Shown here one piece after another: positions 1 to 64,000 of a stretch of DNA of 64,000 bases (within the stretch, counting starts at the first letter, position 1; each line of letters starts with the position of its first letter). A model generated the notes under the pieces. The model saw only the letters and a program-made list of their open reading frames with translations. It ran no database searches and was not told where the DNA came from. Source of the DNA: Candidatus Nanoarchaeia archaeon. Its GTDB lineage: Archaea > Nanobdellota > Nanobdellia > Tiddalikarchaeales > Tiddalikarchaeaceae. The stretch lies in assembly GCA_041652755.1 (NCBI GenBank), contig JBAZGS010000002.1, forward strand, positions 24,516 through 88,515, in the 5' to 3' direction. The position numbers were made by a program, and so were the translations under genes.

Positions 1-91
1 TGAAAGACTTGGAAGAGTTTTGAAAAAAAAACTAATTTATTTTTCTTTATTCGAAAGGTTTAAAATTAAAATAATTTAAGAAAACTATGAA

Positions 92-502
92 ATGCTTGAG
101 TTTTATTTGCTTAATATAACAAAAAATACTAGCCCTTTTTTTATTTACCATAAAGAAGGATTAGTTTCTAGTAAAAAAGTTGATTTCATGCAATGCGAAT
201 TTGAAGGGGTTAATTGCGTGATTAATTCAATAACCGGCTCAAGCTTTAATTCAATAATTCTCGATAATGGCTATTTGATTCAGAAAAAAAGGAATTACTT
301 GAATAAAGGCATTGTTTATGAATTATCATTCATTGAGGGTTATTTTTCAAACAATACTAGTGCGAATGAGCTAAGCAGCGCAAAAAGAAAACTAAGCATG
401 CACATGAAAAAGTTTGATGAAATCTTTAAAGAGTCAATTTTTGAGCTATTAGCTCCTAATGAAAGATTCAAAGAATTCAGGCAATATTTGTTAAATCAAT
501 AA
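92..502 (+). CDS. hypothetical protein
   Basis: Intact 136-aa ORF with no recognisable motif. Confidence 0.3.
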   Translation: MLEFYLLNITKNTSPFFIYHKEGLVSSKKVDFMQCEFEGVNCVINSITGSSFNSIILDNGYLIQKKRNYLNKGIVYELSFIEGYFSNNTSANELSSAKRKLSMHMKKFDEIFKESIFELLAPNERFKEFRQYLLNQ

Positions 503-563
503 AATCTATTTTTTAAAAAGATTTATAAAAAATATTAACTTACACAAATAATAATATTAACTG

Positions 564-1490
564 GTGGGCTTTTTAATGAAATATTCAAACATAGGTTACA
601 ATCCTAAAGAAAATCTATACATTGTTGATGATATTTTAAAAACAAGAGGGCCCCTTAATGTGGGCTTTCAGATAACTCGCAAGTGCAACTTAAAATGCAT
701 TTATTGCTCAGAAGCCTCCAATCTTCCTGATTTAAGCTATGAACAAATAAAAAAAGGCTTGATAAATTTAAGAGATGCCAAAGTTTTGAAGGTTAACATT
801 ACAGGAGGGGAAGCTTTATGCAGAAAAGATTTTGTTGATATTGTTGATTTATCAAAGGATTTAGGTTTTCATGTTGCAATTGATTCAAACGCCACCCTTG
901 TTAGCGATGAAATAGCTGATTCTTTAAGCGGCAAGCTAATTTATTTCGAATCCACAATAGATGGAACTCCAAAGACTCATAACAGAGTCAGGGGAAGATA
1001 TGATGATGTTATTAAAGGCATAAAAAAGATTGCAGAAAGAAAAATTCCACTTTACTTGGCAATGGTTCTTTTGGGAAAATCTTTGGATGATGCAAAGCAT
1101 GTTTTAAAGATGGGCCACGAGCTTGGCGCAAAATATGTGAAATATTTAACTCCAATCCCTAAAGCAAGGGGAAAAGAGTTGCCAGATGAGTATTTAAATA
1201 ATATTTTTTTGGAGGATATTTGGCAAAATGTTTGCGAGTTCAAGGAAAAAGAAGGGCTTAGCCCTTTAATCAGTTTGGCTGATTGGAGTAAAATTGGCAA
1301 GGGCTCAGTAATCCTTGTTAATTCAAATGGAGAGATGGTGGGTTCGCCTTCAATTGGAGAGCCTGGCTGCGTTACTCCTTTGGGAAATATTTTAAAAGAA
1401 TCAGTGGAAAATCTGTGGAAAAATTATCCTTATAAAATTAATCATGTAAACAAATACACTGGCAAGACTATGAGAATCCTTCAGCACTAA
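564..1490 (+). CDS. radical SAM domain protein
   Basis: CNLKCIYC (CxxxCxxC) cluster near the N-terminus and a GGEAL glycine-rich SAM-binding-like motif. Too few C-terminal Cys for a SPASM domain. Confidence 0.6.
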   Translation: MGFLMKYSNIGYNPKENLYIVDDILKTRGPLNVGFQITRKCNLKCIYCSEASNLPDLSYEQIKKGLINLRDAKVLKVNITGGEALCRKDFVDIVDLSKDLGFHVAIDSNATLVSDEIADSLSGKLIYFESTIDGTPKTHNRVRGRYDDVIKGIKKIAERKIPLYLAMVLLGKSLDDAKHVLKMGHELGAKYVKYLTPIPKARGKELPDEYLNNIFLEDIWQNVCEFKEKEGLSPLISLADWSKIGKGSVILVNSNGEMVGSPSIGEPGCVTPLGNILKESVENLWKNYPYKINHVNKYTGKTMRILQH

Positions 1491-1525
1491 ATGTTTTTAT
1501 TAAGGCCTATTGTTAAATTAATCAT

Positions 1526-2218
1526 ATGACTAAGGAGATTTACAAGGTTTACAATGAAGTTTTTGATGCAAGGACTCTTAAAGTGCTTGAAAAGATGAGA
1601 AATGAGAACTATGAAGAGTTAGAAGCATGCATTAGCACTGGAAAGGAAGCTAATGTTTTTAGGGCAACCACTAAGAATGGCTTTGTTGCAATTAAGATTT
1701 TTAGAACTTACACTTCAAGCTTTGATAAAATGACTCCTTATATCTTAGGCGACCCAAGATTTAGCCATGTTAGCAAAAAAAAGCATGAAATAGTTTATTT
1801 ATGGGCAAGAAAAGAGTTTCGGAATTTATCCAAAGCCTTTGAAGCTGGTGTTCGTGTGCCAAAACCTTTGGCTTGCATTCAAAATGTCTTAATAATGGAA
1901 TTCATAGGAGAAAAGGGTATGGCTTCGCCATTACTAAAAGATGTTAATTTAGAAAATCCTCAAAAATATTATAATGAAATAATTGAGGGCATGAAAAAAC
2001 TGTACAAGGCAAACTTAATTCATGCGGATTTGTCAGAATTCAACATCTTAGACTACAAGCATAAGCCAGTTTTCATTGATATGGGGCAAAGCGTTTTAAA
2101 AGAGCATCCTAATTCCATGAATTTTTTGAAAAAAGACTTAGCAAATATTAACAAGTTTTTTGAAAGAAAATGCAAAACAATCACTTTTGAAGGGTTCATG
2201 AAAAAAGTCGAGAAATAA
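1526..2218 (+). CDS. rio1: RIO-type serine/threonine protein kinase (Rio1-like)
   Basis: STGKEANVF ATP-binding loop and LIHADLSEFNIL catalytic loop typical of RIO kinases, with size to match. Sits beside the KH-protein gene as in archaeal ribosome-biogenesis loci. Confidence 0.8.
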   Translation: MTKEIYKVYNEVFDARTLKVLEKMRNENYEELEACISTGKEANVFRATTKNGFVAIKIFRTYTSSFDKMTPYILGDPRFSHVSKKKHEIVYLWARKEFRNLSKAFEAGVRVPKPLACIQNVLIMEFIGEKGMASPLLKDVNLENPQKYYNEIIEGMKKLYKANLIHADLSEFNILDYKHKPVFIDMGQSVLKEHPNSMNFLKKDLANINKFFERKCKTITFEGFMKKVEK

Positions 2219-2221
2219 TCT

Positions 2222-2734
2222 TTATTTCAGCATTTTTTCCATTAATAGTTCATCATAATAGGTGTTGTCAACTTTAAGCTCTTTTTTGCATACACCTATC
2301 TCTTCAAAGCCGTATTTTTTATATAGTCCAGCTGCAGCTTTCTGCACTGAATTAACGCTTAATTTAATCTTTATAATCTCTTTATTCTTTTTTATGTACT
2401 TTAATGCAGCTTCAATTAATTTGTTGCCAATGCCTTTACCCCTGTAGTTTTTATTAACATATACTCCGTAAATGTCTGCAACATGTTTTGTTTTCAGCCA
2501 TTTATTAAAAACTACAACAATAGTTCCTATAATCTTGTCATTATCAAGCGCGAATAAGACATTATTCATCCTTTTTTCCCATTCTTTTATAGGCAATTTT
2601 TCTTCTTCTTCATATGAGCTTCCAAAAGCTATAGGGTCGCTCTTTAAAGCTTCAAGTCTTATAATTTTGTATTCCTTGCATCTTTTTATGTTGAGTTTTT
2701 TTACAACAATCATGAAATAACTGTTATAACTCAA
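2222..2734 (-). CDS. GNAT family N-acetyltransferase
   Basis: NYRGKGIGNKLIEAALKY acetyl-CoA binding motif (R/Q-x-x-G-x-G/A). Confidence 0.7.
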   Translation of the reverse strand: MSYNSYFMIVVKKLNIKRCKEYKIIRLEALKSDPIAFGSSYEEEEKLPIKEWEKRMNNVLFALDNDKIIGTIVVVFNKWLKTKHVADIYGVYVNKNYRGKGIGNKLIEAALKYIKKNKEIIKIKLSVNSVQKAAAGLYKKYGFEEIGVCKKELKVDNTYYDELLMEKMLK

Positions 2735-2818
2735 TTTATTATAAAAGTTATTCTTAAATAATAAGGGCTTGATTGTGATAAAACTTTTAAATCATCCAAA
2801 AATTAATTAATTTTAGAT

Positions 2819-3349
2819 ATGGACAGCACAAAAGATGTAAAGATTCCTGAAGACCGTGTAGGAGTGTTAATTGGAAAGAACGGAAGCGTTAAAAAAGAGA
2901 TAGAGAAAGCATTTAATGCTAAATTAGAAATTAGCTCTGATGGATTAGTGCTCATGACTGGAAAGGATTCGCTAGATTTATACACTTGCGAAAAAGTAGT
3001 TAAAGCAATAGGCAGAGGATTTAACCCTGAAGTTGCGTTACTTTTAAAAAGTGAGGAGTATGATTTTGAGTTAATGAATATTAATGATTATGCAAAAACT
3101 CAAAATGATTTAGATAGGCTAAGGGGCAGGGTTATAGGAAAAGATGGGGCAAGCAGGGATTTGATTGAGAAAAAAACCCAAACTTATATTATTGTTTATG
3201 GAAAAACTGTTGGAATAATAGGGAAATTAGAAATGGTTGGGCTCGCATTTAATGCAGTGGAAATGCTGCTTAAAGGGGCAAGGCACCCAACAGTATTTAA
3301 CTATATTGACAAAGAGTTAAGAAAAAAAGTGAAAGGAGTGGTGTTTTAA
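2819..3349 (+). CDS. KH-domain RNA-binding protein (Dim2/Pno1-like)
   Basis: Two KH GxxG loops (VLIGKNGSVKK, RVIGKDGASRD). Conserved neighbour of the RIO kinase gene. Confidence 0.7.
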   Translation: MDSTKDVKIPEDRVGVLIGKNGSVKKEIEKAFNAKLEISSDGLVLMTGKDSLDLYTCEKVVKAIGRGFNPEVALLLKSEEYDFELMNINDYAKTQNDLDRLRGRVIGKDGASRDLIEKKTQTYIIVYGKTVGIIGKLEMVGLAFNAVEMLLKGARHPTVFNYIDKELRKKVKGVVF

Positions 3350-3353
3350 AAAA

Positions 3354-5024
3354 ATGATTCAAAAAACAGTAGCTGATGATTTGGCTAATAAACATAAAAG
3401 CATTAGTATTGCGGAGTTCTTTGAAAAGAACAGGCACTTATTAGGTTTTGACAGCAAAATTAAAGCAATGCTTACCTGTGTAAAAGAAGCAGTTGATAAC
3501 AGCTTAGATGCTTGCGAAGAAAATGCAAGTGAGTTAAGGCAAAGAAAAAAACCCTTTGAATTGCCTGATATACTTGTCAGGGTTGATTTGATTCAAGGAG
3601 AAGTCTACAAAATAATAGTTGAAGATAATGGCCCGGGAATTCAGGCAGCAATTATTCCAAGAGTATTCGCGAAGTTATTATACGGAAGCAAGTTCCATAG
3701 GTTAAAGCAGGGAAGAGGGCAGCAGGGAATAGGTATAAGTGCTTCAATTCTTTACGGACAGTTAACAACAGGAAAACCAGCAAGGATAATAAGCAGAACT
3801 TCAAAAGATAAACCTGCGCAATTAGTTGAATTATTAATTGACATAAAAAATAATGATGCAAAAATCTTAACCAATGAAGAGTACGCTAAGTTCTCAAAAG
3901 ACACTGGAACAAGGGTTGAAATAACATTAGAAGGACTTTATAGGGGAACTGGTGATAAAAGCATTTTTGAATATTTAAGAAGAACAAGCATAAGCAACCC
4001 TCATGCAAAAATTACCTTCATTGACCCTGAAGGAAAAATGACTATTTTCAAAAGAGCAACAGAATCAATGCCAACTGAGACTAAAGAGATTAAGCCGCAT
4101 CCATGGGGATTAGAATTAGGAGTTTTAACAAGAATGATTGAAGAAACAAAGAAAACTTCAATTCAATCATTTCTTACTGATGAGTTAAGCAAGGTTGGAG
4201 CCCTTAATGCCAAGCAAATACTTGAAAAAATAAAAATTGACCCAAAAAGAAGGCCTGACACTATTAAAACAGAGGAAGCTGTTGAGCTGATTAAGGCTTT
4301 GCAGAAAGCTGACCTTCAAAGGCCGCCAACTGACTGTCTTTCACCAGTTGGCAGAGGCGCTATTGAGAAAAGCCTGAAAGTAGAATACCATCCTGAATAC
4401 ATTGTTGCAACAACTAGGCCTCCAAATGTTTACAGGGGTTATCCTTTCCAGATTGAAGCAGCACTAGCTTATGGAGGAGACATTCCTGAAGGAGGAGCTC
4501 AAGTATTAAGAGTTGCAAACAAGGTTCCATTATTATATGAAGGAGGAGCTTGTGCAATAACTATTTCAGTAAGCGAAATGGATTGGAAAAGGTATGGGAT
4601 TCCAAAAAATAGCGGAAGTTCAGTTCCAAGCGCTCCAATAATAATTTTTGTGCACATATGCAGCGTGTGGGTGCCTTTCACCTCTGAAAGCAAGGCAGCA
4701 GTGGCTAATTATCCAATAATTATTAAAGAGATAAAGTTGGCTTTGCAGGAATGCGCAAGGCAGTTAGGAGTTTTCATCAAAAGAAAAATGAAAATAAAAA
4801 GGGATGCCCAAAGAATTAACACATTCATAAAATATGGAGAGGTTTTGGCAGCTGCTTTGGCAGTTCTTTCAAGAAAAGATGAGAAAGATATGAAAAAAAT
4901 GATGAATGAAGTTTTAGAGAAAAAATATGGGGATGTTATAAAAAAGAAAGAGGAAATAATGAAAGAGGAATCTAAAGTAGTTCCAAAAAAATTAAAAGAA
5001 GAAAAAGAGAGTGATGAAGAATGA
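3354..5024 (+). CDS. top6B: DNA topoisomerase VI subunit B
   Basis: GHKL/Bergerat ATPase motifs (EDNGPGI, GxxGxG-like GQQGIG) and transducer domain. Overlaps the top6A start by 4 nt. Confidence 0.9.
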   Translation: MIQKTVADDLANKHKSISIAEFFEKNRHLLGFDSKIKAMLTCVKEAVDNSLDACEENASELRQRKKPFELPDILVRVDLIQGEVYKIIVEDNGPGIQAAIIPRVFAKLLYGSKFHRLKQGRGQQGIGISASILYGQLTTGKPARIISRTSKDKPAQLVELLIDIKNNDAKILTNEEYAKFSKDTGTRVEITLEGLYRGTGDKSIFEYLRRTSISNPHAKITFIDPEGKMTIFKRATESMPTETKEIKPHPWGLELGVLTRMIEETKKTSIQSFLTDELSKVGALNAKQILEKIKIDPKRRPDTIKTEEAVELIKALQKADLQRPPTDCLSPVGRGAIEKSLKVEYHPEYIVATTRPPNVYRGYPFQIEAALAYGGDIPEGGAQVLRVANKVPLLYEGGACAITISVSEMDWKRYGIPKNSGSSVPSAPIIIFVHICSVWVPFTSESKAAVANYPIIIKEIKLALQECARQLGVFIKRKMKIKRDAQRINTFIKYGEVLAAALAVLSRKDEKDMKKMMNEVLEKKYGDVIKKKEEIMKEESKVVPKKLKEEKESDEE

Positions 5025-6145
5025 AAGATAAGGACCAAGTTAGTTTGAAAATTCAGAAAAACAAGGAATTGACAGAGAAATTAGTTAATATTGGAAACAA
5101 TGTAATAGTGCAATTAAAAGATTTCCAAAATCCCAATGTTAACATTCCAGTAAGAAGCTTAAGCAATGTTTTTTTTGATGAAAAAGCAAGGTCATTAAGA
5201 TTAGGCAATGCAACAAGTGAAAGAAGCTACTTTAATTTATCCCAAGCTAAAAGTTTCATGCAAACAATGCTTGTTGCAAGCAAATTAAGGGAAGTTATTG
5301 AAAGAGGAAGCCAAGTAGGTTTAAGGCAGTTATTCTATTTATCAAAAGGAGGAATACCTGGAACTAAAGAGAACACTTTTGATTTGCAGAAAGAATGCGA
5401 CCCAATAGTTGAAGACATTGAAGGGGTGCTTAAGTGCTTAAGAGAAGAGATGGGAGTAGAGGCTGAGCGTAAAGGAATACTTGCAGGAGAGCTGAAAATA
5501 CTAGACAGCGGTGATGAAATTGACTGCTCAAAACTTGGAAGCAGCGGATATGGTATACCAAGCATTGTTGAAAAAGGAACAGTTGATTTTGTTGAATGCA
5601 AGGCAGAATATATTTTAGTGGTAGAAAAAGGGCAAACATGGAGTACCTTAAACCATGACAAGTTCTGGCAGAAAAACAAATGCTTAGTAATGACTGGAAA
5701 AGGACAGCCGGCAAGAGGGGACAGAAGAATGCTAGCAAGGCTTCATAGGGAGCTAGACTTGCCAGTTTACGTTTTCACAGATATGGATATTTGGGGATAT
5801 TACATCTATTCAGTATACAAGCAGGGAAGCATTAACTTAGCGCATTTCAGCGAGAACGCTGCAGTGCCTGATGCGAAATTTTTAGGATTTAAAATGAGTG
5901 ATGTTGAAAAATATAAGATTCCAAAAGAGCATTTAATCCCTATGAACAAAGGAGACTATAAAAGAATAAATGAAATATCAAATTATGACTGGTTCAAGGG
6001 CAATAAAGAATGGCAGAAAGAATTCAAGGAATTAACAAAATTCTCCAACAAGATTGAGCAGGATGCATTGGTTGGAAAAGGATTAGAATTCATGAGCAAG
6101 ATTTACTTACCTGAAAAAATAAAAACAAGGGACTGGATAGAATAA
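5021..6145 (+). CDS. top6A: DNA topoisomerase VI subunit A (Spo11-like)
   Basis: Spo11/Top6A winged-helix plus Toprim architecture, translationally coupled to top6B. Confidence 0.85.
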   Translation: MKDKDQVSLKIQKNKELTEKLVNIGNNVIVQLKDFQNPNVNIPVRSLSNVFFDEKARSLRLGNATSERSYFNLSQAKSFMQTMLVASKLREVIERGSQVGLRQLFYLSKGGIPGTKENTFDLQKECDPIVEDIEGVLKCLREEMGVEAERKGILAGELKILDSGDEIDCSKLGSSGYGIPSIVEKGTVDFVECKAEYILVVEKGQTWSTLNHDKFWQKNKCLVMTGKGQPARGDRRMLARLHRELDLPVYVFTDMDIWGYYIYSVYKQGSINLAHFSENAAVPDAKFLGFKMSDVEKYKIPKEHLIPMNKGDYKRINEISNYDWFKGNKEWQKEFKELTKFSNKIEQDALVGKGLEFMSKIYLPEKIKTRDWIE

Positions 6146-6319
6146 ACTCCATCCTCTTTTTTATATTTATAATTTTATGCACTTAATCAATGATTAAGGA
6201 TTTCAAAATAGAATTAATTAATTTAAAGTTTATTGAAATATAATTAAACATAATATTTTGTTATTTTTAATTAGTTTTTTACAATAATTATTTAAAAAGA
6301 TTAATTTATTATACTTATT

Positions 6320-6589
6320 ATGGTAATTAATATAAAAGATGTATATAATGATGCAAACAAAAACATAAAAGAGAATATAATAGGTGAATATATAAACACC
6401 CCTACAATTAGGTTAGTTTTAGTTCAAGCAAGGGATTTGGAGAGAATATTGAACCCTAATGAAAGAACTATAAGTTTAAGGCATTGCTTAATTAATAAAT
6501 ATATTATACAACAAAAGAGCAAGTATAAGATAACTCCTGAGGGAGTAAAAGCATTAGGTATAATTGAAGAATATATTAAAAATAGATAA
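6320..6589 (+). CDS. hypothetical protein
   Basis: 89-aa ORF with no recognisable motif. Confidence 0.25.
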   Translation: MVINIKDVYNDANKNIKENIIGEYINTPTIRLVLVQARDLERILNPNERTISLRHCLINKYIIQQKSKYKITPEGVKALGIIEEYIKNR

Positions 6590-6675
6590 TTTTTGATTTA
6601 AATCCTTAAATTTTTTATTAAAAAGATTGTTTAGTAAACTTTAAAAAACAAAAACAATCAAATAAGTATTATCCT

Positions 6676-6748
6676 GCTCCGATAGCTCAGCAGGTAGAGC
6701 GCATGCCTGTTAAGCATGAAGTCGCAGGTTCGAGTCCTGCTCGGAGCG
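6676..6748 (+). tRNA. tRNA-Asn (GTT)
   Basis: Cloverleaf read by eye: acceptor GCTCCGA/TCGGAGC, anticodon stem catgc/gcatg with loop cTGTTAa (U33-GTT-A37), T-arm ggttcgagtcc. Confidence 0.85.
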
Positions 6749-6867
6749 CATTAGTTCTATATTGTTTTTGTTGATTTTTCCCTCAGGGCTTTGCGTAGCA
6801 AAGGGCTGGCTTGGAGCGCATTAGTTCTATATTGTTTTTGTTGATTTTTCCCTCAGGGCTTTGCGTA
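6744..6867 (+). repeat. tandem duplication (about 1.8 copies of a roughly 70-bp unit) spanning the tRNA-Asn 3' end and downstream sequence
   Basis: ggagcgcattagttctatattgtttttgttgatttttccctcagggctttgcgta occurs at 6744-6798 and again at 6814-6868. The second copy is preceded by a degenerate tRNA 3' stem (gggctggcttggagcgca versus gtcctgctcggagcgca). Confidence 0.8.
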
Positions 6868-6922
6868 AAAAAGATGTTTTTTTATAGAAACTTTTAAATA
6901 TACATTTGTTTAATTATTTAAT

Positions 6923-7153
6923 ATGAGCGCTAAAGAAGCCAATAATTCTGGATTAGTAACATTTACTAAGCATGGATATCAATTAGGGATTTTTTCAAGT
7001 GGAGATTTTTTGCTTTATGAAACCAAAATTAACCCTAAAGGCAAAAAAGAATACGTTGTTTCTGACAAAAAAGATCCTTTAGAAATAATGCCTGAAAATG
7101 TGTTTAAAGAGCTTTCAGATGTTTTAAGTAGGTATAATAGTTCTAAAAACTAG
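6923..7153 (+). CDS. hypothetical protein
   Basis: 76-aa ORF. Confidence 0.25.
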   Translation: MSAKEANNSGLVTFTKHGYQLGIFSSGDFLLYETKINPKGKKEYVVSDKKDPLEIMPENVFKELSDVLSRYNSSKN

Positions 7154-7807
7154 CTTTTTTTTAAAAATATTTATAAGATTTTAGTTAATTTTATTTTATA
7201 TGAAAAAAACTGCTAAAAAATTATTAGATTACTTGCAAACCTATAAGTGGGCAGGAATAATCATTGCATTAATTGTAGTGACCTTATTTGTGTTTGGAGC
7301 ATAAAATTTGTGTTGACTGCCAGTTTTTTTAAAAAAAATTATAAAAAAAGAATTAAAAGTAAAGAATTCAGTCTTTAATTTGACTTATAGTCATCTCATA
7401 GATTTTATATGATCCACAGGAGATGGCTATTCCAGTGCTTACAACAATCATTGTTCCCATGTTAATTGTAGCTATCTGGTTCGTAAATATTGAAACTAGC
7501 CACATTGTAAGTATTGAAACAACCATTGTTAATAATGTTATTTTTGCCCCTTCCATGAACAATTCAGAAACATTATCTGAAAAAAGCACTTTAGTTAACT
7601 TATCCTTTCTTGCCATAATAATAAAATAAATATTTATAGCTTATAAACATTTTGAGAAATATTATTGCTTTACTCTTGAAGTTTAATAAGAGTCAAAATA
7701 GCAATTTATGCTTTAAATATTGAGTATTTTTGCATAAACATGCCCTGAATTTTTTAAAAATTAAATAAAAAAAATTAATAGAACTAATTGAATGATTTAA
7801 TAATCAA

Positions 7808-7906
7808 TTATTTCTTTTTTTTAGCAGGTTTTTTTCCCACTTTTTTTTTAGCAGGTTTTTTAGCAACAGGTTTGCTGCCACATCCACCGCATAATCCGCA
7901 ATTCAT
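7808..7906 (-). CDS. tiny basic peptide (32 aa) MNCGLCGGCGSKPVAKKPAKKKVGKKPAKKKK
   Basis: Hand-translated ORF missed by the ORF track. TATA-like tttataa sits about 25 nt upstream, so it is likely leaderless. A paralog lies 220 bp away with conserved 5' and 3' flanks. Confidence 0.45.
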   Translation of the reverse strand: MNCGLCGGCGSKPVAKKPAKKKVGKKPAKKKK

Positions 7907-8025
7907 GATAACTTATAAATCCTGAAAGATTATAAACTTTTTTCAAAATTTGAGTTTATACGTTAAAAAAAATAAAAAAAATTAAATAAAAAAAAAATTA
8001 GTGAATATTGAATTTAGAGATTCAA

Positions 8026-8118
8026 TTATTTCTTTTTTTTAGCAGCTGCTTTTTTCTTTGGTGCAGCTTTTTTCTTTGGTGCAGCTTTTTTTGGTGCTGC
8101 TTTTTTCTTTGGTGCCAT
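8026..8118 (-). CDS. tiny basic peptide (30 aa) MAPKKKAAPKKAAPKKKAAPKKKAAAKKKK
   Basis: Hand-translated. Has the same flanking architecture as the 7808-7906 ORF, with TATA-like tttataag about 25 nt upstream. Confidence 0.45.
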   Translation of the reverse strand: MAPKKKAAPKKAAPKKKAAPKKKAAAKKKK

Positions 8119-8180
8119 GCGTTAAATAAGTAACTGATATCTTATAAATCTTTTTTTTTATGGAGCAAAAAAGTTAATTT

Positions 8181-9434
8181 TTGCAAAATTTTTTACATTT
8201 TTCAGAGAAAAAAATTTATAATGAACTAATAAATAATTTTTTTATGAATAAATATTTTTTAATCCCCATTTTTTTTTTAATTTTTGTTTCAGGCTGCACA
8301 AATTTTAATGAAGGAATGAATAGAAGTGTAGAAAATGTAACTCAAGGAATAATAAATGAAATGAATGAAACTTTATCAAACATTTCTAATCAAATAAATG
8401 AGAGTTTAAATCAAGGATTGAATGATTCAATAAACAATTTTGTTTCAGGATTATTAAATATTACTAATAATGCTTTTTTAAAATCTCCAATTTCAACTTT
8501 TACTTTAGAGGATATAAATTATTTAGGAGTTAATTGCCAAGGCTCTGATTTAGAGATTGCTAATTGTATTAAAGATTGGCAAGAAAATAATATGATTTAT
8601 TTAGGTTTAATAGAAAGTTCAACTAATTATCCTGGTGCTGCAGATGCTATTCATTGGAACTATGCTATTCCAGGAATTTTTCCAACAAAAGAGGTTATAA
8701 GACAGAGAAGTGAAGGTAACAAACCCTATGGAGTTTGTTATGATTATGCAACAATTTATTGCAGTATTGCAGATTATTATGGACTATCTTGCAGGGTTGC
8801 AAATACTATTACTAAGCCTAGCCAAAGGCCCAATAGTGGCATTGAATTTACTACAGGATTAAGATATGAAGAATATGAAAGACTGAAAATCGAACTTGAC
8901 AAGCAAGGATTAGATTATGATTTTATACTAATGAATAAAGTATTAAGAGAAACTCCTGAACATTATTGGTCAGAAGTATTAATTGATGATGAATGGATTG
9001 TTATAGATGGCAGTGGAACTGATTCGCAAACACAATATAAAGATGCTAATGATTGGGAAGTAACTAATTGGACTAAACTTTACCTAGAAAGCAATATTAG
9101 TTATTATTTGGGATTTAAGGATGATTTAAACAACAGAATCAAGGTTTTTAATATTGATGATTATATGTTTTCTGCGCAATACTCTTTGGGATTGCCTGTG
9201 CCTTATTATAGTTCATGCACAAATGTTTGCGGATTTTTTGAAGGAAAGAATCCAATGTGCACATTTGAATGCCCTTTTTTAGCAAGCTTTTTCTCTTGCT
9301 ATGATTCTTGCTCAGGAAAAAAGTTTTACAAAATATGCGACTATGTCTGCAATGATGAAGAAGCAGGTTATGAAGAATGCTACCAGGAATGCAGCGGGGA
9401 AGAATTAGATATTGGTTGCTTTAATGATTGCTGA
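8181..9434 (+). CDS. secreted transglutaminase-like cysteine protease-fold protein with Cys-rich C-terminal tail
   Basis: N-terminal TM/signal with lipobox-like VSGCT. YGVCYDYATIYCS (Cys), HYWSEV (His) and DDEWIVIDGSG (Asp) fit a transglutaminase-like catalytic triad. The last 90 aa carry about 16 Cys. Confidence 0.5.
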   Translation: MQNFLHFSEKKIYNELINNFFMNKYFLIPIFFLIFVSGCTNFNEGMNRSVENVTQGIINEMNETLSNISNQINESLNQGLNDSINNFVSGLLNITNNAFLKSPISTFTLEDINYLGVNCQGSDLEIANCIKDWQENNMIYLGLIESSTNYPGAADAIHWNYAIPGIFPTKEVIRQRSEGNKPYGVCYDYATIYCSIADYYGLSCRVANTITKPSQRPNSGIEFTTGLRYEEYERLKIELDKQGLDYDFILMNKVLRETPEHYWSEVLIDDEWIVIDGSGTDSQTQYKDANDWEVTNWTKLYLESNISYYLGFKDDLNNRIKVFNIDDYMFSAQYSLGLPVPYYSSCTNVCGFFEGKNPMCTFECPFLASFFSCYDSCSGKKFYKICDYVCNDEEAGYEECYQECSGEELDIGCFNDC

Positions 9435-9436
9435 AA

Positions 9437-11485
9437 TTATTTTTTTACAAGTTTTGCTTTCTTAATTAAGTAATCATAATTATCTTTGTCTTTTATGATT
9501 TCAGAGTCCATTATTTTAATTTTTTTAGTAAATAGTGGGCTGTCAAGAACAATGGATTCGTATTCGCCGCCTTCTCCAGCAACATTAATTCCTAACTTAT
9601 TCCTTAAATCAACTAATTCACTGATTTCTTTTTGACTTATTGCTTTGCCTAATAATTTTTCATCTAAACCCATTGCAGCAGTTTTGACTAATATAAATTC
9701 AAAATGGTTCTGCAGCAGCTCTTTAAGTTCTAATTCCTGGTCTTTATGCCAAAGGGGTGAAAAAATTTTCAAGTTAAGCTCTTCGCAAAGCTCGAAAATC
9801 CTGCTTCTCTGGTAATTGCTGAATAATGCGCCAGTGATTATTCCATCCAAACAATACTTATCCCTTGCTTTTTTCAGCAGTTTTTTCAAATCTTTCAATT
9901 CCTCTTCCTTGATTCCAACAGTTTTTCCGAAAATTACAGGAACATTCAATGCAAAAGACTGAAGCTTAATAATTTCTTTATCAGCTTTCTGAAACATGTA
10001 ACTGTAATCTAGCTCATTAATCATTGTTATCAGGCAGGAAATATCATAGTTCTGCCTTTTCATAATAAACATTGCCAAGTTGCTGTCCTTTCCTCCGCTA
10101 TACAATGCACCTAACCTTAGATTAGGAATTTTTCTTATGGATTTAAGAAAATCAGACTTGCCAAGAAACTTTTTGCTTAAAATCTCAAGAATCTTGTCGC
10201 TTTTGCTTCCATACTGGGCAGCTAATTTTTTTTTGTTATAAATAATTTCATTAATCCCCAAATTCTCTGCAACGTTTCTAAGAATGATTTTTTTCTCAGA
10301 GTTATTAATTTTTAACTCAGCAGGTACGCTTAATCCAATATTAATCAAATCATAGTCTAGGAAAGGCAATCTTAATTCAATATTATGAAACATTGTCAAG
10401 CAATCATCCCTGTACAAATCCCTTTCATACAATTGCTTGAGTCCATAAATGCATTCTTCATTTATATTATTTGATTTTTCAAACCTTTTATATCCAGCGA
10501 ATACTTCTTCGCTCCCAAGCCCTGAAAATATAACCTTAACATTGTCTTCCTTTGCCAACTGGCAAGCATAAAAAAAAGGAATGCTAACTCCCACTTTTAC
10601 AGCATTACTGGATTCTATTATTTCGCAAATTTTAGGCAAATCTTTTCTGACATCGTTTTCATCAAAGTACTTGATTTTTAATTTGAATCCATGTAGATTT
10701 GCGGAATTATTTGCAGAAAAAGCGTCCTCGCTTTTCTTGCCCAAGGCTGCTGCAGTATAGCATGTGAATTCAGCACCTAGCATCTTTAATATGTAAGCTA
10801 TAAGTGTTGAATCAATACCTCCTGAGAATAGCACACCTATTTTTACCCCTTCAGGTATCCTTTTTTTAACTGATTCAACCAATGAGTTCTTGATGATTTC
10901 TTGCCAGTCATCTCTTTTGATTTCTTTGATTTTCAAAAAACCCAAGTATTCTAATTTCATTTTCTTAGTTTTTATGTCATAAATTATAATATTTCTGGGG
11001 TTAAGCTCAACAGCATAATCAATTCCCTGAGAAGTCAATGCTTTTTTTTCGCTTGCAAAGCAAAATTTTTTGTCATAAAACCATAACGGCTTTTCACCTA
11101 ACTTATCTCTGAACAAATAAACCTTTTTTTTGCTGATATAGCATGCAGCGTAAACTCCATCAAATTCATCAATCGCTTTCTTGAGTCCAATCTTTTTTAT
11201 GAGCTTAATCATTAAATCAGCGTCGTTCAAAACGCTTAAGTTATATTTTTTTGCCAATTTTAAATAATTATAAATTTCGCAGTTAGCAATTAACACATCA
11301 TTTTTGTAAATTATTGGCTGCTTGACGAATCCAACTACTGAATGCAGCAAATGCCCAATTGAATAATTCTTAGTTGACATTATGCTGAATCCATCAATGC
11401 CCCTGTAGCTGATTATTTTTGCAGCATTTTTCACAAAAATTTCATGGCCTTTAAAAAAGCATCCGAGTATTCCGCACATAATCAT
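9437..11485 (-). CDS. asparagine synthetase (glutamine-hydrolysing)-like protein fused to a C-terminal Dph6/MJ0570-like PP-loop ATP pyrophosphatase domain
   Basis: N-terminal MCGI Ntn-glutaminase start and AsnB PP-loop VLFSGGIDSTLIAY. The C-terminal roughly 220 aa carry a second PP-loop, ALYSGGKDSNLAMF...SYMFQ...LQSFALNVPVIF, matching the diphthine-ammonia ligase (DUF71) pattern. Confidence 0.65.
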   Translation of the reverse strand: MIMCGILGCFFKGHEIFVKNAAKIISYRGIDGFSIMSTKNYSIGHLLHSVVGFVKQPIIYKNDVLIANCEIYNYLKLAKKYNLSVLNDADLMIKLIKKIGLKKAIDEFDGVYAACYISKKKVYLFRDKLGEKPLWFYDKKFCFASEKKALTSQGIDYAVELNPRNIIIYDIKTKKMKLEYLGFLKIKEIKRDDWQEIIKNSLVESVKKRIPEGVKIGVLFSGGIDSTLIAYILKMLGAEFTCYTAAALGKKSEDAFSANNSANLHGFKLKIKYFDENDVRKDLPKICEIIESSNAVKVGVSIPFFYACQLAKEDNVKVIFSGLGSEEVFAGYKRFEKSNNINEECIYGLKQLYERDLYRDDCLTMFHNIELRLPFLDYDLINIGLSVPAELKINNSEKKIILRNVAENLGINEIIYNKKKLAAQYGSKSDKILEILSKKFLGKSDFLKSIRKIPNLRLGALYSGGKDSNLAMFIMKRQNYDISCLITMINELDYSYMFQKADKEIIKLQSFALNVPVIFGKTVGIKEEELKDLKKLLKKARDKYCLDGIITGALFSNYQRSRIFELCEELNLKIFSPLWHKDQELELKELLQNHFEFILVKTAAMGLDEKLLGKAISQKEISELVDLRNKLGINVAGEGGEYESIVLDSPLFTKKIKIMDSEIIKDKDNYDYLIKKAKLVKK

Positions 11486-11537
11486 ATGATAGGATTAATA
11501 ATATTTTAAAATAATCGATTCCTATTTTTACCTTGCA

Positions 11538-12092
11538 ATGGACAGTGAAATTGAAAAAAGGATGCTTGCAAAGCTTAAGGAGAATTTGGAAAAACCAAAA
11601 GAAGATGCTTTCGGAGATGATGACATTGTTGATAATTTAAGGGATGAATTCAAGCAAGAAGGGGGTTCTGTGAACTCTGAAACACCTAATACGTTCAGCA
11701 GCGAAGAATTAGGAGAGGATGAATTAGAAGATGAATTAATTGATGATGATTTCAAGAAGAATGATGAAGATTTTCTTGAAAGCGAAACAATAAATGATGA
11801 ACTATCTAGCTTAGCGGGAGAACAGGGCAATAATGAGCCAAAGCAAGCAACTGAAGAAAACAAAGAAAAACTTGAGCAAAAAACAAGTGATTCTAAAATA
11901 GAACAAGATTCTTTTTCAGTTAAACCTTCAAGCACCAGTATTCAAGCGCCTGCAAGTGAACCTAGCAAGGCTCCACTACCTAACCCTGTTGAGCAAAAGC
12001 CTATAAAAAAAAATTCAAGGGCAGGGTTGCTAATCTTTTTCATAATATTGGTTATAATAATGATTGCAGGAGTCTTTTATTTCATGTCATGA
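11538..12092 (+). CDS. acidic protein with single C-terminal TM anchor
   Basis: D/E-rich low-complexity N-terminal 150 aa and a C-terminal hydrophobic helix LLIFFIILVIIMIAGVFYF. Confidence 0.35.
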   Translation: MDSEIEKRMLAKLKENLEKPKEDAFGDDDIVDNLRDEFKQEGGSVNSETPNTFSSEELGEDELEDELIDDDFKKNDEDFLESETINDELSSLAGEQGNNEPKQATEENKEKLEQKTSDSKIEQDSFSVKPSSTSIQAPASEPSKAPLPNPVEQKPIKKNSRAGLLIFFIILVIIMIAGVFYFMS

Positions 12093-12722
12093 ATTTTTTT
12101 TCTCAAATATTTTTTTAGAAGTCAAATATCCCAAATCAAAGAGCAAAAGAAGCAAGAATATGCTGATGTTTGAATAAACCACTGATAGAACTGCTGCAGT
12201 TATCTCTAATAAAGGCCTTATGCTTAAAAATTTCAGCATAAACCCTTTTATTTTTTTCTTGTCAACAATGTTGTCATTAATCCATTCTTCAGCATAGCAT
12301 ATAATCATGCTTAATATTAGTATTTGCCAATTGCTTATTATTGGCTTAAAGATTATGCTTGAAAAAATTACAAAACTAATGATTGCGCTAAAATGCTCTT
12401 TTGAATCAATCTTTTTTGCAAAAATGACTCCTAAAAGTATGCCTAAGAAAAATTCTGGCAAAAAAATAATCCTTAATAAGTAAGCAAGCAAGGCGCCGTA
12501 AATTATTGACAATGAATACCTTATGTAAGTTTTCAGCTTTAAGCCATGCTCTATGGAGCTGTCTACTATTTTTACAATCAAACCCAAAGCAAACGATAAC
12601 AAGTACCCAATCATTGTTTTTTTTAAGCTTTTACTTTTTAAAAATTGTGCTAAATAAAAATAGTGAATATTGAAAGAATGCCTGCAGTCAGTGAGGCGCT
12701 TATTGAAGAGTCGAGGTACCAT
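12087..12722 (-). CDS. integral membrane protein
   Basis: Several hydrophobic segments. Confidence 0.35.
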   Translation of the reverse strand: MVPRLFNKRLTDCRHSFNIHYFYLAQFLKSKSLKKTMIGYLLSFALGLIVKIVDSSIEHGLKLKTYIRYSLSIIYGALLAYLLRIIFLPEFFLGILLGVIFAKKIDSKEHFSAIISFVIFSSIIFKPIISNWQILILSMIICYAEEWINDNIVDKKKIKGFMLKFLSIRPLLEITAAVLSVVYSNISIFLLLLLFDLGYLTSKKIFEKKNS

Positions 12723-13936
12723 TCTTCTTTAACATATCCTAAAAGCACACCAATAGGGAAAATTATTACAATTCCAACTAGGGCATAATGAATTGTTGAA
12801 AAACTCGCATTAAAAACATCAAATTTAAGAATAGACCATAGCAATGCCTGGATTGCAACGCTTTTGTTTTTGCTATTTTTTATTTTCAAAGCCCTTTGAA
12901 TTATTCCCCTGAAAAAGAATTCAGAACTTATAGTTGTAAGCAGTATTGAAAATATTAGCAGAATCATGTTTGGGGAGTAATTATTTGTTTTCACTAATGA
13001 AGTGAAAAGATTGGAAGTTACTAAGTAATAAAAAAATATTAAAATTCCAATCAATACTCCCATATCTTTTTTAACAGGATTGCCTTTTAAAAGTAAACAA
13101 TCTAGTCCAAGTTTTTTCTTTTTCAGATAAATTACTGAAAAAATGATAAAATATGCTGAAAGAATCAATAAATAATAATCTTTCAAATCAAAGACAAATT
13201 TGTTAATTATGAACAATGAAAAGTATAGAATTAAGTAAAACACTATTCCTATTTTTGACATCTTGTCAGAATAAATGCTTAAGTTTTCATTCCTTTTAAT
13301 GAATCTTTCCTCTCTTTCTTTAAATTTTTCAATTTTTTTTTGCCGCAAAGTCACAAAAATTTTTGAGCCCTTGCTCATTGGAACAAATACCCAAATAATT
13401 TTGTTAATTGTATAAATTATTAGAAAAAACACTATTCCTGCAATTAGTGTCACAAAATCTAGATTAATATTTGAATAAACAATTATTATTGCAAAATAAT
13501 TAATGAAATTAACTGGCAAGGTTGAATTGATTATAAAACTTATTCCTTTAGGGACTAAGTGGAAATAATTAATAATTAATTGAATGATGTTGTATAATAT
13601 TAAAGAATATATAAAGAAAGCCTTGTTTGAAAGAAGTGAATCTTTCTGCCAAAGAACTTGCAAAAGGTTCAATCCTACAAATAAAAGGGCAATGTTATTT
13701 CCAAATGCAGTATTCCATCCTAGCTGCTCGTTTTTGTATCTGCCAAAATAAAAAATCATAAGCAATGTTGCAGCTATTAAAGGGGTGATAATCCATAAAA
13801 TGTTAGGGTAATTGAATGGGGTAAAAACTATTTCAATCAATCTAGGTATTAAAAAATTAAAAATGAAAAGTAATAACTTTTTAGATAATTCTGCATATGA
13901 ATCATTGAGGGAGGATAAAATCCAAGAGTAAACCAT
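12650..13936 (-). CDS. polytopic membrane protein with C-terminal CPBP (CAAX protease/Abi)-like domain
   Basis: C-terminal SSEFFFRG (EExxxR-like motif 1) followed by FSTIHY; at least 10 predicted TM helices. Confidence 0.35.
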   Translation of the reverse strand: MVYSWILSSLNDSYAELSKKLLLFIFNFLIPRLIEIVFTPFNYPNILWIITPLIAATLLMIFYFGRYKNEQLGWNTAFGNNIALLFVGLNLLQVLWQKDSLLSNKAFFIYSLILYNIIQLIINYFHLVPKGISFIINSTLPVNFINYFAIIIVYSNINLDFVTLIAGIVFFLIIYTINKIIWVFVPMSKGSKIFVTLRQKKIEKFKEREERFIKRNENLSIYSDKMSKIGIVFYLILYFSLFIINKFVFDLKDYYLLILSAYFIIFSVIYLKKKKLGLDCLLLKGNPVKKDMGVLIGILIFFYYLVTSNLFTSLVKTNNYSPNMILLIFSILLTTISSEFFFRGIIQRALKIKNSKNKSVAIQALLWSILKFDVFNASFSTIHYALVGIVIIFPIGVLLGYVKEEWYLDSSISASLTAGILSIFTIFI

Positions 13937-13972
13937 TAATAATAATTAATGCCAATAATTTAAAAAAACTAT

Positions 13973-14881
13973 TTATTTATTGCTGCACAATTTTTTCAGC
14001 TCTTCAAATCTTTCATCAATTTCTTGCTGAATCTCTTTAATTAATTCTTTGTTTTCAGGTAGCAATAATTGCTTGAATCTGCCTTGGGTTTTCAAGAACT
14101 CCTCAATAGGCTTTCTTTTGGCAGGTTCATAGTTAAGAGTGTACTTTTTATTATTATATTCATAGATTGGCCAAAAATTAGTTTCAACTGCTAATTTAGC
14201 TATTTGGATTGACTGGTCAGTCTTTGAACCCCAGCCTAAAGGGCATGGGCTGAGAACTATTAATACGCTAGGGCCTTTGGTGTTGAATGCTTTCTCTGCC
14301 TTCATTGCCAAGTCCATGAAATTATTAGGGCTTGCTGTTGCAACATAGTTTATGTTATGTGCTATTGCTATCTTTGCCAAATCTTTCCTGAACTCAGGCT
14401 TGCCTCCAGGGGTAGTGGTAGTGTAAGCTCCTTTTGGAGTTGCGCTGCTTCTCTGTATTCCAGTATTCATGTAAGCCTCATTGTCATAGCAAACGTATAA
14501 GAAATCTTCCTTCCTTTCCAGTGCGCCGCTTAATGACTGAAGCCCTATATCATAAGTTCCTCCATCTCCTCCGAACACCACGAATTTAACATCTTCTTTT
14601 ATTTTGCCGCTTTTTTTCATTGCTTTATAAGCCCTGCTTACTCCTGTCATTGTTGCTGAAGCGTTCTCAAAAGCATTATGAATAAAAGGAGTATTCCAGC
14701 TGGTGAATGGATAAATAGTGCTTGTTACTTCCAAGCAGCCTGTTGCAGCTCCAACAACCACTGGATTTTTAGTTGCTGCAAGTATTGTCCTTACAATCAA
14801 GGGAAATCCGCAGCCAGCGCAGCTTCTGTGTCCGCTTACAAACCTTTCAGGTGCATTGACCAAATCTTTTATTGTAATCAT
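13973..14881 (-). CDS. porB: pyruvate:ferredoxin oxidoreductase beta subunit (TPP-binding)
   Basis: CxGCG start and a GDG-x-N TPP-binding region. Last gene of the porGDAB cluster, overlapping porA by 4 nt. Confidence 0.85.
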   Translation of the reverse strand: MITIKDLVNAPERFVSGHRSCAGCGFPLIVRTILAATKNPVVVGAATGCLEVTSTIYPFTSWNTPFIHNAFENASATMTGVSRAYKAMKKSGKIKEDVKFVVFGGDGGTYDIGLQSLSGALERKEDFLYVCYDNEAYMNTGIQRSSATPKGAYTTTTPGGKPEFRKDLAKIAIAHNINYVATASPNNFMDLAMKAEKAFNTKGPSVLIVLSPCPLGWGSKTDQSIQIAKLAVETNFWPIYEYNNKKYTLNYEPAKRKPIEEFLKTQGRFKQLLLPENKELIKEIQQEIDERFEELKKLCSNK

Positions 14882-16020
14882 TTTGAATTAACAAACCTCA
14901 TTTGCTTTTTATTATTAACCATGTTCATGAATAATTCCATAACATTCTCTTTAAATATTTCCCTTCCCCCTAATCCATAAATAGCGCTTTCAACTTTTTT
15001 ATTTTTCATAGTGCAAAGTATTTCTGAATAAAGTGGCGCATTAGCTCCGAAGCTTTCACTTCTATCTAAAACAGTGATGCTTTTGGCATTAAACAAAGGT
15101 TTCATTATTTCACTATAAGGGAAAGGCCTAAACATCCTGATTTTAAGCAATCCTGCTTTTATGCCTTTAGTTCTTAATTCGTCAACAGAGTCTTTTATGA
15201 GTCCGCAAACACTGTTAAGAGCAACTATTACATAATCAGCATCTGATGCTTTATAATTTTCAACAGGTTCATATAATCTTTTGCTTAAGTTATAGTATTC
15301 TTGAGAAATCTTTTTATATTCTGCTAAGACCTTATCCATTTCTAAGCTTAACTGTTTTTTAGTTTCAAAGTAAGAATCTGTAAGCTCCAAAGGGCCCATT
15401 GATACGCATTTTTTGAAATCAAGCAAATAATACTTTGGCTTGAATGTTTTTATAAATTTCTTAACCTCCATGTCTTTCAAAACTTCCATGTTCTGGAAGC
15501 AATGGCTGCAAATGAATCCATCCTGCATAACCATTAAAGGAATGCTCATTTTTTCAGCAAGCTTTAATCCTATTATTGTTTGGTCATAGACTTCCTGGGA
15601 ATTTTCGCTGTATAGCTGAATCCATCCGCTGTCTCGGCAAGCCATGCTGTCCGAATGGTCGCAATGAATATTTATTGGTCCGCTTAATGCCCTGTTAACT
15701 ATGTTAAGAATTATTGGAAGCCTTTGCCCGCTTGCAACACCTAAGATTTCAAACATGTAAGCTAGGCCTGCACTGCTTGTTGCGCTCATAGCCCTAGCTC
15801 CAGCACTGCTAGCTCCAACCAATGCGCTTAAAGCGCTGTGTTCACTTTCAACTAAGACGAATTCAGTGGTAACTTTTTTGTCTTTAACATAAATTGCGTA
15901 CTCTTTCATGATATCAGTCTGAGGGGTAATAGGGAAAGCGCTAACAACTTCAGGATTAATCTGTTTCATTGCATAGCTTGCGGATTGGGCTCCGGTTAAT
16001 TCAATTTTCATAAATCGCAC
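14878..16020 (-). CDS. porA: pyruvate:ferredoxin oxidoreductase alpha subunit
   Basis: PFOR alpha-domain pattern; sits between porD and porB with overlapping stop and start. Confidence 0.85.
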   Translation of the reverse strand: MRFMKIELTGAQSASYAMKQINPEVVSAFPITPQTDIMKEYAIYVKDKKVTTEFVLVESEHSALSALVGASSAGARAMSATSSAGLAYMFEILGVASGQRLPIILNIVNRALSGPINIHCDHSDSMACRDSGWIQLYSENSQEVYDQTIIGLKLAEKMSIPLMVMQDGFICSHCFQNMEVLKDMEVKKFIKTFKPKYYLLDFKKCVSMGPLELTDSYFETKKQLSLEMDKVLAEYKKISQEYYNLSKRLYEPVENYKASDADYVIVALNSVCGLIKDSVDELRTKGIKAGLLKIRMFRPFPYSEIMKPLFNAKSITVLDRSESFGANAPLYSEILCTMKNKKVESAIYGLGGREIFKENVMELFMNMVNNKKQMRFVNSK

Positions 16021-16298
16021 TCCTCCAATTTTTTCATTTCAATTGCTTTAAATGGGCATTGTGTTGCGCATATTCCGCAGCCTTTGCAATAATTTAAATC
16101 AGCATCCTGAACCTTTCCATTCTTTACTTTTATGCAATTTTCAGGGCAAAAAACTGCGCATAATAAGCAGTTAGTGCATTTTTTTTGGTCCCTTATTGGC
16201 TTAAAGCTCTTCCAATCCCCAGTTTTATATTCTAAGCTGCTAGCTTTCTTGTCAATAACTCCGCCTGTAGGCATTTCTGAGCTTTTTAATTTTTTCAT
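16008..16298 (-). CDS. porD: pyruvate:ferredoxin oxidoreductase delta subunit (2x[4Fe-4S] ferredoxin)
   Basis: CTNCLLCAVFCP and CKGCGICATQCP cluster motifs. Confidence 0.85.
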   Translation of the reverse strand: MKKLKSSEMPTGGVIDKKASSLEYKTGDWKSFKPIRDQKKCTNCLLCAVFCPENCIKVKNGKVQDADLNYCKGCGICATQCPFKAIEMKKLEECDL

Positions 16299-16846
16299 AA
16301 ATTAACACCTTTATAACATTCTTTAATTGCTTTAATATTTGATTCAACAACTTTTTCTTTTCCAGCGCTTTCAAAAAATTGCTTAATGATTTTATTAACT
16401 GATTCAATCTTAATTGAGTTTTCAAATTTTAATAATGAGCCAATCATTGGAATGCTAGGCTTATCTAAACCTATAGATTCTAATGAAATCTTTGAAGCAT
16501 CAATAACTGCTATTTTGTTTTTTAATTTATATTTATCAACATATTTTTGCGGCATGCAAGTGTCATTAATGACTAAAACAGCGTTTTTTAAATCAAGGCT
16601 TAAAACAAGATTTATCAAAGTTTTGTCAATTAAAACCACAAAATCAGGCTTAAGTATTGGAGAAAAATCCCTGATTGGCTTATTGTCAATTTTAACATAA
16701 GATTTTACAGGAGCTCCCATTCTTTCAGGCCCGTATTCTGGGAATTCTTGAATCATTAATCCTTGAAGTGCAGCTGATTTTGCTAAAACATTTGCAGCGC
16801 TTTTTGCACCTTGCCCTGCCCTTGCTATGAATATAAAATTTTTCAC
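16295..16846 (-). CDS. porG: pyruvate:ferredoxin oxidoreductase gamma subunit
   Basis: First gene of the porGDAB operon; matches the gamma-subunit family by size and sequence. Confidence 0.8.
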   Translation of the reverse strand: MKNFIFIARAGQGAKSAANVLAKSAALQGLMIQEFPEYGPERMGAPVKSYVKIDNKPIRDFSPILKPDFVVLIDKTLINLVLSLDLKNAVLVINDTCMPQKYVDKYKLKNKIAVIDASKISLESIGLDKPSIPMIGSLLKFENSIKIESVNKIIKQFFESAGKEKVVESNIKAIKECYKGVNL

Positions 16847-17094
16847 AAATAATAATATTTAATGAAATCTTTTAAATGTTTTTAAATAATGAGAGATTAT
16901 CTACATAGTATGTTTAATTTATTTTGTAAAAAGAAAAAATTGGAAAAAAAACCTGGCAAGAAATATTGGATTGCAGCAATTTTTTTTGCAATAATAGCTC
17001 CAGCAGTATTGATTTCAAAGCTTAATAGCAGAAAAAAGAAGCTATAATGATTAAGCCAATTTTTTTTTTAAGTTTCTAAAATTATTTTTTTTCC

Positions 17095-17364
17095 TTACAA
17101 GTCTTCCTCAGCAATAAGTATGTAGTCGCCGACTGCTATTACTGCATTGAATGGAATCCTTATATCTCCTTCTTTTGTCTTTTCTAAATCAAAGTTTAGT
17201 GCATAAGAAGTTGGATCTTTTACAACGAAAGATATTAATTCTCCGCTGCCAGTATCAAATATTAAGTCACTAGTTTTTCCAAAGGTTTTGCCACTTCTTG
17301 AAACTACTGTTTTATTCATCAAATTTTTTGTTGGAACTTTTTCATCTATGCTTTTGTTTGGCAT
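17095..17364 (-). CDS. PRC-barrel domain protein
   Basis: 89-aa protein with a PRC-barrel-like pattern (GK.FG...D...D...GE...F.V). Confidence 0.4.
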   Translation of the reverse strand: MPNKSIDEKVPTKNLMNKTVVSRSGKTFGKTSDLIFDTGSGELISFVVKDPTSYALNFDLEKTKEGDIRIPFNAVIAVGDYILIAEEDL

Positions 17365-17457
17365 GTTTAATAATCACCTACTAGTAAAAATTAATAATGT
17401 CATTCTTTTAAAATCTTTTCTCTTTTTTAAAAAAAGAGGTTTTTAATGGGTGCTTAT

Positions 17458-18135
17458 TCAATATGCTTTAAATACGTTCTCCCAAGAAATGAACACTAAA
17501 ATAAAGACTGCTAGTAAGAATAACAAAGAGAGTATAAGGTTTATTTTAAAAATTGCCAGGAATGAAAAAATCATTGAGCAAACAAGTATTCCAATCCATA
17601 AAAACCTGTTCCACCACAAAATGTTGCTTCCTTCAAATTTTGCAAAAGGAATAAGCGAAAAAAGCAGGAGTAAGATATTTATATCCATCATTTTTTGAAA
17701 AAATAAAGGGCTTACGTTGAATAATAATAGTGAAGCAATTATTAATAGGGTGCTGGGCAGTATTCCGCTTAATGAAATCCATCCTTTTTCGCTAATAGTT
17801 ATGTTTGAGTAAGATTTTCCAAGGCGCTTAATCTGCTTTTGGCTTGGTGTGATGAATCCCAGCATTGGAAAAACAATTGAGCCAAAAGACATAAGTGACA
17901 ATACTAGGCTTATTATGAAGAAATTGTAGCTAAATGAGTAATTGGCATCCAAATCATATTTTTTTGCAACAAATTTTTCAGCAATTATCTTTAAAGTTGT
18001 TGAAACTCCATAAATCACAACATAAACTAAAATGTTTTTAAAATCAAAAAGAGCTGAAAGAAGGCTTAATCCTATAATTGAGATTATTAAATCCCTTGTT
18101 TCTTCTTTTTTGAATTCCATATATTTTATTTGCAT
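17458..18135 (-). CDS. integral membrane protein
   Basis: 6-7 hydrophobic helices. Confidence 0.35.
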   Translation of the reverse strand: MQIKYMEFKKEETRDLIISIIGLSLLSALFDFKNILVYVVIYGVSTTLKIIAEKFVAKKYDLDANYSFSYNFFIISLVLSLMSFGSIVFPMLGFITPSQKQIKRLGKSYSNITISEKGWISLSGILPSTLLIIASLLLFNVSPLFFQKMMDINILLLLFSLIPFAKFEGSNILWWNRFLWIGILVCSMIFSFLAIFKINLILSLLFLLAVFILVFISWENVFKAY

Positions 18136-18217
18136 TGATTATTAAAAAACTAAATTATTTACTATATTGTAAATAATTAGTTATAGTTTTATAAAAAACT
18201 CCATCATAAAATAATCA

Positions 18218-18880
18218 ATGATATCAGTTGCAGTAGTTGGCGCACAAACAAGCGGCAATTTAGGGGCAATCTCTAGAATAATGGCAAACTTTGGGCTAAA
18301 AGAGCTTTATTTAGTGAATCCAAAATGCGAAGTAATCACTGATGAATCCAAGGCCAGGGCAATGCGCTCAATAAAACTCTTAGAGAAAGCCAAAATAATA
18401 AAAAATTTAAGTGAAATAAAAGCAGACTATTTAATAGCTACAAGCGCCAAATTAGGCAGCTCAAGCAATATTCACAGATTATACTTGACTCCAAAAGACT
18501 TAGCAAAAAACATTGACAGTAAACTTAATTACTGTATAATAATAGGCAGGGAAGACATTGGCTTACTAAATGAAGAAATCAAAGAGTGCAGCATCTTAGT
18601 CCATATTCCAACAAGCAAAGAGTACAAAGCAATGAACATCAGCCATGCGTTAGCAGTAATCTTATATGAGCTTTTCAGCCAAGAAAGCAATATAGAAAAA
18701 CTGGCAAACAAAAGAGAATTAAAAGCAGTAATTTTAAGGCTTGATGAGCTCAAAAGAGGAATTAAAAACTATGATAACTTCAAAGAAGTATTCATAAACA
18801 TAATCAACCGCGCATTTGTCAGAAAAAAGGAAGCAAGGGCTCTTGCAGGATTGTTTAAAAAAATCAAAGAAAAACAATAA
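18218..18880 (+). CDS. SpoU/TrmH-family RNA 2'-O-methyltransferase
   Basis: VAVVGAQTSGNLGAISRIMANFG N-terminal SPOUT motif and the C-terminal IPT..NISHALAVILYE motif. Confidence 0.7.
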   Translation: MISVAVVGAQTSGNLGAISRIMANFGLKELYLVNPKCEVITDESKARAMRSIKLLEKAKIIKNLSEIKADYLIATSAKLGSSSNIHRLYLTPKDLAKNIDSKLNYCIIIGREDIGLLNEEIKECSILVHIPTSKEYKAMNISHALAVILYELFSQESNIEKLANKRELKAVILRLDELKRGIKNYDNFKEVFINIINRAFVRKKEARALAGLFKKIKEKQ

Positions 18881-18919
18881 TTAAAACTTTTTTAAAGAGA
18901 TTTATTCCTATTATTAATC

Positions 18920-19621
18920 ATGGAAGCATGCATAAAAGCTAAAGAAATAGCTAAATACTTTAAATTAAATTCAGCAGAGGATTTGATTAATAGGATGCCT
19001 GAGTTAATCATTCATGATTTTGATAGTGCGGGTAATAGGAGAAAAGATTCTTTAACATATATTATTAAGCCAAGCTCAACCATTAATTATATCTATTCAA
19101 AGCTTCCAAAAAACGCTTCAGAACTTTATACTCCAGCAGTTCTTACCTGCCTTCAGCAAGCAAGATTCGCAGCAGACATGATTAATTATTGCCTAAAAGA
19201 AGAGTCAGATTCTCCAGCAAAAGTAGTTGAAGGATATTTCATTAATATTAAGAAAATGAATTGGTCAAAAAAAGGAGAATTCATAAAAGAGAACGGAAAA
19301 ATTTTAAGAGGTGGCCATGAAATGGTATTATTTAAAGAAAAATTAATGGATTCTTCTAATAATTCTGAAAAAATATATGGAAGAGAAATAATTAGTCCTT
19401 TAAGCATTCCTTACAAAATAACTGAGTCAAGAGGATTTTATGAAGATAAAGGAGCATATGTTAATTTAATTGGAAAAAATAATGAAGTGTTTGAGCATGA
19501 TGTTGATAAGGATTGGGAAAAATGGGGACATTTGTCAAACCAGGACTTAGAAAAAGCAATTGAATCAGCCAACTTGGCTGAAGAGAAAGAATTCTTGTCA
19601 AAAATAAAACCAAAAAAATAA
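18920..19621 (+). CDS. hypothetical protein
   Basis: 233-aa ORF with no recognised motif. Confidence 0.3.
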   Translation: MEACIKAKEIAKYFKLNSAEDLINRMPELIIHDFDSAGNRRKDSLTYIIKPSSTINYIYSKLPKNASELYTPAVLTCLQQARFAADMINYCLKEESDSPAKVVEGYFINIKKMNWSKKGEFIKENGKILRGGHEMVLFKEKLMDSSNNSEKIYGREIISPLSIPYKITESRGFYEDKGAYVNLIGKNNEVFEHDVDKDWEKWGHLSNQDLEKAIESANLAEEKEFLSKIKPKK

Positions 19622-19623
19622 TT

Positions 19624-20517
19624 TTATTGAGTTCCAGTTAAAGCATTCTTAACCTGAGCTATAAGGCTAGGCACATCAGCGTCTTTCAAAGAGCCTTTGC
19701 TTAATCCAGCTCCGACAGTTCCAACAATTTTCATGAACTCTGCTGGAAAGATTATTTTGCTTCCAGGCCCTTCACCCATTGATTTTAAAGCCTCAATGTA
19801 TAAATACATCATTGCTTTGTCATCAAAATTCTTTGCCCCTTCACCCAATGCTTTCATCACCAATTTTTTGGCCTCAGCCTTGAATCTGGTGGCTTGCAAA
19901 TCATTGGAAGCAATCTCTTTAGATTGCATAGCAATAGCAATTTCCATTGGAGGAATAACTTCCTTTAGCTGAATCATATTAACATCAATTCCCCATTTCA
20001 AAACATCATTCTTTATAGCATCAATTAATATATCATTGAGGCTGGAAAGATTGGAAAAAACTTCCCTCATGTTCAGCTTTCCAATAACATTCCTTGTTTG
20101 GCTAATAATCAAATTCTGAATGCCTTTGGTGTAATTGTCAATCTTAAGAATTGCTTTTTCAGCATCAACAATTCTGTAATAAAACATGCCATTAATATTC
20201 AGCCTTAAATCATCCAAAGTGTAAGCTTCATCAATGTTTAGCTCAATCATCCTTGTTCTAGCGTCAATTCTTGAGAATTCTTTTTCAAAAAATGGAATAA
20301 CAACGCTCCATCCTGGACCAGCAACCCTGCTGAATTTTCCCATCCTGAAAATGATTCCCCTTTCAAACTCGTCATATTTTTTTATGAAAAAAATGTAAAA
20401 AATCATGAAAACAACTATGAAAATGAACAGGTAAAAAGTCCAAGTTTGAAAGTAAAACAATAAAGCAAAGCCAACAATAATTAATAAGGCTATAAATAAG
20501 TCTTCTCTCATAATCAA
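19624..20517 (-). CDS. SPFH/band-7 (stomatin/prohibitin-like) membrane protein
   Basis: N-terminal TM followed by ERGIIFRMGKF...PGWSVVIPFF, the band-7 signature. Confidence 0.75.
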   Translation of the reverse strand: MIMREDLFIALLIIVGFALLFYFQTWTFYLFIFIVVFMIFYIFFIKKYDEFERGIIFRMGKFSRVAGPGWSVVIPFFEKEFSRIDARTRMIELNIDEAYTLDDLRLNINGMFYYRIVDAEKAILKIDNYTKGIQNLIISQTRNVIGKLNMREVFSNLSSLNDILIDAIKNDVLKWGIDVNMIQLKEVIPPMEIAIAMQSKEIASNDLQATRFKAEAKKLVMKALGEGAKNFDDKAMMYLYIEALKSMGEGPGSKIIFPAEFMKIVGTVGAGLSKGSLKDADVPSLIAQVKNALTGTQ

Positions 20518-20554
20518 TAAAATAATAAATTAGTAGTTTTATACTTTACTATCA

Positions 20555-21289
20555 ATGAAATTTGACATTCACTGCCATTTGACAAGCAAAGAATATGAAT
20601 CCATTAAAGGAGCAATAGATGAGTGCGAAAGAAACAATATAATCCTAATAACTAACGGTTTAGACTATTCAGACAATGAAAAAGTGCTTGAATTATCTAA
20701 AAATTACAAAAACGTTTACCCTTCACTAGGTATGCATCCAACAAATGATTTTGACAATAGAGTAATAAGCCAAATAATCAAAAACAAAAATGAAATAGTG
20801 GCAATTGGAGAGGTTGGTTTGGATTATAAAAATGGCATTAGCAAAGCCCAATCAGTTAATTTTAAAAAATTAATAAAATTATCCCAAGAATTAAATAAGC
20901 CTTTAATAGTTCATTCAAGAAGCGCTGAAAAAGAAGTGATAAATGAGCTAAAAACTTTGAAAGTTCCAGTAATCCTTCACTGTTTCACTGGTAAAAAAAA
21001 ACTTCTAAAAGATGCAATGCTTAACCCCAATATTTATTTTTCAATTCCTGCAAGCATAAAATACTCTGAGCAATTCCAAGCTTTGGCAAAAGAAGTGCCG
21101 ATTAATAGGTTATTATGCGAAACTGACAGCCCTTATTTATGGAAAAGCGGACTAAACACTCCAATTAATGTCATTAATTCTTATGAAATGATTGCCAAAA
21201 TAAAAGGCTTAAAGTTAAGCGATTGCGAAAAAACTATACAAAGCACTGTAAAAAAAGTTTTCAAAATCACAGAATTTAAAAATAATTAA
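20555..21289 (+). CDS. TatD-family metal-dependent hydrolase
   Basis: FDIHCHL N-terminal motif, His/Glu/Asp metal ligands (GEVGLD, VHSR, HCF, ETDSPY). Confidence 0.8.
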   Translation: MKFDIHCHLTSKEYESIKGAIDECERNNIILITNGLDYSDNEKVLELSKNYKNVYPSLGMHPTNDFDNRVISQIIKNKNEIVAIGEVGLDYKNGISKAQSVNFKKLIKLSQELNKPLIVHSRSAEKEVINELKTLKVPVILHCFTGKKKLLKDAMLNPNIYFSIPASIKYSEQFQALAKEVPINRLLCETDSPYLWKSGLNTPINVINSYEMIAKIKGLKLSDCEKTIQSTVKKVFKITEFKNN

Positions 21290-21304
21290 CTTATCAATAA
21301 GCTC

Positions 21305-22681
21305 ATGCAAAAAAGCTTATTTTCAATATTACTAATTCTTGCAATAATCCCTATTGCATGCTCTGGAATTGAAATTAAAACAAGTGCCATAATCAATCAG
21401 GTAAAGCCAGGGGAGATTGTTTCTTACAACTTATTAATAAATAATACTGACATGTGGAATAAAACAGCAACAATATTCTTGCTAACAGACAAGCTTTATG
21501 CAATAGAGCCAACTTACTTTTTAATACTTCCAGGCAACACTCAAACAATAGCCAAAATAAACATTATTGTTCCAAACAATTTAGCTGCCCAAAGGTATTA
21601 TGAGGATGTTTTCATAAAATTCAGCGACTTCACAGAAGTAACACAAAGAATAAGCTATGATGTAAGAGGTCCTGAATTATACTTAAAGCTTGATTCCATG
21701 GAAATTGAGCAAGACATTGACCCCTTGAATGATTTTAACATCAATTTAACAATTGAAAATAATTATTTTGAAAAAGCAAAAACTGCTCTTTTGCAAATAA
21801 ATGTTTATGATGATAGCGACAATTCAGTCTATTACACTTCAAAGCAGATTGATTTACTGGAAGGCATTAATAGCTACAATCTCTCCCTTAATATTGGCGA
21901 AGAATTAACCACTCCTTATCTGAAAATAAACGTTTCAATGAAATGGTTTGAGCTTGATTTAGGGACAATAAGCGGAATAGCAACCCTTCAAGAGCCTTCA
22001 GGAGAAATTGAAATCGTAAAGCAGTCGAACAAAATAATAATCACTAATTCTAAAGAAACAGTAATTCCAGCTTTCAGCCAAGAACAGCAAATAAACATTT
22101 TAGAATCGTTATTGATTAAATCAGCAACAGTTCCATACTCACTAACAGCATCTTCAATAATCTATGAGGTTCCCTCTTTGAATCCAGGAGAAAGCATAAC
22201 ATTAAGCTATGAAATAGACTACTTGCTTCCATTATTAGTCCTGCTATTTCTAATAATATTGACTTATTTCTCTTTAACCAAATCTATTAAGGTCAAAAAA
22301 GAATTAAAAGACATTAAAATAAGCCATAACTCCCTTAGTTTCAAAATAGTGCTGAAAATAACCAATGTTTCAAGCAAAAAATTCAGCCATTTAAAAATCC
22401 TGGAACATTTGCCATCAATAATCTCTGACATTCACAGCTTTGGCACAGTGCATGGAGACATAAAAATAATCAACAAGCAAAAATTCATCCAATGGGAAGT
22501 TAAGAATTTAAAGCCAAAAGAAGAGGTTGAATTCAGCTACAAAGCCAACACTAAAATAGGGTTCTTAGGGGATTTAACACTTGACAATAGCAGGGTTGAA
22601 ATACTAAATGATGAGGGCAAAATTGACAAAAAACTCAACACTCAAACAATAGTGCTTTCAATAAACCAAAAAAATAAATGA
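21305..22681 (+). CDS. cell-surface protein (signal peptide, C-terminal TM)
   Basis: N-terminal hydrophobic signal and a LLPLLVLLFLIILTYF TM segment near residue 300. Confidence 0.35.
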   Translation: MQKSLFSILLILAIIPIACSGIEIKTSAIINQVKPGEIVSYNLLINNTDMWNKTATIFLLTDKLYAIEPTYFLILPGNTQTIAKINIIVPNNLAAQRYYEDVFIKFSDFTEVTQRISYDVRGPELYLKLDSMEIEQDIDPLNDFNINLTIENNYFEKAKTALLQINVYDDSDNSVYYTSKQIDLLEGINSYNLSLNIGEELTTPYLKINVSMKWFELDLGTISGIATLQEPSGEIEIVKQSNKIIITNSKETVIPAFSQEQQINILESLLIKSATVPYSLTASSIIYEVPSLNPGESITLSYEIDYLLPLLVLLFLIILTYFSLTKSIKVKKELKDIKISHNSLSFKIVLKITNVSSKKFSHLKILEHLPSIISDIHSFGTVHGDIKIINKQKFIQWEVKNLKPKEEVEFSYKANTKIGFLGDLTLDNSRVEILNDEGKIDKKLNTQTIVLSINQKNK

Positions 22682-23013
22682 ACCAAAAAGGTTATAAAGA
22701 ATTGTTTTTTTATTTTTCTCCTATGTTAGATAAATATTTCAGCACATTCAATGTTTTATGCTCTGAAGATAAAGAGACAATTTCCAAGGAAAAATTCCAG
22801 CAACTTTTAAAAATAAGATTAAACAGAACCCACAGCACTACTGATTTAGAAACAGTCATCATAAAGACTCGCGAGCAATTCTTAAGCTCAGTCAATGATG
22901 AAATGTACATTGGCGATTTATTCCAGGAGATCTATAACCCTAACAAGCAGTCATTGGATTCTAAAAAAGACTATGTCTATAGCGAATTCCATAATTACTT
23001 CTTAACAGAATAA
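22678..23013 (+). CDS. hypothetical protein
   Basis: 111-aa ORF overlapping the upstream stop. Confidence 0.3.
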   Translation: MNQKGYKELFFYFSPMLDKYFSTFNVLCSEDKETISKEKFQQLLKIRLNRTHSTTDLETVIIKTREQFLSSVNDEMYIGDLFQEIYNPNKQSLDSKKDYVYSEFHNYFLTE

Positions 23014-23073
23014 GATTTAATACTGCCAAGTGATAAAGTTTAAAAATACTATATTAGCTAATATATTATTAAT

Positions 23074-23145
23074 GCTCTGGTAGTCTAGTGGTTAGGACAT
23101 CAGCCTGTCACGCCGATAACCTGGGTTCGAATCCCAGCCAGGGCG
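23074..23145 (+). tRNA. tRNA-Asp (GTC)
   Basis: Acceptor GCTCTGG/CCAGGGC with one G-U pair, anticodon loop cTGTCAc, T-arm ctgggttcgaatcccag. Its 3' end is the attachment core of the adjacent element. Confidence 0.85.
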
Positions 23146-23197
23146 GGAATTCCATAGGTATCACTTAAGGTATGAACTAAAAAGAACAAATACTTAG

Positions 23198-24397
23198 GTG
23201 ATATACATGGATGAATTAGACATACATGACAGAAGAAAAAGATATGAAAAAACTGTCAAAAATATAGAAAAAGACAAAAATTTAACAACAAAAAATAAAG
23301 AATTTCTATTAAAATTAAAAGATGACTTATTTGCATTCGGCCTAAGTCTTGATAGGGTATTATTTTATCTGCATAGACTTAAAAGAATGGGCAAATGGCT
23401 TAACATGGATTTTGATAAAGCAACAATTGATGATCTAAAAAGATTAATTGTTGAACATGTTGAGAATGGAAGAGTTCCATCAACAGGAAAATCTTACACA
23501 GAAAATACTAAGAGAGATTTCAAACGATCCTTAAAGAGTTTTTACAAATGGATAGCAGAAATTCCATGGACAGAAATGAATTATCCAGACAAAGTCAAAT
23601 GGATTAACATAGGATTAAAACAATGCAAAGCAAGACTTCCGGATGACTTACTCTCAAAAGAAGATATAAACAAAATGATTGCTCATTCAGGAAATTTAAG
23701 AGACAAAGCAATGATTTCAACACTTTATGAAGGAGGTTTTAGAATAGGAGAATTATTAAATATTAAACTTAGGGATTTAAGCTTCACAGAATATGGAGTA
23801 AAAGTTATTGTTTCAGGAAAAACAGGAATGAGAACAGACTTATTAATAAATTCAACACAACTGCTTGCAACATGGATAGAAAATCATCCACTAAGAGACA
23901 AAAGAGACAGTTATTTATGGATTACTATGTCAACAAACAACAAAGGCAAAGGAATGAAATATGGAGGAGTAGCCAAGAGATTTAAAGAGATTGCAAAATT
24001 ATCAGAAATACAGAAAGATGTTAATCCTCATAACTTTCGACACAGCAGAGCATCAGAGTTAGCAAATAAATTAACAGAAGCTCAAATGTGCAACTATTTT
24101 GGATGGAGATTAGGCAGTAAAATGCCAGCAATCTATGTTCATCTCTCAGGAAGAGACATTGACGATGCCATTTTGAAGATGCATGGCTTAAAAAAGCATG
24201 AAGAAGAGCTGGAATTCACAGAAATCAAATGCCCAAGATGTAATCAAAAAAACAACTCAGCAAGCAAATACTGCTCATACTGTGGACTACTCGTTGATGA
24301 AAAAGAGGCCATAACAATGGTAAAAGTAGGAAATGACATGATACCTTACTCAGCAATCCAAGAAATGATAAAAGCAGAGATACAAAGAATGAAATAA
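23198..24397 (+). CDS. int: tyrosine recombinase/integrase
   Basis: Catalytic signature R...HNFRHS...Y (IYVHLS) and a C-terminal Zn ribbon CPRCN...CSYC. Confidence 0.85.
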   Translation: MIYMDELDIHDRRKRYEKTVKNIEKDKNLTTKNKEFLLKLKDDLFAFGLSLDRVLFYLHRLKRMGKWLNMDFDKATIDDLKRLIVEHVENGRVPSTGKSYTENTKRDFKRSLKSFYKWIAEIPWTEMNYPDKVKWINIGLKQCKARLPDDLLSKEDINKMIAHSGNLRDKAMISTLYEGGFRIGELLNIKLRDLSFTEYGVKVIVSGKTGMRTDLLINSTQLLATWIENHPLRDKRDSYLWITMSTNNKGKGMKYGGVAKRFKEIAKLSEIQKDVNPHNFRHSRASELANKLTEAQMCNYFGWRLGSKMPAIYVHLSGRDIDDAILKMHGLKKHEEELEFTEIKCPRCNQKNNSASKYCSYCGLLVDEKEAITMVKVGNDMIPYSAIQEMIKAEIQRMK

Positions 24398-24404
24398 TTT
24401 AATT

Positions 24405-25637
24405 TTATTCTAATGAATCAAATCTTATTTTTTCATATTTTTCTATTATTATATCTAATAATTCCTCAGGTGAATTAATATTGTCTAATTCTTTTTTTAA
24501 TATTTCAATAATTGAAATATTAACATGATGAAATGCTTTAATTTTAGTTAATTTACATATTTTTCCAAGATCCCCAGTTGTTCCTTCAACAGAAAATATA
24601 ATTCCAAATTTACAATTATGAAAAATTAATTTAGTTAAAAAATGATTTAATTGGCTAGAATTAACTTTTTCAGTTGTATTTTTGCATTCGCATAAAACAT
24701 ATTCTCCAAATAAATTTTTAAATGGATAAATTAGATTATTTCTAAAAGCTATATCTATTTGATACTCTTTTAATATATTATCACTAGGTCCGACATTTAT
24801 ATTTTTAATAACATTTATTTGATCCAAAGTACTTAATAAATAAGTACAACAATCTTCAAATCTTAATCCTTTTTCATTATTATCTTTTGAATTTTTAATC
24901 CAATTAGAAAAAATATTCAATAAATTTTTATTAAAACTATTTAAAAAACTAAATTTATTTTTTTCTTTTGAATAAAAATAAATAAAACTTTCTGGAAAAT
25001 AAATAAAATCTTTTAAACTATCATAATTTTTCCTAACAAATGAAACAATTTCATCTAATTTTTCTTGAGAAAAAAATTCTGTTTTAAGAACTAAATATGC
25101 TTTTCCCATATAACAAGTGGATATTTTTTTTTCTATTTCACTAACAATATCTTCAATAAATGCAAATAAAGTGTATTGTTTCAATTTTTCAACATTATTC
25201 TTTTTTCTATAAATCCAACCTAATTGATGTAATATAAGTCCTTTATGAATTCTTTCTTTCTTTTCTAATTCATAATCATTTAAAAATTTATAAATATCTT
25301 TATATGCATATTCTGCTAATAATAAAAATTCTGCTGATTTAAATTCATTATATAACATAAAATAAAAGTATCCAATAGTATTTGAAAGAATTAATATTTC
25401 TTTAGTCTCTTTTATTTCCTTTAATAAAGCAATAAAAGAATGAAAATAATCATAAGAATTATTTGCTTTTGCACAAGTTTCAATTAGTCTTTTCCCCTCA
25501 ACTGAATAATCTTTTGTAATTTCATTTAATTCTTTATCTAACTTATCTTTTAATCCTTGAGGAATAATTCCTTCATAATTATTTTTTTCAATAACATATT
25601 TCATCAATAATTTTGCTATTCCAAATTCATCAACCAT
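24405..25637 (-). CDS. Mrr-like PD-(D/E)xK nuclease domain protein with uncharacterised alpha-helical N-terminal region
   Basis: C-terminal RFEDCC ... QIDIAF ... GEYVLCECK ... FGIIFSVEG fits the Mrr_cat E/D/ExK core. The N-terminal roughly 270 aa have no recognised motif. Confidence 0.45.
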   Translation of the reverse strand: MVDEFGIAKLLMKYVIEKNNYEGIIPQGLKDKLDKELNEITKDYSVEGKRLIETCAKANNSYDYFHSFIALLKEIKETKEILILSNTIGYFYFMLYNEFKSAEFLLLAEYAYKDIYKFLNDYELEKKERIHKGLILHQLGWIYRKKNNVEKLKQYTLFAFIEDIVSEIEKKISTCYMGKAYLVLKTEFFSQEKLDEIVSFVRKNYDSLKDFIYFPESFIYFYSKEKNKFSFLNSFNKNLLNIFSNWIKNSKDNNEKGLRFEDCCTYLLSTLDQINVIKNINVGPSDNILKEYQIDIAFRNNLIYPFKNLFGEYVLCECKNTTEKVNSSQLNHFLTKLIFHNCKFGIIFSVEGTTGDLGKICKLTKIKAFHHVNISIIEILKKELDNINSPEELLDIIIEKYEKIRFDSLE

Positions 25638-25729
25638 TAAAATTTAAATAATTTTTAACTATAAAAATATACCTTATTTAATAAAATTTCATAGACTGAA
25701 AAATATATTATTTTATTGATGTTTTTTCT

Positions 25730-26263
25730 TTAATAATCATTTTTTTTTACAAAAGAATCAAACATAATTAAATCAATATTAATATCTTTAAAGAATAAAT
25801 CAAAAAAATAATTAGCTTCTTTTTTTATTTCTTTATTACCTATTTTTGTAAAAAGCCATAAATATTTTGGAAAAGCATCAAATAAATATTTTAATCCTTC
25901 TTCATAAGGTAATCCATCTCTAGTTTTATATTTTAAATAAAAAACTTTATCTGATTCCTTTTTCTCAATTATTTTTTTTAAAAAAATTTCTGCAATAGGT
26001 ATTAATTTATCCCATTTTTTTATAATATTTAGTTTAATACATTTGCTTATAAATCCATTATAATTTATTTCATAAGTTATTGGTTTTCCATCATTTTTCT
26101 TAATTAATCCTTTTTTAGTCAAAATTCTTAATTCTTTATTAATATTATCTATATCTCTATTTCTTATTTTTTTTAATTCTAATGCAGATAAAGGTTTATG
26201 AATTAATTCAATAAAATCATTAAAATATTCTTTACTTCTATAAGGATATTTTACTTCTTCCAT
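25730..26263 (-). CDS. winged-helix domain protein
   Basis: LSALELKKIRNRDIDNINKELRILTKKGLIKK...ITYEIN is a wHTH pattern. Lies upstream of, and co-oriented with, the Mrr-like gene. Confidence 0.35.
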   Translation of the reverse strand: MEEVKYPYRSKEYFNDFIELIHKPLSALELKKIRNRDIDNINKELRILTKKGLIKKNDGKPITYEINYNGFISKCIKLNIIKKWDKLIPIAEIFLKKIIEKKESDKVFYLKYKTRDGLPYEEGLKYLFDAFPKYLWLFTKIGNKEIKKEANYFFDLFFKDINIDLIMFDSFVKKNDY

Positions 26264-26316
26264 AGGTAATTTTATACCCCAAAATAATATATAAAAATGT
26301 TGATTTTTGATTATTT

Positions 26317-26475
26317 ATGACAATTATTACAAAGAATATTTGTTTAGATGAAGATTTATTTAATAAATCAAAACAAATATGTAAAAGTACAGGACGAACA
26401 TTTTCTGGATTCGTGAGATTCCTTATTGAGAGGGAAATGGAAAAAGATGAAGGGAGTGGGAATAATGGAAATTAA
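26317..26475 (+). CDS. ribbon-helix-helix (CopG-like) protein, 52 aa
   Basis: Hand-translated MTIITKNICLDEDLFNKSKQICKSTGRTFSGFVRFLIEREMEK, with the RHH pattern of beta-strand, then helix, GR, then helix. Confidence 0.4.
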   Translation: MTIITKNICLDEDLFNKSKQICKSTGRTFSGFVRFLIEREMEKDEGSGNNGN

Positions 26476-26573
26476 ATCTTCTTTTAAAAACTGGTCTGAT
26501 TTAATGGATTTTGTTAAGTTAGAAGCCAAAGAGCAATTAATTAAACAAATTAAGAAAAAAGAGGTTAAATCTA

Positions 26574-26792
26574 ATGATGACAAAGGCACAAATTGATTTT
26601 GAATCTTGTAATTTTAGGGATGAATTAATCCTTTTTTTAATTAAACAAATGAATTGTGCAAGTCTTGAAACTTTAACTATTGTATCAGGGATTACTAAAG
26701 AAAAATTAACCAAAGTAATAAAAAGATTACAACAAAGAAAATTAATCAAAATTGCTACAACAATTAGAACAAATTATTATGGGGTGGTATAA
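26574..26792 (+). CDS. winged-helix DNA-binding protein
   Basis: ASLETLTIVSGITKEKLTKVIKRLQQRKLIKI is an HTH plus wing pattern. Confidence 0.4.
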   Translation: MMTKAQIDFESCNFRDELILFLIKQMNCASLETLTIVSGITKEKLTKVIKRLQQRKLIKIATTIRTNYYGVV

Positions 26793-27311
26793 ATGAATGA
26801 ATCAGATGAATTAATAAATAAAAAATTAGATTTAATTTTACAAAAAGTAATCAATATAGAAGAAAAACAAAGTTTGCGCATTAATGATACTAAAAAACAA
26901 CAATGTGAATTAATTAAAGAAAAACTTGAAGAAAATTCGGTTATTTCAAGTAATGGAATAAGTGATTTATTTAATTTTACTTATGCAGAGTATACTTATA
27001 GGTTAATTAAAACGTTTTCTAAACTTTATCCTAAAATATGTAAACTTATAAATGGAAAAAAAGGAAAAAATCCAAATATTATCCTAAATAAAAAGTCAAA
27101 TATATACTTAGCACTTAATTATCTTTATTCCAATTGTCCAAAAATTAATGATTACTTTAGTTTAAAGACTATTGAAATGCAATTCAATTTTAAATCTAAT
27201 GATTTAACTGTGTTTAAAGAAATCTTATTTCATTATCTTATTGATGAATGGAAATGTGGAGAAGATAATCATATAATTGTGCGTAAAAAAATAATAAGTG
27301 AAGTGTTTTAA
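26793..27311 (+). CDS. hypothetical protein
   Basis: 172-aa ORF with a start overlapping the upstream stop (taaATG). Confidence 0.3.
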   Translation: MNESDELINKKLDLILQKVINIEEKQSLRINDTKKQQCELIKEKLEENSVISSNGISDLFNFTYAEYTYRLIKTFSKLYPKICKLINGKKGKNPNIILNKKSNIYLALNYLYSNCPKINDYFSLKTIEMQFNFKSNDLTVFKEILFHYLIDEWKCGEDNHIIVRKKIISEVF

Positions 27312-27550
27312 TAAATATTATTAACAAAAGAGTTACAAATTATATTTTTTTTTTAATGCTCCCAATTATTAATAATAAATATTAACAGTATTGTTGTTTA
27401 TTTATTGTATTTTATTATTATATTATATATAATATATTTGTAACTTAATTGTTATAATATTAGTTTAACATAAACAAACAAAATTTAATTAAATTTATTA
27501 AAAAAATGCTGCTAAAATAGAAAGAAACGACAGACAAAAATCCAGTATAA

Positions 27551-27645
27551 GCAAGAGAGTAAGCAAGAGAAAATTAATAATCATAGCTCGAGGCATAGCC
27601 CGAGAAATTGTCCATAGCGAGAGCCATAGCATGAGAAAATGATTT
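27551..27645. repeat. cluster of short direct repeats (2x gcaagaga; 4x CATAGC-N-GAG units) in a 387-bp AT-rich intergenic region
   Basis: gcaagaga at 27551 and 27563. catagc at 27582, 27594, 27613 and 27625, each followed by (c/t)cgag or gagag. Confidence 0.5.
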
Positions 27646-27698
27646 TTTTTTTATCAAATATATTTGAGAAATAATATATTAAATAATCATATGCAACA

Positions 27699-28172
27699 TT
27701 ATTTATAATATCTTAATTTTATATTATAAGTTATTGTATTTGGAATTTCAAATAACAAATCTATATCTTCTGATTCTAAAGGTTGTAAATAATCTGAAAA
27801 TACATCTGAATAGCCGTTTAATACATATTTTGAGTAATCATTTTGACTAATCCAGTCATTATTTATACAATCATATATATTTCCATGATCATCTAATAAC
27901 TTAAATTTATCTGAGTTAATATATTTTGAGGTTTTTCCTATATTTTTTATAGTAATTTCAACAATCGCAACATTTTGTTTTATACTATTAGAATAATATT
28001 TATTTAATACTGTTCCTGTGGGTGAAGCTGTTGAAGATTCTAAACGAATGGATAAATTATTTAATTCTTGTGTTTCTAAAGGAGAAATATCAATATATTT
28101 TTTTGAATCCGAATCTGATACTAATCCAATTAAAATTATAATTACAACTATCCAAAAAATACTAATTTTCAT
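27699..28172 (-). CDS. secreted/membrane-anchored protein (DUF4352-like fold suspected)
   Basis: N-terminal TM/signal MKISIFWIVVIIILIGLVS, then a beta-rich domain. Confidence 0.3.
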   Translation of the reverse strand: MKISIFWIVVIIILIGLVSDSDSKKYIDISPLETQELNNLSIRLESSTASPTGTVLNKYYSNSIKQNVAIVEITIKNIGKTSKYINSDKFKLLDDHGNIYDCINNDWISQNDYSKYVLNGYSDVFSDYLQPLESEDIDLLFEIPNTITYNIKLRYYK

Positions 28173-28238
28173 TATTTTAACGCCTCTTTAACGTATTCTT
28201 AACCTATTCAAATAAAAACAACACGTTTTAAAAACGTT

Positions 28239-28490
28239 ATGGATTGGTTAAAATTAGGTAAAGTTAAAGGAAGTAAAAATAAGAAAATAATAATTAATGC
28301 TTTAAACAAGCCAAAAACACCAACAGAACTATCCCAAGAGCTAAAAATAGCAAGATCAACATGCAGTAGCACACTTTTAGAACTTGAAACAATGCAATTA
28401 GTTAAATGCTTAACCCCAGAACTAAAACTAGGAAGATTATACCAACTAACAGAAGAAGGAGAAGAAATAAAGAAAGAAATTAAATTATAA
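28239..28490 (+). CDS. winged-helix transcriptional regulator (ArsR/MarR-like)
   Basis: TPTELSQELKIARSTCSSTLLELETMQLVK. Sits directly upstream of the three-gene operon. Confidence 0.45.
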   Translation: MDWLKLGKVKGSKNKKIIINALNKPKTPTELSQELKIARSTCSSTLLELETMQLVKCLTPELKLGRLYQLTEEGEEIKKEIKL

Positions 28491-28532
28491 TGTTAACCTT
28501 TTAAACTTATAACTTTTAATATTATACTAAAC

Positions 28533-29639
28533 ATGTTATCTAAAAAAAATAAAAAATTGAATCCTCAAAAAAAAGGAAAAAAAGGTGAAAATAATTCAAT
28601 TAAAGCTTTAAAAGTATTATTTGAACAATTTTCTAGAATTAGTTCAATAAGAAAATATGAATCTGGTTTTCAGGGAGGAAAAGATATTAAAACATTTGCT
28701 TTTTTCAAAAAAAATAATTTTTTAGGTATTGTTGGAGATAAAAATTTAAAATGGTTTTTTGAAGTTAAACATTATGAAAGTAAATTAAATCCAGAAAAAG
28801 TTGTTTATAAAATTCATCAAGTTAAAGCTTCTAATTTAGAAATTGATTGTTTTTGTTTATTTTCTCCTAAAGAAGATATTCATGGTATATTGGAAGATAG
28901 TTTATCAGAAAAAAAAGTGTTAGATAATCCTGAATATCCATTTAAAATTGTATTATGGACTCCCTCTCAAAATATTAAAAGTAAATTATCTTGTTTTCCT
29001 GAAGTATATAAGGAAATTTATGATGAAGAAAGTAATATTTCAGATGATGATAAAAAAGAAATATTAAATAATTGGATCGAAGAAATTTATAAACAAACAG
29101 AAGAAGGAAAAAAAATACGTGAAGATTTTGTTACTAAATTTAAAGGAATAAATCCTATTTGGATTCCTGAAAGTATAAATTATGCACAAAATATAATTAT
29201 TGATGATGAAGGTCAAAAAACATTTTCTGAAAAACAATCAATATTAGAACAAAAACTTCGTATGGGAGGTATAAATGAATACCAAGATATTCTTAAAGCA
29301 AAAAGAAATAGAATATTAAGTGAAGGAATAAGAAGAAAATATAAAAAATCGGATGAAATTATTTTTATGGAATTGACCTCTATTAAATATGAATTAGAAA
29401 ATTTTTGTCTTGATTTAGAAAAAAATATTTTAGAAAAAGAATCAACTAATGAAGCAAGATTATTTTTAATAGAATTTTTTAATAAACTTGAAGAATTTAA
29501 ACAAAAATGTAAAAACAAAGAAATAATAGAAAAATTACCTAATTATTACTTTGATGGACAAATGTATGAAATAACTTCAGAATGCTTATTAAGTTTATCA
29601 AAAAAATGGTTAAAAGAAATAAAAGGTATATTAAAATGA
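28533..29639 (+). CDS. PD-(D/E)xK nuclease-domain protein (LmuA/DdmA-like candidate effector)
   Basis: N-terminal KALKVLFEQF ... GIVGD ... FFEVKHY, the E / D / ExK arrangement. The stop overlaps the next gene's ATG (ATGA). Confidence 0.45.
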   Translation: MLSKKNKKLNPQKKGKKGENNSIKALKVLFEQFSRISSIRKYESGFQGGKDIKTFAFFKKNNFLGIVGDKNLKWFFEVKHYESKLNPEKVVYKIHQVKASNLEIDCFCLFSPKEDIHGILEDSLSEKKVLDNPEYPFKIVLWTPSQNIKSKLSCFPEVYKEIYDEESNISDDDKKEILNNWIEEIYKQTEEGKKIREDFVTKFKGINPIWIPESINYAQNIIIDDEGQKTFSEKQSILEQKLRMGGINEYQDILKAKRNRILSEGIRRKYKKSDEIIFMELTSIKYELENFCLDLEKNILEKESTNEARLFLIEFFNKLEEFKQKCKNKEIIEKLPNYYFDGQMYEITSECLLSLSKKWLKEIKGILK

Positions 29640-30127
29640 AAGAAATTGATAATACTAAATTTTTAGAACTTGCTCAAATGATTTTATTATTAGGAAATTC
29701 ACAAAAAAATATAATTTATGAAAAACATAAATTCATGACTTTTTTATTTTTTATTAAAAATCCACTTTATTTAGGTAAATTATGTGAAAAAATACATCCG
29801 GAATTCTCAAAAAATATTCATTTAAATCATACTGAAGAATATAACTTATTATATGATATTGAAAGAATAAGTGTTTGGAATAGTAAAAATGATTTAAACA
29901 TTGCATATCTATTAGGTAAAGGATTAGTGAATGTTGAATTAACTGATAAAGGATATTCTTTTTCTTTAACCTTAGAGGGGTTAAAATTATTTAAATCATT
30001 AAAAAATGATAAATCTATGCAAATAGAAAATATTAGATCTAAAATTATAAACAATATTTTTAAAAAAGAATCTTTTAATGAAATAAAAGGTATAATAATT
30101 GATAATTTTAAGGAGTTAAATCTATGA
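29636..30127 (+). CDS. small alpha-helical protein (LmuC/DdmB-like position), 163 aa from the coupled ATG
   Basis: ATGA overlaps at both ends (29636-29639 and 30124-30127). No motif recognised. The ORF track's earlier start at 29582 is probably not used. Confidence 0.35.
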   Translation: MKEIDNTKFLELAQMILLLGNSQKNIIYEKHKFMTFLFFIKNPLYLGKLCEKIHPEFSKNIHLNHTEEYNLLYDIERISVWNSKNDLNIAYLLGKGLVNVELTDKGYSFSLTLEGLKLFKSLKNDKSMQIENIRSKIINNIFKKESFNEIKGIIIDNFKELNL

Positions 30128-32052
30128 ATAAAAATCCTTATATTCAAATAAAAAGATTAAAAGTGGAAGGTTTACATAAATTTGATAAATCTTTTAAAAA
30201 AGGTTTACATATTTTAGTTGGTAATAATAACTCTTGTGGAAAAAGTTTGTTTATTAAATTAATTGATTTTGCTTTAGGTGATGATGGTAATGATTTAAAG
30301 GAGTATGGTATTTTAAAAGATTGTTCTTTTTTTTATGCAGAATTAGAGGTAAATAATGAAACTTTAACAATAAAAAGAAATTTATATATTATTGATTCAA
30401 CAATTGAATTATTTTATAATAAAACTATTCAAGAAATATTAACTTCATCAATTATACCAGAATCTATATCTTACTCTGATTATCAAAAATTATTATTTAA
30501 AAAATTAACAAATTTTGATTATATTCCTACTATTAGTTCAAAAGGTAAAAAAGTTAGTATAGGTTTTCCTCATTTTTCAAATCTTTTTTATTTAAATCAA
30601 GGAGTAGCAGCAGGCCAATTATTTAGGTATAGTGATATTTATTTTCCAAATTATTTGAAAAAAAAAGTATTAAGTCTTTTCTTGAATACAAATGAAATAA
30701 AAAAATCATCTGATGAAATTGAATTAGGTAATTTAAAAGAACAAGTTAAAAATTCTATTGACCAATTAAATACAAAAAGATCTTTTTTTAATTCAAAATT
30801 TAATATAGATAATTATTTTGCTGAAATTGAAAATAAAAATAATATATTAAAAGAAATTGACACTTTAAAAGATAATTTAAATAATATAAATCAAGAGGCT
30901 TTAATTCAAATTGATTTACCTGTTCAAGAAAAAGATACTTTATATTTTTTAAAGAAAAGATTAGAGGAAATAAATAATTTAATATTTAATTGTAATACTA
31001 ATATTAAACAAACAACTAAGATATTAAATGATTATTCAGAAGAAATTTCTAAAACTGAAAAAAATATAACTTCATTTAATTTAATGAAAAAATTTGATAT
31101 ATCTATTTGTCCTGAATGCAATAAAAAAATAATTAAACAACTTAATAATAATTGTCCATTATGTAAAGAAAAATTAGATGAGGAAAAATCATTAAATAAT
31201 TATTTTGATAATAATATGAAATATTTAAGTTATTTAAAAGGTGCACTAAAAGATTCTGTTGATGTTATAAATAATGATAAAGAAAATGTAAATAAATTAA
31301 TAAAAGAAAGAGAAGAATTAATTAATGAAATAAATATTAAAGAAAAAAAATTAAATGATTTTATTAAAACAAATAAATTACCTATTTTAGATAAAATTTC
31401 TGAATTAAGTTATGAAATTTCAAAAAGAGAAGAAAAATTGAATTTTATAAATAAAAATATTGAAATATTAGAATCTTTCAAACATGAAGACGAAAGAATT
31501 GAAGATTTAAAAAACAAAATTAAAATTTTAAACAATAAAATTAAAGAGATAGAATCCGATTTAATTAATAAAAGTAGAGAAGAAAAGTTATTATCTATTT
31601 TAAATAATAATTTTAATTCTTTTTTTAATAATATTAATTATCCTTCATTTGAAAAAGCAAATTTGAATGAAAATTTTGATATAACTATTACTAACAATAG
31701 AGATGGTATCCAAAATTTAAATAAAATTACTTCCTCAAGTAATAGAATAATAATAAGATTAGGTTTATTTTATTCATTATTAAAAACTTCTTTAGAAAAT
31801 GATAATATAAATTATCCAAAGTTAATTTATTTAGATTCACCTAGAGATCAAGAATTAACTTGGGAGAGATTTAGTAATTCATTATTGTCTTTTAAAAGAT
31901 TATTAGACAATTCTGACGTTGAAGGTCAAGTATTTATTACTGTAGTAGAAGATGCTAAAAATGTTTTTGAAGGAGAATATGAATCTCTAAATGATAATGT
32001 ATTTATGAGAATTGAAGATAAATCTAATTTAAGATTATTAAGAAAAAATTAA
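30124..32052 (+). CDS. SMC/Rad50-like coiled-coil ABC ATPase (LmuB/DdmC-like)
   Basis: N-terminal LHILVGNNNSCGKSLFIKLIDFALG (Walker A in Rad50/RecF-type context), a roughly 400-aa N/K/E-rich predicted coiled coil, a central CPECN-x12-CPLCK knuckle and C-terminal KLIYLDSPRDQEL Walker B/D-loop. aaggag RBS lies 8 nt upstream. Confidence 0.55.
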   Translation: MNKNPYIQIKRLKVEGLHKFDKSFKKGLHILVGNNNSCGKSLFIKLIDFALGDDGNDLKEYGILKDCSFFYAELEVNNETLTIKRNLYIIDSTIELFYNKTIQEILTSSIIPESISYSDYQKLLFKKLTNFDYIPTISSKGKKVSIGFPHFSNLFYLNQGVAAGQLFRYSDIYFPNYLKKKVLSLFLNTNEIKKSSDEIELGNLKEQVKNSIDQLNTKRSFFNSKFNIDNYFAEIENKNNILKEIDTLKDNLNNINQEALIQIDLPVQEKDTLYFLKKRLEEINNLIFNCNTNIKQTTKILNDYSEEISKTEKNITSFNLMKKFDISICPECNKKIIKQLNNNCPLCKEKLDEEKSLNNYFDNNMKYLSYLKGALKDSVDVINNDKENVNKLIKEREELINEINIKEKKLNDFIKTNKLPILDKISELSYEISKREEKLNFINKNIEILESFKHEDERIEDLKNKIKILNNKIKEIESDLINKSREEKLLSILNNNFNSFFNNINYPSFEKANLNENFDITITNNRDGIQNLNKITSSSNRIIIRLGLFYSLLKTSLENDNINYPKLIYLDSPRDQELTWERFSNSLLSFKRLLDNSDVEGQVFITVVEDAKNVFEGEYESLNDNVFMRIEDKSNLRLLRKN

Positions 32053-32070
32053 TTTATTTTTAAAAGACGT

Positions 32071-32712
32071 TTATTTCCAATAAATTATACAAAATAAAAT
32101 TGATAAAATTAAAACAAAAATACTTATTTTTATCTTATTTTTAAATCTAAATTTTTTATTCTTTCCAAAAGTTATAAATGAAATAGATTTTAAGTAAAAA
32201 TAATTAATTAATATAGACATACTCATAAAAATTGAAATACTTCCTAATGAACTACTAATTTCTTTTGAAACAAAAAATAAAGTATAAATTGTATTTATCA
32301 ATGAAAAAATTAATACTAAAATTTCTATAAAAAATATAAAATTTAACCAATTTCCTAAATAAAATTCTTTTTTTGACTTATTGATTTCTCTTTGAATTAT
32401 ATAAGGAAAAAAAGTATATATAATAAGCGCAATTATTCCATATCCAAAACTAGTTATTAATTCTCCTGGTGGGGGATTATTAAATAATATAAAATTTATA
32501 ATATTTATACTAAATAGGAGTGGAACTATAAGACAAAATAAAGCTAAGAATATTAAGAGTAAGTTTCCAGATTCTTTTAAATTTTTAATTGTAACATATT
32601 TACCTTTCTTAAAAAATAGAATATACATAAAATAAGTATAAATTGCCAGAAATAAAAATATGTTAGTGTTGGGTAAAAAATTTAAAATTATTGATATAAT
32701 ATCTATACTCAT
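32071..32712 (-). CDS. polytopic membrane protein
   Basis: 6-7 TM segments; convergent with the operon and inside the element. Confidence 0.35.
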   Translation of the reverse strand: MSIDIISIILNFLPNTNIFLFLAIYTYFMYILFFKKGKYVTIKNLKESGNLLLIFLALFCLIVPLLFSINIINFILFNNPPPGELITSFGYGIIALIIYTFFPYIIQREINKSKKEFYLGNWLNFIFFIEILVLIFSLINTIYTLFFVSKEISSSLGSISIFMSMSILINYFYLKSISFITFGKNKKFRFKNKIKISIFVLILSILFCIIYWK

Positions 32713-32872
32713 ATTTGATTTAATTCACCTTTGACTAAAAAATATTTGTATTTTTTATGTATATTTTAAATATAATACTTATTAAGTAATTTTTTAAATC
32801 ATGTGCTCATTGTTTATATTAAGTTTAATGCTTAAGTAATACCCTAGAACCCAAATCCCAGCCAGGGCGCAC

Positions 32873-33715
32873 TTATTCTTTTTGTTTCCAATGATTGATT
32901 GCCTCAATATTGGTTCTGTAATAGTCTATTATTATGCCTTTTTTGAGCTCTTCATTACAGTCAATAAGCTTTTTCTGCTCAAAAGATGGTTCTAAGGTTC
33001 CAGTGTTTATGAAAATTCTCCTGTTAATCTCCCTATCTTTCCTGCCAAATCTCTTATATTTAAACACGTTGTCAAAGTAATCTTTTTCATCAGTGGTTTT
33101 TACGTAATACTTATTTTTGTTATCCATATTTAGCACCATCTCTTCGTCAAATAATTTTCCAATGAACATTAATTTATGAGTCCAATTCTGTGTTGGCAGT
33201 ATTGAAAGAAGCTCATTTCCTCTTTTTTTGCTGCTTTTGTCTGAATCATCATGAAATGAATTCGGCACAAATTCGTTATAAACGCTTTCTCCAGATAGGA
33301 GCACTTTTTTAAGCTTGGCATCTGAAGCGTTCAATGAGTCATAGATTGTCCTGAGCATGCACCAGTCAAGTTTTCCTCCTGTGAATATGAAAGAATCTTC
33401 ATGCTTAATCGAATCTTTTACTTCTTTTGGCAATACTCCTGAAATTGAGAACTCAAGATTGTAATTTTTCAGTTCCCTAAACTTTTTATTGCCTGTTATG
33501 ACATTTTCTTGCCCAAATTTTGTCAGGTCTTTGCTGTAAACATCGTTTATGCTGCCGTTTTTTTCCCTATAAACATCATAGATTAATCCGTCTTTGCAGC
33601 AGTCGCTCAGCTCAACAGTGCGACTAATTGGCAATTCATTTCCTAAATTTATCGGTCCCCAACCATTTCCCTCAACGTAATTCTTGTTGTAATGGGTTAT
33701 GAACATCACAGTCAT
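32873..33715 (-). CDS. hypothetical protein
   Basis: 280-aa ORF abutting attR on the chromosomal side. Confidence 0.3.
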   Translation of the reverse strand: MTVMFITHYNKNYVEGNGWGPINLGNELPISRTVELSDCCKDGLIYDVYREKNGSINDVYSKDLTKFGQENVITGNKKFRELKNYNLEFSISGVLPKEVKDSIKHEDSFIFTGGKLDWCMLRTIYDSLNASDAKLKKVLLSGESVYNEFVPNSFHDDSDKSSKKRGNELLSILPTQNWTHKLMFIGKLFDEEMVLNMDNKNKYYVKTTDEKDYFDNVFKYKRFGRKDREINRRIFINTGTLEPSFEQKKLIDCNEELKKGIIIDYYRTNIEAINHWKQKE

Positions 33716-34041
33716 AAAAATACAATTGAAACAATTCTATTTAAATAATTAATTACTTCCTTAAAAAAAAACTGATTAATTGAAGGATTAAAAAAAATCA
33801 TTTCTTCTGTCAATTATTTTAAAATTTTCACTTTCAATCATTTTAATTACTTATTATTAACTTATGGGCTTATAAAAATATTATTTTGAACTTACTAACT
33901 ATTGTTTTTTTATATAATCCTGAACTTTTGATTTAATATTCAACTAAAACAGTTTTTTCTTTTTGTCACTGAAAAGTTAACCTTATATTTTAAAAAATAG
34001 TGGGGAATATGAAAAATCATGAATGAGGTGTTTTTGAAAAA

Positions 34042-35460
34042 ATGAGTGAAGTATTAATGCAAAACGCATTTAAATCTTATGAAGCAATAGCTAAACAGGC
34101 ATTAGAAAATAATTATGTCCTTAAAGGATGTTTTTTTCCAGAGCTTGGAGAGTTTTACAGAGGCAAAGTTGCTGACAATCACATGAAAGGAAACAAGTTG
34201 TACAGCTTTAGGACTGACAGGATTTCCGCATTTGATTACGTGCTAAAAAGGCAGCAAATTCCTTTCAAAGGAGCAGCGCAAATAGGAATGACTTATCATG
34301 CCTTGAAAAAGACAAATGTTCCGCATGCAATGATTGACAGGCCAGACCCTAATGTTTTAGTCTATAAAGAATGCAAACCTTTTCCAGTGGAAGCAATTGT
34401 TAGGGGCTATTTAACCGGCAGTTTCTTTAAAAATTATTATTCAAAAGGCAAGCCTAATCCTTGGAATTTAAAGGTTCCTAATGGGCTAAAAGAGTTTGAT
34501 GCATTTCCAGAGCCATTATTTACTCCAACAACAAAGGAGGATTCGGGGCATGATTTGGATATTCCTGAAAATGAAATAATTGAAAAAGGATATGCCACAA
34601 AAGAGCAGCTTAAGCAGGTCAAAGAGTACAGCTTCCAGCTTTTTAAGGAAGGCACAGAAACTGCTGCAGCGCAGAATTTTATACTAGTTGACACTAAGTA
34701 TGAGTTCGGAATCGATGAAAATGGAAACGTTGTAGTAATTGATGAAATCCACACACTTGATTCGTCAAGATTCTGGTACAAAAAAGACTATGATGAGAAT
34801 GTAGCAAAAGGAAAATCTCCCTACTCATGGTCTAAGCAGGTTGACAGGGACATCTTCTCATCAAAAGGGGATGTTGAATCATTCGGCTGCCTGCCAAGAT
34901 TAACCTTGGATGAAATAATCAAGACTTCAGTGATTTACATGCAGATGCATAAAGGAATAACAGGGCAAGACTTAATTTATAACCCAGCCAAAAATCAAAG
35001 CATTGAGGAAAGAATCCTTGAAAACATGGTATCAAAAGGCTATGCCAAAGGAGGATGCGCAATAATTATGGCTGCAAGCAAAATTGACCAGCCTCATTAC
35101 AGCAAAATCGCTGATGAACTGACAAATTTGAATGTTCCATGCTTTATTTCAGAGCCTCTTTCAGCGCATAAAGAAACGCAAAAAGTGCTTGATAAAGTTG
35201 AGCTATACAATACAAGTGTTGAGCCAATAGTATACATCAATGTTGCAGGAGGAAGCAACGGGTTAGGTCCTATAATTTCAGGAAAGATAGCGAAAGACAA
35301 GAAATCTTTCACCAATATTGCATGCCCAGTGTTTGCTGACAAGTCAACAATGCAAATGGATGCATGGTCAAGCTTGAACATGCCTTCAGACATAGCAATG
35401 CCTGTAATATTGCGCCCAAGAAATGCAGCGCTTGAAGCAAAAAATCAGCTGAAATTATAA
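34042..35460 (+). CDS. purCE: bifunctional SAICAR synthetase (PurC) / AIR carboxylase (PurE) fusion (PAICS-like)
   Basis: N-terminal FYRGKV...TDRISAFD (SAICAR synthetase). C-terminal IIMAASKID...SAHK...VAGGSNGLGPIISG...PV...MP pattern of PurE. Confidence 0.7.
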   Translation: MSEVLMQNAFKSYEAIAKQALENNYVLKGCFFPELGEFYRGKVADNHMKGNKLYSFRTDRISAFDYVLKRQQIPFKGAAQIGMTYHALKKTNVPHAMIDRPDPNVLVYKECKPFPVEAIVRGYLTGSFFKNYYSKGKPNPWNLKVPNGLKEFDAFPEPLFTPTTKEDSGHDLDIPENEIIEKGYATKEQLKQVKEYSFQLFKEGTETAAAQNFILVDTKYEFGIDENGNVVVIDEIHTLDSSRFWYKKDYDENVAKGKSPYSWSKQVDRDIFSSKGDVESFGCLPRLTLDEIIKTSVIYMQMHKGITGQDLIYNPAKNQSIEERILENMVSKGYAKGGCAIIMAASKIDQPHYSKIADELTNLNVPCFISEPLSAHKETQKVLDKVELYNTSVEPIVYINVAGGSNGLGPIISGKIAKDKKSFTNIACPVFADKSTMQMDAWSSLNMPSDIAMPVILRPRNAALEAKNQLKL

Positions 35461-35476
35461 AAATTAAAATATTAAC

Positions 35477-35506
35477 TTTTTTTTTTTTTTTTATTTTTTT
35501 TTTTTT
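35477..35506 (+). terminator. long oligo-T tract
   Basis: About 28 T in 30 nt immediately after the purCE stop. Archaeal terminators are oligo-T. Confidence 0.5.
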
Positions 35507-35618
35507 AAAAATTAGGGCCTAATAATCAGTGGTTTATATAAAAAAATGTTTTCATAGTAATCTCTAATAAGTAACAACATAATTCTTTTATATATGCAGC
35601 GAATTTCTCTTTTTTTAT

Positions 35619-36974
35619 ATGGGAAACATTGATTTTGGTTATGGTTCAAAAGAATCCGGAAACGTTGAAGAGACCACAAAGAAAAGCATTAACGGAGTTA
35701 AAGGTTTATACTTGTTTGATAGGAATGCTCTTGGCACTTTTTTCGGGTTTGATGCCAAAAGTTGCGATTTAGACTTTTATGCCAGCACTCTCGGAAGCAA
35801 AGGCCAGCAATTTTATGAAAATGGAGATATGGAAGGTTTTGCAACAAAAACCTATGACAATCATTTCGGACAAGCTCATAATTATGCAGATATTACTGTA
35901 GCTGCCAACCATTTAATGATTCATGAGGACAATAATCCTTTCAGGGACAGGTTTGTCGAGCAATTAAGAGTGCTTGGCCAAAAATATAACCTTGCTATTG
36001 CTGGAGGAGAAACCGCAATAATGTATACTTTGCTTGGAATGTATGCCAGCTTAACCTCAATAGGAATTAATACTTCTGGAACTCAAACGGATTTAGAAAA
36101 CACTGTTTTGACAACTCATGATGATGGGGCTGGAACAAAACCTGTAACCATTGCAAGAGCTTATGGGCTAAAGCACACTAGCTCAATATATGATGCTGGC
36201 GCAATGAATTTTAATGACATACTTTGTGCTGCTCTTTGCCTGCCAAGGGAATGGTTTGTTGTAAATACTTTAATTGTCGGAAAAAATTATGAAACTGTCT
36301 ACCCTTTGTACAAGAATGATTTACAAAAGCTCTGCACAGAGTTAGGCATGAACCTTAAGGTCAATAACCATGTCATAATGCCCAACTTCAAGGGAATTGA
36401 GTATGATATGAATGTTAGCGCTTTGTTTGATAAGCATAAACTTCGCAAATTTAATGTTCAGGAGGGCCAAAAATTAATAGGGCTTGGCGCCACAGGCTTA
36501 GGGAGCAATGGTTATACTGGTGCAGTAAGCTTTGCAGATAATAACCTAAAAGATGAACAAAGGGCTGAGTTTGATAAAAAGCTTTCAAAACCAACACCAA
36601 TATTCATTGATGCATTTAAAGCTGTTGAAGATATTCCTATCCAATGGGCATCCCATGTCACTGGAGGCGCTTTCACCAAACTAACTAAAATAATACCAAA
36701 TAATTTTGCAGTTTATATTAACAGGAATCATTCTTTAAAACCCCAATCTGAATTTTATCAGCTGAAAACTCAAGCAACAAACCAAAGAATGTATAGTTAT
36801 TTTAATTGCGGAATACAAGGAATACTTGGAGTTAAGCCGGAGCACGCTGATGAAGTAATCCAAAGAATAAGCAAAACGAATATTAAAGCAGATGAAATAG
36901 GCTATGTTAAAAAAGGAAAAGGGCAAATCCAAATAGAGTCAATGTTTGATAATGAACTAGTGACCTTTGAATAA
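35619..36974 (+). CDS. PurM-family (AIR synthetase-related) protein
   Basis: LAIAGGETAIM (PurM GGETAEM motif) and the upstream ADITVAANHL region. The N-terminal roughly 100 aa are divergent. Confidence 0.55.
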   Translation: MGNIDFGYGSKESGNVEETTKKSINGVKGLYLFDRNALGTFFGFDAKSCDLDFYASTLGSKGQQFYENGDMEGFATKTYDNHFGQAHNYADITVAANHLMIHEDNNPFRDRFVEQLRVLGQKYNLAIAGGETAIMYTLLGMYASLTSIGINTSGTQTDLENTVLTTHDDGAGTKPVTIARAYGLKHTSSIYDAGAMNFNDILCAALCLPREWFVVNTLIVGKNYETVYPLYKNDLQKLCTELGMNLKVNNHVIMPNFKGIEYDMNVSALFDKHKLRKFNVQEGQKLIGLGATGLGSNGYTGAVSFADNNLKDEQRAEFDKKLSKPTPIFIDAFKAVEDIPIQWASHVTGGAFTKLTKIIPNNFAVYINRNHSLKPQSEFYQLKTQATNQRMYSYFNCGIQGILGVKPEHADEVIQRISKTNIKADEIGYVKKGKGQIQIESMFDNELVTFE

Positions 36975-37002
36975 ACTATTTTTTTTCCCTCAAAAAAATT
37001 TA

Positions 37003-37587
37003 TTAATTTTCTTCTTTGAGTATTTTTTCAATCGAGTCTGTTATTAAATTTATTGCTTCTTTTTTGTACTTAATGCTTTTTGTGCAAACAGCACCTAGTG
37101 TTGACAAATCAATGTAATTAGGATTATATTCAGGCTCTTGGGCTATTATTTCATCGGTTTTTTCTTTTATTATATTAAATAATTTTTCCCCGTAATTATT
37201 CTTTACTAAACCAATATTTCCATCATTTAAGCCGTGCATTAATGAGTTTTTAAAATAAGTGCTTTGCTCAAGTATTGACATTAATCCTTCCTCTGCAATA
37301 TTCTTATTAGAGATTTTAATTGCTGTCAAATCGCAAGAATACTTGTCAGCAGGGTAGCCTGCAGTTTTTAATCCTAAAGCAATTAAATATTGTTGGTTAT
37401 TAAAAGTGCATAAACTCGCATTTTCATAAATCATTTCTCCTGTTCGGGTTCTATGCCAGTCGCTATCATCAGCTATTTCTGCATAAACTTTTTCGGAAAA
37501 ATTAATTTTTTCATGCTTGTTTTTTTTGATTAATGAATTATATATTCCTTGAAATAATTCATTGACTGTAATTCCTTTATTAGTCAT
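37003..37587 (-). CDS. hypothetical protein
   Basis: 194-aa ORF. Confidence 0.3.
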   Translation of the reverse strand: MTNKGITVNELFQGIYNSLIKKNKHEKINFSEKVYAEIADDSDWHRTRTGEMIYENASLCTFNNQQYLIALGLKTAGYPADKYSCDLTAIKISNKNIAEEGLMSILEQSTYFKNSLMHGLNDGNIGLVKNNYGEKLFNIIKEKTDEIIAQEPEYNPNYIDLSTLGAVCTKSIKYKKEAINLITDSIEKILKEEN

Positions 37588-37755
37588 TCTAAAAATGGAA
37601 AACTATTCTATTTATAAACATTGCCATTAAAAAAAGTGTTAATTAATTTGGTTTAAAATGAATTTTTATTTTAATATTCAGCAAGAGCATCTTATTTTCT
37701 TATAAATGAGAATATAATAACATTTTAATATTTAAGGGTAATAATAATTTAATTA

Positions 37756-39114
37756 ATGAAACATTTTAAATCAATAGTTATGTTATTAATTATTTTAATT
37801 ATTTCTCCAGCTTTTTCTTTGGAGGTTCAAAAATATTCTTTTTTTGACAAGTTTATTGATGGATTCAGGTTATTTTTCTCCTCAAGTGAGGCTAAAGTTG
37901 ATTTGCTTTTAGAAATAAAGGAAAAAGAGATTAATTCAGCAATAGCGAGTTATGCTGAAGGGAATTTAAATGAAGCAAACAAAAGCTTAACTAGTGCAAC
38001 ACTAAATCTTGAAAGAATAGTAGGGCTCACAACTTTGAACAATACTGAAAAGATTTCATCAAGCATAGCAAATACTGTTAGCCAATTAAGTGCATTAAAT
38101 ATTTCCAAAGCCTTTAATGATTATATTGTTGATGAGCAGGCAGCTAAAGCCTCAGCGCAGATTATGGAAAAAACTTATGAATATTGCAAAAAATTAGCAT
38201 ATAGCAATCATGATTCTTTTATTAATGATGACTTATGCAATCCTTTAACTGCCTCTCCAAAAATTAAGGCAGAATTGGAAACCTTAAGGCAGGAGTATAA
38301 TGATTCAATGGATGAAATCTTTATGCTTATCCAAAATTGCATTGAGACTCCTTTAAGCTGCTCATGCGAAAGCGTAGATGATTCTGCCATAAAAAACAAA
38401 TGCGAAGATACAGTTGCACTGGCAATAAAATGCGAATACAACAATGATGAATCTTCATGCACTTTAATTGATTCCATCTTCCCCAAATTAATTACTTATG
38501 AAAATGTGAGCCATGCAATTAATTTTGGATTGAATAACACATTGGTTCCAAGCAAATGCTACAATGAAACTGATAATGAAGAATGCCAAATTTATTGGGC
38601 TATGCCAAGCATTAAGGATTCAATACCTAGCTGCTACAATAATGAAGGTAAGTTCATGGATTCATGCGGAAAAATTTTCACAATTGTTTCAAACAATGGA
38701 TTAATAAATTATATAATAGAAACCGAGATTAACCAAAAAATACAGGAATTACTCAACAGCTCATTAAACAACACTGTTGACATTAATATGACAATTAATC
38801 AGACAATGCAGGAAATAATAGCCCTTAACAGCAGCATTTCATCAAGAATATTTGCAGAAGGAACCCTTGATACAGGAAATTCTACAACTATAATCAATAA
38901 TACTATTATTCAAGGTAATGCAACTAACGATGTTAATACTGTTGTAATTGTTGGCAATTGTAGTGGTAATGCAACTAATGATGTTAATACTGTTGTAATT
39001 GTTGGCAATGGTAGTGGTAATGCAACTAATGATGTTAATACTGTTGTAATTGTTGGCAATAGTGGCGGTAATTTGACTCAGGGTAATAGCACAGTAATAC
39101 TTGAAGACGAATAA
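37756..39114 (+). CDS. secreted Cys-containing protein with C-terminal 17-aa tandem repeats
   Basis: Signal peptide, then three in-frame copies of GNATNDVNTVVIVGN(C/G/S)SG encoded by the 51-nt repeat. Confidence 0.45.
   Translation: MKHFKSIVMLLIILIISPAFSLEVQKYSFFDKFIDGFRLFFSSSEAKVDLLLEIKEKEINSAIASYAEGNLNEANKSLTSATLNLERIVGLTTLNNTEKISSSIANTVSQLSALNISKAFNDYIVDEQAAKASAQIMEKTYEYCKKLAYSNHDSFINDDLCNPLTASPKIKAELETLRQEYNDSMDEIFMLIQNCIETPLSCSCESVDDSAIKNKCEDTVALAIKCEYNNDESSCTLIDSIFPKLITYENVSHAINFGLNNTLVPSKCYNETDNEECQIYWAMPSIKDSIPSCYNNEGKFMDSCGKIFTIVSNNGLINYIIETEINQKIQELLNSSLNNTVDINMTINQTMQEIIALNSSISSRIFAEGTLDTGNSTTIINNTIIQGNATNDVNTVVIVGNCSGNATNDVNTVVIVGNGSGNATNDVNTVVIVGNSGGNLTQGNSTVILEDE
38914..39066 (+). 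repeat. 51-nt tandem repeat x3 (near-identical) within a CDS
   Basis: ggtaatgcaactaa(c/t)gatgttaatactgttgtaattgttggcaat... repeated at 38914, 38965 and 39016. Confidence 0.85.
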
Positions 39115-40702
39115 AAAATTTTATAAGAGATTTATTATATTTATTATTATGCAAAATAAAGAAGCAGAATCATTCATCAAAACCCATTATGCTAAGCTAA
39201 TTCCTTTAAATACTGCTTTAGAGTTGTCTTATTTTAATGCAATAACCACTGGAAAAAAAGAGTATTATAATGAGTATGAAAACTTGTCAATAGAATTAAA
39301 CAAATTATATAATTCAAAAGAAGATTTTGCGTTTGTGAAAAAATTAAAATCCAAAAAGTTAAATGGCAGGTTATTAAAAAGGCAGATTGATTTGATTTAC
39401 AACTCTTTTCTTAGCGCTCAAGGGGATATTAATCTTATTAAAAAAATTATTGGCTTAAGCGCGAAGATTGAGAAAAGTTTCAACACTTTCAGGGCAAGCA
39501 TTGACGGAAAAGAATTCACCCAAAATGAAATTAACGACATCTTAAAAAAAAGCACTGATTCAGAAGAATTAGAAAAAGCTTGGATGGCAAGCAAGGAGCA
39601 AGGAGCAATAGTTGAGAAAGATATAATAAATTTAGTGAAATTAAGAAATGAGCTGGCACAATCTTTAGGATTCAGCAATTATTACGAATTCTCAATGCAT
39701 TTAAGCGAGCAGGATATGCAAGAGATAAAGAAAATATTTGATGACTTATCAGACCTTACAGAAAATCCGTTTAAAGAGCTGAAAAAACAAGTGGATGATT
39801 GCTTGAAAAAAATGTTTAATGTTATTGAATTGTTTCCTTGGCATTACAAGGACCCTTTTTTTCAAGAAGGCCCTGAAATTTACAAACTTAACCTTGATAA
39901 ATATTACAGCAGTATTGATGTTATAGATGCTGCAGAGAACTTTTATAAAAGCATTGGGCTAGAAGTGTCAGATATTTTGAAAAGAAGCGACCTTTATGAG
40001 AAGCCCGGAAAATTCCAGCATGCTTGCTGCACTCATATTGATAGGAATGGGGATATAAGAATAGTTGAGAACGCGAAAAATAATGAAAAATGGATGACAA
40101 CAACGCTTCACGAATTAGGCCATGCTGTTTATGAAAAATTCATTGACAAAAATCTTCCATTCATGCTAAAGCAAGCATCGCACATTTTTACAACCGAAGC
40201 AATAGCTCAGTTTTTTGGCAAAATGGACAGCTCTTTTGATTTTTTACAAAACTATGGTGGCATAAATACTGAGGAGTTAGTGTCAATAACTAAAGACTTG
40301 AAAAGCATGGTGCGCTTGAATTCCTTAGTTTTTGCAAGATGGTCACTTGTTATGTTTAATTTCGAAAAATCTCTTTATGAGAATCCAAACCAGGACTTAA
40401 ACAAGTTATGGTATGACTTGGTGAAAAAATACCAGCTAATAAATTTTTACAGGGACAAGCCTGATTGGGCTTCAAAAACTCATTTAGCAACAGCTCCAGC
40501 ATATTATCATAATTATTTGCTTGGAGAGTTATTAGCCTCGCAGCTAAGGCATTATTTAAAAAATAATCCTAAGTTATCATTGGAGCAGTATTTTAAGGAA
40601 AAAATTTTCAGCCCCGGAAGAAAATATAAATGGGATGAATTAATCAAAAAAGCAACAGGTGAGCCTTTGAATCCTATATACTTCACCCAAGAGTACTGCT
40701 AA
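39101..40702 (+). CDS. M32-family carboxypeptidase (carboxypeptidase Taq-like)
   Basis: HELGHAVYE (M32 HExxH variant HEAGHALYE) and the GDIRIVEN DxRxT-like motif. Confidence 0.65.
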   Translation: MKTNKKFYKRFIIFIIMQNKEAESFIKTHYAKLIPLNTALELSYFNAITTGKKEYYNEYENLSIELNKLYNSKEDFAFVKKLKSKKLNGRLLKRQIDLIYNSFLSAQGDINLIKKIIGLSAKIEKSFNTFRASIDGKEFTQNEINDILKKSTDSEELEKAWMASKEQGAIVEKDIINLVKLRNELAQSLGFSNYYEFSMHLSEQDMQEIKKIFDDLSDLTENPFKELKKQVDDCLKKMFNVIELFPWHYKDPFFQEGPEIYKLNLDKYYSSIDVIDAAENFYKSIGLEVSDILKRSDLYEKPGKFQHACCTHIDRNGDIRIVENAKNNEKWMTTTLHELGHAVYEKFIDKNLPFMLKQASHIFTTEAIAQFFGKMDSSFDFLQNYGGINTEELVSITKDLKSMVRLNSLVFARWSLVMFNFEKSLYENPNQDLNKLWYDLVKKYQLINFYRDKPDWASKTHLATAPAYYHNYLLGELLASQLRHYLKNNPKLSLEQYFKEKIFSPGRKYKWDELIKKATGEPLNPIYFTQEYC

Positions 40703-40725
40703 AAAATCGCTTTTTTATTTATTAT

Positions 40726-41355
40726 TCAATTTTTTTTGTAGATTTTTATTGACATTATAAACATCCATAATAAGGGTGCTCCTATTTTTATTCTCTGAAG
40801 CAATCCTAAGCATTGTGAAAATAAAGTAATATGCATTAATATTCCTGAAATTATTGAAACAATTCCTAAACTTACAGAAGCATATGCCCATTTTTTTCCA
40901 TAAGTCTTATTTTTAGCTAAGCTTGGTGCTAAAAATATTGGTGCAATAGGCATGAATATTGAAAAACTATTAGTGGTGATTGTGTGAAGTTGTCCAGTGA
41001 AGGTTATGTTAATGCATTTTTCATCGCAAGGGAATATCCCGGTTAAAAACTTGAAAAAGCCACCTATTAGCAAAAAAATGTATGAATTATTTTTTTCAAA
41101 CTCTTTTTTTAAACATATTGAAAAAATAATTGTTAATAAAGCAAAAATCATGAATCCAAGGTTTAAAATAATGCTAAAAGGTGAGGCTGAACTGCCTAAT
41201 TCGCTAATATGCTGCCTTAAAGGGCTATAATCAGTCCATAGTCCTCCCAGAATTGTCACTAATAAAAAATAAAATACTGGCGCAATACTTCCCGTAAGAG
41301 TTAATATTTTCTTCATTAAGTATACAACATTAAGGTTTCTAAAAAGCTTTTCCAT
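40726..41355 (-). CDS. integral membrane protein
   Basis: 6 hydrophobic helices. Confidence 0.3.
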   Translation of the reverse strand: MEKLFRNLNVVYLMKKILTLTGSIAPVFYFLLVTILGGLWTDYSPLRQHISELGSSASPFSIILNLGFMIFALLTIIFSICLKKEFEKNNSYIFLLIGGFFKFLTGIFPCDEKCINITFTGQLHTITTNSFSIFMPIAPIFLAPSLAKNKTYGKKWAYASVSLGIVSIISGILMHITLFSQCLGLLQRIKIGAPLLWMFIMSIKIYKKN

Positions 41356-41370
41356 TTCTTTTTATAATAG

Positions 41371-41856
41371 TTATAAAAATATTTTTTCTAATTCTGACAC
41401 AATAATGGTTTTTTCATACAATGCTTGGATATTTTTTATCCATGAAGCCAATTCTCCTTTGTCAAGCACAAACACTTGTTTTTTGTAGTCTTTTACTGCA
41501 GTTATTATTTCTCCAAGAGTTCCTATTCCTCCAGGCAATGCAACTATTATGTCAGAATCCTTTATCATGCACTCATTTCTTGTAGTGTAAGTCCCAGCAG
41601 TTTCTATTGTTTCATCAGGAAAAGGGCCTATTTTTTCATCCACTTTTTTCATCTCTTCTTCTGAAGGAAAATATGCAGTGTATTTTTTTCCATTGTTTAG
41701 TCTATAAGAATTAACAACCCATTTTGATACTCCAATTCCTCCTCCGCTGATTAATGAGTGATTATTTTTTGCAAGCAGTTCCCCTAAGCTTTCAGCTTCA
41801 GTTTTGTAAGCAGCCGCTTTTTTTTCATCCCAGTACCCAATGATTAAAACATTCAT
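41371..41856 (-). CDS. LOG-family (TIGR00730) Rossmann-fold nucleotide-binding protein
   Basis: LISGGGIGVSKWV and VALPGGIGTLGE motifs. Confidence 0.6.
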   Translation of the reverse strand: MNVLIIGYWDEKKAAAYKTEAESLGELLAKNNHSLISGGGIGVSKWVVNSYRLNNGKKYTAYFPSEEEMKKVDEKIGPFPDETIETAGTYTTRNECMIKDSDIIVALPGGIGTLGEIITAVKDYKKQVFVLDKGELASWIKNIQALYEKTIIVSELEKIFL

Positions 41857-41952
41857 AGTCCATTAGGAATAAGTAATAACTATTTAAATTTTTATTTTTT
41901 ACTTCTTAGTTGTTACACTATTTTAAAAATAAGCAGTTTTTTTAAAATTATC

Positions 41953-43872
41953 ATGCTTATGGGGAGTTTGGACAAATTATTATTCAAAGATAAGGAGATT
42001 TTATTGTCAAACGGCGCGGGCATTCTTAACTGGTTAGGCTATGCAGATGTAGGATTTGATGAGTTTGTAACTAAAAGCATTGGATTAAACGGGCCTGAAG
42101 AGTTATATGAAGCTGTAAGGTATGAAATTGAAAAATATTCAGCTAAAAAGCATAAACTTTCATATGTTGAAGAAAGAGAAATAATAGATAAAGTTTATAA
42201 TTCTTATAAAGAATCTCATCCAAAAGAATGGGAGAATTATTGGAATGGGCTTATGAAAAGGAGCGGATGGAATCCTCCAGTAATGGTTCATGGCAAATTT
42301 GAAGATAAAGAATATTTTGTTAACAGGATGGGTCTTCCAAATCCAGGAGTGAATGAATTAATTAAAAGAATACAAAAATATGAAGGAAAAACTCCAATCA
42401 TTGTTTCAATCTTTGGCCAAAATGATAAAGAATTAGAAAGACTCATTGAATTATTTGAAAGCAATGAAAACATTTCAAATAAAATTAAAGGCTATGAAAT
42501 CAACAAGTCATGCCCTAACACTGCCAAAGGTGAATCAGTTATGGATAAAGAGAAGGAGTCTTTGCTTGATTCAATTAAAACTTTAAGAAATAAAACTAAT
42601 AAAAAATTGTATTTGAAGTTAAGTCCTTTAGTTGATGTTTCAAAGTTCATTGTTGATTTTGAAGCAGCAGGGATTGATGCTTTAACTCTTAGCAACACTG
42701 TTCCTGCAGCAGTTTTTAATAAATATTCTGGCAAGAAAATAATTGAGGGAGGCTTGTCAGGTGAATTATTATTTGAGCACACATTGCACACTATTTACAA
42801 AGCAAGGCAAACAGGCTCAAATCTTAAGATTAATATGAGTGGAGGATTAAATAACATATTTCAAGTTTATCAATCTATACTTTTAGGAGCTGATACTTTG
42901 CAATTAGGCAGCGTTTTTGCAGGCAAAACAAAAGAACAAATTATTACATATATTTCAGGTTTAAGAAACCAGCTTAATATATTGTTAAACACTATTCCTT
43001 TAGATGAAAAATTCAAGCTTATTCCATCAGAGCCTTCATGGTTTGATGAAGTCTTAGAAAATGGCAAATTAAGACTTGAAAATGATGAACATAAAGAGTA
43101 CACTATTAAACAAGTTGTAAAAGAATCAATTGACACTTATACATTGTTTTTTGACAAAAAAATAAAGCACATTCCAGGCCAGTATTTGGCAGTGATGCTA
43201 TGGGATGAAAAAGATAATCCAATGATGAGGCCATACACTTTATCAGGGGACAACAGCATAACAGTAAGGATAAGGGGAGAGATGAGCAAGAGACTTGCAG
43301 GGTTAAGCAAAGGCGATAAAGTTTACATGAGCGAAGCAAGAGGCAATGGTTACAATTTAGGTTTATTAAAAAATAAGAAAGTATTAGTGATTGGGGGTGG
43401 ATGTGGCATTGCATCACTAACTGATTTGGTTGAAAATGTTAATGCTGATTTTGACTTCATTGCAGCTTATAAGTCAAGGGATGAAGTTTTGATGAATATG
43501 GCTGAAAGGATTACAAAAAAAAATGTAAAAAGTTACTCTGAACAAATCTCTGACAAATTGCAAGTGTCAAGGATTAAGTTCATAAACCATGATTACATTG
43601 TTACTTGCGGACCCCAAGCAATGATGCAAGCAATAGTTAATGAAGCAGTTAAGCAAGGCGCTGATGATAATAATATTATTGAGAATATTGAGCGTTACAT
43701 GAAATGCATGGGATTAGGATTATGCGCTTCTTGCGACACAGGAGATAGTAAAGATGATGATAGGGTTTGCGTTAAAGGCACAGTATTTACAGGCAAGCAA
43801 GCCAAAGGTTTTGGCGAAAGGGACAAGAGCGGCGCAATAATTAATGAAAAAAAAAGTGATAACTTATGTTAA
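41953..43872 (+). CDS. pyrDK: dihydroorotate dehydrogenase (class 1B-type catalytic domain) fused to PyrK-like FAD/NAD/[2Fe-2S] electron-transfer domain
   Basis: FVTKSIGLNG, RMGLPNPGV, YEINKSCPNT, KLSP and LSNT are DHOD motifs. The C-terminal RPYTLSG (FAD), GGGCGIAS (NAD) and CMGLGLCASCD...C ([2Fe-2S]) give the PyrK pattern. Confidence 0.7.
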   Translation: MLMGSLDKLLFKDKEILLSNGAGILNWLGYADVGFDEFVTKSIGLNGPEELYEAVRYEIEKYSAKKHKLSYVEEREIIDKVYNSYKESHPKEWENYWNGLMKRSGWNPPVMVHGKFEDKEYFVNRMGLPNPGVNELIKRIQKYEGKTPIIVSIFGQNDKELERLIELFESNENISNKIKGYEINKSCPNTAKGESVMDKEKESLLDSIKTLRNKTNKKLYLKLSPLVDVSKFIVDFEAAGIDALTLSNTVPAAVFNKYSGKKIIEGGLSGELLFEHTLHTIYKARQTGSNLKINMSGGLNNIFQVYQSILLGADTLQLGSVFAGKTKEQIITYISGLRNQLNILLNTIPLDEKFKLIPSEPSWFDEVLENGKLRLENDEHKEYTIKQVVKESIDTYTLFFDKKIKHIPGQYLAVMLWDEKDNPMMRPYTLSGDNSITVRIRGEMSKRLAGLSKGDKVYMSEARGNGYNLGLLKNKKVLVIGGGCGIASLTDLVENVNADFDFIAAYKSRDEVLMNMAERITKKNVKSYSEQISDKLQVSRIKFINHDYIVTCGPQAMMQAIVNEAVKQGADDNNIIENIERYMKCMGLGLCASCDTGDSKDDDRVCVKGTVFTGKQAKGFGERDKSGAIINEKKSDNLC

Positions 43873-43983
43873 TCAAAGGAAATGTTTTGAAAAGCAAGAA
43901 ATAAATACGGAAGAGATTCTGTTAAATGCGAAACAGCATGCCATTACCTATTTTTTAACAATCAAGACTTTGCAGAAAAAGGA

Positions 43984-44412
43984 GTGCTGTTAAAATGCAA
44001 TCCAAGCGTTAAAACTGAAGATGACAGGTTAGAGTTAAATTTCGGGCTAACTAATGGTGAGATTGATTACTTAGTCTCTGACCATGCGCCTCACACAGAA
44101 ATTGACAAATTAGAAAAATATTACTCAGGCCTTCCTTCATATAATGTCGGAATCTATGGCTGGCTGATTAAACAATCAATCCTTAACCCTAAAGGATTAT
44201 CCAACCTTGTCAAGGCTGCAAGCTTGGCTCTTAAGCCTGAATGGGAGATAAAGCCAGGAAACAAAGCCAACATGATAATAATTAACATGGACGGAAGAGA
44301 AGTGAAAGCAGAAAATCAGGAAACAAAAGCCAAAAATTTAAGCCCCTACAATGGCGAATTTCTTCCATACTTATCTGGTTATATTAAGGAAAACTTGGCA
44401 GTATTTTTTTAA
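43984..44412 (+). pseudogene. dihydroorotase (pyrC) C-terminal fragment
   Basis: SDHAPH amidohydrolase motif with only about 140 aa of the C-terminal region. No N-terminal metal-binding HxH region is present upstream in any frame. Confidence 0.5.
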
Positions 44413-44498
44413 ATTAATTACTGTGCAGCAGCTGCTACAACAAGGTTTATTAACAGAATATTTTTCATACAATACTTAATTGAGGTGTTTAGTAACAG

Positions 44499-45458
44499 AT
44501 GAAAATTTTAATGGCAACAGGAAAAAACGGCAAGCTTGATGATTTAGGTGTTAATGCCTTAGAAGCTTATTTACTTAAAGAGCAGAGGATAAAAAACAAT
44601 GAAGAACAAGGATTTAATCCTTTCACTCCAATTTATGAGGCTGATATGAAATTCGAGCCAATAAAAATTGATGCAGCTTCAAATAATTATAACTCCAAAG
44701 TTGAAGAAGTATATGGCTCGCTTATTGATTCAGGAAAATTCGTGCCAGGAGTTTATGGCGATTTCTTCAAGTTTGTTGAAACAAATGAAGGGTTATTCCT
44801 TACTGAACTTGGAAACAAATCTTATAATAAGCCAAATGAAGCCACTGACTTAGGCTTGACATTACTTTCAAAAGACAATCAAGTTTACTCAGTATTCATC
44901 AAAAGAAAAAACGAGCCAGGAAAAGGCAGGGCTGCTTTTGCAGGAGGATTCTGCGATAAAAAATCAGGATATGTTGATTCACCCTTGTTTACTGCAATCA
45001 AAGAAGCAAGCGAAGAGTTCAACTTCAGCTGCAGTGATGATATTGAAAAGTACAGAAATGACTATAACACGAAACAAATAGAATTAAATGTTTTAATAGG
45101 AGAAAAACGCTTTAAAGGGTTATTAGAATATTGCGGAACTTTCAAAACAAGCAATGAATTAATGAAAAACGGCGGAGAAAGAATAAGCGAAAAAAGCGCT
45201 AAAGTAAGGGTTGACAAAACTCATTTGTATATCCTGACTGTCAAGACTGATATGAGTTCTAAAGAGTTAGAGAAAGCATTAAAATCCACTTACAAAGCAG
45301 GCGATGATGCGGCAAAAGTAATAATAGAAAACCTCACAAATTATGCGCTAAGCAATGACTCCAAAGGATTAAATGACAAATTAAAATGCGGAATATTGCA
45401 CCACAAAGATTTAGTCGCAAATTTAGTAAGCAAAGCTTCTTTACTCTTTTTCAAATGA
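44499..45458 (+). CDS. Nudix-like hydrolase domain protein (degenerate Nudix box)
   Basis: AGGFCDKKSGYVDSPLFTAIKEASEEF resembles Gx5Ex7REUxEExGU with K in place of R. Confidence 0.35.
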   Translation: MKILMATGKNGKLDDLGVNALEAYLLKEQRIKNNEEQGFNPFTPIYEADMKFEPIKIDAASNNYNSKVEEVYGSLIDSGKFVPGVYGDFFKFVETNEGLFLTELGNKSYNKPNEATDLGLTLLSKDNQVYSVFIKRKNEPGKGRAAFAGGFCDKKSGYVDSPLFTAIKEASEEFNFSCSDDIEKYRNDYNTKQIELNVLIGEKRFKGLLEYCGTFKTSNELMKNGGERISEKSAKVRVDKTHLYILTVKTDMSSKELEKALKSTYKAGDDAAKVIIENLTNYALSNDSKGLNDKLKCGILHHKDLVANLVSKASLLFFK

Positions 45459-45471
45459 GTTTGACGGACGA

Positions 45472-45837
45472 GTGGTTGGAACAAGCAACAAGGATGAAAT
45501 AGAAATAGGATACTTTACAAAAGGAGGGGATGGATTGGTTGATTTTGAGCCAATAGGTGACTTAGTTAAAGGTGAAGTTTATGGCTTGGCAAGATTAGCA
45601 GTAGCTGAAGGATTTCTTCCTAATTGCGTTTTAGAAATTGCTCCAAGCGCAGGATTATGGGAAAATCAAACTGATGAAGGAGAACTAGGCATGAGTTATG
45701 AAAAAATTGACAGAATGGTAAGGGGGCTAGAGCCATACAATGAAAAAATGCAGAACATGCATGACAATACAGAGAACAAAAGGGAAATGCCTCCAGTTTT
45801 CAAAGTGAATATTGAAGATTACTTGATTAAGGATTAA
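45472..45837 (+). pseudogene. NH3-dependent NAD+ synthetase (nadE) C-terminal fragment
   Basis: GTSNKDEIEIGYFTKGGDG...DLVKGEVYGLAR...PSAGLWENQTDE matches the NadE C-terminal half. The PP-loop SGGxDS N-terminal half is absent. Confidence 0.55.
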
Positions 45838-45878
45838 GAAAACTTATTTAAATCATTGATTATGATTTATTAATAAGC

Positions 45879-46373
45879 ATGAAAAACATTGTTTCATTTT
45901 CACTTTTTTTAATTGTCTTATTATCAGGATGCACAACTAATTATAATTATGAACAAGATGAGCCTGCAATGCCAATTAATGATTATTTTGGGCAGGAAGT
46001 ATTAAGTTACGCTTACAAAGTTGTTAATTCAACCTTTGATTGCTTAAATGGCTCGTGCCCTAATGCTGAGATTAGCAGTAATGGTGTGACAGTTGACTGC
46101 ACTTTTTGCGCAGCCAACAATACTGGAATAATTGGTGACAAATTAAGGGTTAGGATGGGTGTAAGTGGATTTTCTGATTTAGCAGGCAAATGCGCTTTAA
46201 ATGTTGTTAAAAATGAAATAAATGGTTTATTTGATATTATTTCAATGAATGAAACAACAATTATTGCAAAAGTAATTAGAACTGGCAATGTTAAACATTC
46301 AGGAGTCAACTGCACTGATTCTTATGAATACAATTATGAAAATGTTGAGAACTGGATTTTTAATAATGAATAA
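45879..46373 (+). CDS. lipoprotein (signal peptide plus LSGCT lipobox), Cys-containing
   Basis: N-terminal FSLFLIVLLSGCT. Confidence 0.4.
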   Translation: MKNIVSFSLFLIVLLSGCTTNYNYEQDEPAMPINDYFGQEVLSYAYKVVNSTFDCLNGSCPNAEISSNGVTVDCTFCAANNTGIIGDKLRVRMGVSGFSDLAGKCALNVVKNEINGLFDIISMNETTIIAKVIRTGNVKHSGVNCTDSYEYNYENVENWIFNNE

Positions 46374-46399
46374 TAAAAAAAATTAGAAAATAAATGGCT

Positions 46400-46600
46400 T
46401 TATTTTTTCTTTTTCTTCCCTAAAGTGTTAATTTTAAGGAGGTCATAAATAAAGCAATAACCATCTGCTGCTGTTACAAGCAATAAAGCGGCTAATAAGT
46501 AAATCCATACACTGTAAATGTATCCAAGTGCTATGGCTGCTAATCCTAATATTGCTCTAATGATTCTGTCAATTTTGCCTTCATTGTTTTTGAAATCCAT
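46400..46600 (-). CDS. small membrane protein (DUF2892/YgaP-like)
   Basis: RIIRAILGLAAIALG motif and two TM helices. Confidence 0.35.
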   Translation of the reverse strand: MDFKNNEGKIDRIIRAILGLAAIALGYIYSVWIYLLAALLLVTAADGYCFIYDLLKINTLGKKKKK

Positions 46601-46865
46601 GAAAACATTATATTCTGCTTTATTATAAATCTATCAATTAAAATGTTAATACAACTATTATTCCTATGCATGCAGCAATTATTGCATTAATTTTTTGCAT
46701 GTTGCTTCCGAAAATTGCAGTTTTTTCCAATATTCCAAAAGTAATAGCAAATCCTAAAATGAATTTAACAAAAACATCTAAAATTCCTATGCTATTAATT
46801 AATTCAATTGCTTGGCTAGTAACAGTCTCTGCCATGATAATATAATAATGTGATTATTTTTAATC

Positions 46866-47738
46866 TTAATTGATTTTAACTTTTTTCATAAAATTCCTTT
46901 CTTGCTTTTTAATTGTTTGAGGTTTTATTTCATATTTTTTTGCGAGTGAAATGTACTCATCAAATAAATCATACTTGCTTTTTTGCTTTAACAATTTGCC
47001 ATTTTTTAAGTACTCATTAATTCTTGAAAAAATGAAAGGATTGCCCATCGCAGCCCTTCCAATCATCAAGTAATCGCATCCTGTTTCGGTAAGCATTTTT
47101 TTTGCAGAAAATTCGTCAACTACGTCGCCATTTCCAACAACTGGAATATTAACAGCTTGCTTTATTTCTTTAATAGCATTTAAGTCAGCTAATCCGCCAA
47201 ATCCTTGTTTTTGGTATCTTGCATGAACTGTTAACATGTCAGCTCCTGAGGCTTCAATGATTTTAGCGGTCTTAACATAATCAGCCAATTTAGAAGTAAT
47301 CCCTAACCTGATTTTTGCGCTAATAGGCAAATCAGTTGAGGCTCTCATTGCGCTCACTATTTCTCCAATTTTTGTAGGCCTTTTAAGCAAAGCAGCTCCA
47401 GCTCCCTGCCTTACAATTTTTTCACAAGAGCATCCGAAGTTGAAATCAAACATGTCAGGATTAATTTCATTAGGGTAATCATGCTCTAATATTTTTATTG
47501 ATTCCTTTATTAGCTCAGTTTTTGTGCCGAACAATTGAACACCAACAGGCTTTTCATCATTCAAGGTTCTTGCAAGCCTAATAACTGATTTATTGCCCCT
47601 AGTGACTGCATTTACACTAATCATTTCAGTGAACTGCATTGCTGAACCGTACTTGTGGCACATTAATCTGAAAGCAGGGTCGCTTACAACTTCCATTGGA
47701 GCAAAAAATAATTTAGACTTAAAAATTGGAAGTTTCAT
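46866..47738 (-). CDS. dus: tRNA-dihydrouridine synthase
   Basis: FFAPMEVVSDPAFRLMC and the TIM-barrel FMN motifs. Confidence 0.8.
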   Translation of the reverse strand: MKLPIFKSKLFFAPMEVVSDPAFRLMCHKYGSAMQFTEMISVNAVTRGNKSVIRLARTLNDEKPVGVQLFGTKTELIKESIKILEHDYPNEINPDMFDFNFGCSCEKIVRQGAGAALLKRPTKIGEIVSAMRASTDLPISAKIRLGITSKLADYVKTAKIIEASGADMLTVHARYQKQGFGGLADLNAIKEIKQAVNIPVVGNGDVVDEFSAKKMLTETGCDYLMIGRAAMGNPFIFSRINEYLKNGKLLKQKSKYDLFDEYISLAKKYEIKPQTIKKQERNFMKKVKIN

Positions 47739-48600
47739 ATTTAATCATATTTTTTTGCTATTTTTAACCTTTTTTTAATTATTAAATAACATTTTTAAAT
47801 AGTTTTATTTATTTTTTATTTTATGATATATTCAGTAGTTAAGGATGATTCTTTAGAAACAGTTTTTAACATAGTTTTAGGGAAAAAAAATATTGGATTC
47901 ATCTCAAGGTTTGAGCCGTATTCCAAGGAATATTCAAAAATTTTGAATGGTCGAGCTTGCGTAGGGTGGTATATTCAAATTTTTAAAAAGTACCAAAGGA
48001 AAGGACATTGCCTTAATGTCATAAAGCAAATGATTGAAAGCACTGATTGCGAATACTTCGTGATTTCAAAGCCTTTAGATCAAGAGTTATGGAGTGATTT
48101 ATGTGAAAAAATCAAGCAAGAACACCTAATTGAAGATTATTACATTAAGCAAGTAATGAAAAGAGATGTTTGTGAAATACAGGAAGATTTAATTATTAAA
48201 AAATGAATAATCATTTTTTTTTCAGCACAGATTCTAATTTATTCTCGAAAATTTCAAATTTTTTTTCGATTTTCTCGAATCTTTTTTCAATGCTTTCAAA
48301 CTTGTTGACAAGTTTAACCATATCTTCTTTTATCTCTTTTCTAATGACAAAATAGTAAAATATTATGAAAAAAGAGATTATTCCAAGCTCTATTACTATG
48401 TTGCTGTCAAGAATTTGCCCTAATATTGCCAGAGTTACAAGCAAGGCTATTATCAAAGAAGGGGTAATTTTTGAATTCATTATATTAAGACTTGTTTTCC
48501 TTTTTTTAAATTGTTTTCCTTTTTTATAATAATTAAAATTTTTTAATAATTTTATTTAATTTAAACAATTATTTAAATCTTAACAGATTAATTTTATTCT

Positions 48601-49353
48601 ATGAATCCTGGGCGTTTATTACTAATATTATCTGTTATATTAATTGCCGGATGCTCTTCTCAATCTCCAACTTCATGCCCAAGCAGCTGCGATGACAGCC
48701 TTTCTTGCACAACTGATTACTGCTCAAATGAAACTAATTTTGTATGCATTCATAACATGACTTACTTGGAACCATTATTTGAAGACAATATGAGCAATGA
48801 TTTAAGTAATTGGAATGATGTTTATAACAGCAATGCATGGAATGTAAGTGAGGGTGTTTTGAAAACTGATTATGTTAGCATTCAAAACTCTATTCCACCA
48901 TACTTGTTTGCTTCAGGAATTAATGCTTTCAAAGGAGATTATGCAATAAGCGGAAAGTTCAAGATAGAAGATGGAGTGTTTGTAATAATCCTAAGATTAA
49001 ATGATTTCAAAGGGTATTCTTTATGGCTAATGGAAAACATGGCATTATTAATGAAGGTTAATTCCACAACTCCAGGAACTCCCCCAACAATCCTTTCAAT
49101 GGCTCAAACTCCAATCACTAAAGATGTGTGGCTTAATTTTAAAGCAATAGCTGTTGATGATAAGTTCTTGGTGTATCTTGAAGACAGGAAAGTAATAGAT
49201 GTAATTGATAATGATGAACTATTGTCAAGCGGAAATTTCGGCTTCACAATGTCAAGCCAGGCTTTTGACATTGTCTATGACAGAGCTGCAGTAGAAATTG
49301 ATGATGTAAGGATTTATGAAGTGAATGAATCAAATTATTTATGCATTCCCTAA
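48601..49353 (+). CDS. Cys-rich lipoprotein with possible concanavalin-like beta-sandwich domain
   Basis: Signal plus IAGCSS lipobox; the domain call is weak. Confidence 0.3.
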   Translation: MNPGRLLLILSVILIAGCSSQSPTSCPSSCDDSLSCTTDYCSNETNFVCIHNMTYLEPLFEDNMSNDLSNWNDVYNSNAWNVSEGVLKTDYVSIQNSIPPYLFASGINAFKGDYAISGKFKIEDGVFVIILRLNDFKGYSLWLMENMALLMKVNSTTPGTPPTILSMAQTPITKDVWLNFKAIAVDDKFLVYLEDRKVIDVIDNDELLSSGNFGFTMSSQAFDIVYDRAAVEIDDVRIYEVNESNYLCIP

Positions 49354-49384
49354 TAAAAGCTTTATAATTTCTTAATATTTTACT

Positions 49385-50065
49385 ATGGTTATGAAAATAT
49401 ACTGCCTGATTTTTGTTGGAATTATTGTAATCATAGTTTTAGGATTAAATAATATTAATTATTTCTCTATTAATGAGCCGAAAGGTGAGGGTTATTATAT
49501 TGGAAATCTGCACACCCACACTATTGCAAGTGATGGAGAAAATGACTACAATCAAGTTATAAAAGAGGCTGTAAGATTAGGTTTTGATTTCATTGCAATA
49601 ACTGACCATGACACAATAAGTCCCACATTATCTTTGCTTTGCCCTTTAGACAAAAGAATTTTATGCATAATAGGGGAAGAGGTTTCAACATTACAAGGCC
49701 ATGTTTTAGCTTTAGGCATAACTAAAGTTATTGAAAAAGGCTTAAGCGCTAATGAAACAATAAGATTAATTCATGAGCAGAAGGGTTTGGCAATAGCTGC
49801 TCATCCTGGAATTAATCTTGGCGTAACCCAAGACTTATTAAGCATTCTTGATTTTGATGCAGTTGAATGCAACAGCGCATTAAGGCCTGAAGACCAGCCA
49901 ATGGGTTGCAACAATCCATATGTCAAAGTTTATGATTCCGATGCTCATAGTTTAGAAATGCTTTCAACAAGCGCTAATAACTGCAGTTTGTCAACTCTTA
50001 GTTGGCAAGCAATTAAAGAAAGCATCAAATCAGGCAATTGCCAACTGTTTTCGCCAAGAATATAA
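49385..50065 (+). CDS. PHP-domain phosphoesterase
   Basis: GNLHTHTIASDG ... AITDHD ... AAHPG metal-binding motifs. Confidence 0.7.
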   Translation: MVMKIYCLIFVGIIVIIVLGLNNINYFSINEPKGEGYYIGNLHTHTIASDGENDYNQVIKEAVRLGFDFIAITDHDTISPTLSLLCPLDKRILCIIGEEVSTLQGHVLALGITKVIEKGLSANETIRLIHEQKGLAIAAHPGINLGVTQDLLSILDFDAVECNSALRPEDQPMGCNNPYVKVYDSDAHSLEMLSTSANNCSLSTLSWQAIKESIKSGNCQLFSPRI

Positions 50066-50475
50066 ACCTTTGCTGCTTAAGCGTTCATATGAAATTTATT
50101 GAATATTTCACTAAAGCAAAGACTTATTTCATAATCTTAATCTCAATTACTGTTTTGCAATCATTGGCACTATTGTTTGCAATCTATCCTAAGTTCTCAA
50201 TTGACCCTATAGGCATAATTAAACTTTTAATTGCAATCTATGCGGGATTTAAGCTAAAAATAGGCTTTAAGCACTCAGCAATACTTGGAGCTTTAATGTT
50301 TTTGTCAATAATTTGGTACGTGCCAATAGCTTTGCCAGGAATAGTGTTCATTTCAGGAAATTTTATAATATTTTTGACATTCACAATAACTGCAGTAATT
50401 AATTTAGTAATCTATGCCTTGGCAGCAATGCTTGGGAATTTGCTGGCAAGAATAAAAAAATCAGGCAAGAAATAA
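50038..50475 (+). CDS. small membrane protein
   Basis: 4 hydrophobic helices. Confidence 0.3.
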   Translation: MPTVFAKNINLCCLSVHMKFIEYFTKAKTYFIILISITVLQSLALLFAIYPKFSIDPIGIIKLLIAIYAGFKLKIGFKHSAILGALMFLSIIWYVPIALPGIVFISGNFIIFLTFTITAVINLVIYALAAMLGNLLARIKKSGKK

Positions 50476-50520
50476 AGAATTTAGCAAATTTTATAAAATT
50501 AGCCAAGCAGTGTTATTATT

Positions 50521-50799
50521 ATGAGAGAAACAGTTGATGTTTATATTAATAAGCAGAACTCTCCTAAAAAAGAGATACTTACAGAATTAAGAAGGCTGAT
50601 AAAAAATAAATATCCAGGAGTTAAAGAAGAGATGCTGATGGGTGCTGTAAGGTTCGGCGACAATAAGTGTTATATAATCAGCTTGGCTGACCGCGTTAAT
50701 CTAGGAATATTGTCTTTTGATGGTAAAAAAACAATGAAAACAAAGGAGATAAAGGCATTAAAAGACATTAATGAAGCAGAGATTACTAGGTTAATCTGA
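50521..50799 (+). CDS. hypothetical protein (DUF1801-like?)
   Basis: Weak pattern only. Confidence 0.25.
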   Translation: MRETVDVYINKQNSPKKEILTELRRLIKNKYPGVKEEMLMGAVRFGDNKCYIISLADRVNLGILSFDGKKTMKTKEIKALKDINEAEITRLI

Positions 50800-50889
50800 A
50801 AAAATATTTTTTTTTTATAGAATAATTCCTGATTTTTATTAACTTTAAAAAAGCATAACTTATTAAAATCATTAAGGAGTAATATTTTT

Positions 50890-51843
50890 TTGATGATTAT
50901 TGAACTCGGCATAATGCTTGCTAGTATGATTTTTTTAGCAATATCCAGTGATAAAGCAGTTGATTATGCTATTAAGATTTCAAAATATTTAGGAATAACG
51001 GGTTTATCTGCGGGTTTTATAATACTTTCAGTTTCAACATCTTTGCCTGAATTATTTGTTTCAATACATTCATCTTTAGTGAAAGAAATTGGCCTGTCTT
51101 TAGGAAATGTGCTCGGCTCAAACATTGCTAATGTTACAATAATTTTGGGCTTGGCTTTTTTCATAAGTGGCAGGCGTTTTATAAAATTTAATAAAAGAGT
51201 TTTTCAAGGACTTTTAAGCTTCTTGTTTGTTGCATCAATTATTCCATTATTCATACTTCAAACAGGTGATTTAAGCTTTTTAATGGGGGTTATTTTGATA
51301 ATACTTTTCATTTTCTTCGCAGTCAAGACCCCTAAAAAAATAGAGGGAATTCAGGATATGGAAAAAGCAAAAAAAAGCGAAAAAGCGATTACAGTCATAA
51401 AATTCATAATATCATTAATAATTGTTTTATTTTCTTCAAAATTACTTGTTGATAATAGTATAATTGTTGCAACAATTTTAGGAATTCCTTCTTCAATCAT
51501 AGGGGCTACAATCATAGGTTTTGGAACAAGCTTGCCAGAGCTTTCAACAACTATTCAGGCTTTCAAGAAAAAATTATATGATGTAGGTATTGGAAACATT
51601 ATTGGCAGCTGCATCACTAACTTAACTCTCATTTTAGGTGTATCTTCATTATTAAGCACAGTGCCTATCAACATTTTGTCTTTTTCAACATTAATATTTT
51701 TCTCAATACTTTCAATGATTATAACCTGGTATTTTGTAAGCACTGACAGAAAAATTGACAGAAAAGAGGCAGCAATATTAATAGGGATTTATGCAGTGTT
51801 CCTGCTTCAAGAGTTAGGCATTATTACATTTTTGTTCAAATAA
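50890..51843 (+). CDS. Ca2+/cation antiporter (CaCA family)
   Basis: Two alpha-repeats, GNVLGSNIANVTIILG and GNIIGSCITNLTLILG. Confidence 0.75.
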   Translation: MMIIELGIMLASMIFLAISSDKAVDYAIKISKYLGITGLSAGFIILSVSTSLPELFVSIHSSLVKEIGLSLGNVLGSNIANVTIILGLAFFISGRRFIKFNKRVFQGLLSFLFVASIIPLFILQTGDLSFLMGVILIILFIFFAVKTPKKIEGIQDMEKAKKSEKAITVIKFIISLIIVLFSSKLLVDNSIIVATILGIPSSIIGATIIGFGTSLPELSTTIQAFKKKLYDVGIGNIIGSCITNLTLILGVSSLLSTVPINILSFSTLIFFSILSMIITWYFVSTDRKIDRKEAAILIGIYAVFLLQELGIITFLFK

Positions 51844-51893
51844 TATTTTTTTCCCAAATCTTTAAAAATATTCATAATCATTATTTTATAGCT

Positions 51894-53591
51894 ATGAATA
51901 AGCTTGTCTTAATCTTAAGTTTATTATTATTAATTGGAATAGCAAGCGCTGTAGAGTACGGCCCAACAGGAGCAGTTGGTGCGCCTGATACTTCAGAGAT
52001 GGGAATTCCAGCAGAAGCTGCAGCCAGAGCTAATCAGATACCCAAAGTTATACCTCAGGAAATCATTGATGCCGGAGCTGAAACTGAGTATTTAGCTGTT
52101 AGCTGCGCAATGGCAAAGTATAATATGCAGAAGTTTGTTGACGGAGCCGATGCTGTGAAAGCAATATGGGATGAAGTGGCTATAAGCTTAAGCTCGGAAG
52201 GAATAACTTTAGACACCAGCATGCTATTATCTATTAAAGAAGGTGTTTTAAGCAGGGTTGATGCGTTATGCTCTGCAACACCTCAAACTTATGGACAAGC
52301 AATTCAGGGCATTATTGACTATTCATTAGGAGCTAACGGACTCGAGCAGCAGCTTAAAAGCATGGGCTCTGAATTAGAGAATACTATTAGGACTAAAATG
52401 GATGAATACACTGCACAAGGCGAAGCTTTACAGGCACAGATTGATGCTTTGACTGGAGGCAAGAGTCCTGAGGAGATTCAGGCAATAGTTTCTCAAATAC
52501 AGGCAAAGAGCACAGAGTATCAGGGAATTACTGCCAATCCCATGGCTATGCAAGATCCAGCCACTTCAGCAAGAGCAGCAGCATTATTGAGTGAAATACA
52601 AACTTTGCAAGCCTCAATTGGCGGAGCAACCCAAGAAGGCCAGGATGAAGGAATAGCTTTAGGCGAGCAAGCTCAGGCATTCGGTGATAAAGCTCAAGTT
52701 TTAGGCACAAAAATTGAAACTATTTTTGGTGGAATAAATGAAAGGATGAAGCAAGCGTTTCAAGGCAATGATTATTCAGCTCAAAAATCAGAAGTTAACG
52801 AGGCGTATTATGCATTATTTTTGAAAGTATTCAATGCTAAAATTATTGATGTTAATGCAAAGAAAGCTGAAATCTCTGCTTACTACATAGATACGAGCAT
52901 GTTTGATGAAGTCACTGAATGGGCTGCGCAGAAAAAGGAAGAAGCCAAATCAGTTTTTGTTGAAACAGCAACAGAGGAGGATATACAAGAATTCATTGAA
53001 TTAATCAACCTTGAAAGCGCTGAGATGGAGATAAGAATTAATAGTGCAATTGAAGGATTAATAAGGGAAAAATATGTTGAAAGCCTTGATGAATTAAGAA
53101 GCAATGCCCAGGCAGGAATAGATGCAGCAAATAATGGAGGCTTAGACACAACTGAATTAGAAGCTTTAACTGCAGAGATAGAAACTTTAAGGAATGAAGC
53201 AATAGCTTTAGATAATGCTGGCAATGATTCTTTGGCTTTTGAAAAAATAGGCCAAGCCCAAGCAGTTGTTGTATTAGTTCAGGAAGAATACGCAAAGCTT
53301 CAAGCTGAAGGTGAAGGAGTTCAGATTCAGGCTCAGGCAGTAATTGCAGCAATTAACTCAGAGAAAGATAAAGTGTTGGCTTTAAAAGAAGCAGCGCAAA
53401 GCTTAAGCCTTGATACTAGTTTGCTTGAAAGCTTAGAAGCTGAATTATATTCTTTAGAAGCTCAAGCGCAGGAGTTATTGGATGCAGGTCAGAATGCTCA
53501 GGCATTATTATTAGTCCAAGAGACTAAGGATAAATTTGAAACCTTAAAATCTGAATATTCTAGATTATTAGCTGAGGTGATATTAAAGTGA
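51894..53591 (+). CDS. secreted Ala/Gln/Glu-rich coiled-coil protein
   Basis: Signal peptide and a long low-complexity helical sequence. Confidence 0.35.
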   Translation: MNKLVLILSLLLLIGIASAVEYGPTGAVGAPDTSEMGIPAEAAARANQIPKVIPQEIIDAGAETEYLAVSCAMAKYNMQKFVDGADAVKAIWDEVAISLSSEGITLDTSMLLSIKEGVLSRVDALCSATPQTYGQAIQGIIDYSLGANGLEQQLKSMGSELENTIRTKMDEYTAQGEALQAQIDALTGGKSPEEIQAIVSQIQAKSTEYQGITANPMAMQDPATSARAAALLSEIQTLQASIGGATQEGQDEGIALGEQAQAFGDKAQVLGTKIETIFGGINERMKQAFQGNDYSAQKSEVNEAYYALFLKVFNAKIIDVNAKKAEISAYYIDTSMFDEVTEWAAQKKEEAKSVFVETATEEDIQEFIELINLESAEMEIRINSAIEGLIREKYVESLDELRSNAQAGIDAANNGGLDTTELEALTAEIETLRNEAIALDNAGNDSLAFEKIGQAQAVVVLVQEEYAKLQAEGEGVQIQAQAVIAAINSEKDKVLALKEAAQSLSLDTSLLESLEAELYSLEAQAQELLDAGQNAQALLLVQETKDKFETLKSEYSRLLAEVILK

Positions 53592-53815
53592 AAAAAATAA
53601 TGTCGTTAATTTTTATAATAATCCTACTTTCTGGCTGCACACAATCAAGCAATGCTGATTTAAGCAAATTGCAGGAGTTAGGGGATTTGCCTAATATTAA
53701 TATTAATGGCATGGAAGAATTAGGAAGCCTGCCACCAACCAATGTTTCAATAGATTTAGGTTCAGGAATACCTAGCAGTAATCCTTTTCCTAGCGAGCCA
53801 GCAATAGAATAAAAT

Positions 53816-54889
53816 TTAAGGCTGTTCAGGAGTATTTGGTAGCAGCCCAATCTTTTTAACCCACCACCAAGAAACAAAAGTGGCAACTACTGTAATGAAA
53901 ACTAATAATGTTAAATACCATCCAGTGTCTGCAGGTGTGAACAAGAAAATATTGGTCTGCGACAATATTGTGGCTATAGTGTTAGGCACTAATAATGCTG
54001 TTCCAATAACTGTCAAAATTCCCATTATGTAAGTCATTCTATTATTAATCACTTGCAATTGATTATTGTAAATTGACTGAAGAACTGCGAGCCCTGAAGC
54101 CAAAACATTGGATAAGTCCTCAGCAAGAGCTATTTGGGTGTGCACTTTTTCCAATTGAACAGTTATTCCTTCAAGTATTTTAGGATTATTAGATAATACT
54201 TCAGCATCGCCGTAATCAAGAGATGAAAGCACGCTGGTTGTTGACCATAAGCCTGATAAGTATTTTACAAGCGCATGCTTCATGTGATAAATTTTGACTC
54301 CCAATATTTTTCTGGATGCAGAATTGTCAATTAATTCGCGGCTTATTTTATCACTAGAATCTTCTATTTCAGAAACTTGCTCAAAATTAAACCTGTTATT
54401 CTTTGCGATTATTCTAATAAGCAATAATGTAGGCAAGTCTTCCTTCTTCGCTTTTTTTATTATAGACTCAGCATAAGCATATAATTGCTTTAAATGAAGA
54501 GATTTGGTTGATTGTATTGACACTATCAAATCTTTTTTAATAAGTATCATTAAAGGGTCAATTTTTACATCAAAATTATTCACATCAATTACTGGAAGGA
54601 TTAATCCCATCTCTGAATTCAAGTCTTCATACTTGCTTGTAGTGTGATCATGTTTATCTTTTGATAGTTTTATTAGATTATTCACCAAAGTTTCTGAAAA
54701 TCCTAATTTATTTGCTATTTCCAAGGCTTCTTTTGTGAAATCATTTGCGGAATGATCAACCCATGAGAAAGATGCATGCTTTATTAATGGCATAAGCTCG
54801 TCAAAATTGTTTGTTTGCTTGCTGTTTGTGGTATTTTTCAAAAGGCTTGCGCAAAAACTTAAATAAGTAGTTTGTTCTTCGTTTGCCAT
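53816..54889 (-). CDS. CorA-like divalent cation transporter (GMN motif not conserved)
   Basis: C-terminal two TMs, MTYIMGILTVIGTALLVPNTIATI then LSQTNIF where YGMNF is expected. Confidence 0.4.
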   Translation of the reverse strand: MANEEQTTYLSFCASLLKNTTNSKQTNNFDELMPLIKHASFSWVDHSANDFTKEALEIANKLGFSETLVNNLIKLSKDKHDHTTSKYEDLNSEMGLILPVIDVNNFDVKIDPLMILIKKDLIVSIQSTKSLHLKQLYAYAESIIKKAKKEDLPTLLLIRIIAKNNRFNFEQVSEIEDSSDKISRELIDNSASRKILGVKIYHMKHALVKYLSGLWSTTSVLSSLDYGDAEVLSNNPKILEGITVQLEKVHTQIALAEDLSNVLASGLAVLQSIYNNQLQVINNRMTYIMGILTVIGTALLVPNTIATILSQTNIFLFTPADTGWYLTLLVFITVVATFVSWWWVKKIGLLPNTPEQP

Positions 54890-54994
54890 AAATATTAAAA
54901 GTTAAAGAAACATTTTAAACTTTTCTTTACAAAAATAAAATAAAAAAATCAACTAAAATAATGCTTTTAAATTATTGCCAATTAATAATTAATT

Positions 54995-56611
54995 ATGAAA
55001 AAAACAATATTTTTATTGGCATTATTATTTTTTTCAAAGATTTATGCTTTTGACATTAGCCAAATAAGCCATTATGATTTTGATACCTTTATTTGCAGCG
55101 AGCACGTTGATTCAGAATATGTAGCTGATTGCGAAAAAACAAAGAGCTTTATATCAAACTGTTACTCTAATCCTAATAATTGCGACTGCTCCTATTTTAC
55201 TGAAACGGATGCAATAACTGAATGCCAAAAATGGGTTGACCAAGGAATAAAATTAATGAGCCAAAAATCCGAAGAGTGCATGAATGACTTAACTGCTTGT
55301 TCATGTGCTGACTTGCCTCATCCAAGATTAGTTGATGTTTGCGAGAATGAAAAAGCAAAATTTGTAGGAAAATTAAAGGCTTTGGAGCAATCATGCTTTG
55401 ATACTCCAGAAACTTGCGACTGCTCAATTTTACAAAAGCCAGAATACGTTTCTAAATGCAATGAAGAATTAGCCAAAGGTGCAGAAATTAAAGCTGTATG
55501 TGAATCAAACATTTCTTCATGCGACTGCTCAAGCATCACTAACTTGGTCGCCAAGCAAAAATGCGAAGAAGCCAAGAACTATTATGCTGAATACGAATCC
55601 ATTTTTAGGCAAAACTGCGAAACCAATTTTGATGAATGCGACTGCACAAAAATACCCAATTTGAACGGCCAAAATCAATGCGAAGCTGCTAAAAAACAAG
55701 CAGTAACTCAAGCTGAGGGTCAAGTGTACTTAATGCTTTACGACTGCTTCAAGGATATTAACTCATGTGATTGCACAAAATTAGAAAAAAAAGGTTACAT
55801 TGATTACTGCGAAGAAACTAAAAGTTACGGCTTTGCTTGCATGCAAACTGGGGGAATGGGTTGCGAAGAACTGGATAATATTGTTTTTTATCCTCCAGGC
55901 TTGCCAAAATTTTTGCAGCCTTATTTTGCTCAAACATTTAAGGGCTTCATTGATGCTGAGAAATTGAAAGGAATGGCAGCTTCAGCTGATATTGCAAGGA
56001 CTTGCGTAATAGACCCAGAGAATTGCGACTGCTCAACTATTCCAATCTATGCAAGAGAGTTTTGCTTGGACAAAAAAGAGATGCAGCTAAACTGCATTAA
56101 TGGCAACATTACTGCTTGCGAGATATTAGACCAGACAATAGATGTTGTTCCATTAACTGCCCCGAAATTTGTCAGGGATTTCTTAGACCCAATACTTAGG
56201 CCTTTGGTATTGCTGCAAAAAGAGCAGATAAAAGGAAAATATGCAGAGAGAGTTAAGGATCAGATGCTTGCTTGCATTAATGATGAAACTTCATGCAATT
56301 GTGAAAGCGTTCCTTTGCAATATCAAGAGTTTTGCAGTAACAAGATTAATTTGGTTAAAGAATGCAGGCTAAAGAATTATGAGTCATGCTTCAGATTAAT
56401 GGATGAGTCCAATATTCCAGAGGATATTCCAGGATTTATCAGAATCTTTGTTGAAGGTTCTGTAAATAGCCAGGTTAACCAGAGAATGAATGAAGTATTC
56501 CAAGAAATCAAGCCTGATGTTTGCGAAGGAATGAATGTTAATCAATGCAGAAAGTATTATAATGATAATTGCAAAGGATTAACTGCCAATGAGTGCTTAG
56601 CTAATAGATAA
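54995..56611 (+). CDS. secreted protein built of about 9 Cys-motif repeats (C-D/N-C-S/T ... x12-14 ... C)
   Basis: Signal peptide, then repeated NNCDCSY...EC, TACSCAD...VC, ETCDCSI...KC, SSCDCSS...KC, DECDCTK...QC, NSCDCTK...YC, ENCDCST...FC and TSCNCES...FC. Confidence 0.5.
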   Translation: MKKTIFLLALLFFSKIYAFDISQISHYDFDTFICSEHVDSEYVADCEKTKSFISNCYSNPNNCDCSYFTETDAITECQKWVDQGIKLMSQKSEECMNDLTACSCADLPHPRLVDVCENEKAKFVGKLKALEQSCFDTPETCDCSILQKPEYVSKCNEELAKGAEIKAVCESNISSCDCSSITNLVAKQKCEEAKNYYAEYESIFRQNCETNFDECDCTKIPNLNGQNQCEAAKKQAVTQAEGQVYLMLYDCFKDINSCDCTKLEKKGYIDYCEETKSYGFACMQTGGMGCEELDNIVFYPPGLPKFLQPYFAQTFKGFIDAEKLKGMAASADIARTCVIDPENCDCSTIPIYAREFCLDKKEMQLNCINGNITACEILDQTIDVVPLTAPKFVRDFLDPILRPLVLLQKEQIKGKYAERVKDQMLACINDETSCNCESVPLQYQEFCSNKINLVKECRLKNYESCFRLMDESNIPEDIPGFIRIFVEGSVNSQVNQRMNEVFQEIKPDVCEGMNVNQCRKYYNDNCKGLTANECLANR

Positions 56612-56834
56612 TTAATAAAAAACAGCATTTTTTAATTAAATTGGCACCAAATGCCTTCATAATGCATTTTGAATAAATATATTTATAAACTTTTTTGAAT
56701 TTTGGCAAGGTTTAAATACTCTTCTTTGTTATTAATGATTTATCCTATGATGATAAAAAACACTAGTTTAATTTCATATAAAAGGATAGATCTAAATTAT
56801 TCTCAAAAAAAATATTTGAGGGAGGATTGAGAAG

Positions 56835-56897
56835 ATGAATACAAAGAAACCAGAAGCTCCAAAATCAAAGAAACCAGCAGCACCAAAAAATGAATGA
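56835..56897 (+). CDS. tiny basic peptide (20 aa) MNTKKPEAPKSKKPAAPKNE
   Basis: Hand-translated; ggagg lies 9 nt upstream. Confidence 0.35.
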   Translation: MNTKKPEAPKSKKPAAPKNE

Positions 56898-56922
56898 TTA
56901 TAATTCATTTTTTTGAAAATTA

Positions 56923-56950
56923 AATAAAGAATAGGGCCCTATTCTTTATT
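56923..56950. terminator. perfect 28-nt palindrome aataaagaatagggccctattctttatt between convergent genes
   Basis: The sequence equals its own reverse complement. Confidence 0.45.
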
Positions 56951-56984
56951 TGATAATTTTTTTGTTTATTTTTTAAAAAATGAA

Positions 56985-57368
56985 TTATTTCCTGCTATAA
57001 AATGCTTTTTTTGCTGGTTGAAACTTTTTCTCGCTCATTTTATTAGTTAAATTAGGCTTAATTGTCTCTTTAATTTCAGTAATCTCGCTCTTTCTGCTGT
57101 TTGTTAACTTCATTACATTGTTAAAAACTGTTAGCCTAGCATTAGTTATTTCATATGTTTTGCCTTTTTTAACTAAACCAATAAAATCATCCCATAAATT
57201 AAGCAAAATAGATGCAGAATCATCAGCAATCAAGAAATCCATTGTTTTATGCTCTGAGCCGTCCTGAAAACTAACAGCTCTTATGTCATAAATGTCAATA
57301 ACAATAAAATGAATAGTCACTCCCCAAACTCTTGGGTCAAGTTTTTCAATCTTAGTAATCTTTATCAT
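56985..57368 (-). CDS. SSB/RPA-like OB-fold single-stranded DNA-binding protein
   Basis: The DGSEHKTMDFLIADDSASILLNLWDD...KGKTYEITNARLTVFNNVMKL pattern resembles the crenarchaeal-type SSB OB-fold. Confidence 0.5.
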   Translation of the reverse strand: MIKITKIEKLDPRVWGVTIHFIVIDIYDIRAVSFQDGSEHKTMDFLIADDSASILLNLWDDFIGLVKKGKTYEITNARLTVFNNVMKLTNSRKSEITEIKETIKPNLTNKMSEKKFQPAKKAFYSRK

Positions 57369-57470
57369 TAAAATAAATACTAGAACTGAATGTTTTATAA
57401 GGATTTTTAAAAAATATTAAAAAAAAATAAAATAAATAATATTTGAATTATTGAATATAAAGATTAAACT

Positions 57471-57749
57471 TTATTCTTCGTCTTCTGAATCTTCTTCGAT
57501 TTCTTCTGTTTCTTCTTCAACTTTTGCTTTTGGCTTAACTGAGCCTGGATTTTCTTTATTTTTCATGTAGCATTCTCTACAATATACAGGTAATCCTTCT
57601 TTTGGCTTAAATGGCACTTCTGCATCTTTTCCGCAAGCTGAGCACTTTACTTTGTGCATTTCTCTTGGTCCGCCGAAGCTTCTATTTCCACCTGAAAATC
57701 CTCTATTTCCACCTGAAAAGCTATTTCTTTCTCTTCCTTGATAAGGCAT
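57471..57749 (-). CDS. zinc-ribbon protein with RGG-like N-terminus and acidic C-terminus
   Basis: CSACG ... CRECY and an N-terminal GGNRGFSGGNRSFGG. Confidence 0.4.
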   Translation of the reverse strand: MPYQGRERNSFSGGNRGFSGGNRSFGGPREMHKVKCSACGKDAEVPFKPKEGLPVYCRECYMKNKENPGSVKPKAKVEEETEEIEEDSEDEE

Positions 57750-57877
57750 AATCTTTTTCCCTCCGTTTATGAAAAAATACCAGTTTATTGTTTATAAAAC
57801 TTGGCTATTTGATAAAACACTGAAAAATCATCAAAAATTGATAATATTTTAAAATCCTTAGCAGTTTTAAATTAAAT

Positions 57878-59287
57878 ATGCCTTTAATGATTTATAATTC
57901 TTTAAGCAAAAAAATTGAAGAATTCAAGCCCCTGAAAGGAAAAAAAGTGGGATTTTATGTTTGCGGACCAACAGTTAATAACTACACTCACATAGGGCAT
58001 GCAAGAACTTACATTACTTGGGATTTAGTTTCAAGATATTTAACCTTTTTAGATTATGAAGTAAAACTTGTTTCAAATATCACAGATATAGCAATTGATG
58101 ATAAAATATTAAAAGAGCTAAAAAAAACCGGCAAAAGTTTCTTTGAATTAACAACCCATAACATGATAGCTTACTATGAAGACAGGAAAAAAATAGGGCT
58201 AAAGGAGCCTGATGTGAACTGCTTAGCAACCCAGCATGTTATTGAAATGATAGATTTAATTCAAAAATTGTTAGATAAAGGCTATGCTTACAAAGCAGAG
58301 GATGGCATTTATTTTGATATTTCAAAATTCAAAGACTATGGGAAACTATCAGGAATAAAGCCAAAAGAATTAAAGGAAGGGGCAAGCAACCGCGTCAAAG
58401 CTGATGAGTATGATAAGGAGTCAGCAGCGGATTTTGTGCTCTGGAAAAACAAGAAAGGGGATGAACCTTATTGGTACAGTCCTTTTGGAATAGGAAGGCC
58501 AGGATGGCACATTGAATGCTCAGCAATGAGCATGAAATACCTGGGGGAAACTTTTGACATTCACAGCGGAGGGGAAGACAACATGTTTCCTCATCATGAA
58601 AATGAAATAGCTCAAAGCGAAGCAGCAACAGGAAAGCTTTTTGCAAAATACTGGCTTCATTCAAAGCATGTTTTAATGAATGGTGAAAAAATGAGCAAAA
58701 GCAAAGGAAATTTCATAACCATAAGGAATGCTGTTGAACTTTATGGAGCCTTAAAATTAAGATTTTTTTTCCTAAATACTCATTACAGAAAAACTATTGA
58801 TTTCACAGAAAAAGAGCTTAAAAACACTAATGTGAAGCTTGAAAAAATCATTTCCGCGTATGAATTTTTAAAAGCAGCAAAAGGCAGCAATGATTCAAAA
58901 GAATTAATCAAAAAATTAACAGAATTTAAGTCAAATTTAACAGCAGCATTGAATGATGACTTCAACACTTCGCTTGCAATAACTTATTGGATGGCAATGT
59001 GTAAAGAGATTCAATCAGTTAAGGAGTTGTCAAAGAATTCATCAAAAACAATACTTGATTATTTTGACAAAATTTCAAGATTGTTCTTTGGAGACTTAGA
59101 AATTATAAAAGAGAATAGAATAAATGACAAGCTCTCTAGTGCATTAATAGACTCCTTAGTGTCTTTAAGGAATGATGCAAGGGCTGAAAAAAATTTCAAG
59201 CTAAGCGATGATATAAGGCAAGAGCTTGAGAAGAACGAAATATTAGTTAAGGACTCAAAAGATTCAACAGTTTGGGAATTTAAATAA
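57878..59287 (+). CDS. cysS: cysteinyl-tRNA synthetase
   Basis: [20 protein letters not shown] (HIGH) and KMSKSKGN (KMSKS). Confidence 0.9.
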
Positions 59288-59335
59288 TTATTAATCTCCG
59301 CAACTATTATATTAACCTGATTTATATTTGCTTCA

Positions 59336-59884
59336 ATGGTTAATGCTCTAAAATTAATAAAAAAGTATTACAACAAAGATTCTGTTAATTATAAAATCCT
59401 AATTAAGCATGCAAAGCAAGTAACTCTAAAAGCCTTAGAGATTGCATCAAGAGTTCCAGAATTGCATCCAGATATTGAATTCATTAAAAATGGTTGTATG
59501 CTTCATGATATAGGGATATTCATGATTCATGCACCTGAAATAGGGTGCTTTGGCAATGAGCCGTATATTAAGCATGGAGTGCTTGGCAAGGAGTTGCTAG
59601 AAAAAGAAGGATTGAATACGCTTGCCTTAGTCTGCGAAAGGCATACGGGAGTTGGCATAACCAAAGAGGAAATCATTAAAAATAAGCTGCCCCTGCCAAA
59701 AAGAGATTTAGCTCCCCTGTCAATTGAAGAGGAAATAATCTCCTTTGCTGACTTGTTTTTCTCAAAAAACCCAAAATCAATAAACCATGAATTCACCTTG
59801 CAGGAAATAATAGAAAGGCAAAAAAAGCACGGCAAAGAAAAAATAGCTAAATTAAACGAATGGATTAAGAAATTCAAGTATTAA
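59336..59884 (+). CDS. HD-domain phosphohydrolase
   Basis: MLHDIG and ERH motifs. Confidence 0.6.
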   Translation: MVNALKLIKKYYNKDSVNYKILIKHAKQVTLKALEIASRVPELHPDIEFIKNGCMLHDIGIFMIHAPEIGCFGNEPYIKHGVLGKELLEKEGLNTLALVCERHTGVGITKEEIIKNKLPLPKRDLAPLSIEEEIISFADLFFSKNPKSINHEFTLQEIIERQKKHGKEKIAKLNEWIKKFKY

Positions 59885-60579
59885 TGAATACTCTTATAAA
59901 AAATAAGGCATTTAAGGATAAAATGAATACATTGTTCGTTTTTGATTTTCATGGAGTCCTAGAAAAAGGCACAGAGAAAGCAGTGACAATGGTCTCTAAC
60001 ATAGCTCTTGAAAGGTTAGGTTATGATTTCAAAATAAGCCATGAAGAAATCATGAAACATTACGGGCATAAATGGCATGATATTTTTTTACAAACAGTTC
60101 CAAAAATCTCTTATGATGAGGCTTACTCCTTGTATAAAGAATGCTTAATTGTTGATGAACTTTTTCCTAACCTAATTCTTGAAAACACTAAGCAAAATGA
60201 TAATGCAAAGAAAGCCATTGAAACTATTATAAAAAACAAGGATGAATATATCTTAATATCAAACACCAATCCTAACGCGCTTAAAACCTTTGTAAAGGCA
60301 GCTGAATTAGAAAATTATTTTAATGAAAATAATTCTTTCGCAGTCAACCAGCATGACAATGGTGTGAGCCTTACAAAAGAAAACGTTCTAAGAAACTATC
60401 TCAATGGAAAATCTTACGAAAAAATAATAATAATAGGCGATTCCCCAGGGGATATTGAGCTAAAAAAAGTAAGTCCTCATAACTCCGTGACTTTTTTATA
60501 CACTCACCCAGGCATTAACTTCAGGGATTGCGAAGCTGACCATAAAATCAGGGATTTAATGGAAATTTTTTTAAACTAA
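59884..60579 (+). CDS. HAD-superfamily hydrolase-like protein
   Basis: FVFDFHGVL (motif I-like) and IIIIGDSPGD (motif IV-like). Confidence 0.4.
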   Translation: MNTLIKNKAFKDKMNTLFVFDFHGVLEKGTEKAVTMVSNIALERLGYDFKISHEEIMKHYGHKWHDIFLQTVPKISYDEAYSLYKECLIVDELFPNLILENTKQNDNAKKAIETIIKNKDEYILISNTNPNALKTFVKAAELENYFNENNSFAVNQHDNGVSLTKENVLRNYLNGKSYEKIIIIGDSPGDIELKKVSPHNSVTFLYTHPGINFRDCEADHKIRDLMEIFLN

Positions 60580-60791
60580 AAATTTTGAATTACAAGCCAG
60601 ATGATTAAGACAAAAAATATTTATTTAAGCCATGGTTACACAAGCAGATATAATCTTATTTTGATAGATGAATGCGTTTGCCCTATTATAGCACATTTAT
60701 GAAGGCTTTGCAAGAGATTTCTTTTGGCTACTTTTCAAAATCAAAAGAAACCAAAGAAATCATAACCTGCAGTTCGAAATTAGCATGATGC

Positions 60792-61322
60792 TTATTTTAA
60801 TAGCAAGATAGCTATTTTTTTTGCGAACTCTTTTGAAGCTGATGGCCCATTAGCTGTAATGATTTTTCCGTCAACAACGCAGCTTTGGCCTACATATTCC
60901 GCTCCTTCCTTAACAATGTCACCAACCATTGATCTTGATACAGTTGCTTTTTTACCTTTAAGTATTCCAGAATTAGCAAGTATTACTGGAGCAATGCAGA
61001 TAGCTGCAACAACTTTCCCCTGAGCATAGAATTGTTTTGCAAGACTGAGTATAGCAGAGTCATTAAAATACTGGCTTATACCCATTCCTCCAATAAAAAT
61101 TATTGAATCATAATTCTCTACTCTTGCATCACTGACCAACATGTCAGGCATTATAGTCTTTTTAAGCATTCCAGTGCATTCAGTCATTTCACTTGAGGCA
61201 ACAATAGTTTTTATCTTATAATTCTCAAGCTCAGATTTTGTTATAAATAATTCCTCATCCCTGAAATTTTTATTAGCAACTATTATCAACGCATTCATGG
61301 CATAAGCAATGAAGTATTTCAT
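60792..61322 (-). CDS. DJ-1/PfpI family protein
   Basis: VAAICIAPVILANSG nucleophile-elbow Cys motif. Confidence 0.75.
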   Translation of the reverse strand: MKYFIAYAMNALIIVANKNFRDEELFITKSELENYKIKTIVASSEMTECTGMLKKTIMPDMLVSDARVENYDSIIFIGGMGISQYFNDSAILSLAKQFYAQGKVVAAICIAPVILANSGILKGKKATVSRSMVGDIVKEGAEYVGQSCVVDGKIITANGPSASKEFAKKIAILLLK

Positions 61323-61484
61323 TAAAAATTTTTTGAGTTATTACTTTTTTTTATTTTTTTTGCCTTGTTGTTTTTAAACCTTTTTTTATGTTTTCTTTAA
61401 AAAAAAAAGTTTTTAAATGCTTGTATTCAATATTAGTATAACATTTTGTTAAATGTTTAAAACTCGTGAGGAGGAAGTGTGGCG

Positions 61485-61571
61485 ATGGCACCTGTAAAAA
61501 AAGGAGCAAAGAAACCTGCTGCTAAAAAAGTAGCAAAGAAATCAAAAGCACCAGCAAAGAAAAAAAAATAA
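61485..61571 (+). CDS. tiny basic peptide (28 aa) MAPVKKGAKKPAAKKVAKKSKAPAKKKK
   Basis: Hand-translated; gaggagg RBS lies 6-12 nt upstream. Confidence 0.4.
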   Translation: MAPVKKGAKKPAAKKVAKKSKAPAKKKK

Positions 61572-61591
61572 TTAAACAAGAGGTTTGAATA

Positions 61592-61732
61592 ATGAACAAC
61601 TACAATTTTAAAGCAAATGACGATGACGAAGACTTCGACGATGACGAAGACTTAGATGATGAAGACTCTGATGATGAAGATTTTGATGATGAAGACTCAT
61701 CAGAAGATGAAGACTCAAGCGAGGATTATTAA
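61592..61732 (+). CDS. tiny ultra-acidic peptide (46 aa; 32 D/E)
   Basis: Hand-translated MNNYNFKANDDDEDFDDDEDLDDEDSDDEDFDDEDSSEDEDSSEDY; sits 20 nt downstream of the basic peptide ORF. Confidence 0.35.
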   Translation: MNNYNFKANDDDEDFDDDEDLDDEDSDDEDFDDEDSSEDEDSSEDY

Positions 61733-61803
61733 TATTCGTCATTAACTTTTAATTAATTTTATTTTTTTATTTAATTTTTTTAAAAAAATTTAGGTAATAC
61801 GTT

Positions 61804-61968
61804 ATGAAATGTGACATATGCAAAAAAGCAATGAAAGGATTGACAAAATGCGTTGAATGCGGTTCAATGTTTTGCGTTAATTGCGGAGAACAAAAAAGAG
61901 AAAGATGCAGTATTTGCATGCAATTCGAAGACGATTTTGATAACCAAGACAGCTCTTCAGATGATTAA
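61804..61968 (+). CDS. small double zinc-ribbon protein (4x CxxC, 54 aa)
   Basis: Hand-translated MKCDICKKAMKGLTKCVECGSMFCVNCGEQKRERCSICMQFEDDFDNQDSSSDD. Confidence 0.4.
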   Translation: MKCDICKKAMKGLTKCVECGSMFCVNCGEQKRERCSICMQFEDDFDNQDSSSDD

Positions 61969-62019
61969 ACTAATTCTTTTATATTAATTTTTTTAAATAA
62001 GCAAGGAATACCATAATCC

Positions 62020-63117
62020 ATGTTTTCAATTAATAAATGCAGCTCATACGAATACTCTGAAGTAAAAAAATCACTGGATATTTGCCTAAACAAATTAGGA
62101 GGGCTCAATAAATTTATCAAAAAAGAGGATACAGTATTAATAAAGCCGAATCTTTTAATGCCTGCTGACCCTTCGCTTGCAATAACAACTCATCCCATAA
62201 TAGTAAAAATATTGCTGAAAAAGCTTAAAAACATAGGATGCAAAGTGATAATTGCGGATTCCTCCTCAGGTTATTATACCTATGAATGCATGATGAAGGT
62301 GTACAAAGAATGCGGGTACTCAAATTTTAAAGAAATAAACACAGATTTTTCAAGCAAAGAATATTCTAATGCTAAGGGCTTCATAAAAAAATATGACTTA
62401 ATCTCAGCTTTTTTCAAAGCTGACAAAATTATCAATGTCTGCAAGGTAAAAACCCATATGTTTACAACCATGACTTGCGCCACAAAGAACTTGTTCGGAT
62501 TAATTGCAGGGAAAAATAAGACTTATTTTCATTCAAGATTTAAGACTGTTGATGATTTTTCTAAAATGCTTGTGGACTTAGCTCTAGTTGCAAATCCCTG
62601 CATAAATATTGCTGATGGAATACTTGGCATGGAGGGAGAGGGTCCAAGCAGGGGAAAAATAAAGAAACTAGGATTAATTGCAGCAAGCACGAATTGCTTT
62701 GAACTGGACTATAACCTTTCAAAAATAATCAGCATTGATTACAAAAAAATTCCATATTTAAACATTGCAAAAACTAAAGGGTTATTTAAGGAAAACAATA
62801 ATGATTATTTGGAATTTAAAACCCCTTTCAAGATGCCTAATTCAGAGTTAATTTCAAGGCTTTTTAGGCTAATACCTTCAAGATTAAGGAGTATGTATAC
62901 TGATTTTTTTGTAAAAAAACCCTTCATTAAAGATAACTGCATAGGCTGCGGGTTATGCGTGAAATCATGCCCTGTAAAAGCCATTTCATTGAAAAAAGGA
63001 AAAGCCCATATTGATTATTCTAAATGCATTAGGTGCTATTGCTGCCATGAAATATGCAGGCATAATGCAATAGAACTTAGGAAAGGGAAGGTTATGAACA
63101 ACTTTTTAAAACAATGA
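62020..63117 (+). CDS. DUF362 domain protein fused to 2x[4Fe-4S] ferredoxin domain
   Basis: C-terminal CIGCGLCVKSCP and CIRCYCCHEICR. The N-terminal roughly 280 aa give a DUF362-like pattern. Confidence 0.6.
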   Translation: MFSINKCSSYEYSEVKKSLDICLNKLGGLNKFIKKEDTVLIKPNLLMPADPSLAITTHPIIVKILLKKLKNIGCKVIIADSSSGYYTYECMMKVYKECGYSNFKEINTDFSSKEYSNAKGFIKKYDLISAFFKADKIINVCKVKTHMFTTMTCATKNLFGLIAGKNKTYFHSRFKTVDDFSKMLVDLALVANPCINIADGILGMEGEGPSRGKIKKLGLIAASTNCFELDYNLSKIISIDYKKIPYLNIAKTKGLFKENNNDYLEFKTPFKMPNSELISRLFRLIPSRLRSMYTDFFVKKPFIKDNCIGCGLCVKSCPVKAISLKKGKAHIDYSKCIRCYCCHEICRHNAIELRKGKVMNNFLKQ

Positions 63118-63133
63118 TTTTTTAATTAATACC

Positions 63134-63547
63134 ATGGTTGAAGAAAAAAAGCTTGAAAACGATGAAGAAAAGCTTGAAGTTGAAGAAGATTTAAATGAAG
63201 AAGAAGAGTCAAAAATGGCTTTTGCCAATGCAGAAATAGTAAGGCTAATTAAGAAAAATTTGCCTGAAGGAAGAATGATAAAGAAAAGGGTAAAAGTCGG
63301 AATGAACAAGTTTTTGGAAGAGATGGCAACAGAAGTATGCAAAAAGCTTGCGAACGAGCCATATTCTTACATAGAAATAGACATGCTTGAAAGAGCAATA
63401 GAGCCCTATAAAAATATTAAAAGTTTAGAAGTTGAAAAGAACAGAATCATTGCAAATCTTAACAAAATCAAAGCTGATTGCGACGTAATGGTTGATGATA
63501 TTAACAGAAAATTTTCAATGTTTGAATCTGAAGAAAAAGAATACTAA
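63134..63547 (+). CDS. histone-fold protein with acidic N-terminal tail
   Basis: AEIVRLIKKNLPEGRMIKKRVKVGMNKFLEEMATEVCKKLANEPYSYIEIDMLERAI aligns by eye with HMf / NF-YB-like histone folds (I.RIIK, LEEM, KLA, I...D.E.A). Confidence 0.5.
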   Translation: MVEEKKLENDEEKLEVEEDLNEEEESKMAFANAEIVRLIKKNLPEGRMIKKRVKVGMNKFLEEMATEVCKKLANEPYSYIEIDMLERAIEPYKNIKSLEVEKNRIIANLNKIKADCDVMVDDINRKFSMFESEEKEY

Positions 63548-63624
63548 TTTTTTTATTTTTTATCTAATTAACTACTAATTAGTTAATACTTCTTTTTTTA
63601 AATAATCAAGTTTTCCTTTTTTTT

Positions 63625-64000
63625 ATGAAAGCATTAATGTGCCTAAATTCGCAATTAAGCCCTGAATTCTTAGAACAGCTTAAGCTAACATCAGGAGAAC
63701 TTCCAAAAAGCCAATATAATGAATTATCAGATAATTTGAAAAACCAATCCTTAGAGTATGGTGCAAAATTTGCAAATGTTTGCTATAGTGAAAAAGAATT
63801 TTTAGAGATTTATAATGAATCAAAAGAAGAGACTTTGAAAAGGCAAAATAGGACTTTAGGTTCAGGGCATCACAGTGTATATGAACCTTCATATTTTACA
63901 TTTGAGTTAACTGATATTCCCAAATCTTTAGTGATGATTTTAAACAACCAAGCAGTATATGTAACAAGCGAAAAATCAGCAAGGTATACCCAAATGAGTG
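63625..64000 (+). CDS. ThyX-like (flavin-dependent thymidylate synthase family) protein, 5' partial at window end; RHR motif replaced
   Basis: GHHSVYEPSYFTFEL...VYVTSEKSARY parallels ThyX GHESvlEH..FTFh...RHRx7SxRY, but NNQ sits where RHR is expected. The ORF runs off the window. Confidence 0.4.
   Translation, partial: MKALMCLNSQLSPEFLEQLKLTSGELPKSQYNELSDNLKNQSLEYGAKFANVCYSEKEFLEIYNESKEETLKRQNRTLGSGHHSVYEPSYFTFELTDIPKSLVMILNNQAVYVTSEKSARYTQMS

Follow-up and report, generated by a model that had tools for sequence, protein, structure and literature searches.

Two very short minus-strand reading frames, pep1 and pep2, in a 64-kb window (the whole stretch of DNA analysed) from an uncultured Woesearchaeales (DPANN) archaeon with a genome of ~31% GC are, as judged from their conservation in relatives, genuine protein-coding micro-genes, paralogous and autonomous, and they are very probably expressed. 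The same comparison indicates that selection works through composition, favouring a high density of lysine with small spacer residues and avoiding Glu/Asp, rather than through the exact sequence or the length. By analogy with known polycations, slightly less than an even chance is given to the reading that pep1, pep2 and a paralogue, pep3, are genuine micro-genes whose products are disordered polycations binding nucleic acid, pep1 possibly in a metal-dimerised form. The original prediction of two minus-strand ORFs encoding a 32-aa and a 30-aa peptide was reproduced exactly as written, and the features of these loci are listed in Table 1.

Table 1. Positions in the 64-kb window of the micro-genes, their expression signals and associated ORFs.
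Feature	Position	Strand	Description	Basis
pep1	7808..7906	-	leaderless micro-gene, 32 aa, MNCGLCGGCGSKPVAKKPAKKKVGKKPAKKKK	ORF read, orthologues
pep1 promoter	7929..7943	-	A-tract and TATA box TTTATAAT (7929-7936), ATG 22 nt on	
pep1 hairpin	7785..7810	-	over the stop codon, TAATTGA-12 nt-TCAATTA	
pep1 terminator	7756..7775	-	T-rich, with exact 17-mer TTTTTTATTTAATTTTT (7756-7772)	
pep2	8026..8118	-	leaderless micro-gene, 30 aa, MAPKKKAAPKKAAPKKKAAPKKKAAAKKKK, net charge +15	ORF read, orthologues
pep2 promoter	8141..8159	-	A-tract (BRE-like, 8149-8159) and TATA box TTTATAAG (8141-8148), ATG 22 nt on	
pep2 hairpin	8008..8025	-	small, straight after the stop, TTGAAT-6 nt-ATTCAA	
pep2 terminator region	7965..8000	-	T-rich, with exact 17-mer TTTTTTATTTAATTTTT (7977-7993)	
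p82	7368..7616	-	82-aa predicted two-helix membrane protein, own TATA, directly downstream; synteny anchor	
pep3	61485..61571	+	third polycation gene, 28 aa, MAPVKKGAKKPAAKKVAKKSKAPAKKKK, net charge +13	
Polyacidic ORF	61592..61732	+	46 aa, 27 Asp/Glu, 20 nt 3′ of pep3, own GAGGT site	
Third exact 17-mer copy	61763..61779	+	end of the pep3-acidic operon	kept in L088, L110
Candidate fourth member	56835..56897	+	MNTKKPEAPKSKKPAAPKNE, 20 aa, KKPEAPK-type repeat, net charge only +3	

The pep1 peptide carries cysteines at positions 3, 6 and 9 in its head, followed by a polylysine tail, and has a net charge of +12; the interior of pep2 is a tandem repeat of an 18-nt unit (6 codons) in 3.9 copies. 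Arginine was nearly absent, with one residue across 15 coding sequences and tails using Lys only, and the peptides contained almost no hydrophobic residues. AlphaFold2 predicted no secondary structure for pep1 (pTM 0.14), weak support for disorder only. Three ATG-ORFs of 20–60 aa with K ≥35% and K/A/P/G/S/T/V ≥80% were found in the window, while none of 200 simulations that preserved the local composition yielded any. Both pep1 and pep2 are annotated as ‘hypothetical protein’ by IMG, ENA and Logan, and are apparently omitted from the NCBI annotation.

Besides the source genome, copies were found at the matching position upstream of p82 homologues in eight further Woesearchaeales lineages (p82 had 17 homologues of 51–100% identity). 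Orthologues of pep1, 23–33 aa in length, were present in L011, L093, L098, L100, L102 and L103, and syntenic pep2 orthologues of 12–28 aa in L011, L102, L093, L103, L100 and L009, the last having the shortest at 12 aa. Losses also occurred: pep2 was absent in L098, pep1 in L009 and L107, and both in L108. The in-frame ATG and TAA were kept in the relatives although the lengths run from 36 to 99 nt, and pep2 evolves in steps of 15 and 18 nt through slippage. This retention in related species indicates that pep1 and pep2 are real genes; loss of the reading frame in relatives, which had been named beforehand as a sign against coding, was looked for, and the frame was conserved.

All seven pep1 orthologues begin M-x-C-x-x-C-G, bearing out the predicted cysteine head. 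At the conserved Cys3 and Cys6 both TGC and TGT codons were used, and Gly7 was encoded by GGT, GGA or GGC. The third Cys was missing in L093 (one of the seven orthologues) and moved to position 5 in L100. Of 45 G residues inside the A-runs, 42 were at codon position 3 (42 AAG vs. 2 GAA and 1 AGA), so that Lys was kept and Glu avoided, while shifted frames of the same runs would yield 34–36 Glu or Arg codons. The longest A-runs in these coding sequences were ≤10 nt, which we read as kept translatable rather than slippery. The kept features are the M-x-C-x-x-C-G head, in pep1, and a lysine-rich, acid-free tail with a net charge of +7 to +15. The K/A/P (H1-like) repeat noted earlier did not survive this comparison: a Lys/Ala/Pro-rich basic-tail composition was seen in pep2 and pep3 of the window, whereas tails elsewhere were K/T, K/S or K/S/N in peptides of 12–33 aa. 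Orthologues have T, S, N or V in place of A/P, so lysine richness alone remains as the conserved element of the H1-tail comparison.

The TATA-like boxes expected ~25 nt before each ATG were found as TTTATAAT for pep1 and TTTATAAG for pep2, each covering positions −30 to −23 counted from the ATG, and TTTATAA started at −30 to −32 in 14/14 pep1 and pep2 copies. L011 keeps the pep1 TATA box, but not a second TATA-like string beside the ATG. As TTTAWA starting at −33 to −28 also precedes 27 of the 63 long ORFs in the 64-kb window, the geometry at pep1 and pep2 is this genome's normal leaderless promoter. Both genes display, by sequence, the BRE/TATA centred ~26–27 nt upstream and the oligo-T end of an archaeal leaderless single-gene unit, with T-tracts downstream of each.

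The 3′ flanks of pep1 and pep2 had been described as near-identical over ~55 nt. Over that length they were not, and the identity was confined to an exact ~19-nt block over the stop (AAAAAAAAGAAATAATTGA) and the exact 17-mer TTTTTTATTTAATTTTT, with diverged sequence between. The window contains three exact copies of the 17-mer, one behind each of pep1, pep2 and the pep3-containing operon, compared with a chance expectation of ~0.35 matches at ≤1 mismatch. The two genes have a promoter/stop/terminator cassette in common, and this, together with the protein-level constraint on the orthologues, agrees with the earlier claim that they are paralogous and probably expressed. In nearly all pep2 orthologues, and in most of those of pep1, the stop is followed by TTGAAT…ATTCAA arms with ~5 to 29 nt of loop between them, and hairpins equivalent to that at the pep1 stop lie behind pep1 in L100, L102 and L093, the stem sequence of L093 being different. 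Folding of the 3′ flanks gave no significant gain over shuffles (z −1.2 to +0.5), so the support for these hairpins is their recurrence in orthologues only. The TTGAAT..ATTCAA pattern was not enriched genome-wide (5 vs. 2.4 expected). A sigma-70 promoter/intrinsic-terminator scan, ill suited to an archaeon, found no terminator, and the Rfam scan of the window at the gathering threshold detected two tRNAs only and no family on the micro-genes.

Two further members had been proposed, and the one at 61485, pep3, proved genuine. A GGAGG Shine-Dalgarno sequence at 61470–61474 indicates that it is leadered, not leaderless. Compared with the sister species L088, both substitutions in the pep3 coding sequence were synonymous and the 46-aa acidic protein was identical (4/4 synonymous), amounting to 6/6 synonymous substitutions in the operon. 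In L110, pep3 was replaced by an unrelated basic ORF of only 16 aa, and the acidic ORF has equal length and a MNNY.FKANDDD start. The other proposed member, at 56835, is not ultra-basic, and in the sister species an A→E change lowers its net charge to +2; public callers annotate an antisense ORF at this position, and its membership of the family is doubtful.

Searches of public databases added little to the comparison by synteny. HMMER with pep1 against 1.84 billion representatives returned one true homologue (94% identity) and one low-complexity artefact. In Pfam and NCBIfam, no family was found for pep1, pep2 or pep3 at E ≤1 save meaningless low-complexity matches of 7.8–10 bits; the PDB sequence search gave 0 matches even at E = 10, and the literature search found no description of such peptides. 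A metagenome scan by the AsnB-diphthamide-synthase neighbour recovered five loci, L093 being the one informative. Database-wide homology search is uninformative for peptides this short, and the pep family would be either limited to a narrow clade or undetectable beyond it. Homology search misses such genes, as one relative was found by full HMMER vs. eight lineages by synteny, and the case shows that composition-selected micro-genes of 12–33 codons are able to persist across species. Because trypsin-based metaproteomics would destroy what such genes encode, an entire class of abundant peptides could stay systematically invisible.

The micro-genes are clustered with genes for small membrane proteins, namely p39, p82 and p34. 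The conserved cluster comprises pep2, pep1, p39 and p82, p39 having been lost from the window. In some relatives the cluster adjoins T2SSE and T2SSF genes resembling those of type IV pili. Most relatives have as divergent neighbour a gene for an apparently secreted transglutaminase-like, Cys-rich lipoprotein, which L093 lacks.

As a mechanism, each of pep1 and pep2 would be transcribed as its own leaderless unit from an A-rich BRE and TTTATAA at −30, with the ATG at or beside the transcription start, and the unit would continue through 12–33 codons, TAA, a short hairpin and oligo-T terminator tracts, giving a mRNA of roughly 130–160 nt. The products, presumably intrinsically disordered polycations with tails essentially without acidic residues, would bind polyanionic nucleic acid non-specifically via charge neutralisation, acting as a protamine-sized, lysine-based counterpart of the H1 C-terminal tail, the Hc1/AlgP tails or polyamines, with the outcome that DNA or RNA is compacted or chaperoned. 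Most likely, the M-x-C-x-x-C-G(-x-C-G) cluster of pep1 would share a metal ion between peptides or form disulfides, and such a link would make pep1 a bivalent, bridging polycation. The pep3 peptide would be made together with the conserved 46-aa polyanionic peptide, which may be its buffer or chaperone. We infer the binding of nucleic acid and of metal, the dimerisation and the partnership with the acidic peptide from these features of the peptides. An extended proposal, in which free polylysine peptides, a metal-bridged (zinc-hook-like or Fe-S) MxCxxCG dimer cross-linking nucleic acid and an acidic partner forming a disordered high-affinity complex or coacervate together make up a small, fast-evolving DPANN toolkit of gene-encoded polyelectrolytes, a minimal archaeal analogue of protamine/H1 plus its acidic chaperone that might stand in for polyamines or histone tails where the genome is reduced, is a long shot.

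A nucleoid or nucleic-acid-chaperone role is a plausible reading of the charge, size, disorder and single-gene units. Nucleoid-associated proteins were characterized by Hocher et al. (2022) as small, basic, encoded in single-gene operons, highly abundant and DNA-binding (PMC7613761). Among these features, the small, basic and single-gene ones are present in pep1 and pep2. Since polylysine peptides of any kind bind DNA in vitro, a positive binding result would by itself be no proof of a nucleoid role. Several observations point away from such a role, in that the genes prove dispensable as well as labile, their lengths go down to 12 aa and pep3 is replaced in L110; their setting among small membrane-protein genes hints at a membrane-related role instead.

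Several known polycations share part of this design. In the source genome, pep2 and pep3 resemble the C-terminal domain of H1, as well as the kinetoplastid H1 that lacks a globular domain, in being lysine/alanine/proline-rich, disordered and cationic, and neutralisation or condensation of DNA is presumed to be common to both. However, the peptides have no winged-helix globular domain, show no detectable homology, are 12–33 aa vs. >50–100 aa, come from an archaeal and not a eukaryotic host, and do not keep the A/P spacers in their orthologues; at 28–32 aa pep1, pep2 and pep3 are too short to accommodate the domain of the linker histone H1/H5 family (PF00538) and gave no Pfam match to it at E ≤1. 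Chlamydia Hc1/Hc2, Pseudomonas AlgP and the mycobacterial HU tail are likewise prokaryotic, lysine-rich repeat polycations and known DNA binders, but they are far larger or are tails on folded domains, while the pep peptides are free-standing with their own leaderless promoters, and neither chlamydial Hc1 nor curated bacterial H1-like families were matched in Pfam and NCBIfam at E ≤1. Protamines and other arginine-rich condensing peptides are of the same size class (~30 aa), ~40–55% basic, without a fold and encoded by a free-standing gene. They differ in having Arg instead of Lys, in belonging to the animal germ line and in showing no homology; Lys instead of Arg is expected at ~31% GC. The Arg-rich core of the ~50-aa sperm protamine P1 has no counterpart in the 15 coding sequences with their one Arg, nor was a Pfam match obtained, and the inter-protamine disulfides or zinc bridges formed by Cys provide a parallel solely to the head of pep1.

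The pep1 head was also compared with haloarchaeal zinc-finger micro-proteins of the C(P)XCG type, which are under 70 aa and have CxxCG knuckles (PMC11241148, PMC6562870). The head contains CGLCG with an overlapping CGGCG, whereas that class has at least two separate motifs with four Cys ligands and is acidic and folded, in contrast to the polycationic and predicted disordered pep1. Where pep1 orthologues show two CxxCG motifs, these overlap with Cys6 common to both, and the orthologues carry 2–3 Cys within 7–9 residues and in no peptide four ligands, which makes an intramolecular Cys4 site impossible; they thus fall outside the class. The ferredoxin 4Fe-4S motif CxxCxxCxxxCP was not found either, since pep1 reads C-x2-C-G-x-C-G-x-K-P with the fourth Cys absent, and no Fer4 Pfam match was obtained. 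All seven pep1 orthologues have the M-x-C-x-x-C of HMA/Atx1 domains, but no room for the ~70-aa beta-alpha-beta-beta-alpha-beta fold and no Pfam HMA match. The pep3 pair resembles prothymosin-alpha/H1 and nucleoplasmin/histone in that pep3 (+13) and the 46-aa acidic peptide are oppositely charged, disordered and co-produced. No homology is involved, both partners are micro-proteins, an interaction would be purely hypothetical, and in L110 the basic partner changed (16-aa ORF) while the acidic one was conserved.

That the peptides themselves are non-functional, the loci being small RNAs rich in A, mini-ORFs of lysine-codon runs with a regulatory or translation-sensing part, or young ORFs that drift neutrally on a duplicated promoter-terminator cassette, is considered improbable. 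A-rich low-complexity DNA is stop-free in every sense frame, the slippage of pep2 in 15-/18-nt units, the variable length and the repeated loss would all suit this view, conservation between the window and L011 is higher in the 3′ hairpin and terminator than in the coding part of pep2, and pep3 is an upstream ORF ahead of a better-conserved acidic ORF. However, the codon-phase asymmetry (42 AAG vs. 2 GAA and 1 AGA), the synonymous variation at the invariant pep1 Cys and Gly and the avoidance of acidic residues in every tail argue for translated products, as do the ATG fixed at the predicted transcription start, the lack of an Rfam match and A-runs of ≤10 nt. Ribosome- or rRNA-associated, lineage-specific micro-proteins, lysine-rich fillers like eL41/bL36 that stabilise a reduced DPANN ribosome, would account for the 12–33 aa length and extreme basicity typical of the smallest ribosomal proteins, for a CxxC in pep1 like the zinc knuckles of several small r-proteins, and for a promoter geometry suggesting constitutive expression. 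Ribosomal micro-proteins, though, are conserved in both length and sequence, while the pep peptides vary from 12 to 33 aa, change their spacers and are lost; eL41 itself is a ~25-aa Arg/Lys-rich helix of fixed length. With no Pfam/NCBIfam match to eL41 or any ribosomal family and a location outside r-protein operons, this explanation is judged unlikely.

The conserved cluster of tiny membrane-protein genes, with T2SSE/T2SSF adjoining in some relatives, raises the question of a non-nucleic-acid polyanion as target, either polyphosphate granules or anionic membrane lipids, in conjunction with p39, p82 and p34. In eukaryotes, a polybasic stretch behind a Cys cluster at the N-terminus is a classical membrane-targeting layout, which pep1 would share. 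To our knowledge, archaea have no lipidation machinery or signal for such a Cys motif; further, the cluster is loose, the window having lost p39 and L093 having no transglutaminase-like neighbour, and no polyphosphate genes were seen nearby. A precedent exists in the H1-like AlgP of Pseudomonas, which is associated with polyphosphate granules and reported to space them evenly (PMC9239181). On balance, little weight is given to a target of this kind. Export of the peptides as cationic agents against host or competitors, like leaderless bacteriocins or cell-penetrating peptides, would be consistent with short, highly cationic, multiple and fast-evolving paralogues typical of antimicrobial peptides, with the attachment of DPANN archaea to hosts and with the secreted transglutaminase-like lipoprotein encoded divergently in most relatives. 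The peptides, however, have no signal peptide and no amphipathic or hydrophobic face, and an ABC exporter or immunity gene was adjacent in no locus examined, so export is considered very unlikely. Three other assignments were rejected: a RiPP/TOMM precursor, the Cys/Gly cluster being at the extreme N-terminus with no cyclodehydratase or radical-SAM maturase adjacent in any locus; a substrate of the neighbouring transglutaminase-like protein, which appears secreted and is absent in L093; and a lipobox lipoprotein, there being no signal peptide.

If, as preferred here, nucleic acid is what the peptides coat, no smaller free-standing protein that coats chromatin or RNA would be known from archaea, and the case offers a tractable test of nucleic-acid charge neutralisation in reduced-genome symbionts. 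The pep3 operon makes a natural polycation/polyanion peptide pair available for biophysics. As far as the 64-kb window goes, the earlier remark on a single histone-fold gene fits, with one ORF (63134–63547) giving a borderline PF00808 match, at 21.0 bits vs. a cutoff of 21.4.

Both minus-strand ORFs, pep1 and pep2, were present exactly as originally predicted, and so was the TATA-like box before each ATG, which consists of an A-tract plus TTTATAA with the box at -30 to -23 from the ATG. A TTTAWA starting at -33 to -28 was found in 27/63 long ORFs of the window, indicating that the organism mostly uses leaderless mRNAs; the promoter geometry of pep1 and pep2 is the genome standard, with nothing special to the micro-ORFs. 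The two ORFs share the ending ...AAAAAAAAGAAATAA and are followed by a small inverted repeat (TAATTGA-12-TCAATTA at pep1, TTGAAT-6-ATTCAA at pep2) and then by T-tracts with the exact 17-mer TTTTTTATTTAATTTTT. Exactly three copies of this 17-mer occurred in the 64 kb, against a chance expectation of ~0.35 (one mismatch allowed), and these lie 3′ of pep1, 3′ of pep2, and 3′ of the operon carrying a third basic peptide (61485). The supposed near-identical 55-nt flank resolved into two identical blocks with a diverged stretch between them. ORFs of such composition were absent from 200 local-composition-preserving simulations versus three observed, indicating that they are not chance products.

Public contigs with the exact peptides showed 99.9–100% DNA identity over the locus and were uninformative on selection; therefore, syntenic relatives were gathered through neighbor genes, using as baits Topo VI A in species-representative genomes, an AsnB/diphthamide-synthase fusion in metagenomes, and homologues of p82, the 82-aa membrane protein encoded directly downstream. 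Eight further lineages were gained, with p82 at 68–91% identity. The pep1 and pep2 genes are labile among these relatives: locus L098 lacked pep2, L009 and L107 lacked pep1, and L108, the most distant p82 locus, lacked both, while the pep2-like copy of L107, a very-low-coverage contig, reads through a frameshift. When 1.84 billion representatives were scanned in full with HMMER, a single true pep1 relative emerged; the family is revealed by synteny, not by homology search.

Features of the locus and its relatives (L-numbers, loci in related genomes or contigs; L088, sister species)
Feature	Location	Strand	Details
pep1	window 7808-7906	-	MNCGLCGGCGSKPVAKKPAKKKVGKKPAKKKK
pep2	window 8026-8118	-	MAPKKKAAPKKAAPKKKAAPKKKAAAKKKK
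pep3	window 61485-61571		MAPVKKGAKKPAAKKVAKKSKAPAKKKK
pep1 orthologue	L011		MNCGLCGGCGSKPVAKKPAKKKVAKKPANKKK
pep1 orthologue	L093		MNCGICDVKKPVAKKAPKKKAAAKKKK
pep1 orthologue	L098		MGCEGCGGCGSRKTVTKKATKKKTFKKTASKKK
pep1 orthologue	L100		MNCGCCGEKKPAAKKKTSPKKKK
pep1 orthologue	L102		MSCGTCGGCGSKKTAVKKKVVKKTTTKKK
pep1 orthologue	L103		MNCGSCGACGGKPAPKKKSKDKKKSKSKK
pep2 orthologue	L011		MAPKKKAAPKKKVAAKKKAPAKKKK
pep2 orthologue	L102		MAPKKKAAPKKAAPKKAAPKKAAAKKKK
pep2 orthologue	L093		MAVKKKAAKKKAAKKK
pep2 orthologue	L103		MVAKKVKSKAKPKTGSKTKKKK
pep2 orthologue	L100		MDSKKKSNSKNKKSSKHK
pep2 orthologue	L009		MVAKKKAAKKKK
Acidic ORF	window 61592-61732	+	46 aa, 27 Asp/Glu, MNNYNFKANDDDEDFDDDEDLDDEDSDDEDFDDEDSSEDEDSSEDY; 20 nt after pep3
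Acidic ORF copy	L088 3001-3141		
Acidic ORF copy	L110 2770-2910		
p39, intact	L102 2833-2952		
p39, intact	L098 2833-2952		
p39, intact	L009 4174-4293	-	
p39 remnant	window 7670-7741	-	decayed, internal stop: MFMQKYSIFKA*IAILTLIKLQE*
Small-gene island	window 6900-7620		
Transglutaminase-core protein	window 8181-9434	+	PF01841, E 8e-7
Lysine-rich protein	L009 2228-2437	+	69 aa, MIKKKAVKRKPAPKKVVARKPAVKKKVAKKVVARKPASKK...
Palindrome	window 56925-56955		perfect, ~30 nt, AAATAAAGAATAGGGCCCTATTCTTTATTT
Eight-Cys protein	window 61804-61968	+	54 aa
Histone-fold-like ORF	window 63134-63547	+	137 aa
Topo VI A	window 5021-6145	+	

Loss of the reading frame in relatives, which the original prediction had named among the outcomes speaking against it, was not observed: ATG and TAA were in frame in all 14 pep1/pep2 copies, despite an ATG-to-stop span of 36 to 99 nt, although slippage in pep2, built as an 18-nt tandem repeat, can yield in-frame length changes. 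TTTATAA started at -30 to -32 in 14/14 copies, counts that are not independent given the common ancestry of the copies. The invariant pep1 Cys3 and Cys6 were encoded by both TGC and TGT, and Gly7 by GGT, GGA, and GGC. In the A-rich tails, G occupied codon position 3 in 42/45 cases (AAG, Lys; the others being two GAA and one AGA), while the same DNA read in the two shifted frames would give 34–36 Glu or Arg codons; no A-run was longer than 10 nt. Consistently, 6/6 substitutions in the operon of pep3 and the acidic peptide were synonymous versus the sister species. Taken together, these lines, which point to selection at the level of translation, give good support to the micro-genes being protein-coding, which we consider highly probable.

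The K/A/P motif behind the predicted H1 analogy proved restricted to this species group, the spacers elsewhere being T, S, N, or V. What is conserved is a high lysine density (33–58%), a near-absence of acidic residues with a net charge of +7 to +15, and the pep1 head M-x-C-x-x-C-G, usually extended to C-x-x-C-G-x-C-G. Searches of Pfam, NCBIfam, PDB, and Rfam gave no match, and AlphaFold2 predicted no structure. The nearest functional analogues are the C-terminal tail of H1, kinetoplastid H1, bacterial H1-like Hc1 and AlgP, and protamines; the pep1 head comes closest to the haloarchaeal C(P)XCG micro-proteins (PMC11241148). None of the memberships open to testing held, since the peptides lack a globular domain, match no curated family, use Lys rather than Arg, and carry fewer than four Cys; they are therefore analogues, not members, of those systems. 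No description of such peptides was found in the searchable literature, and the IMG entry for pep1 reads only "hypothetical protein". The peptides would best be placed with low-complexity polycationic nucleic-acid binders, as products of real, conserved genes of a narrow clade with a putative function.

The gene at 61485, pep3, was rightly listed as a further member, being a paralogue by composition, ending, and common terminator; unlike pep1 and pep2, it is leadered, with a GGAGG site. The ORF at 56835 (MNTKKPEAPKSKKPAAPKNE) was not ultra-basic as claimed, with a net charge of +3, and only +2 in the sister species. The palindrome between it and a convergent OB-fold gene, kept in the sister species, is probably a bidirectional terminator. 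The acidic ORF is better conserved than pep3: its protein is identical in the sister species (4/4 substitutions synonymous), and in L110, a more distant relative, it retains equal length and begins likewise with MNNY.FKANDDD; the basic ORF before it there reads MMHSKKRQQRNMPPKK. Co-transcribed right after pep3, it may encode a DNA mimic, or else an acidic partner or chaperone.

The pep1 and pep2 units are autonomous and leaderless, with conserved promoter and terminator, and encode disordered, acid-free polylysine peptides, one class having a conserved Cys cluster. The peptides would act by charge on polyanions, with nucleic acid the most likely target. They are protamine-sized, basic, and encoded by single-gene units, features counted among the operational hallmarks for predicting archaeal nucleoid proteins (PMC7613761). 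Selection on composition, not sequence, fits such non-specific electrostatic binding. Less probable readings of the computational data are ribosome association, binding of polyphosphate or membrane jointly with the small membrane proteins encoded next to them, export of the peptides as cationic effectors, and a non-peptide or regulatory role of the units. The pep1 head, which cannot hold a self-contained Cys4 site, could matter most simply through a metal site common to two peptides or a disulfide, and in both cases the result would be a dimer able to bridge. For pep3, the acidic partner hints at a pair in which one peptide buffers or chaperones the other.

Both in the window and at loci upstream of p82 homologues, the region is an island of tiny genes, the majority of which have a leaderless promoter to themselves; its members are p82 (two predicted TM helices), the tail-anchored p34, p76, pep1, pep2, and what remains of p39. 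In relatives, pep1 and p82 are separated by p39, a third micro-gene, which has its own TATA at ~-30 and encodes a 39-aa tail-anchored membrane peptide (e.g., MVNKLSKIDLCQKISKLGIINNYFYLFAIVLIVIIKLQN). Type-IV-pilus-like T2SSE/T2SSF genes adjoin the island in L098 and L102. The transglutaminase-core protein, divergent neighbor of pep2, combines a lipobox-like N-terminus with a C-terminus very rich in Cys, and evolves fast (46–51% identity where Topo VI A shows 89–95%; no copy in L093). The lysine-rich protein encoded right after Topo VI and a tRNA in L009 indicates that larger K/A/P/V-type polycations are also present in the clade. Directly after the pep3-acidic operon, the eight-Cys protein (four CxxC pairs, acidic tail) gave weak RING/B-box-like Pfam matches (E 0.004–0.02) and is kept in L088 and L110, with two database homologues at 83–91% identity. 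About 1.5 kb downstream of this pep3/acidic/RING-like/DUF362 cluster, the histone-fold-like ORF has an acidic N-terminal extension and a borderline PF00808 match (21.0 bits vs. a 21.4 cutoff).

The AT-rich window (GC ~31%) comes from a Woesearchaeota/"Candidatus Nanoarchaeia"-type DPANN archaeon. Its Topo VI A is 85–95% identical to genes in MAGs so named; archaeal genes for Topo VI, PFOR, eIF-1A, RIO1, and RNA polymerase subunits flank the locus. Below ~63% identity, the pattern-based Topo VI A search (loci L018–L086) gave almost only Planctomycetota MAGs (42–50%) instead of other archaea, an outcome that may stem from the choice of peptide patterns or from a genuine relationship of this Topo VI between bacteria and DPANN. 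Contigs clearly of this archaeal clade (L008, L103; GCA_028699085.1, JAQVVF01) inside a MAG labelled "Patescibacteria group bacterium", and two Topo VI A copies (L007, L010; 92% and 85% identical to that of the window) in another MAG (CAZMEY01), suggest that public MAGs include mis-binned contigs or strain mixtures.

Follow-up and report, generated by a model that had tools for sequence, protein, structure and literature searches.

The window, by which is meant the whole 64-kb stretch of DNA that was analysed, carries on its minus strand an uninterrupted open reading frame of 682 aa at 9437..11485 (open reading frame listing of the window). The original prediction had described a single polypeptide with the motifs MCGI, SGGIDS, SGGKDS and SYMFQ, and all four are present in this frame, MCGI as residues 3-6 in the 682-aa numbering. 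The predicted three-module architecture was also recovered by a domain search, which returned Pfam GATase_7 (residues 55-151, 9e-17), Asn_synthase (residues 199-338 and one further segment, 2e-45) and Diphthami_syn_2 (PF01902; residues 459-678, covering profile positions 4-218 of 219 at 8e-58, with 196 bits against a cutoff of 23.2). The features of the locus are:

9437..11479, minus strand: complete coding sequence for the three-module protein of 680 aa, with its stop codon at 9437-9439 (open reading frame listing, verified translation)
10925..11479, minus strand: class-II glutamine amidotransferase (GATase) domain, residues 1-185 (Pfam GATase_7/GATase_6, alignment to E. coli AsnB)
11474..11476, minus strand: Cys codon, N-terminal nucleophile of the class-II (Ntn) glutaminase, aligned with E. 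coli AsnB Cys1
10145..10912, minus strand: AsnB-type PP-loop (ATP pyrophosphatase) domain, residues 190-445 (Pfam Asn_synthase 2e-45, Foldseek, residue table)
10808..10825, minus strand: first PP-loop, SGGIDS, equivalent of AsnB 234-239
10517..10519, minus strand: Leu321 codon, within the motif FSGLGSEE, where AsnB has its catalytic Glu348 (Glu364 in the human enzyme)
10136..10159, minus strand: linker motif KSDFLKSI, with the consensus K..YL..F/L in the family (from aligning the C-termini of fused and stand-alone proteins)
9440..10111, minus strand: Dph6 (diphthine--ammonia ligase, DUF71/PF01902) domain, residues 457-680
10082..10099, minus strand: second PP-loop, SGGKDS, in the Dph6 domain (S.GKDS is near-universal in the family)
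9989..10003, minus strand: SYMFQ motif
9557..9577, minus strand: GEGGEYE motif of the Dph6 domain, equivalents of PF0828 E183/E186/E188, a predicted EF-2 interface (alignment to PF0828)

An in-frame ATG at 11485 would put an extra Met-Ile at the N-terminus. All 119 homologues in the alignment begin with MCG, and therefore the ATG at 11479 is the most likely start, giving a 680-aa product from which removal of Met most likely leaves an N-terminal Cys. The AF2 model of the whole 680-residue chain has a pLDDT of 94.2 and a pTM of 0.92, and on this prediction the three modules would pack into a single rigid unit. They are under similar constraint, with mean pairwise identities of 0.43, 0.46 and 0.52. 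An assembly chimera, a frameshift or a lost stop codon was considered as the source of the fusion and rejected, since more than 200 independent full-length copies exist, the same architecture occurring in more than 120 proteins and in 80 species genomes; it is likewise uninterrupted in isolate genomes, namely Methanolobus bombayensis DSM 7082 and the complete chromosome of Nanosalina sp. VS9-1.

The C-terminal Dph6 domain

The protein ends in a Dph6 domain that is both complete and canonical, and the original prediction was right to set its roughly 220 residues apart as an independent PP-loop domain of the Dph6/MJ0570 type. They score 239.9 bits with the NCBIfam model for archaeal Dph6 (TIGR03679, Dph6_archaeal), above its cutoff of 197.3 and over profile positions 2-218 of 218, and sequence searches align them to PH1257 at 1.4e-47 and to PF0828 at 1.1e-45. 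In the predicted model, the domain superposes on PF0828/PH1257 (3rk1, 2d13) with Foldseek TM-scores of 0.94-0.96 and an rmsd of 1.3-1.5 A. The DUF71 residues specific to orthologues of PF0828/YLR143w have been listed as S44, Y45, E78, Y103, Q104, A149, E183, E186 and E188 (PMC3541065), and all nine are identical in the window protein in a phmmer alignment to PF0828 (3rjz). The GEGGEYE motif is, furthermore, near-universal among members of the fusion family.

Stand-alone archaeal Dph6 proteins (PF0828, PH1257, MJ0570; TIGR03679) have in common with the fused domain the fold and the SGGKDS, SYM, YQR and EGGExE motifs, with 33-38% identity in Foldseek structural alignments. The difference lies in the context: the stand-alone protein is a single domain of about 220 aa that is presumed to use free ammonia, whereas here Dph6 makes up the C-terminal 224 aa of a 680-aa chain. 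Eukaryotic Dph6 follows the same logic of an amidoligase coupled to an ammonia source, and in yeast YLR143w the DUF71 domain is fused to two RidA/YjgF domains that have been proposed to generate ammonia (PMC3541065). The partners are unrelated, however, the eukaryotic one consisting of C-terminal RidA imine deaminase domains and that of the window protein being an N-terminal AsnB-like amidotransferase.

The original prediction had also considered that these C-terminal residues might be the ordinary C-terminal part of AsnB. This was rejected, as the region scores above the Dph6 cutoff, adopts the fold of the Dph6 crystal structures and does not align to E. coli AsnB. The broader reading, in which either the fusion is an artefact or its last domain belongs to AsnB, has next to no probability: nothing was found on its side, although some metagenomic proteins that look stand-alone (P0124, P0302) are truncated fusions and show that gene calls can mislead here, and against it stands the recurrence of the architecture in so many genomes, isolates included.

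A second way to detach the gene from diphthamide would be to place its last domain in a non-Dph6, B12-salvage-associated DUF71 subfamily. The DUF71 family is indeed not monofunctional (PMC3541065), and no dph2 or dph5 neighbour was seen in the window or in the 80 related loci. This reading was nonetheless rejected on the diagnostic residues and the model scores and is very improbable, since the Dph6-specific residues are all conserved and the TIGR03679 cutoff is passed, and scores with the models for the PAB0415 and TTX_0299 families fall far short of their cutoff (61.7 and 48.2 versus 250). Moreover, the complete genomes of Methanohalophilus mahii and Methanosalsum zhilinae, both of which have the fusion, contain one DUF71 homologue each. 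Archaeal dph genes are, besides, generally unlinked and as a rule do not cluster (PMC3541065).

That neighbourhood was surveyed in two ways. No dph2, dph5 or EF-2 gene was seen within the 64-kb window, and clustering of all open reading frames around the 80 loci gave no conserved operon or synteny with any of these three. What recurs there is limited to antisense shadow open reading frames and unrelated housekeeping genes, including CTP_transf_like, MscS, peptidase U32, M24, NucS and RNase HII. A second copy of Dph6 or AsnB was found neither in the window nor within +-8 kb in the 80 loci. The original prediction had looked to the other dph genes and to a separate dph6 as informative; that dph2 and dph5 did not turn up in the window counts against the proposal made here, and the lack of a separate dph6 there and around the related loci counts for it. 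On this proposal the gene would serve as the organism's Dph6, probably one that is given ammonia from glutamine.

The AsnB-like half

Residues 1-445 find their best Pfam, NCBIfam and PDB matches among asparagine synthetases, and Foldseek gives TM-scores of 0.76-0.79 to ASNS/AsnB. With E. coli AsnB (1CT9) and human ASNS (6GQ3) the protein shares the two-domain fold, Cys1, Asn74/Glu76/Asp98, SGGxDS, D279, G347, K429, K449 and the interdomain Glu. It differs from E. coli AsnB in having Leu for Arg49, Cys for Gly75, Val for Thr322, Gly for Arg325, Leu for Glu348, Glu for Asp351 and Gly for Lys376, and in the alignment its AsnB-like part stops about 100 residues before the end of AsnB.

In glutamine-hydrolysing AsnB, the substrate glutamine is recognized by Arg49, Asn74, Gly75, Glu76 and Asp98, and the roles of the glutaminase and interdomain residues are documented (PMC6748925). 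The nucleophile Cys1 is invariant in the 119 close homologues, and the majority of the 80 genome loci have it too; the Asn74, Glu76 and Asp98 equivalents, located by alignment to E. coli AsnB, are retained and invariant in the 119, and the interdomain Glu of the ELRLPFLD motif is likewise invariant. The complete recognition network of AsnB is nevertheless absent, with Arg49 replaced by Leu45 (Leu in 119/119 and in every member checked) and Gly75 by Cys (115 of the 119). Arg49 binds the glutamine alpha-carboxylate in class-II amidotransferases, and since its equivalent is Leu in every member, the use of glutamine is not assured.

The middle domain presents a similar mixture. The S, G, G, D and S of SGGIDS are invariant in 119/119 homologues, and SGGxDS is found in 77/80 genome loci. 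Also invariant are D279, G347, K429 and K449 in AsnB numbering (the K449 equivalent being K420 in the 682-aa numbering), D384 and R387 are conserved, and an acidic pair, E351/E352, is still in the pocket. The residues associated with beta-aspartyl-AMP are the ones replaced, namely Thr322, Arg325 and Lys376. The position of Glu348 is occupied by Leu in 118 of the 119 close homologues and by Glu in none of the 80 genome loci; taking these two sets together as 199 family members, Glu348, Arg325 and Arg49 are replaced in every one. In the alignments, the middle domain thus keeps every residue that handles ATP and pyrophosphate and has lost those for beta-aspartyl-AMP.

The label "asparagine synthetase", which the original prediction had applied to this half, is therefore unsupported: the AsnB equivalog cutoffs are not reached (TIGR01536, 238.9 < 267.1; NF006949 (PRK09431), 201.9 < 499), and Glu348 and Arg325, which are required for asparagine synthesis, are absent. 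Canonical asparagine synthetase is thus the wrong description of the N-terminal half, and we infer that the middle domain is no asparagine synthetase.

The competing view is that the protein is bifunctional, with a working if divergent glutamine-dependent asparagine synthetase joined to Dph6 only for co-expression or for a shared glutaminase, a purpose already suggested in 2012. Besides the database matches of residues 1-445, this view can draw on the conservation of Cys1, the PP-loop, D384, R387, K429 and K449, on the acidic pair in the pocket, on the occurrence of the module as a free-standing protein (see below), as an autonomous enzyme would predict, and on the published proposal of a GAT-II domain serving the two PP-loop domains alike (PMC3541065). 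It is an unlikely view all the same, given the scores below the AsnB cutoffs, the replacements at Glu348, Arg325, Thr322, Lys376 and Arg49, and the missing C-terminal ~100 residues. The human ASNS variants E364A/Q, which alter the Glu348 equivalent, and D367A are inactive (PMC6748925), and several lineages have lost the glutaminase yet kept the PP-loop domain and Dph6.

Not every enzyme of the AsnB family uses aspartate as its substrate. Carbapenam synthetase CarA, beta-lactam synthetase and TsnB9 have the AsnB two-domain fold, an intact PP-loop and an altered Glu348 position, where CarA reads GYGSD and the window protein GLGSE. The resemblance has its limits, in that these enzymes are only 14-18% identical to the query, belong to bacterial secondary metabolism and have an inactive N-terminal domain without Cys1.

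Glutaminase loss and stand-alone relatives

Among the 80 genomes, the glutaminase has been deleted or its Cys1 lost several times, and the pair formed by the AsnB-like PP-loop and Dph6 is always retained. The glutaminase domain is missing in L072, L073, L078 and L080, and Cys1 in L060, L063, L064 and L066; no glutaminase pseudogene remnants were found upstream of the glutaminase-less genes. The losses were mapped on a quick NJ distance tree without support values, so that the figure of three or more independent losses should be taken as a rough guide. Because the glutaminase is absent or lacks Cys1 at several places in the tree, glutamine-derived ammonia is not essential to the conserved core. 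The first PP-loop and the ATP-site residues stay invariant in the glutaminase-less forms as well, and the pocket residues 348/351/376/384 vary across the 80 loci as sets, L-E-G-D, S-D-D-N or L-D-L/Y-D.

An AsnB-like subfamily with the same signature also occurs as stand-alone genes. These proteins end just past the linker motif K..YL..F/L, never have Glu at the 348 position, and are encoded with no dph6 within +-5-6 kb. Since the module is thus also found free-standing without an adjacent dph6, the stand-alone genes would have a function of their own, one that need not involve Dph6.

These observations bear on a further reading, in which the enzyme is at heart a diphthamide synthetase with two PP-loops: the AsnB-like domain would be a partner of Dph6 that might, for example, bind the EF-2 side chain, adenylate it, or control the Dph6 site in an ATP-gated manner, and the glutaminase would be an optional accessory. 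The constancy of the two-PP-loop unit across the 80 genomes, the glutaminase losses at perhaps three or more tree positions, the invariant ATP site, the concerted changes at 348/351/376/384, which suggest a maintained binding pocket, the confidently rigid predicted model and the CarA-like precedents all point in this direction. Other facts speak against it. Yeast Dph6, which has no AsnB-like domain, is reportedly sufficient for the amidation step, most archaea have a stand-alone Dph6 of about 220 aa, and diphthine has a single carboxylate. Nor do the stand-alone AsnB-like genes adjoin dph6, and this reading seems improbable.

A more specific form of the idea can be put forward tentatively, and we consider it possible though doubtful. 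The AsnB-like domain would be a second competent ATP-pyrophosphatase that forms an obligate double PP-loop core with Dph6 and acts on the EF-2 diphthine side chain or gates the use of ammonia and ATP, the glutaminase being dispensable; the free-standing members with Leu at positions 49 and 348 would then make up an unrecognised archaeal amidoligase family, possibly a trans partner of stand-alone Dph6.

Distribution and the favoured interpretation

The original prediction had suspected that the architecture was not a standard form, and here it was mistaken, in that such fusions were described in 2012 in Methanohalophilus mahii, Methanosalsum zhilinae and 'Ca. Nanosalinarum' (de Crécy-Lagard et al. 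2012, Biol Direct 7:32, PMC3541065) and are widespread in archaea. A survey of the distribution, which the prediction had called for, found at least 120 full-length homologues at 46-93% identity, a further 80 full- or near-full-length loci from species-representative genomes, and relatives in at least 429 species-level genomes of DPANN archaea, cultured Methanosarcinales, ANME-1 and Syntrophoarchaeum. In NCBI the homologues go under the name diphthine--ammonia ligase, and the closest among the matches listed is a Nanoarchaeia MAG protein with 93% identity. In tblastn searches, residues 1-680 align with the Methanolobus loci L034, L036 and L038 (42% identity for M. bombayensis, L034), residues 1-648 with Nanosalina L062 and L076, and residues 108-680 with Methanohalophilus L079; the window protein and the Methanosarcinales and Nanosalina fusions all fall in one tree.

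The architecture is therefore already known and common in archaea, and the window protein is another member, from a DPANN archaeon. It has the same order of GAT-II, Asn_synthase PP-loop and DUF71/Dph6 as the 2012 class and aligns over its full length with the Methanosarcinales members, differing in its lineage (DPANN/Nanoarchaeia-like) and in its pocket, L-E-G-D here and S-D-D-N in Methanolobus. The 2012 authors had already proposed that the GAT-II module supplies the ammonia, and a reviewer of that paper raised the question of what the second PP-loop domain does (PMC3541065). Catalytic residues, glutaminase loss and stand-alone forms were not covered there (PMC3541065), and the additions made here are the non-canonical residues, the repeated loss of the glutaminase and the stand-alone AsnB-like subfamily, all read from sequence comparisons. 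A literature search found no later experimental or biochemical work on any fused member.

The interpretation that we favour, and hold to be probably correct, is that the gene encodes a DPANN diphthine--ammonia ligase, the enzyme of the last diphthamide step on EF-2, in permanent fusion with a glutamine amidotransferase module that derives from AsnB. By the chemistry of the family, the Dph6 domain would adenylate the diphthine carboxylate with ATP, and attack by ammonia would then yield the amide. Glutamine would be hydrolysed at Cys1 and its ammonia handed inward, a putative channelling that is plausible and that would make the enzyme dependent on glutamine instead of free ammonia. The middle PP-loop domain might act as an ATP-dependent ammonia relay, or it might amidate some second carboxylate.

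Archaea and eukaryotes share a conserved diphthamide on EF-2, which diphtheria toxin targets and which contributes to the fidelity of translation. The fusion of Dph6 to a glutamine amidotransferase, a hint published in 2012, is the strongest genomic indication that some archaea use glutamine as the source of ammonia for the last step of its synthesis. The role of the second PP-loop is now narrowed, in that it is not canonical asparagine synthesis, is kept without the glutaminase and is also found free-standing. In addition, "asparagine synthase" calls in metabolic reconstructions of DPANN archaea may be wrong.

Gene calls within this family can mislead. The metagenomic "stand-alone" proteins P0124 and P0302 are clearly truncated fusions, and P0123, P0294 and P0302 were left out of the clean stand-alone set since they end 2-21 bp from a contig end; P0302 continues into Dph6 sequence, and the tail of P0294 is aberrant.

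The fusion gene and its distribution in archaea

The ORF at 9437..11485 on the minus strand is one unbroken reading frame of 682 aa in the ORF listing. Pfam searches of this frame returned a GATase_7 (class-II glutaminase) match at residues 55-151 (9e-17), an Asn_synthase match to an AsnB-type PP-loop domain (2e-45), and a complete Diphthami_syn_2 domain at residues 459-678 (profile positions 4-218 of 219, 8e-58). Along with the NCBIfam model TIGR03679, these matches bear out the original prediction of an Ntn-glutaminase, an AsnB PP-loop and a Dph6-like domain in a single 682-aa polypeptide, and the motifs that it quoted were all found, with their coordinates verified in the window sequence. 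Because every aligned homologue begins with MCG, the start is almost certainly the ATG at 11479, which gives a protein of 680 aa; removal of the Met would then almost certainly leave the Cys as N-terminal nucleophile.

A homologue search of 5.8 billion proteins yielded, among the matches listed, 120 full-length fusions of about 673-741 aa with 46-93% identity and an identical Pfam domain set, the closest of these being a Nanoarchaeia MAG protein (93%). NCBI names the listed homologues from Woesearchaeota, Nanoarchaeota and Nanoarchaeia "diphthine--ammonia ligase". When genomes were scanned, one for each GTDB species, at least 429 of the first 600 pattern matches were relatives. The best 80 loci come from DPANN (Woesearchaeota, Nanoarchaeota, Iainarchaeota, Micrarchaeota, Altiarchaeota and Nanohaloarchaea), from Methanosarcinales (among them Methanolobus bombayensis DSM 7082, an isolate, as well as Methanomethylovorans, Methanohalophilus and ANME-3), and from Methanophagales (ANME-1) and Syntrophoarchaeum, and across them the fusion gene has no conserved neighbour. 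The architecture is thus conserved and widespread in archaea. An artefact is effectively excluded by its recurrence among the 120 listed homologues and the best 80 loci.

The original prediction knew of no such standard form, but the architecture is already known: it is routinely annotated by PGAP, and de Crécy-Lagard et al. (2012, PMC3541065) reported GAT-II, Asn_synthase PP-loop and DUF71 domains together in Methanohalophilus mahii, Methanosalsum zhilinae and "Ca. Nanosalinarum". Those authors proposed that the GAT-II domain feeds ammonia to both PP-loop domains, and a reviewer's question accompanying the paper asked which PP-loop takes the ammonia and what purpose the AsnB-like one serves. 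Their Table S1 gives a single DUF71 homologue for each of the complete M. mahii and M. zhilinae genomes, and the fused protein is therefore the sole Dph6 candidate in both. We found no paper testing the AsnB-DUF71 fusion in the literature after 2012, and the fusion goes unmentioned in a survey of archaeal dph genes from 2018.

An AlphaFold2 model of the whole chain, built from a 118-sequence alignment, had a pLDDT of 94.2 and a pTM of 0.92, which implies a fixed mutual arrangement of the three modules in the predicted structure. In Foldseek searches, residues 1 to ~445 matched ASNS/AsnB (TM 0.76-0.79) and also beta-lactam synthetase, CarA and TsnB9, and no solved structure spanned all three modules.

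The Dph6 and AsnB-like modules

Several comparisons indicate that the C-terminal module is a canonical Dph6. It scores 239.9 bits against TIGR03679, the archaeal Dph6 equivalog (cutoff 197.3), and its nearest solved structures are PH1257 (1.4e-47) and PF0828 (1.1e-45) by sequence, with TM values of 0.94-0.96 to both in a Foldseek search with the AlphaFold2 model. The nine PF0828 residues described as specific to Dph6 orthologues (PMC3541065), namely S44, Y45, E78, Y103, Q104, A149, E183, E186 and E188, are all identical in the alignment with the window protein, and the S.GKDS, SYM, YQR and EGGExE motifs are near-universal in the family. With 9/9 diagnostic residues kept and NCBIfam models of other DUF71-like families scoring far under their cutoffs, assignment to a non-Dph6 DUF71 subfamily is effectively excluded.

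The N-terminal part is closest, among solved structures, to human ASNS and E. coli AsnB. Both asparagine synthetase equivalogs nonetheless fall below cutoff (238.9 vs 267.1 and 201.9 vs 499). The original interpretation is partly supported: the Dph6-type domain stands, and the label "asparagine synthetase" is not borne out. When E. coli AsnB was aligned with 119 fused homologues and, in a second alignment, with 80 genome-derived proteins, the residues found invariant or nearly so were Cys1, Asn74, Glu76 and Asp98, the PP-loop SGGxDS, Asp279, Gly347, Tyr357, Asp384, Arg387, Lys429 and Lys449, and the interdomain Glu of the ELRLPFLD motif. The AsnB C-terminal ~100 residues are missing, and other positions are replaced, mostly fixed in the replaced state across the family.

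Replaced positions in the alignment with E. coli AsnB
Arg49 to Leu: 119/119 homologues; Arg in 0/80 genome-derived proteins
Gly75 to Cys
Thr322 to Val
Arg325 to Gly: Arg never seen
Glu348 to Leu: 118/119 homologues; Glu in 0/80 genome-derived proteins
Asp351 to Glu
Lys376 to Gly

In human ASNS, glutamine is recognised by a network of Arg48, Asn74, Gly75, Glu76 and Asp96, the variants E364A, E364Q and D367A (at E. coli E348 and D351) have no activity, and Lys466 (K449) is essential (Zhu et al. 2019, PMC6748925). CarA, which belongs to the AsnB family but has a different chemistry, carries Tyr in place of Glu348. With ATP-site residues kept and aspartate-pocket residues replaced, selection acts strongly on the ATP/pyrophosphate machinery, the aspartate-specific machinery being gone. 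Positions 348/351/376/384 covary as sets in the 80 genome-derived proteins (L-E-G-D, S-D-D-N and L-D-L/Y-D), which looks like a binding pocket maintained and retuned, not decaying. A bifunctional enzyme, asparagine synthetase plus Dph6, would accord with the intact ATP site and is improbable given the sub-cutoff scores and the replaced pocket.

Free-standing relatives and loss of the glutaminase

With the N-terminal 445 aa as query, an exhaustive HMMER search (E<=1e-30) gave 584 clusters. Among the best 150 of these, 45 are complete fusions, 58 have only the glutaminase and AsnB-like PP-loop (about 440-500 aa), and 13 consist of nothing but the PP-loop domain (about 260-300 aa); the remainder are incomplete or truncated, or combine other domains. 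The signature L49/L348/E351/G376 is common to the stand-alone forms, and the clean ones end directly after the K..YL..L motif, the linker that leads into Dph6 in fused proteins.

Free-standing AsnB-like genes on Woesearchaeota-type contigs (locus, coordinates, protein)
L082: 6001-7419 (P0274)
L087: 3694-5172 (P0295)
L084: 6001-7392 (P0332)

In the three contexts inspected, these genes are internal with unrelated neighbours, and no dph6 lies within 5-6 kb in any frame. The N-terminal half is therefore a member of a separate AsnB-like subfamily that functions autonomously. Where DPANN genomes have members of it annotated as "asparagine synthase", the name is probably unreliable; one of the three proteins is called "asparagine synthetase B" at NCBI, which finds no support in its residues. 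The order PGM/PMM, AsnB-like gene, class-I aaRS is common to L082 and L087. Further stand-alone candidates proved to be truncated fusions or were ambiguous in genomic context. Apparent stand-alone genes at L085 (7407/7428), L086 (6401/6419) and L089 (3369/3371) end 2-21 bp from the contig end, and one of them, P0302, already extends into Dph6 sequence, which suggests assembly breaks or strain heterogeneity exactly at the fusion junction.

Relatives without an intact glutaminase
L072, 4636-6207: domain absent
L073, 4462-5910: domain absent
L078, 7971-9473: domain absent
L080, 4247-5728: domain absent
L060, 854-3013: Cys1 replaced
L063, 108-2282: Cys1 replaced
L064, 199-2334: Cys1 replaced
L066, 112-2289: Cys1 replaced

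The first four, of 482-523 aa, consist of the AsnB-like PP-loop and Dph6 only; their genes are internal to their contigs, with no glutaminase remnant upstream. The other four, an ANME-1-like clade labelled ANME-1/Methanophagales or Halobacteria, retain the N-terminal domain but start with MYR, MTR or MSR instead of MCG. Their glutaminase is probably inactive, because Cys1 is replaced by Tyr, Thr or Ser, Asn74 by Asp and Asp98 by Ser. In a quick NJ tree such states occupy at least 3 separate positions, one being the sister group to the window protein's own clade. The glutaminase is thus dispensable in some lineages. Mean pairwise identity is alike across the three modules (0.43, 0.46 and 0.52).

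An enzyme of "double PP-loop" type, with the AsnB-like domain as a functional partner of Dph6, would suit the glutaminase-less relatives and sits poorly with the free-standing genes; we think it rather unlikely. The reading we favour, and consider reasonably probable, is that this organism's Dph6 is coupled to an AsnB-derived amidotransferase, which would supply it with glutamine-derived ammonia, and that the middle PP-loop would act otherwise than as an asparagine synthetase. The missing Arg49, the repeated loss of the glutaminase and the free-standing occurrence of the AsnB-like module all weigh against simple channelling.

Other features of the window

The source genome is archaeal and of low GC (~31%), and the window genes include Topo VI, RIO kinase, POR subunits and CysRS. 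No dph2, dph5, EF-2, second dph6 or second asnB was found in the 64-kb window.

Further features
8181-9434 (+): convergent neighbour ending 2 bp from the fusion gene stop codon; 417-aa product with an N-terminal membrane/signal segment, transglutaminase-like core (PF01841, 9e-07) and Cys-rich C-terminal tail
11538..12092 (+): 184-aa acidic low-complexity ORF, transmembrane helix at the C-terminus
11528..11935 (-): 135-aa Ser-rich ORF antisense to the preceding one, most likely a shadow ORF
23073-23146 (+): tRNA-Asp gene
23198..24397: tyrosine integrase ORF (PF00589, 1.7e-21), directly after the tRNA gene
34042-35460 (+): 472-aa ORF, SAICAR synthetase (PurC, 1.5e-57) plus AIR carboxylase (PurE, 3e-14)
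41953-43872 (+): 639-aa ORF, dihydroorotate dehydrogenase catalytic domain plus DHOD-B electron-transfer subunit Fe-S binding domain

The ~9 kb after the integrase ORF has a GC content of 18-25% vs ~31%, and its large ORFs, including one of 642 aa at 30124..32052, have no Pfam match; the whole of 23073-33800 looks like a mobile element or provirus integrated at the tRNA gene. The PurC-PurE ORF has the same domain order as the animal bifunctional PAICS, and the ORF at 41953-43872 is apparently a PyrD-PyrK-type fusion.

What the first reader, a model, noticed from the sequence alone, without database searches (positions are those of the whole stretch)
23130..32869. 9.7-kb integrative element in tRNA-Asp with intact integrase and defence-like cargo
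The last 16 nt of tRNA-Asp (aatcccagccagggcg, 23130-23145) recur at 32854-32869. The integrase gene starts 53 nt inside the left repeat and reads away from the tRNA, the pNOB8-type intact-integrase arrangement. The cargo has no recognisable capsid, portal, terminase or replication initiator. It does carry an Mrr-like nuclease, three or four wHTH/RHH regulators, a secreted protein, a membrane protein and the three-gene ATPase-nuclease operon, so it looks like a mobile defence island or a cryptic element. Its coding composition (Asn/Lys/Ile-rich, long A/T runs) appears more extreme than the flanks; this is not computed.
Basis: seen in the sequence. Interest (0 to 1): 0.6.

Follow-up and report, generated by a model that had tools for sequence, protein, structure and literature searches.

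The report
Integrated defence island in DPANN tRNA-Asp
A 9.7-kb mobile element has inserted into the end of the tRNA-Asp gene of a tiny symbiotic (DPANN) archaeon, carrying its own integrase and a complete Lamassu anti-virus system. It is a clear but fairly ordinary example of how defence genes travel between genomes.

Summary
The last 16 nt of tRNA-Asp(GTC) (23130-23145) recur exactly at 32854-32869, with 0 matches expected by chance. The DNA between them is 21% GC against 32% in the flanks.

Contigs from other samples map both crossover limits to this core. Three contigs and a 91%-identical relative follow the window to 23145 and then diverge. Another contig carries the identical element next to a different tRNA-Asp allele and flank, and switches at 23130.

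The host is a Candidatus Nanoarchaeia MAG. The integrase (23207-24397) is intact, with canonical R-K-HxxR-W-Y residues and a C-terminal zinc ribbon. Its closest annotated relatives are integrases of archaeal pleomorphic viruses. It has the "intact after integration" arrangement but lacks the pNOB8 motif.

Caveats: no empty site or excised circle was seen, and synteny with relatives resumes about 1 kb beyond attR. This is a new member of a known kind.

The parts
23074..23145 (+). tRNA-Asp(GTC), intact. It is the integration target (attB side of attL).
   Evidence: ARAGORN. Rfam RF00005 at 65.1 bits, model positions 1-71/71.
23130..23145 (+). attL core: the last 16 nt of the tRNA (3' part of the T-loop, T-stem, acceptor strand and discriminator).
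   Evidence: Exact repeat with 0 expected by chance. L006-L008, L014 and L019 diverge from the window exactly after 23145. L012 is identical to the window from 23130 rightwards and divergent to the left.
23207..24397 (+). Tyrosine integrase, 396 aa, intact, with a C-terminal CxxC..CxxC zinc ribbon.
   Evidence: PF00589 at 1.7e-21. More than 775 full-length homologs. Invariant R179 K205 H275 R278 W300 Y310 and C342/345/356/359. Best annotated match is the integrase of Geoglobus acetivorans pleomorphic virus 1, 39% identity, E 1e-65.
24405..25637 (-). 410-aa near-orphan protein: helical N-terminal region plus a probable Mrr-like PD-(D/E)xK nuclease C-terminus (..ECK..).
   Evidence: No direct Pfam hit. 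Its only distant homolog, P0132, has Mrr_cat PF04471 at 24.4 bits (cutoff 21) in the region that aligns with residues 305-407. phrog_18586 at 7e-6.
25730..26263 (-). 177-aa protein with an N-terminal winged-helix domain (weak).
   Evidence: TrmB PF01978 at 3.4e-4, below the cutoff.
26317..26475 (+). 52-aa ribbon-helix-helix-like protein (weak).
   Evidence: Precomputed PF07878 RHH_5, marked weak.
26574..26792 (+). 72-aa winged-helix protein (MarR / Sulfolobus pRN-like, weak).
   Evidence: PF01047 at 2.6e-4 and PF05584 at 1.8e-3, both below cutoff.
26793..27311 (+). 172-aa protein of unknown function.
   Evidence: No hit in Pfam, PHROGs, NCBIfam or PADLOC.
27699..28172 (-). 157-aa DUF4352 protein with an N-terminal hydrophobic segment (secreted or membrane-anchored).
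   Evidence: PF11611 at 32.3 bits (cutoff 25.9). phrog_806 at 1.7e-8.
28239..28490 (+). 83-aa winged-helix protein immediately upstream of the Lamassu operon; a possible regulator.
   Evidence: Weak HxlR / HVO_A0261_N hits. Csa3/CasR-type wHTH models at 1e-5. A 39.5%-identical homolog lies in the L020 element.
28533..29639 (+). LmuA effector, 368 aa: N-terminal PD-(D/E)xK (Cap4-like) nuclease domain (D51, E77-x-K79) plus a helical C-terminal domain.
29636..30127 (+). LmuC (ABC-3C middle component), 163 aa; its ORF overlaps both neighbours.
   Evidence: PADLOC LmuC at 4.2e-10. Pfam MC4/MC2 are weak here, but the homolog in L020 has an unmarked MC4 hit.
30124..32052 (+). LmuB, a short SMC/Rad50-like ATPase of 642 aa.
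   Evidence: PADLOC LmuB at 1.9e-45 over 1-574. Walker A G33-x4-G39-K40-S41, Walker B LIYLD571-S and two CxxC motifs (C329/C332, C344/C347) are conserved in 4 homologs.
32071..32712 (-). 213-aa multi-pass membrane protein of unknown function; the last gene of the element.
   Evidence: Very hydrophobic sequence. No family hits.
32854..32869 (+). attR core: a 16-nt copy of the tRNA 3' end that is not part of a tRNA.
   Evidence: No tRNA is detected here by ARAGORN or Rfam.
32870..33904 (-). Segment outside the att repeats that is also absent from relatives. It holds a 280-aa orphan gene (32873-33715, minus strand) and has host-like GC of 0.316. It may be older island material or strain-specific host DNA.
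   Evidence: L019 synteny resumes only at window 33905. GC. The gene was found only in contigs that also carry the element.

Best explanation
This is an integrated mobile genetic element of about 9.72 kb in the chromosome of a Candidatus Nanoarchaeia (DPANN) archaeon.

How it got there. The element's own tyrosine recombinase recombined a 16-18-bp core in the circular element (attP, just upstream of int) with the identical 3' end of the tRNA-Asp(GTC) gene (attB). This regenerated a complete tRNA at attL and left a 16-bp copy at attR. Because attP lies outside the int gene, the gene stays intact. This is the lambda-like 'type II' archaeal arrangement.

What it carries. The payload is defence. 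There is a short three-component Lamassu system. By analogy with solved Lamassu complexes, LmuB2-LmuC would hold LmuA inactive, sense DNA ends or replication intermediates of an invader, and release LmuA to oligomerise into an active PD-(D/E)xK nuclease (abortive infection). There is also a probable Mrr-like nuclease fused to a helical domain, several small winged-helix/RHH regulators, and two envelope or membrane proteins. No replication, conjugation or virion module is detectable, so the element probably depends on another agent for transfer between cells.

Shown here: the repeat, the junction polymorphism, the composition, integrase integrity, and the Lamassu identity by sequence and fold.

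Inferred: the recombination chemistry, current excision competence, the Lamassu mechanism, and the defence phenotype.
For: Site:
- Exact 16-nt repeat of the tRNA 3' end with 0 expected by chance.
- The other tRNA in the window (Asn) has no such repeat.

Junction polymorphism:
- L007 and L008 have left flanks 100% identical to the window, and L006 is 99.4% identical. All three leave the window exactly after 23145.
- The 91%-identical species genome L019 lacks the whole segment and has an unrelated 2.5-kb island between tRNA-Asp and purC.
- L012 carries the element's left end with 0 mismatches across 23146-24603. It has 7 mismatches in 23038-23129 and an unrelated flank further left, so the same element sits in a second background and the switch falls at the core.

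Foreignness: GC 0.214 inside against about 0.32 outside.

Not an assembly artefact: five independent assemblies agree.

Integrase:
- Full length, with catalytic residues invariant across the family.
- Closest annotated relatives are integrases of temperate archaeal viruses, and related Archaeoglobi proviruses integrate at tRNA genes (PMC10919331).
- In IMG/VR, 5 of 8 relatives sit at the extreme end of a provirus, and 2 of the other 3 abut a tRNA-Leu.

Lamassu:
- LmuB at 1.9e-45 and LmuC at 4e-10.
- Motifs are conserved.
- The A-C-B operon is conserved in all five other complete or near-complete contexts examined.
- It is repeatedly found next to integrases, restriction-modification genes, a transposase or a TraC-like ATPase.
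- L020 holds a second, independent element of about 8.9 kb in a tRNA-Asp(GTC), with its own tRNA-end repeat and an unrelated integrase.
Against: - No attB (empty site) or attP (circle) junction was found. The one metagenome scan did not contain the relevant samples, so this is untested rather than negative.
- Synteny with L019 resumes at 33905, about 1 kb beyond attR. The event history at this locus is therefore more than one clean insertion.
- The integrase gene has host-like GC (0.319) while the cargo is 0.199, which is compatible with a mosaic origin.
- The LmuA model has only moderate confidence (pLDDT 64), and sequence HMMs for LmuA do not recognise it.
- The Mrr-like assignment of the 410-aa protein is transitive, through a single homolog.
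- L012 is a single short metagenome contig.
Confidence: 0.8

Rival explanations
1. A fossil or accreted island. The tRNA-Asp-purC interval is a hypervariable locus in which material from several events has piled up. The integrase and the very AT-rich cargo have separate origins, and the present unit no longer moves as one element.
For: - Integrase GC is 0.319 against cargo 0.199.
- The synteny break extends to 33904, beyond attR.
- L019 has a different low-GC island (0.248) with no integrase at the same place, and L018 has yet another insert bounded by a 145-nt repeat.
- The same Lamassu clade travels with unrelated integrases elsewhere.
- No attP or attB was seen, and there is no replication module.
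Against: - The 16-nt repeats are perfect and the integrase is intact with all catalytic residues.
- The element end is 100% identical in a second host background, with the switch exactly at the core. That argues for recent movement by site-specific recombination.
- A conserved integrase gene is expected to be richer in GC than fast-evolving cargo in an AT-rich genome.
Confidence: 0.17
2. A cryptic provirus or virus satellite whose structural genes are too divergent to recognise. DPANN viruses are poorly known.
For: - The closest annotated integrases belong to archaeal pleomorphic and tailed viruses.
- The DUF4352 protein and the 410-aa protein hit PHROG families of unknown function.
- Several ORFs are orphans.
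Against: - There is no hit to capsid, portal, terminase, VP4-like fusogen, packaging ATPase or any replication protein in Pfam, PHROGs or NCBIfam.
- 3.5 kb of the 9.7 kb is Lamassu and 1.2 kb is a nuclease-like protein, which leaves little room for a virion module.
Confidence: 0.05
3. Not a mobile element. The recombinase is a housekeeping XerA-type enzyme next to a tRNA, and the 16-nt repeat is a coincidence or an assembly artefact.
For: The best NCBIfam hit is archaeal XerA.
Against: - The XerA score is 90.9 bits against a cutoff of 220.
- The gene is absent from this locus in L019 and in L006-L008.
- The repeat has 0 chance expectation.
- Identical junctions appear in five independent assemblies.
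- Junction polymorphism maps to both edges of the repeat.
Confidence: 0.01

Closest known systems
Type II (lambda-like, 'pNOB8 arrangement') archaeal integrative elements in tRNA genes (She et al. 2002/2004; review PMC8371274)
   Same: The integrase gene stays intact after integration. The att core is the 3' end of a tRNA gene and the tRNA is regenerated at attL. The int gene lies next to one att site.
   Different: The integrase has the canonical HxxR box, not the YxxR that defines the pNOB8 subfamily. It also carries a C-terminal zinc ribbon. The host is a DPANN archaeon rather than Sulfolobales. No conjugation or replication genes are present.
Integrases of temperate archaeal pleomorphic viruses of Archaeoglobi (GacPV1 BK065156, ThalV2 BK065158; PMC10919331)
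   Same: These are the closest annotated sequence relatives: 39% and 34% identity over 83-87% of the protein, zinc-ribbon region included. A related provirus described in that paper (AvPV1) integrates with a short direct repeat at a tRNA gene.
   Different: This element has no VP3/VP4-like virion proteins and no rolling-circle Rep. Its cargo is defence genes.
Short (type II) Lamassu / DdmABC / ABC-3C systems, e.g. Vibrio cholerae Lamassu Vc-Cap4 and Salmonella LmuACB (PMC12663957; PDB 9nxx, 9hqx)
   Same: - Gene order is LmuA-LmuC-LmuB with overlapping ORFs.
- LmuB is about 640 aa with Walker A Gx4GKS (K40, the same position as the essential K40 of the V. cholerae protein) and Walker B hhhhDS.
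- LmuC is an MC4-like middle component.
- LmuA has an N-terminal PD-(D/E)xK nuclease domain plus a helical C-terminal domain, with the same overall fold.
   Different: - The LmuA sequence is not recognised by PADLOC or Pfam models. It belongs to a tiny clade (10 clusters among 5.8 billion) seen in DPANN-type contigs.
- LmuB has two CxxC motifs, whereas the V. cholerae protein has none.
- The host is archaeal. Only 7 archaeal genomes (Euryarchaeota and Thaumarchaeota) had Lamassu in the RefSeq survey.
- Activity is untested.
Bacterial defence-carrying integrative islands and satellites at tRNA hotspots
   Same: A small integrase-bearing island at a tRNA gene whose payload is mainly defence systems. 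Alternative occupants are found at the same site in close relatives.
   Different: The host is archaeal (DPANN). No helper-exploitation or packaging genes were identified.

Membership tests
Tyrosine recombinase superfamily | Catalytic R-K-H-x-x-R-(H/W)-Y residues in a PF00589 domain | tested here: met
   PF00589 at 77 bits. R179, K205, H275, R278, W300 and Y310 are invariant in a 20-sequence family alignment.
Type II archaeal integrative element (integrase intact after integration) | Full-length int gene inside the element, with att direct repeats at both ends and one overlapping the target gene | tested here: met
   The 396-aa protein aligns end to end with more than 100 homologs. The cores lie at 23130-45 and 32854-69, and int starts 61 nt after attL.
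Type II archaeal integrative element (integrase intact after integration) | Reversible integration: attP circle and empty attB detectable | tested here: inconclusive
   The degenerate-pattern scan found neither. However, that collection lacks the samples that contain the element, so raw reads would be needed.
pNOB8-type integrase subfamily (She, Chen & Chen 2004, as summarised in PMC8371274) | Consensus R...YxxR...Y | tested here: not met
   Box II is H275-N-F-R278, with H275 invariant in the family. No pNOB8 record was among the listed plasmid hits.
SSV-type ('suicidal') integrase | attP lies inside the int gene, so the gene is split on integration; consensus R...KxxR...Y | tested here: not met
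   The gene is intact and lies wholly between the cores. It has an HxxR box.
Archaeal XerA (chromosome dimer resolvase) | NCBIfam NF040815 equivalog score of at least 220 bits | tested here: not met
   Score is 90.9 bits. The gene is absent from the locus in close relatives.
Lamassu (short, three-component LmuACB) | LmuB: SMC/Rad50-like ATPase of about 600 aa with Walker A Gx4GK[ST] and Walker B hhhhD[QSTE] | tested here: met
   PADLOC LmuB PDLC03862 at 1.9e-45 covering residues 1-574. GNNNSCGKS and LIYLDS are conserved. Criteria are taken from PMC12663957.
Lamassu (short, three-component LmuACB) | LmuC middle component encoded between LmuA and LmuB | tested here: met
   PADLOC LmuC at 4.2e-10. 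Pfam MC4 is below cutoff here but on record for the L020 and L037 homologs.
Lamassu (short, three-component LmuACB) | LmuA: N-terminal effector domain plus the conserved ABC-3C C-terminal domain | tested here: met
Lamassu (short, three-component LmuACB) | Protects against phage or plasmid in a way that depends on the LmuB ATPase and the LmuA catalytic residues | not testable with these tools
   Requires expression and challenge experiments.
Cap4-type LmuA effector subtype | Cap4-like PD-(D/E)xK nuclease domain with catalytic D...ExK | tested here: inconclusive
Mrr-like restriction endonuclease (PF04471), for the 410-aa protein | Pfam Mrr_cat domain above the gathering score | tested here: inconclusive
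   No direct hit even with the isolated C-terminus. The only homolog, P0132, passes (24.4 > 21 bits) in the aligned region, which contains the ECK motif. The AF2 model is unusable (pLDDT 39).
Provirus (tailed, pleomorphic or spindle) | Hallmark virion or packaging genes (capsid, portal, terminase, VP4-like fusogen) | tested here: not met
   None found in Pfam, PHROGs or NCBIfam.
Integrated plasmid / ICE | Replication initiator or conjugation (VirB4/TraG-like) genes | tested here: not met
   None found. A Lamassu homolog elsewhere (L037) does sit next to a TraC-like ATPase.

The most novel reading that the evidence does not exclude
tRNA-Asp(GTC) may be a dedicated landing pad for defence islands across DPANN archaea. 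Unrelated integrases have independently delivered one DPANN-restricted Lamassu clade to it (the window and L020). These small islands have no replication genes and may behave as defence-carrying satellites, mobilised by DPANN viruses or through the cell-cell contacts of the symbiosis. The LmuA of this clade escapes current defence-finder models, so Lamassu and similar systems would be systematically under-counted in ultra-small archaea.
Probability: 0.12. Interest if true: 0.6.

Novelty: new member of a known kind. Interest (0 to 1): 0.35.

Why it matters
DPANN archaea have genomes of about 1 Mb and live attached to other cells. Little is known about their mobile elements or their immunity.

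This locus is a cleanly delimited example. Both crossover limits are mapped by natural variation. It shows that classic tRNA-targeted, integrase-mediated islands carry defence systems in these organisms. It also shows that a complete SMC-type Lamassu system exists there in a form that sequence-based defence annotation would call incomplete.

The finding supplies concrete substrates for testing an uncharacterised, widespread family of zinc-ribbon integrases: an attP/attB core of 16-18 bp and a 396-aa integrase. It also supplies an archaeal Lamassu for comparison with the bacterial structures.

It does not change any concept. The kind of element, the kind of integrase and the kind of defence system are all known.

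Tried and rejected
- Empty site and excised circle. One degenerate pattern covering attL, attR, attB, attP and the alternative junction was scanned against the metagenome collection. It found only the alternative junction and two unrelated bacterial-looking hits. The collection lacks the source samples, so the result is uninformative.
- Exact-protein look-ups of both flanking genes and of the last element gene gave no contig with tRNA-Asp joined to the 32870 flank, and none with the right end joined to the left end.
- The Logan contig L001 ends at 23157 and 34015. I considered this as a sign of an att branch point. The break is 11 nt inside the element rather than at the core, so I did not count it.
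- A third, degenerate att copy that would indicate tandem elements: none with up to 3 mismatches.
- An 18-aa tblastn match of the L019 methyltransferase to window 33797-33850 (E 6e-4) is too weak and not collinear, so I did not use it.
- Structure of the 410-aa protein from a single sequence: pLDDT 39, unusable. PDB sequence searches gave nothing.
- Rfam on the element and on the L019 island found only the tRNA.
- The bacterial promoter/terminator scan showed no enrichment and is irrelevant for an archaeon.
- tRNAs near the closest integrase homologs L024 and L025: none found, so a tRNA neighbour is not universal in the family.
- tRNA-Asn (6676-6749) served as a control and a possible second island: no repeat of its 3' end.

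Full report
**1. The observation**

ARAGORN finds tRNA-Asp(GTC) at 23073-23146. Rfam aligns a full-length tRNA to 23074-23145 (65 bits). The 16-mer AATCCCAGCCAGGGCG occurs exactly twice in the 64-kb window, at 23130-23145 and 32854-32869. There is no third copy even with three mismatches, and none of 100 dinucleotide-preserving shuffles gave two matches.

The repeat covers the last three bases of the T-loop, the 3' T-stem, the 3' acceptor strand and the discriminator, so it ends exactly at the end of the tRNA. It does not extend leftwards (g versus a at 23129/32853). The other tRNA in the window (Asn) has no such repeat.

- GC is 0.214 for 23146-32853, against 0.317 to the left and 0.326 to the right.
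- The cargo without the integrase is 0.199.
- Asn+Lys+Ile make up 34% of cargo proteins against 27.5% of flank proteins.
- The integrase gene itself is host-like, at 0.319.

**2. Natural variation maps the junctions**

Exact-protein look-ups and two pattern scans recovered independent assemblies of this region.

*Identical copies.* Five assemblies reproduce the window sequence, including both junctions where they reach them. They are JGI 3300035208 (also NCBI GCA_041657525.1), Logan SRR18595300, SRR18595299 and SRR6484787, and ENA ERZ27247350. An assembly artefact is therefore excluded.

*Right limit of the crossover.* Contigs from three other samples (L006, L007/L014, L008) have left flanks 99.4-100% identical to the window. 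They leave it exactly after 23145 and continue into unrelated DNA.

*The relative that lacks the element.* The species-level relative L019 is a Candidatus Nanoarchaeia MAG with about 91% nucleotide identity.
- It matches window 20704-23145.
- It then has an unrelated 2.5-kb, low-GC (0.248) island of four genes.
- It matches again from window 33905 (purC) onwards.

*Left limit of the crossover.* Contig L012 carries the element's left end with no mismatch over 23146-24603. It has seven mismatches confined to 23038-23129, the last of them adjacent to the core, and an unrelated sequence further left. So the same element sits next to a different tRNA-Asp allele in another background.

Together these contigs place the crossover limits at the two edges of the 16-nt core.

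*A small extra.* attR has CA before the core, which gives 18 nt of identity with the L012 tRNA allele (T-loop TTCAAAT) but only 16 nt with the window's own tRNA.

**3. Caveats on the history of the locus**

There is no simple empty site. Relatives carry a different island, and synteny resumes about 1 kb beyond attR. The segment 32870-33904 holds a 280-aa orphan gene with host-like GC of 0.316. It is also specific to this strain, and it was only ever found together with the element.

A 78%-identical relative (L018) has yet another insert at the same tRNA, bounded by a 145-nt direct repeat that starts inside the tRNA 3' end. The tRNA-Asp-purC interval is therefore a recombination hotspot with several occupants. 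The present arrangement probably reflects more than one event.

I found no attP or attB junction. The only collection-wide scan available did not contain the samples that hold the element, so excision remains untested.

**4. The integrase**

The gene most likely starts at ATG 23207 and encodes 396 aa. The family consensus begins MDxxDIH.

Features of the protein:
- It has a PF00589 catalytic domain (1.7e-21) and a weak N-terminal SAM-like domain.
- It has more than 775 full-length homologs of about 400 aa at 40-49% identity, from Nanoarchaeia, Aenigmatarchaeota and Thermoplasmata MAGs.
- R179, K205, H275-x-x-R278, W300 and Y310 are invariant, as are four cysteines of a C-terminal zinc ribbon.

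What it is not:
- It is not XerA: 90.9 bits against a cutoff of 220.
- It is not SSV-type, because the gene is intact.
- It does not have the R..YxxR..Y consensus that defines the pNOB8 subfamily (PMC8371274).

So 'pNOB8-type' applies only to the arrangement, which is type II, lambda-like and intact after integration.

The closest annotated relatives are the integrases of Geoglobus acetivorans pleomorphic virus 1 (39% identity over 87%, E 1e-65) and ThalV2, followed by a Methanomicrobiales tailed virus and haloarchaeal plasmids. A related Archaeoglobus provirus, AvPV1, integrates at a tRNA gene with short direct repeats (PMC10919331). In IMG/VR, five of eight relatives lie at the extreme end of a predicted provirus, and two of the other three abut a tRNA-Leu. 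The two closest homologs on long contigs sit among restriction-modification, SIR2 and HerA-like genes, with no tRNA detected nearby.

**5. The cargo**

*Lamassu.* The three overlapping genes at 28533-32052 are a short, three-component Lamassu (ABC-3C/DdmABC-type) system.
- LmuB (642 aa) hits PADLOC LmuB at 1.9e-45. It has Walker A GNNNSCGK40S, Walker B LIYLD571S and two CxxC motifs, all conserved in homologs. These match the criteria for short LmuB in PMC12663957.
- LmuC (163 aa) hits PADLOC LmuC at 4e-10.
- The 368-aa first gene has no hit in Pfam, PADLOC, PHROGs, NCBIfam or PDB sequences.
- D51 and E77-x-K79 are invariant, which fits a PD-(D/E)xK nuclease.
- A profile search of 1.8 billion representatives shows that the N-terminal domain of about 185 aa also occurs fused to NACHT/STAND, TPR, PIN and kinase proteins. 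That is typical of a portable immune effector.

This LmuA clade is tiny: 10 clusters among 5.8 billion, one of them from an Aenigmatarchaeota MAG. The A-C-B operon is conserved in every complete or near-complete context examined. It is associated with integrases, a transposase, type I and type II restriction-modification genes, or a TraC-like ATPase.

In L020 the operon lies in a second, independent element of about 8.9 kb. That element is also inserted in a tRNA-Asp(GTC), has its own repeat of the tRNA end, shows a GC dip, and has an integrase with no detectable similarity to the window's.

*Other cargo.*
- The 410-aa protein is a near-orphan. Its C-terminus aligns (E 2e-14) with the Mrr_cat-positive region of its single homolog.
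- There are four small winged-helix or RHH proteins, all below Pfam thresholds.
- There is a DUF4352 envelope protein, which is above threshold.
- There is a polytopic membrane protein.
- No replication, partition, conjugation or virion gene was detected.

**6. Mechanism (inference marked)**

Shown here: a foreign segment is bounded by a tRNA-derived core. It is variably present among near-identical strains and present in two backgrounds. It encodes an intact tyrosine recombinase and a complete Lamassu operon.

Inferred from established knowledge of tyrosine recombinases: the integrase exchanged strands within the 16-18-bp core shared by attP and the tRNA 3' end, restoring the tRNA.

Inferred from the Lamassu structures (PMC12663957): LmuB2-LmuC sequesters monomeric LmuA, senses DNA ends or replication intermediates, and releases LmuA to oligomerise into an active nuclease, aborting the infection. 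The upstream wHTH gene may regulate the operon. Because the element has no replication or transfer module, it probably relies on other agents to move between cells.

**7. Novelty and score**

Integrase-mediated islands at tRNA genes, archaeal type II integrases and Lamassu are all known. Three things are new here:
- the host, a DPANN archaeon;
- an LmuA clade that current sequence models cannot see;
- a well-mapped att site for a large, uncharacterised family of zinc-ribbon integrases.

A RefSeq survey found Lamassu in only seven archaeal genomes, none of them DPANN. The single paper in the library that mentions both DPANN and Lamassu does not connect them.

I classify this as a new member of a known kind, with modest interest (0.35).

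Noticed in passing
L018:5378-5522 and L018:6750-6894: A 145-nt direct repeat (96% identical) begins inside the tRNA-Asp 3' end of a 78%-identical relative. It brackets a 1.37-kb insert with a single 212-aa ORF and no integrase. This is a different kind of insertion at the same tRNA.
   Followed up: partly
L019:2438-2490; also L006, L007, L008, L015 and L018 just after tRNA-Asp: A motif of about 45 nt (TTTTCTGATAMCGCCCAAAAGGTTGTTTAAAAAACCTTTGGAGGC, containing a hairpin) directly follows tRNA-Asp in genomes that lack the element. It is better conserved (about 88-92%) than the neighbouring coding flanks (67-78%). It has no Rfam match.
   Followed up: partly
window 32852-32869 compared with L012:~165-182: attR shares 18 nt (CAAATCCCAGCCAGGGCG) with the tRNA-Asp allele of the second host background (L012), but only 16 nt with the window's own tRNA. 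This hints that the element's attP is matched to the other allele.
   Followed up: no
window 32873-33715 (minus strand): A 280-aa orphan gene with host-like GC lies just outside attR. It is absent from the 91%-identical relative and was found only in contigs that also carry the element. It has no family hits.
   Followed up: partly
L020:7129-16155: A second, independent element of about 8.9 kb sits in a tRNA-Asp(GTC) of another lineage (272-kb JGI contig). The repeats are CGGTTGGGGCGT..AACTTCT at 7191 and 16133, there is a GC dip, and it carries a homologous Lamassu operon with an unrelated 385-aa integrase that is not adjacent to either att site.
   Followed up: partly
L024:1783-19108: The closest long-contig homolog of the integrase (P0013, 48% identity) is embedded among Eco57I/MmeI-like restriction-modification genes, an IS1595 transposase, and a DUF87 (HerA-like) plus SIR2 pair. 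This looks like another defence island, and no tRNA was detected nearby.
   Followed up: no
L036:4022-9358: In an Aenigmatarchaeota MAG, a 1778-aa CDC48 AAA ATPase with intein and LAGLIDADG domains lies next to a Lamassu LmuA homolog at a contig end.
   Followed up: no
L037:1428-8910: A Lamassu homolog sits directly downstream of a 1032-aa TraC/VirB4-like ATPase and a DUF2779 protein. This suggests carriage on a conjugative-type element in another archaeal or metagenomic lineage.
   Followed up: no
window 6676-9000: tRNA-Asn(GTT) is followed by about 2.5 kb of low-GC DNA (0.25-0.27) with few long ORFs. There is no repeat of its 3' end in the window, so there is no evidence of a second bounded element.
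   Followed up: partly
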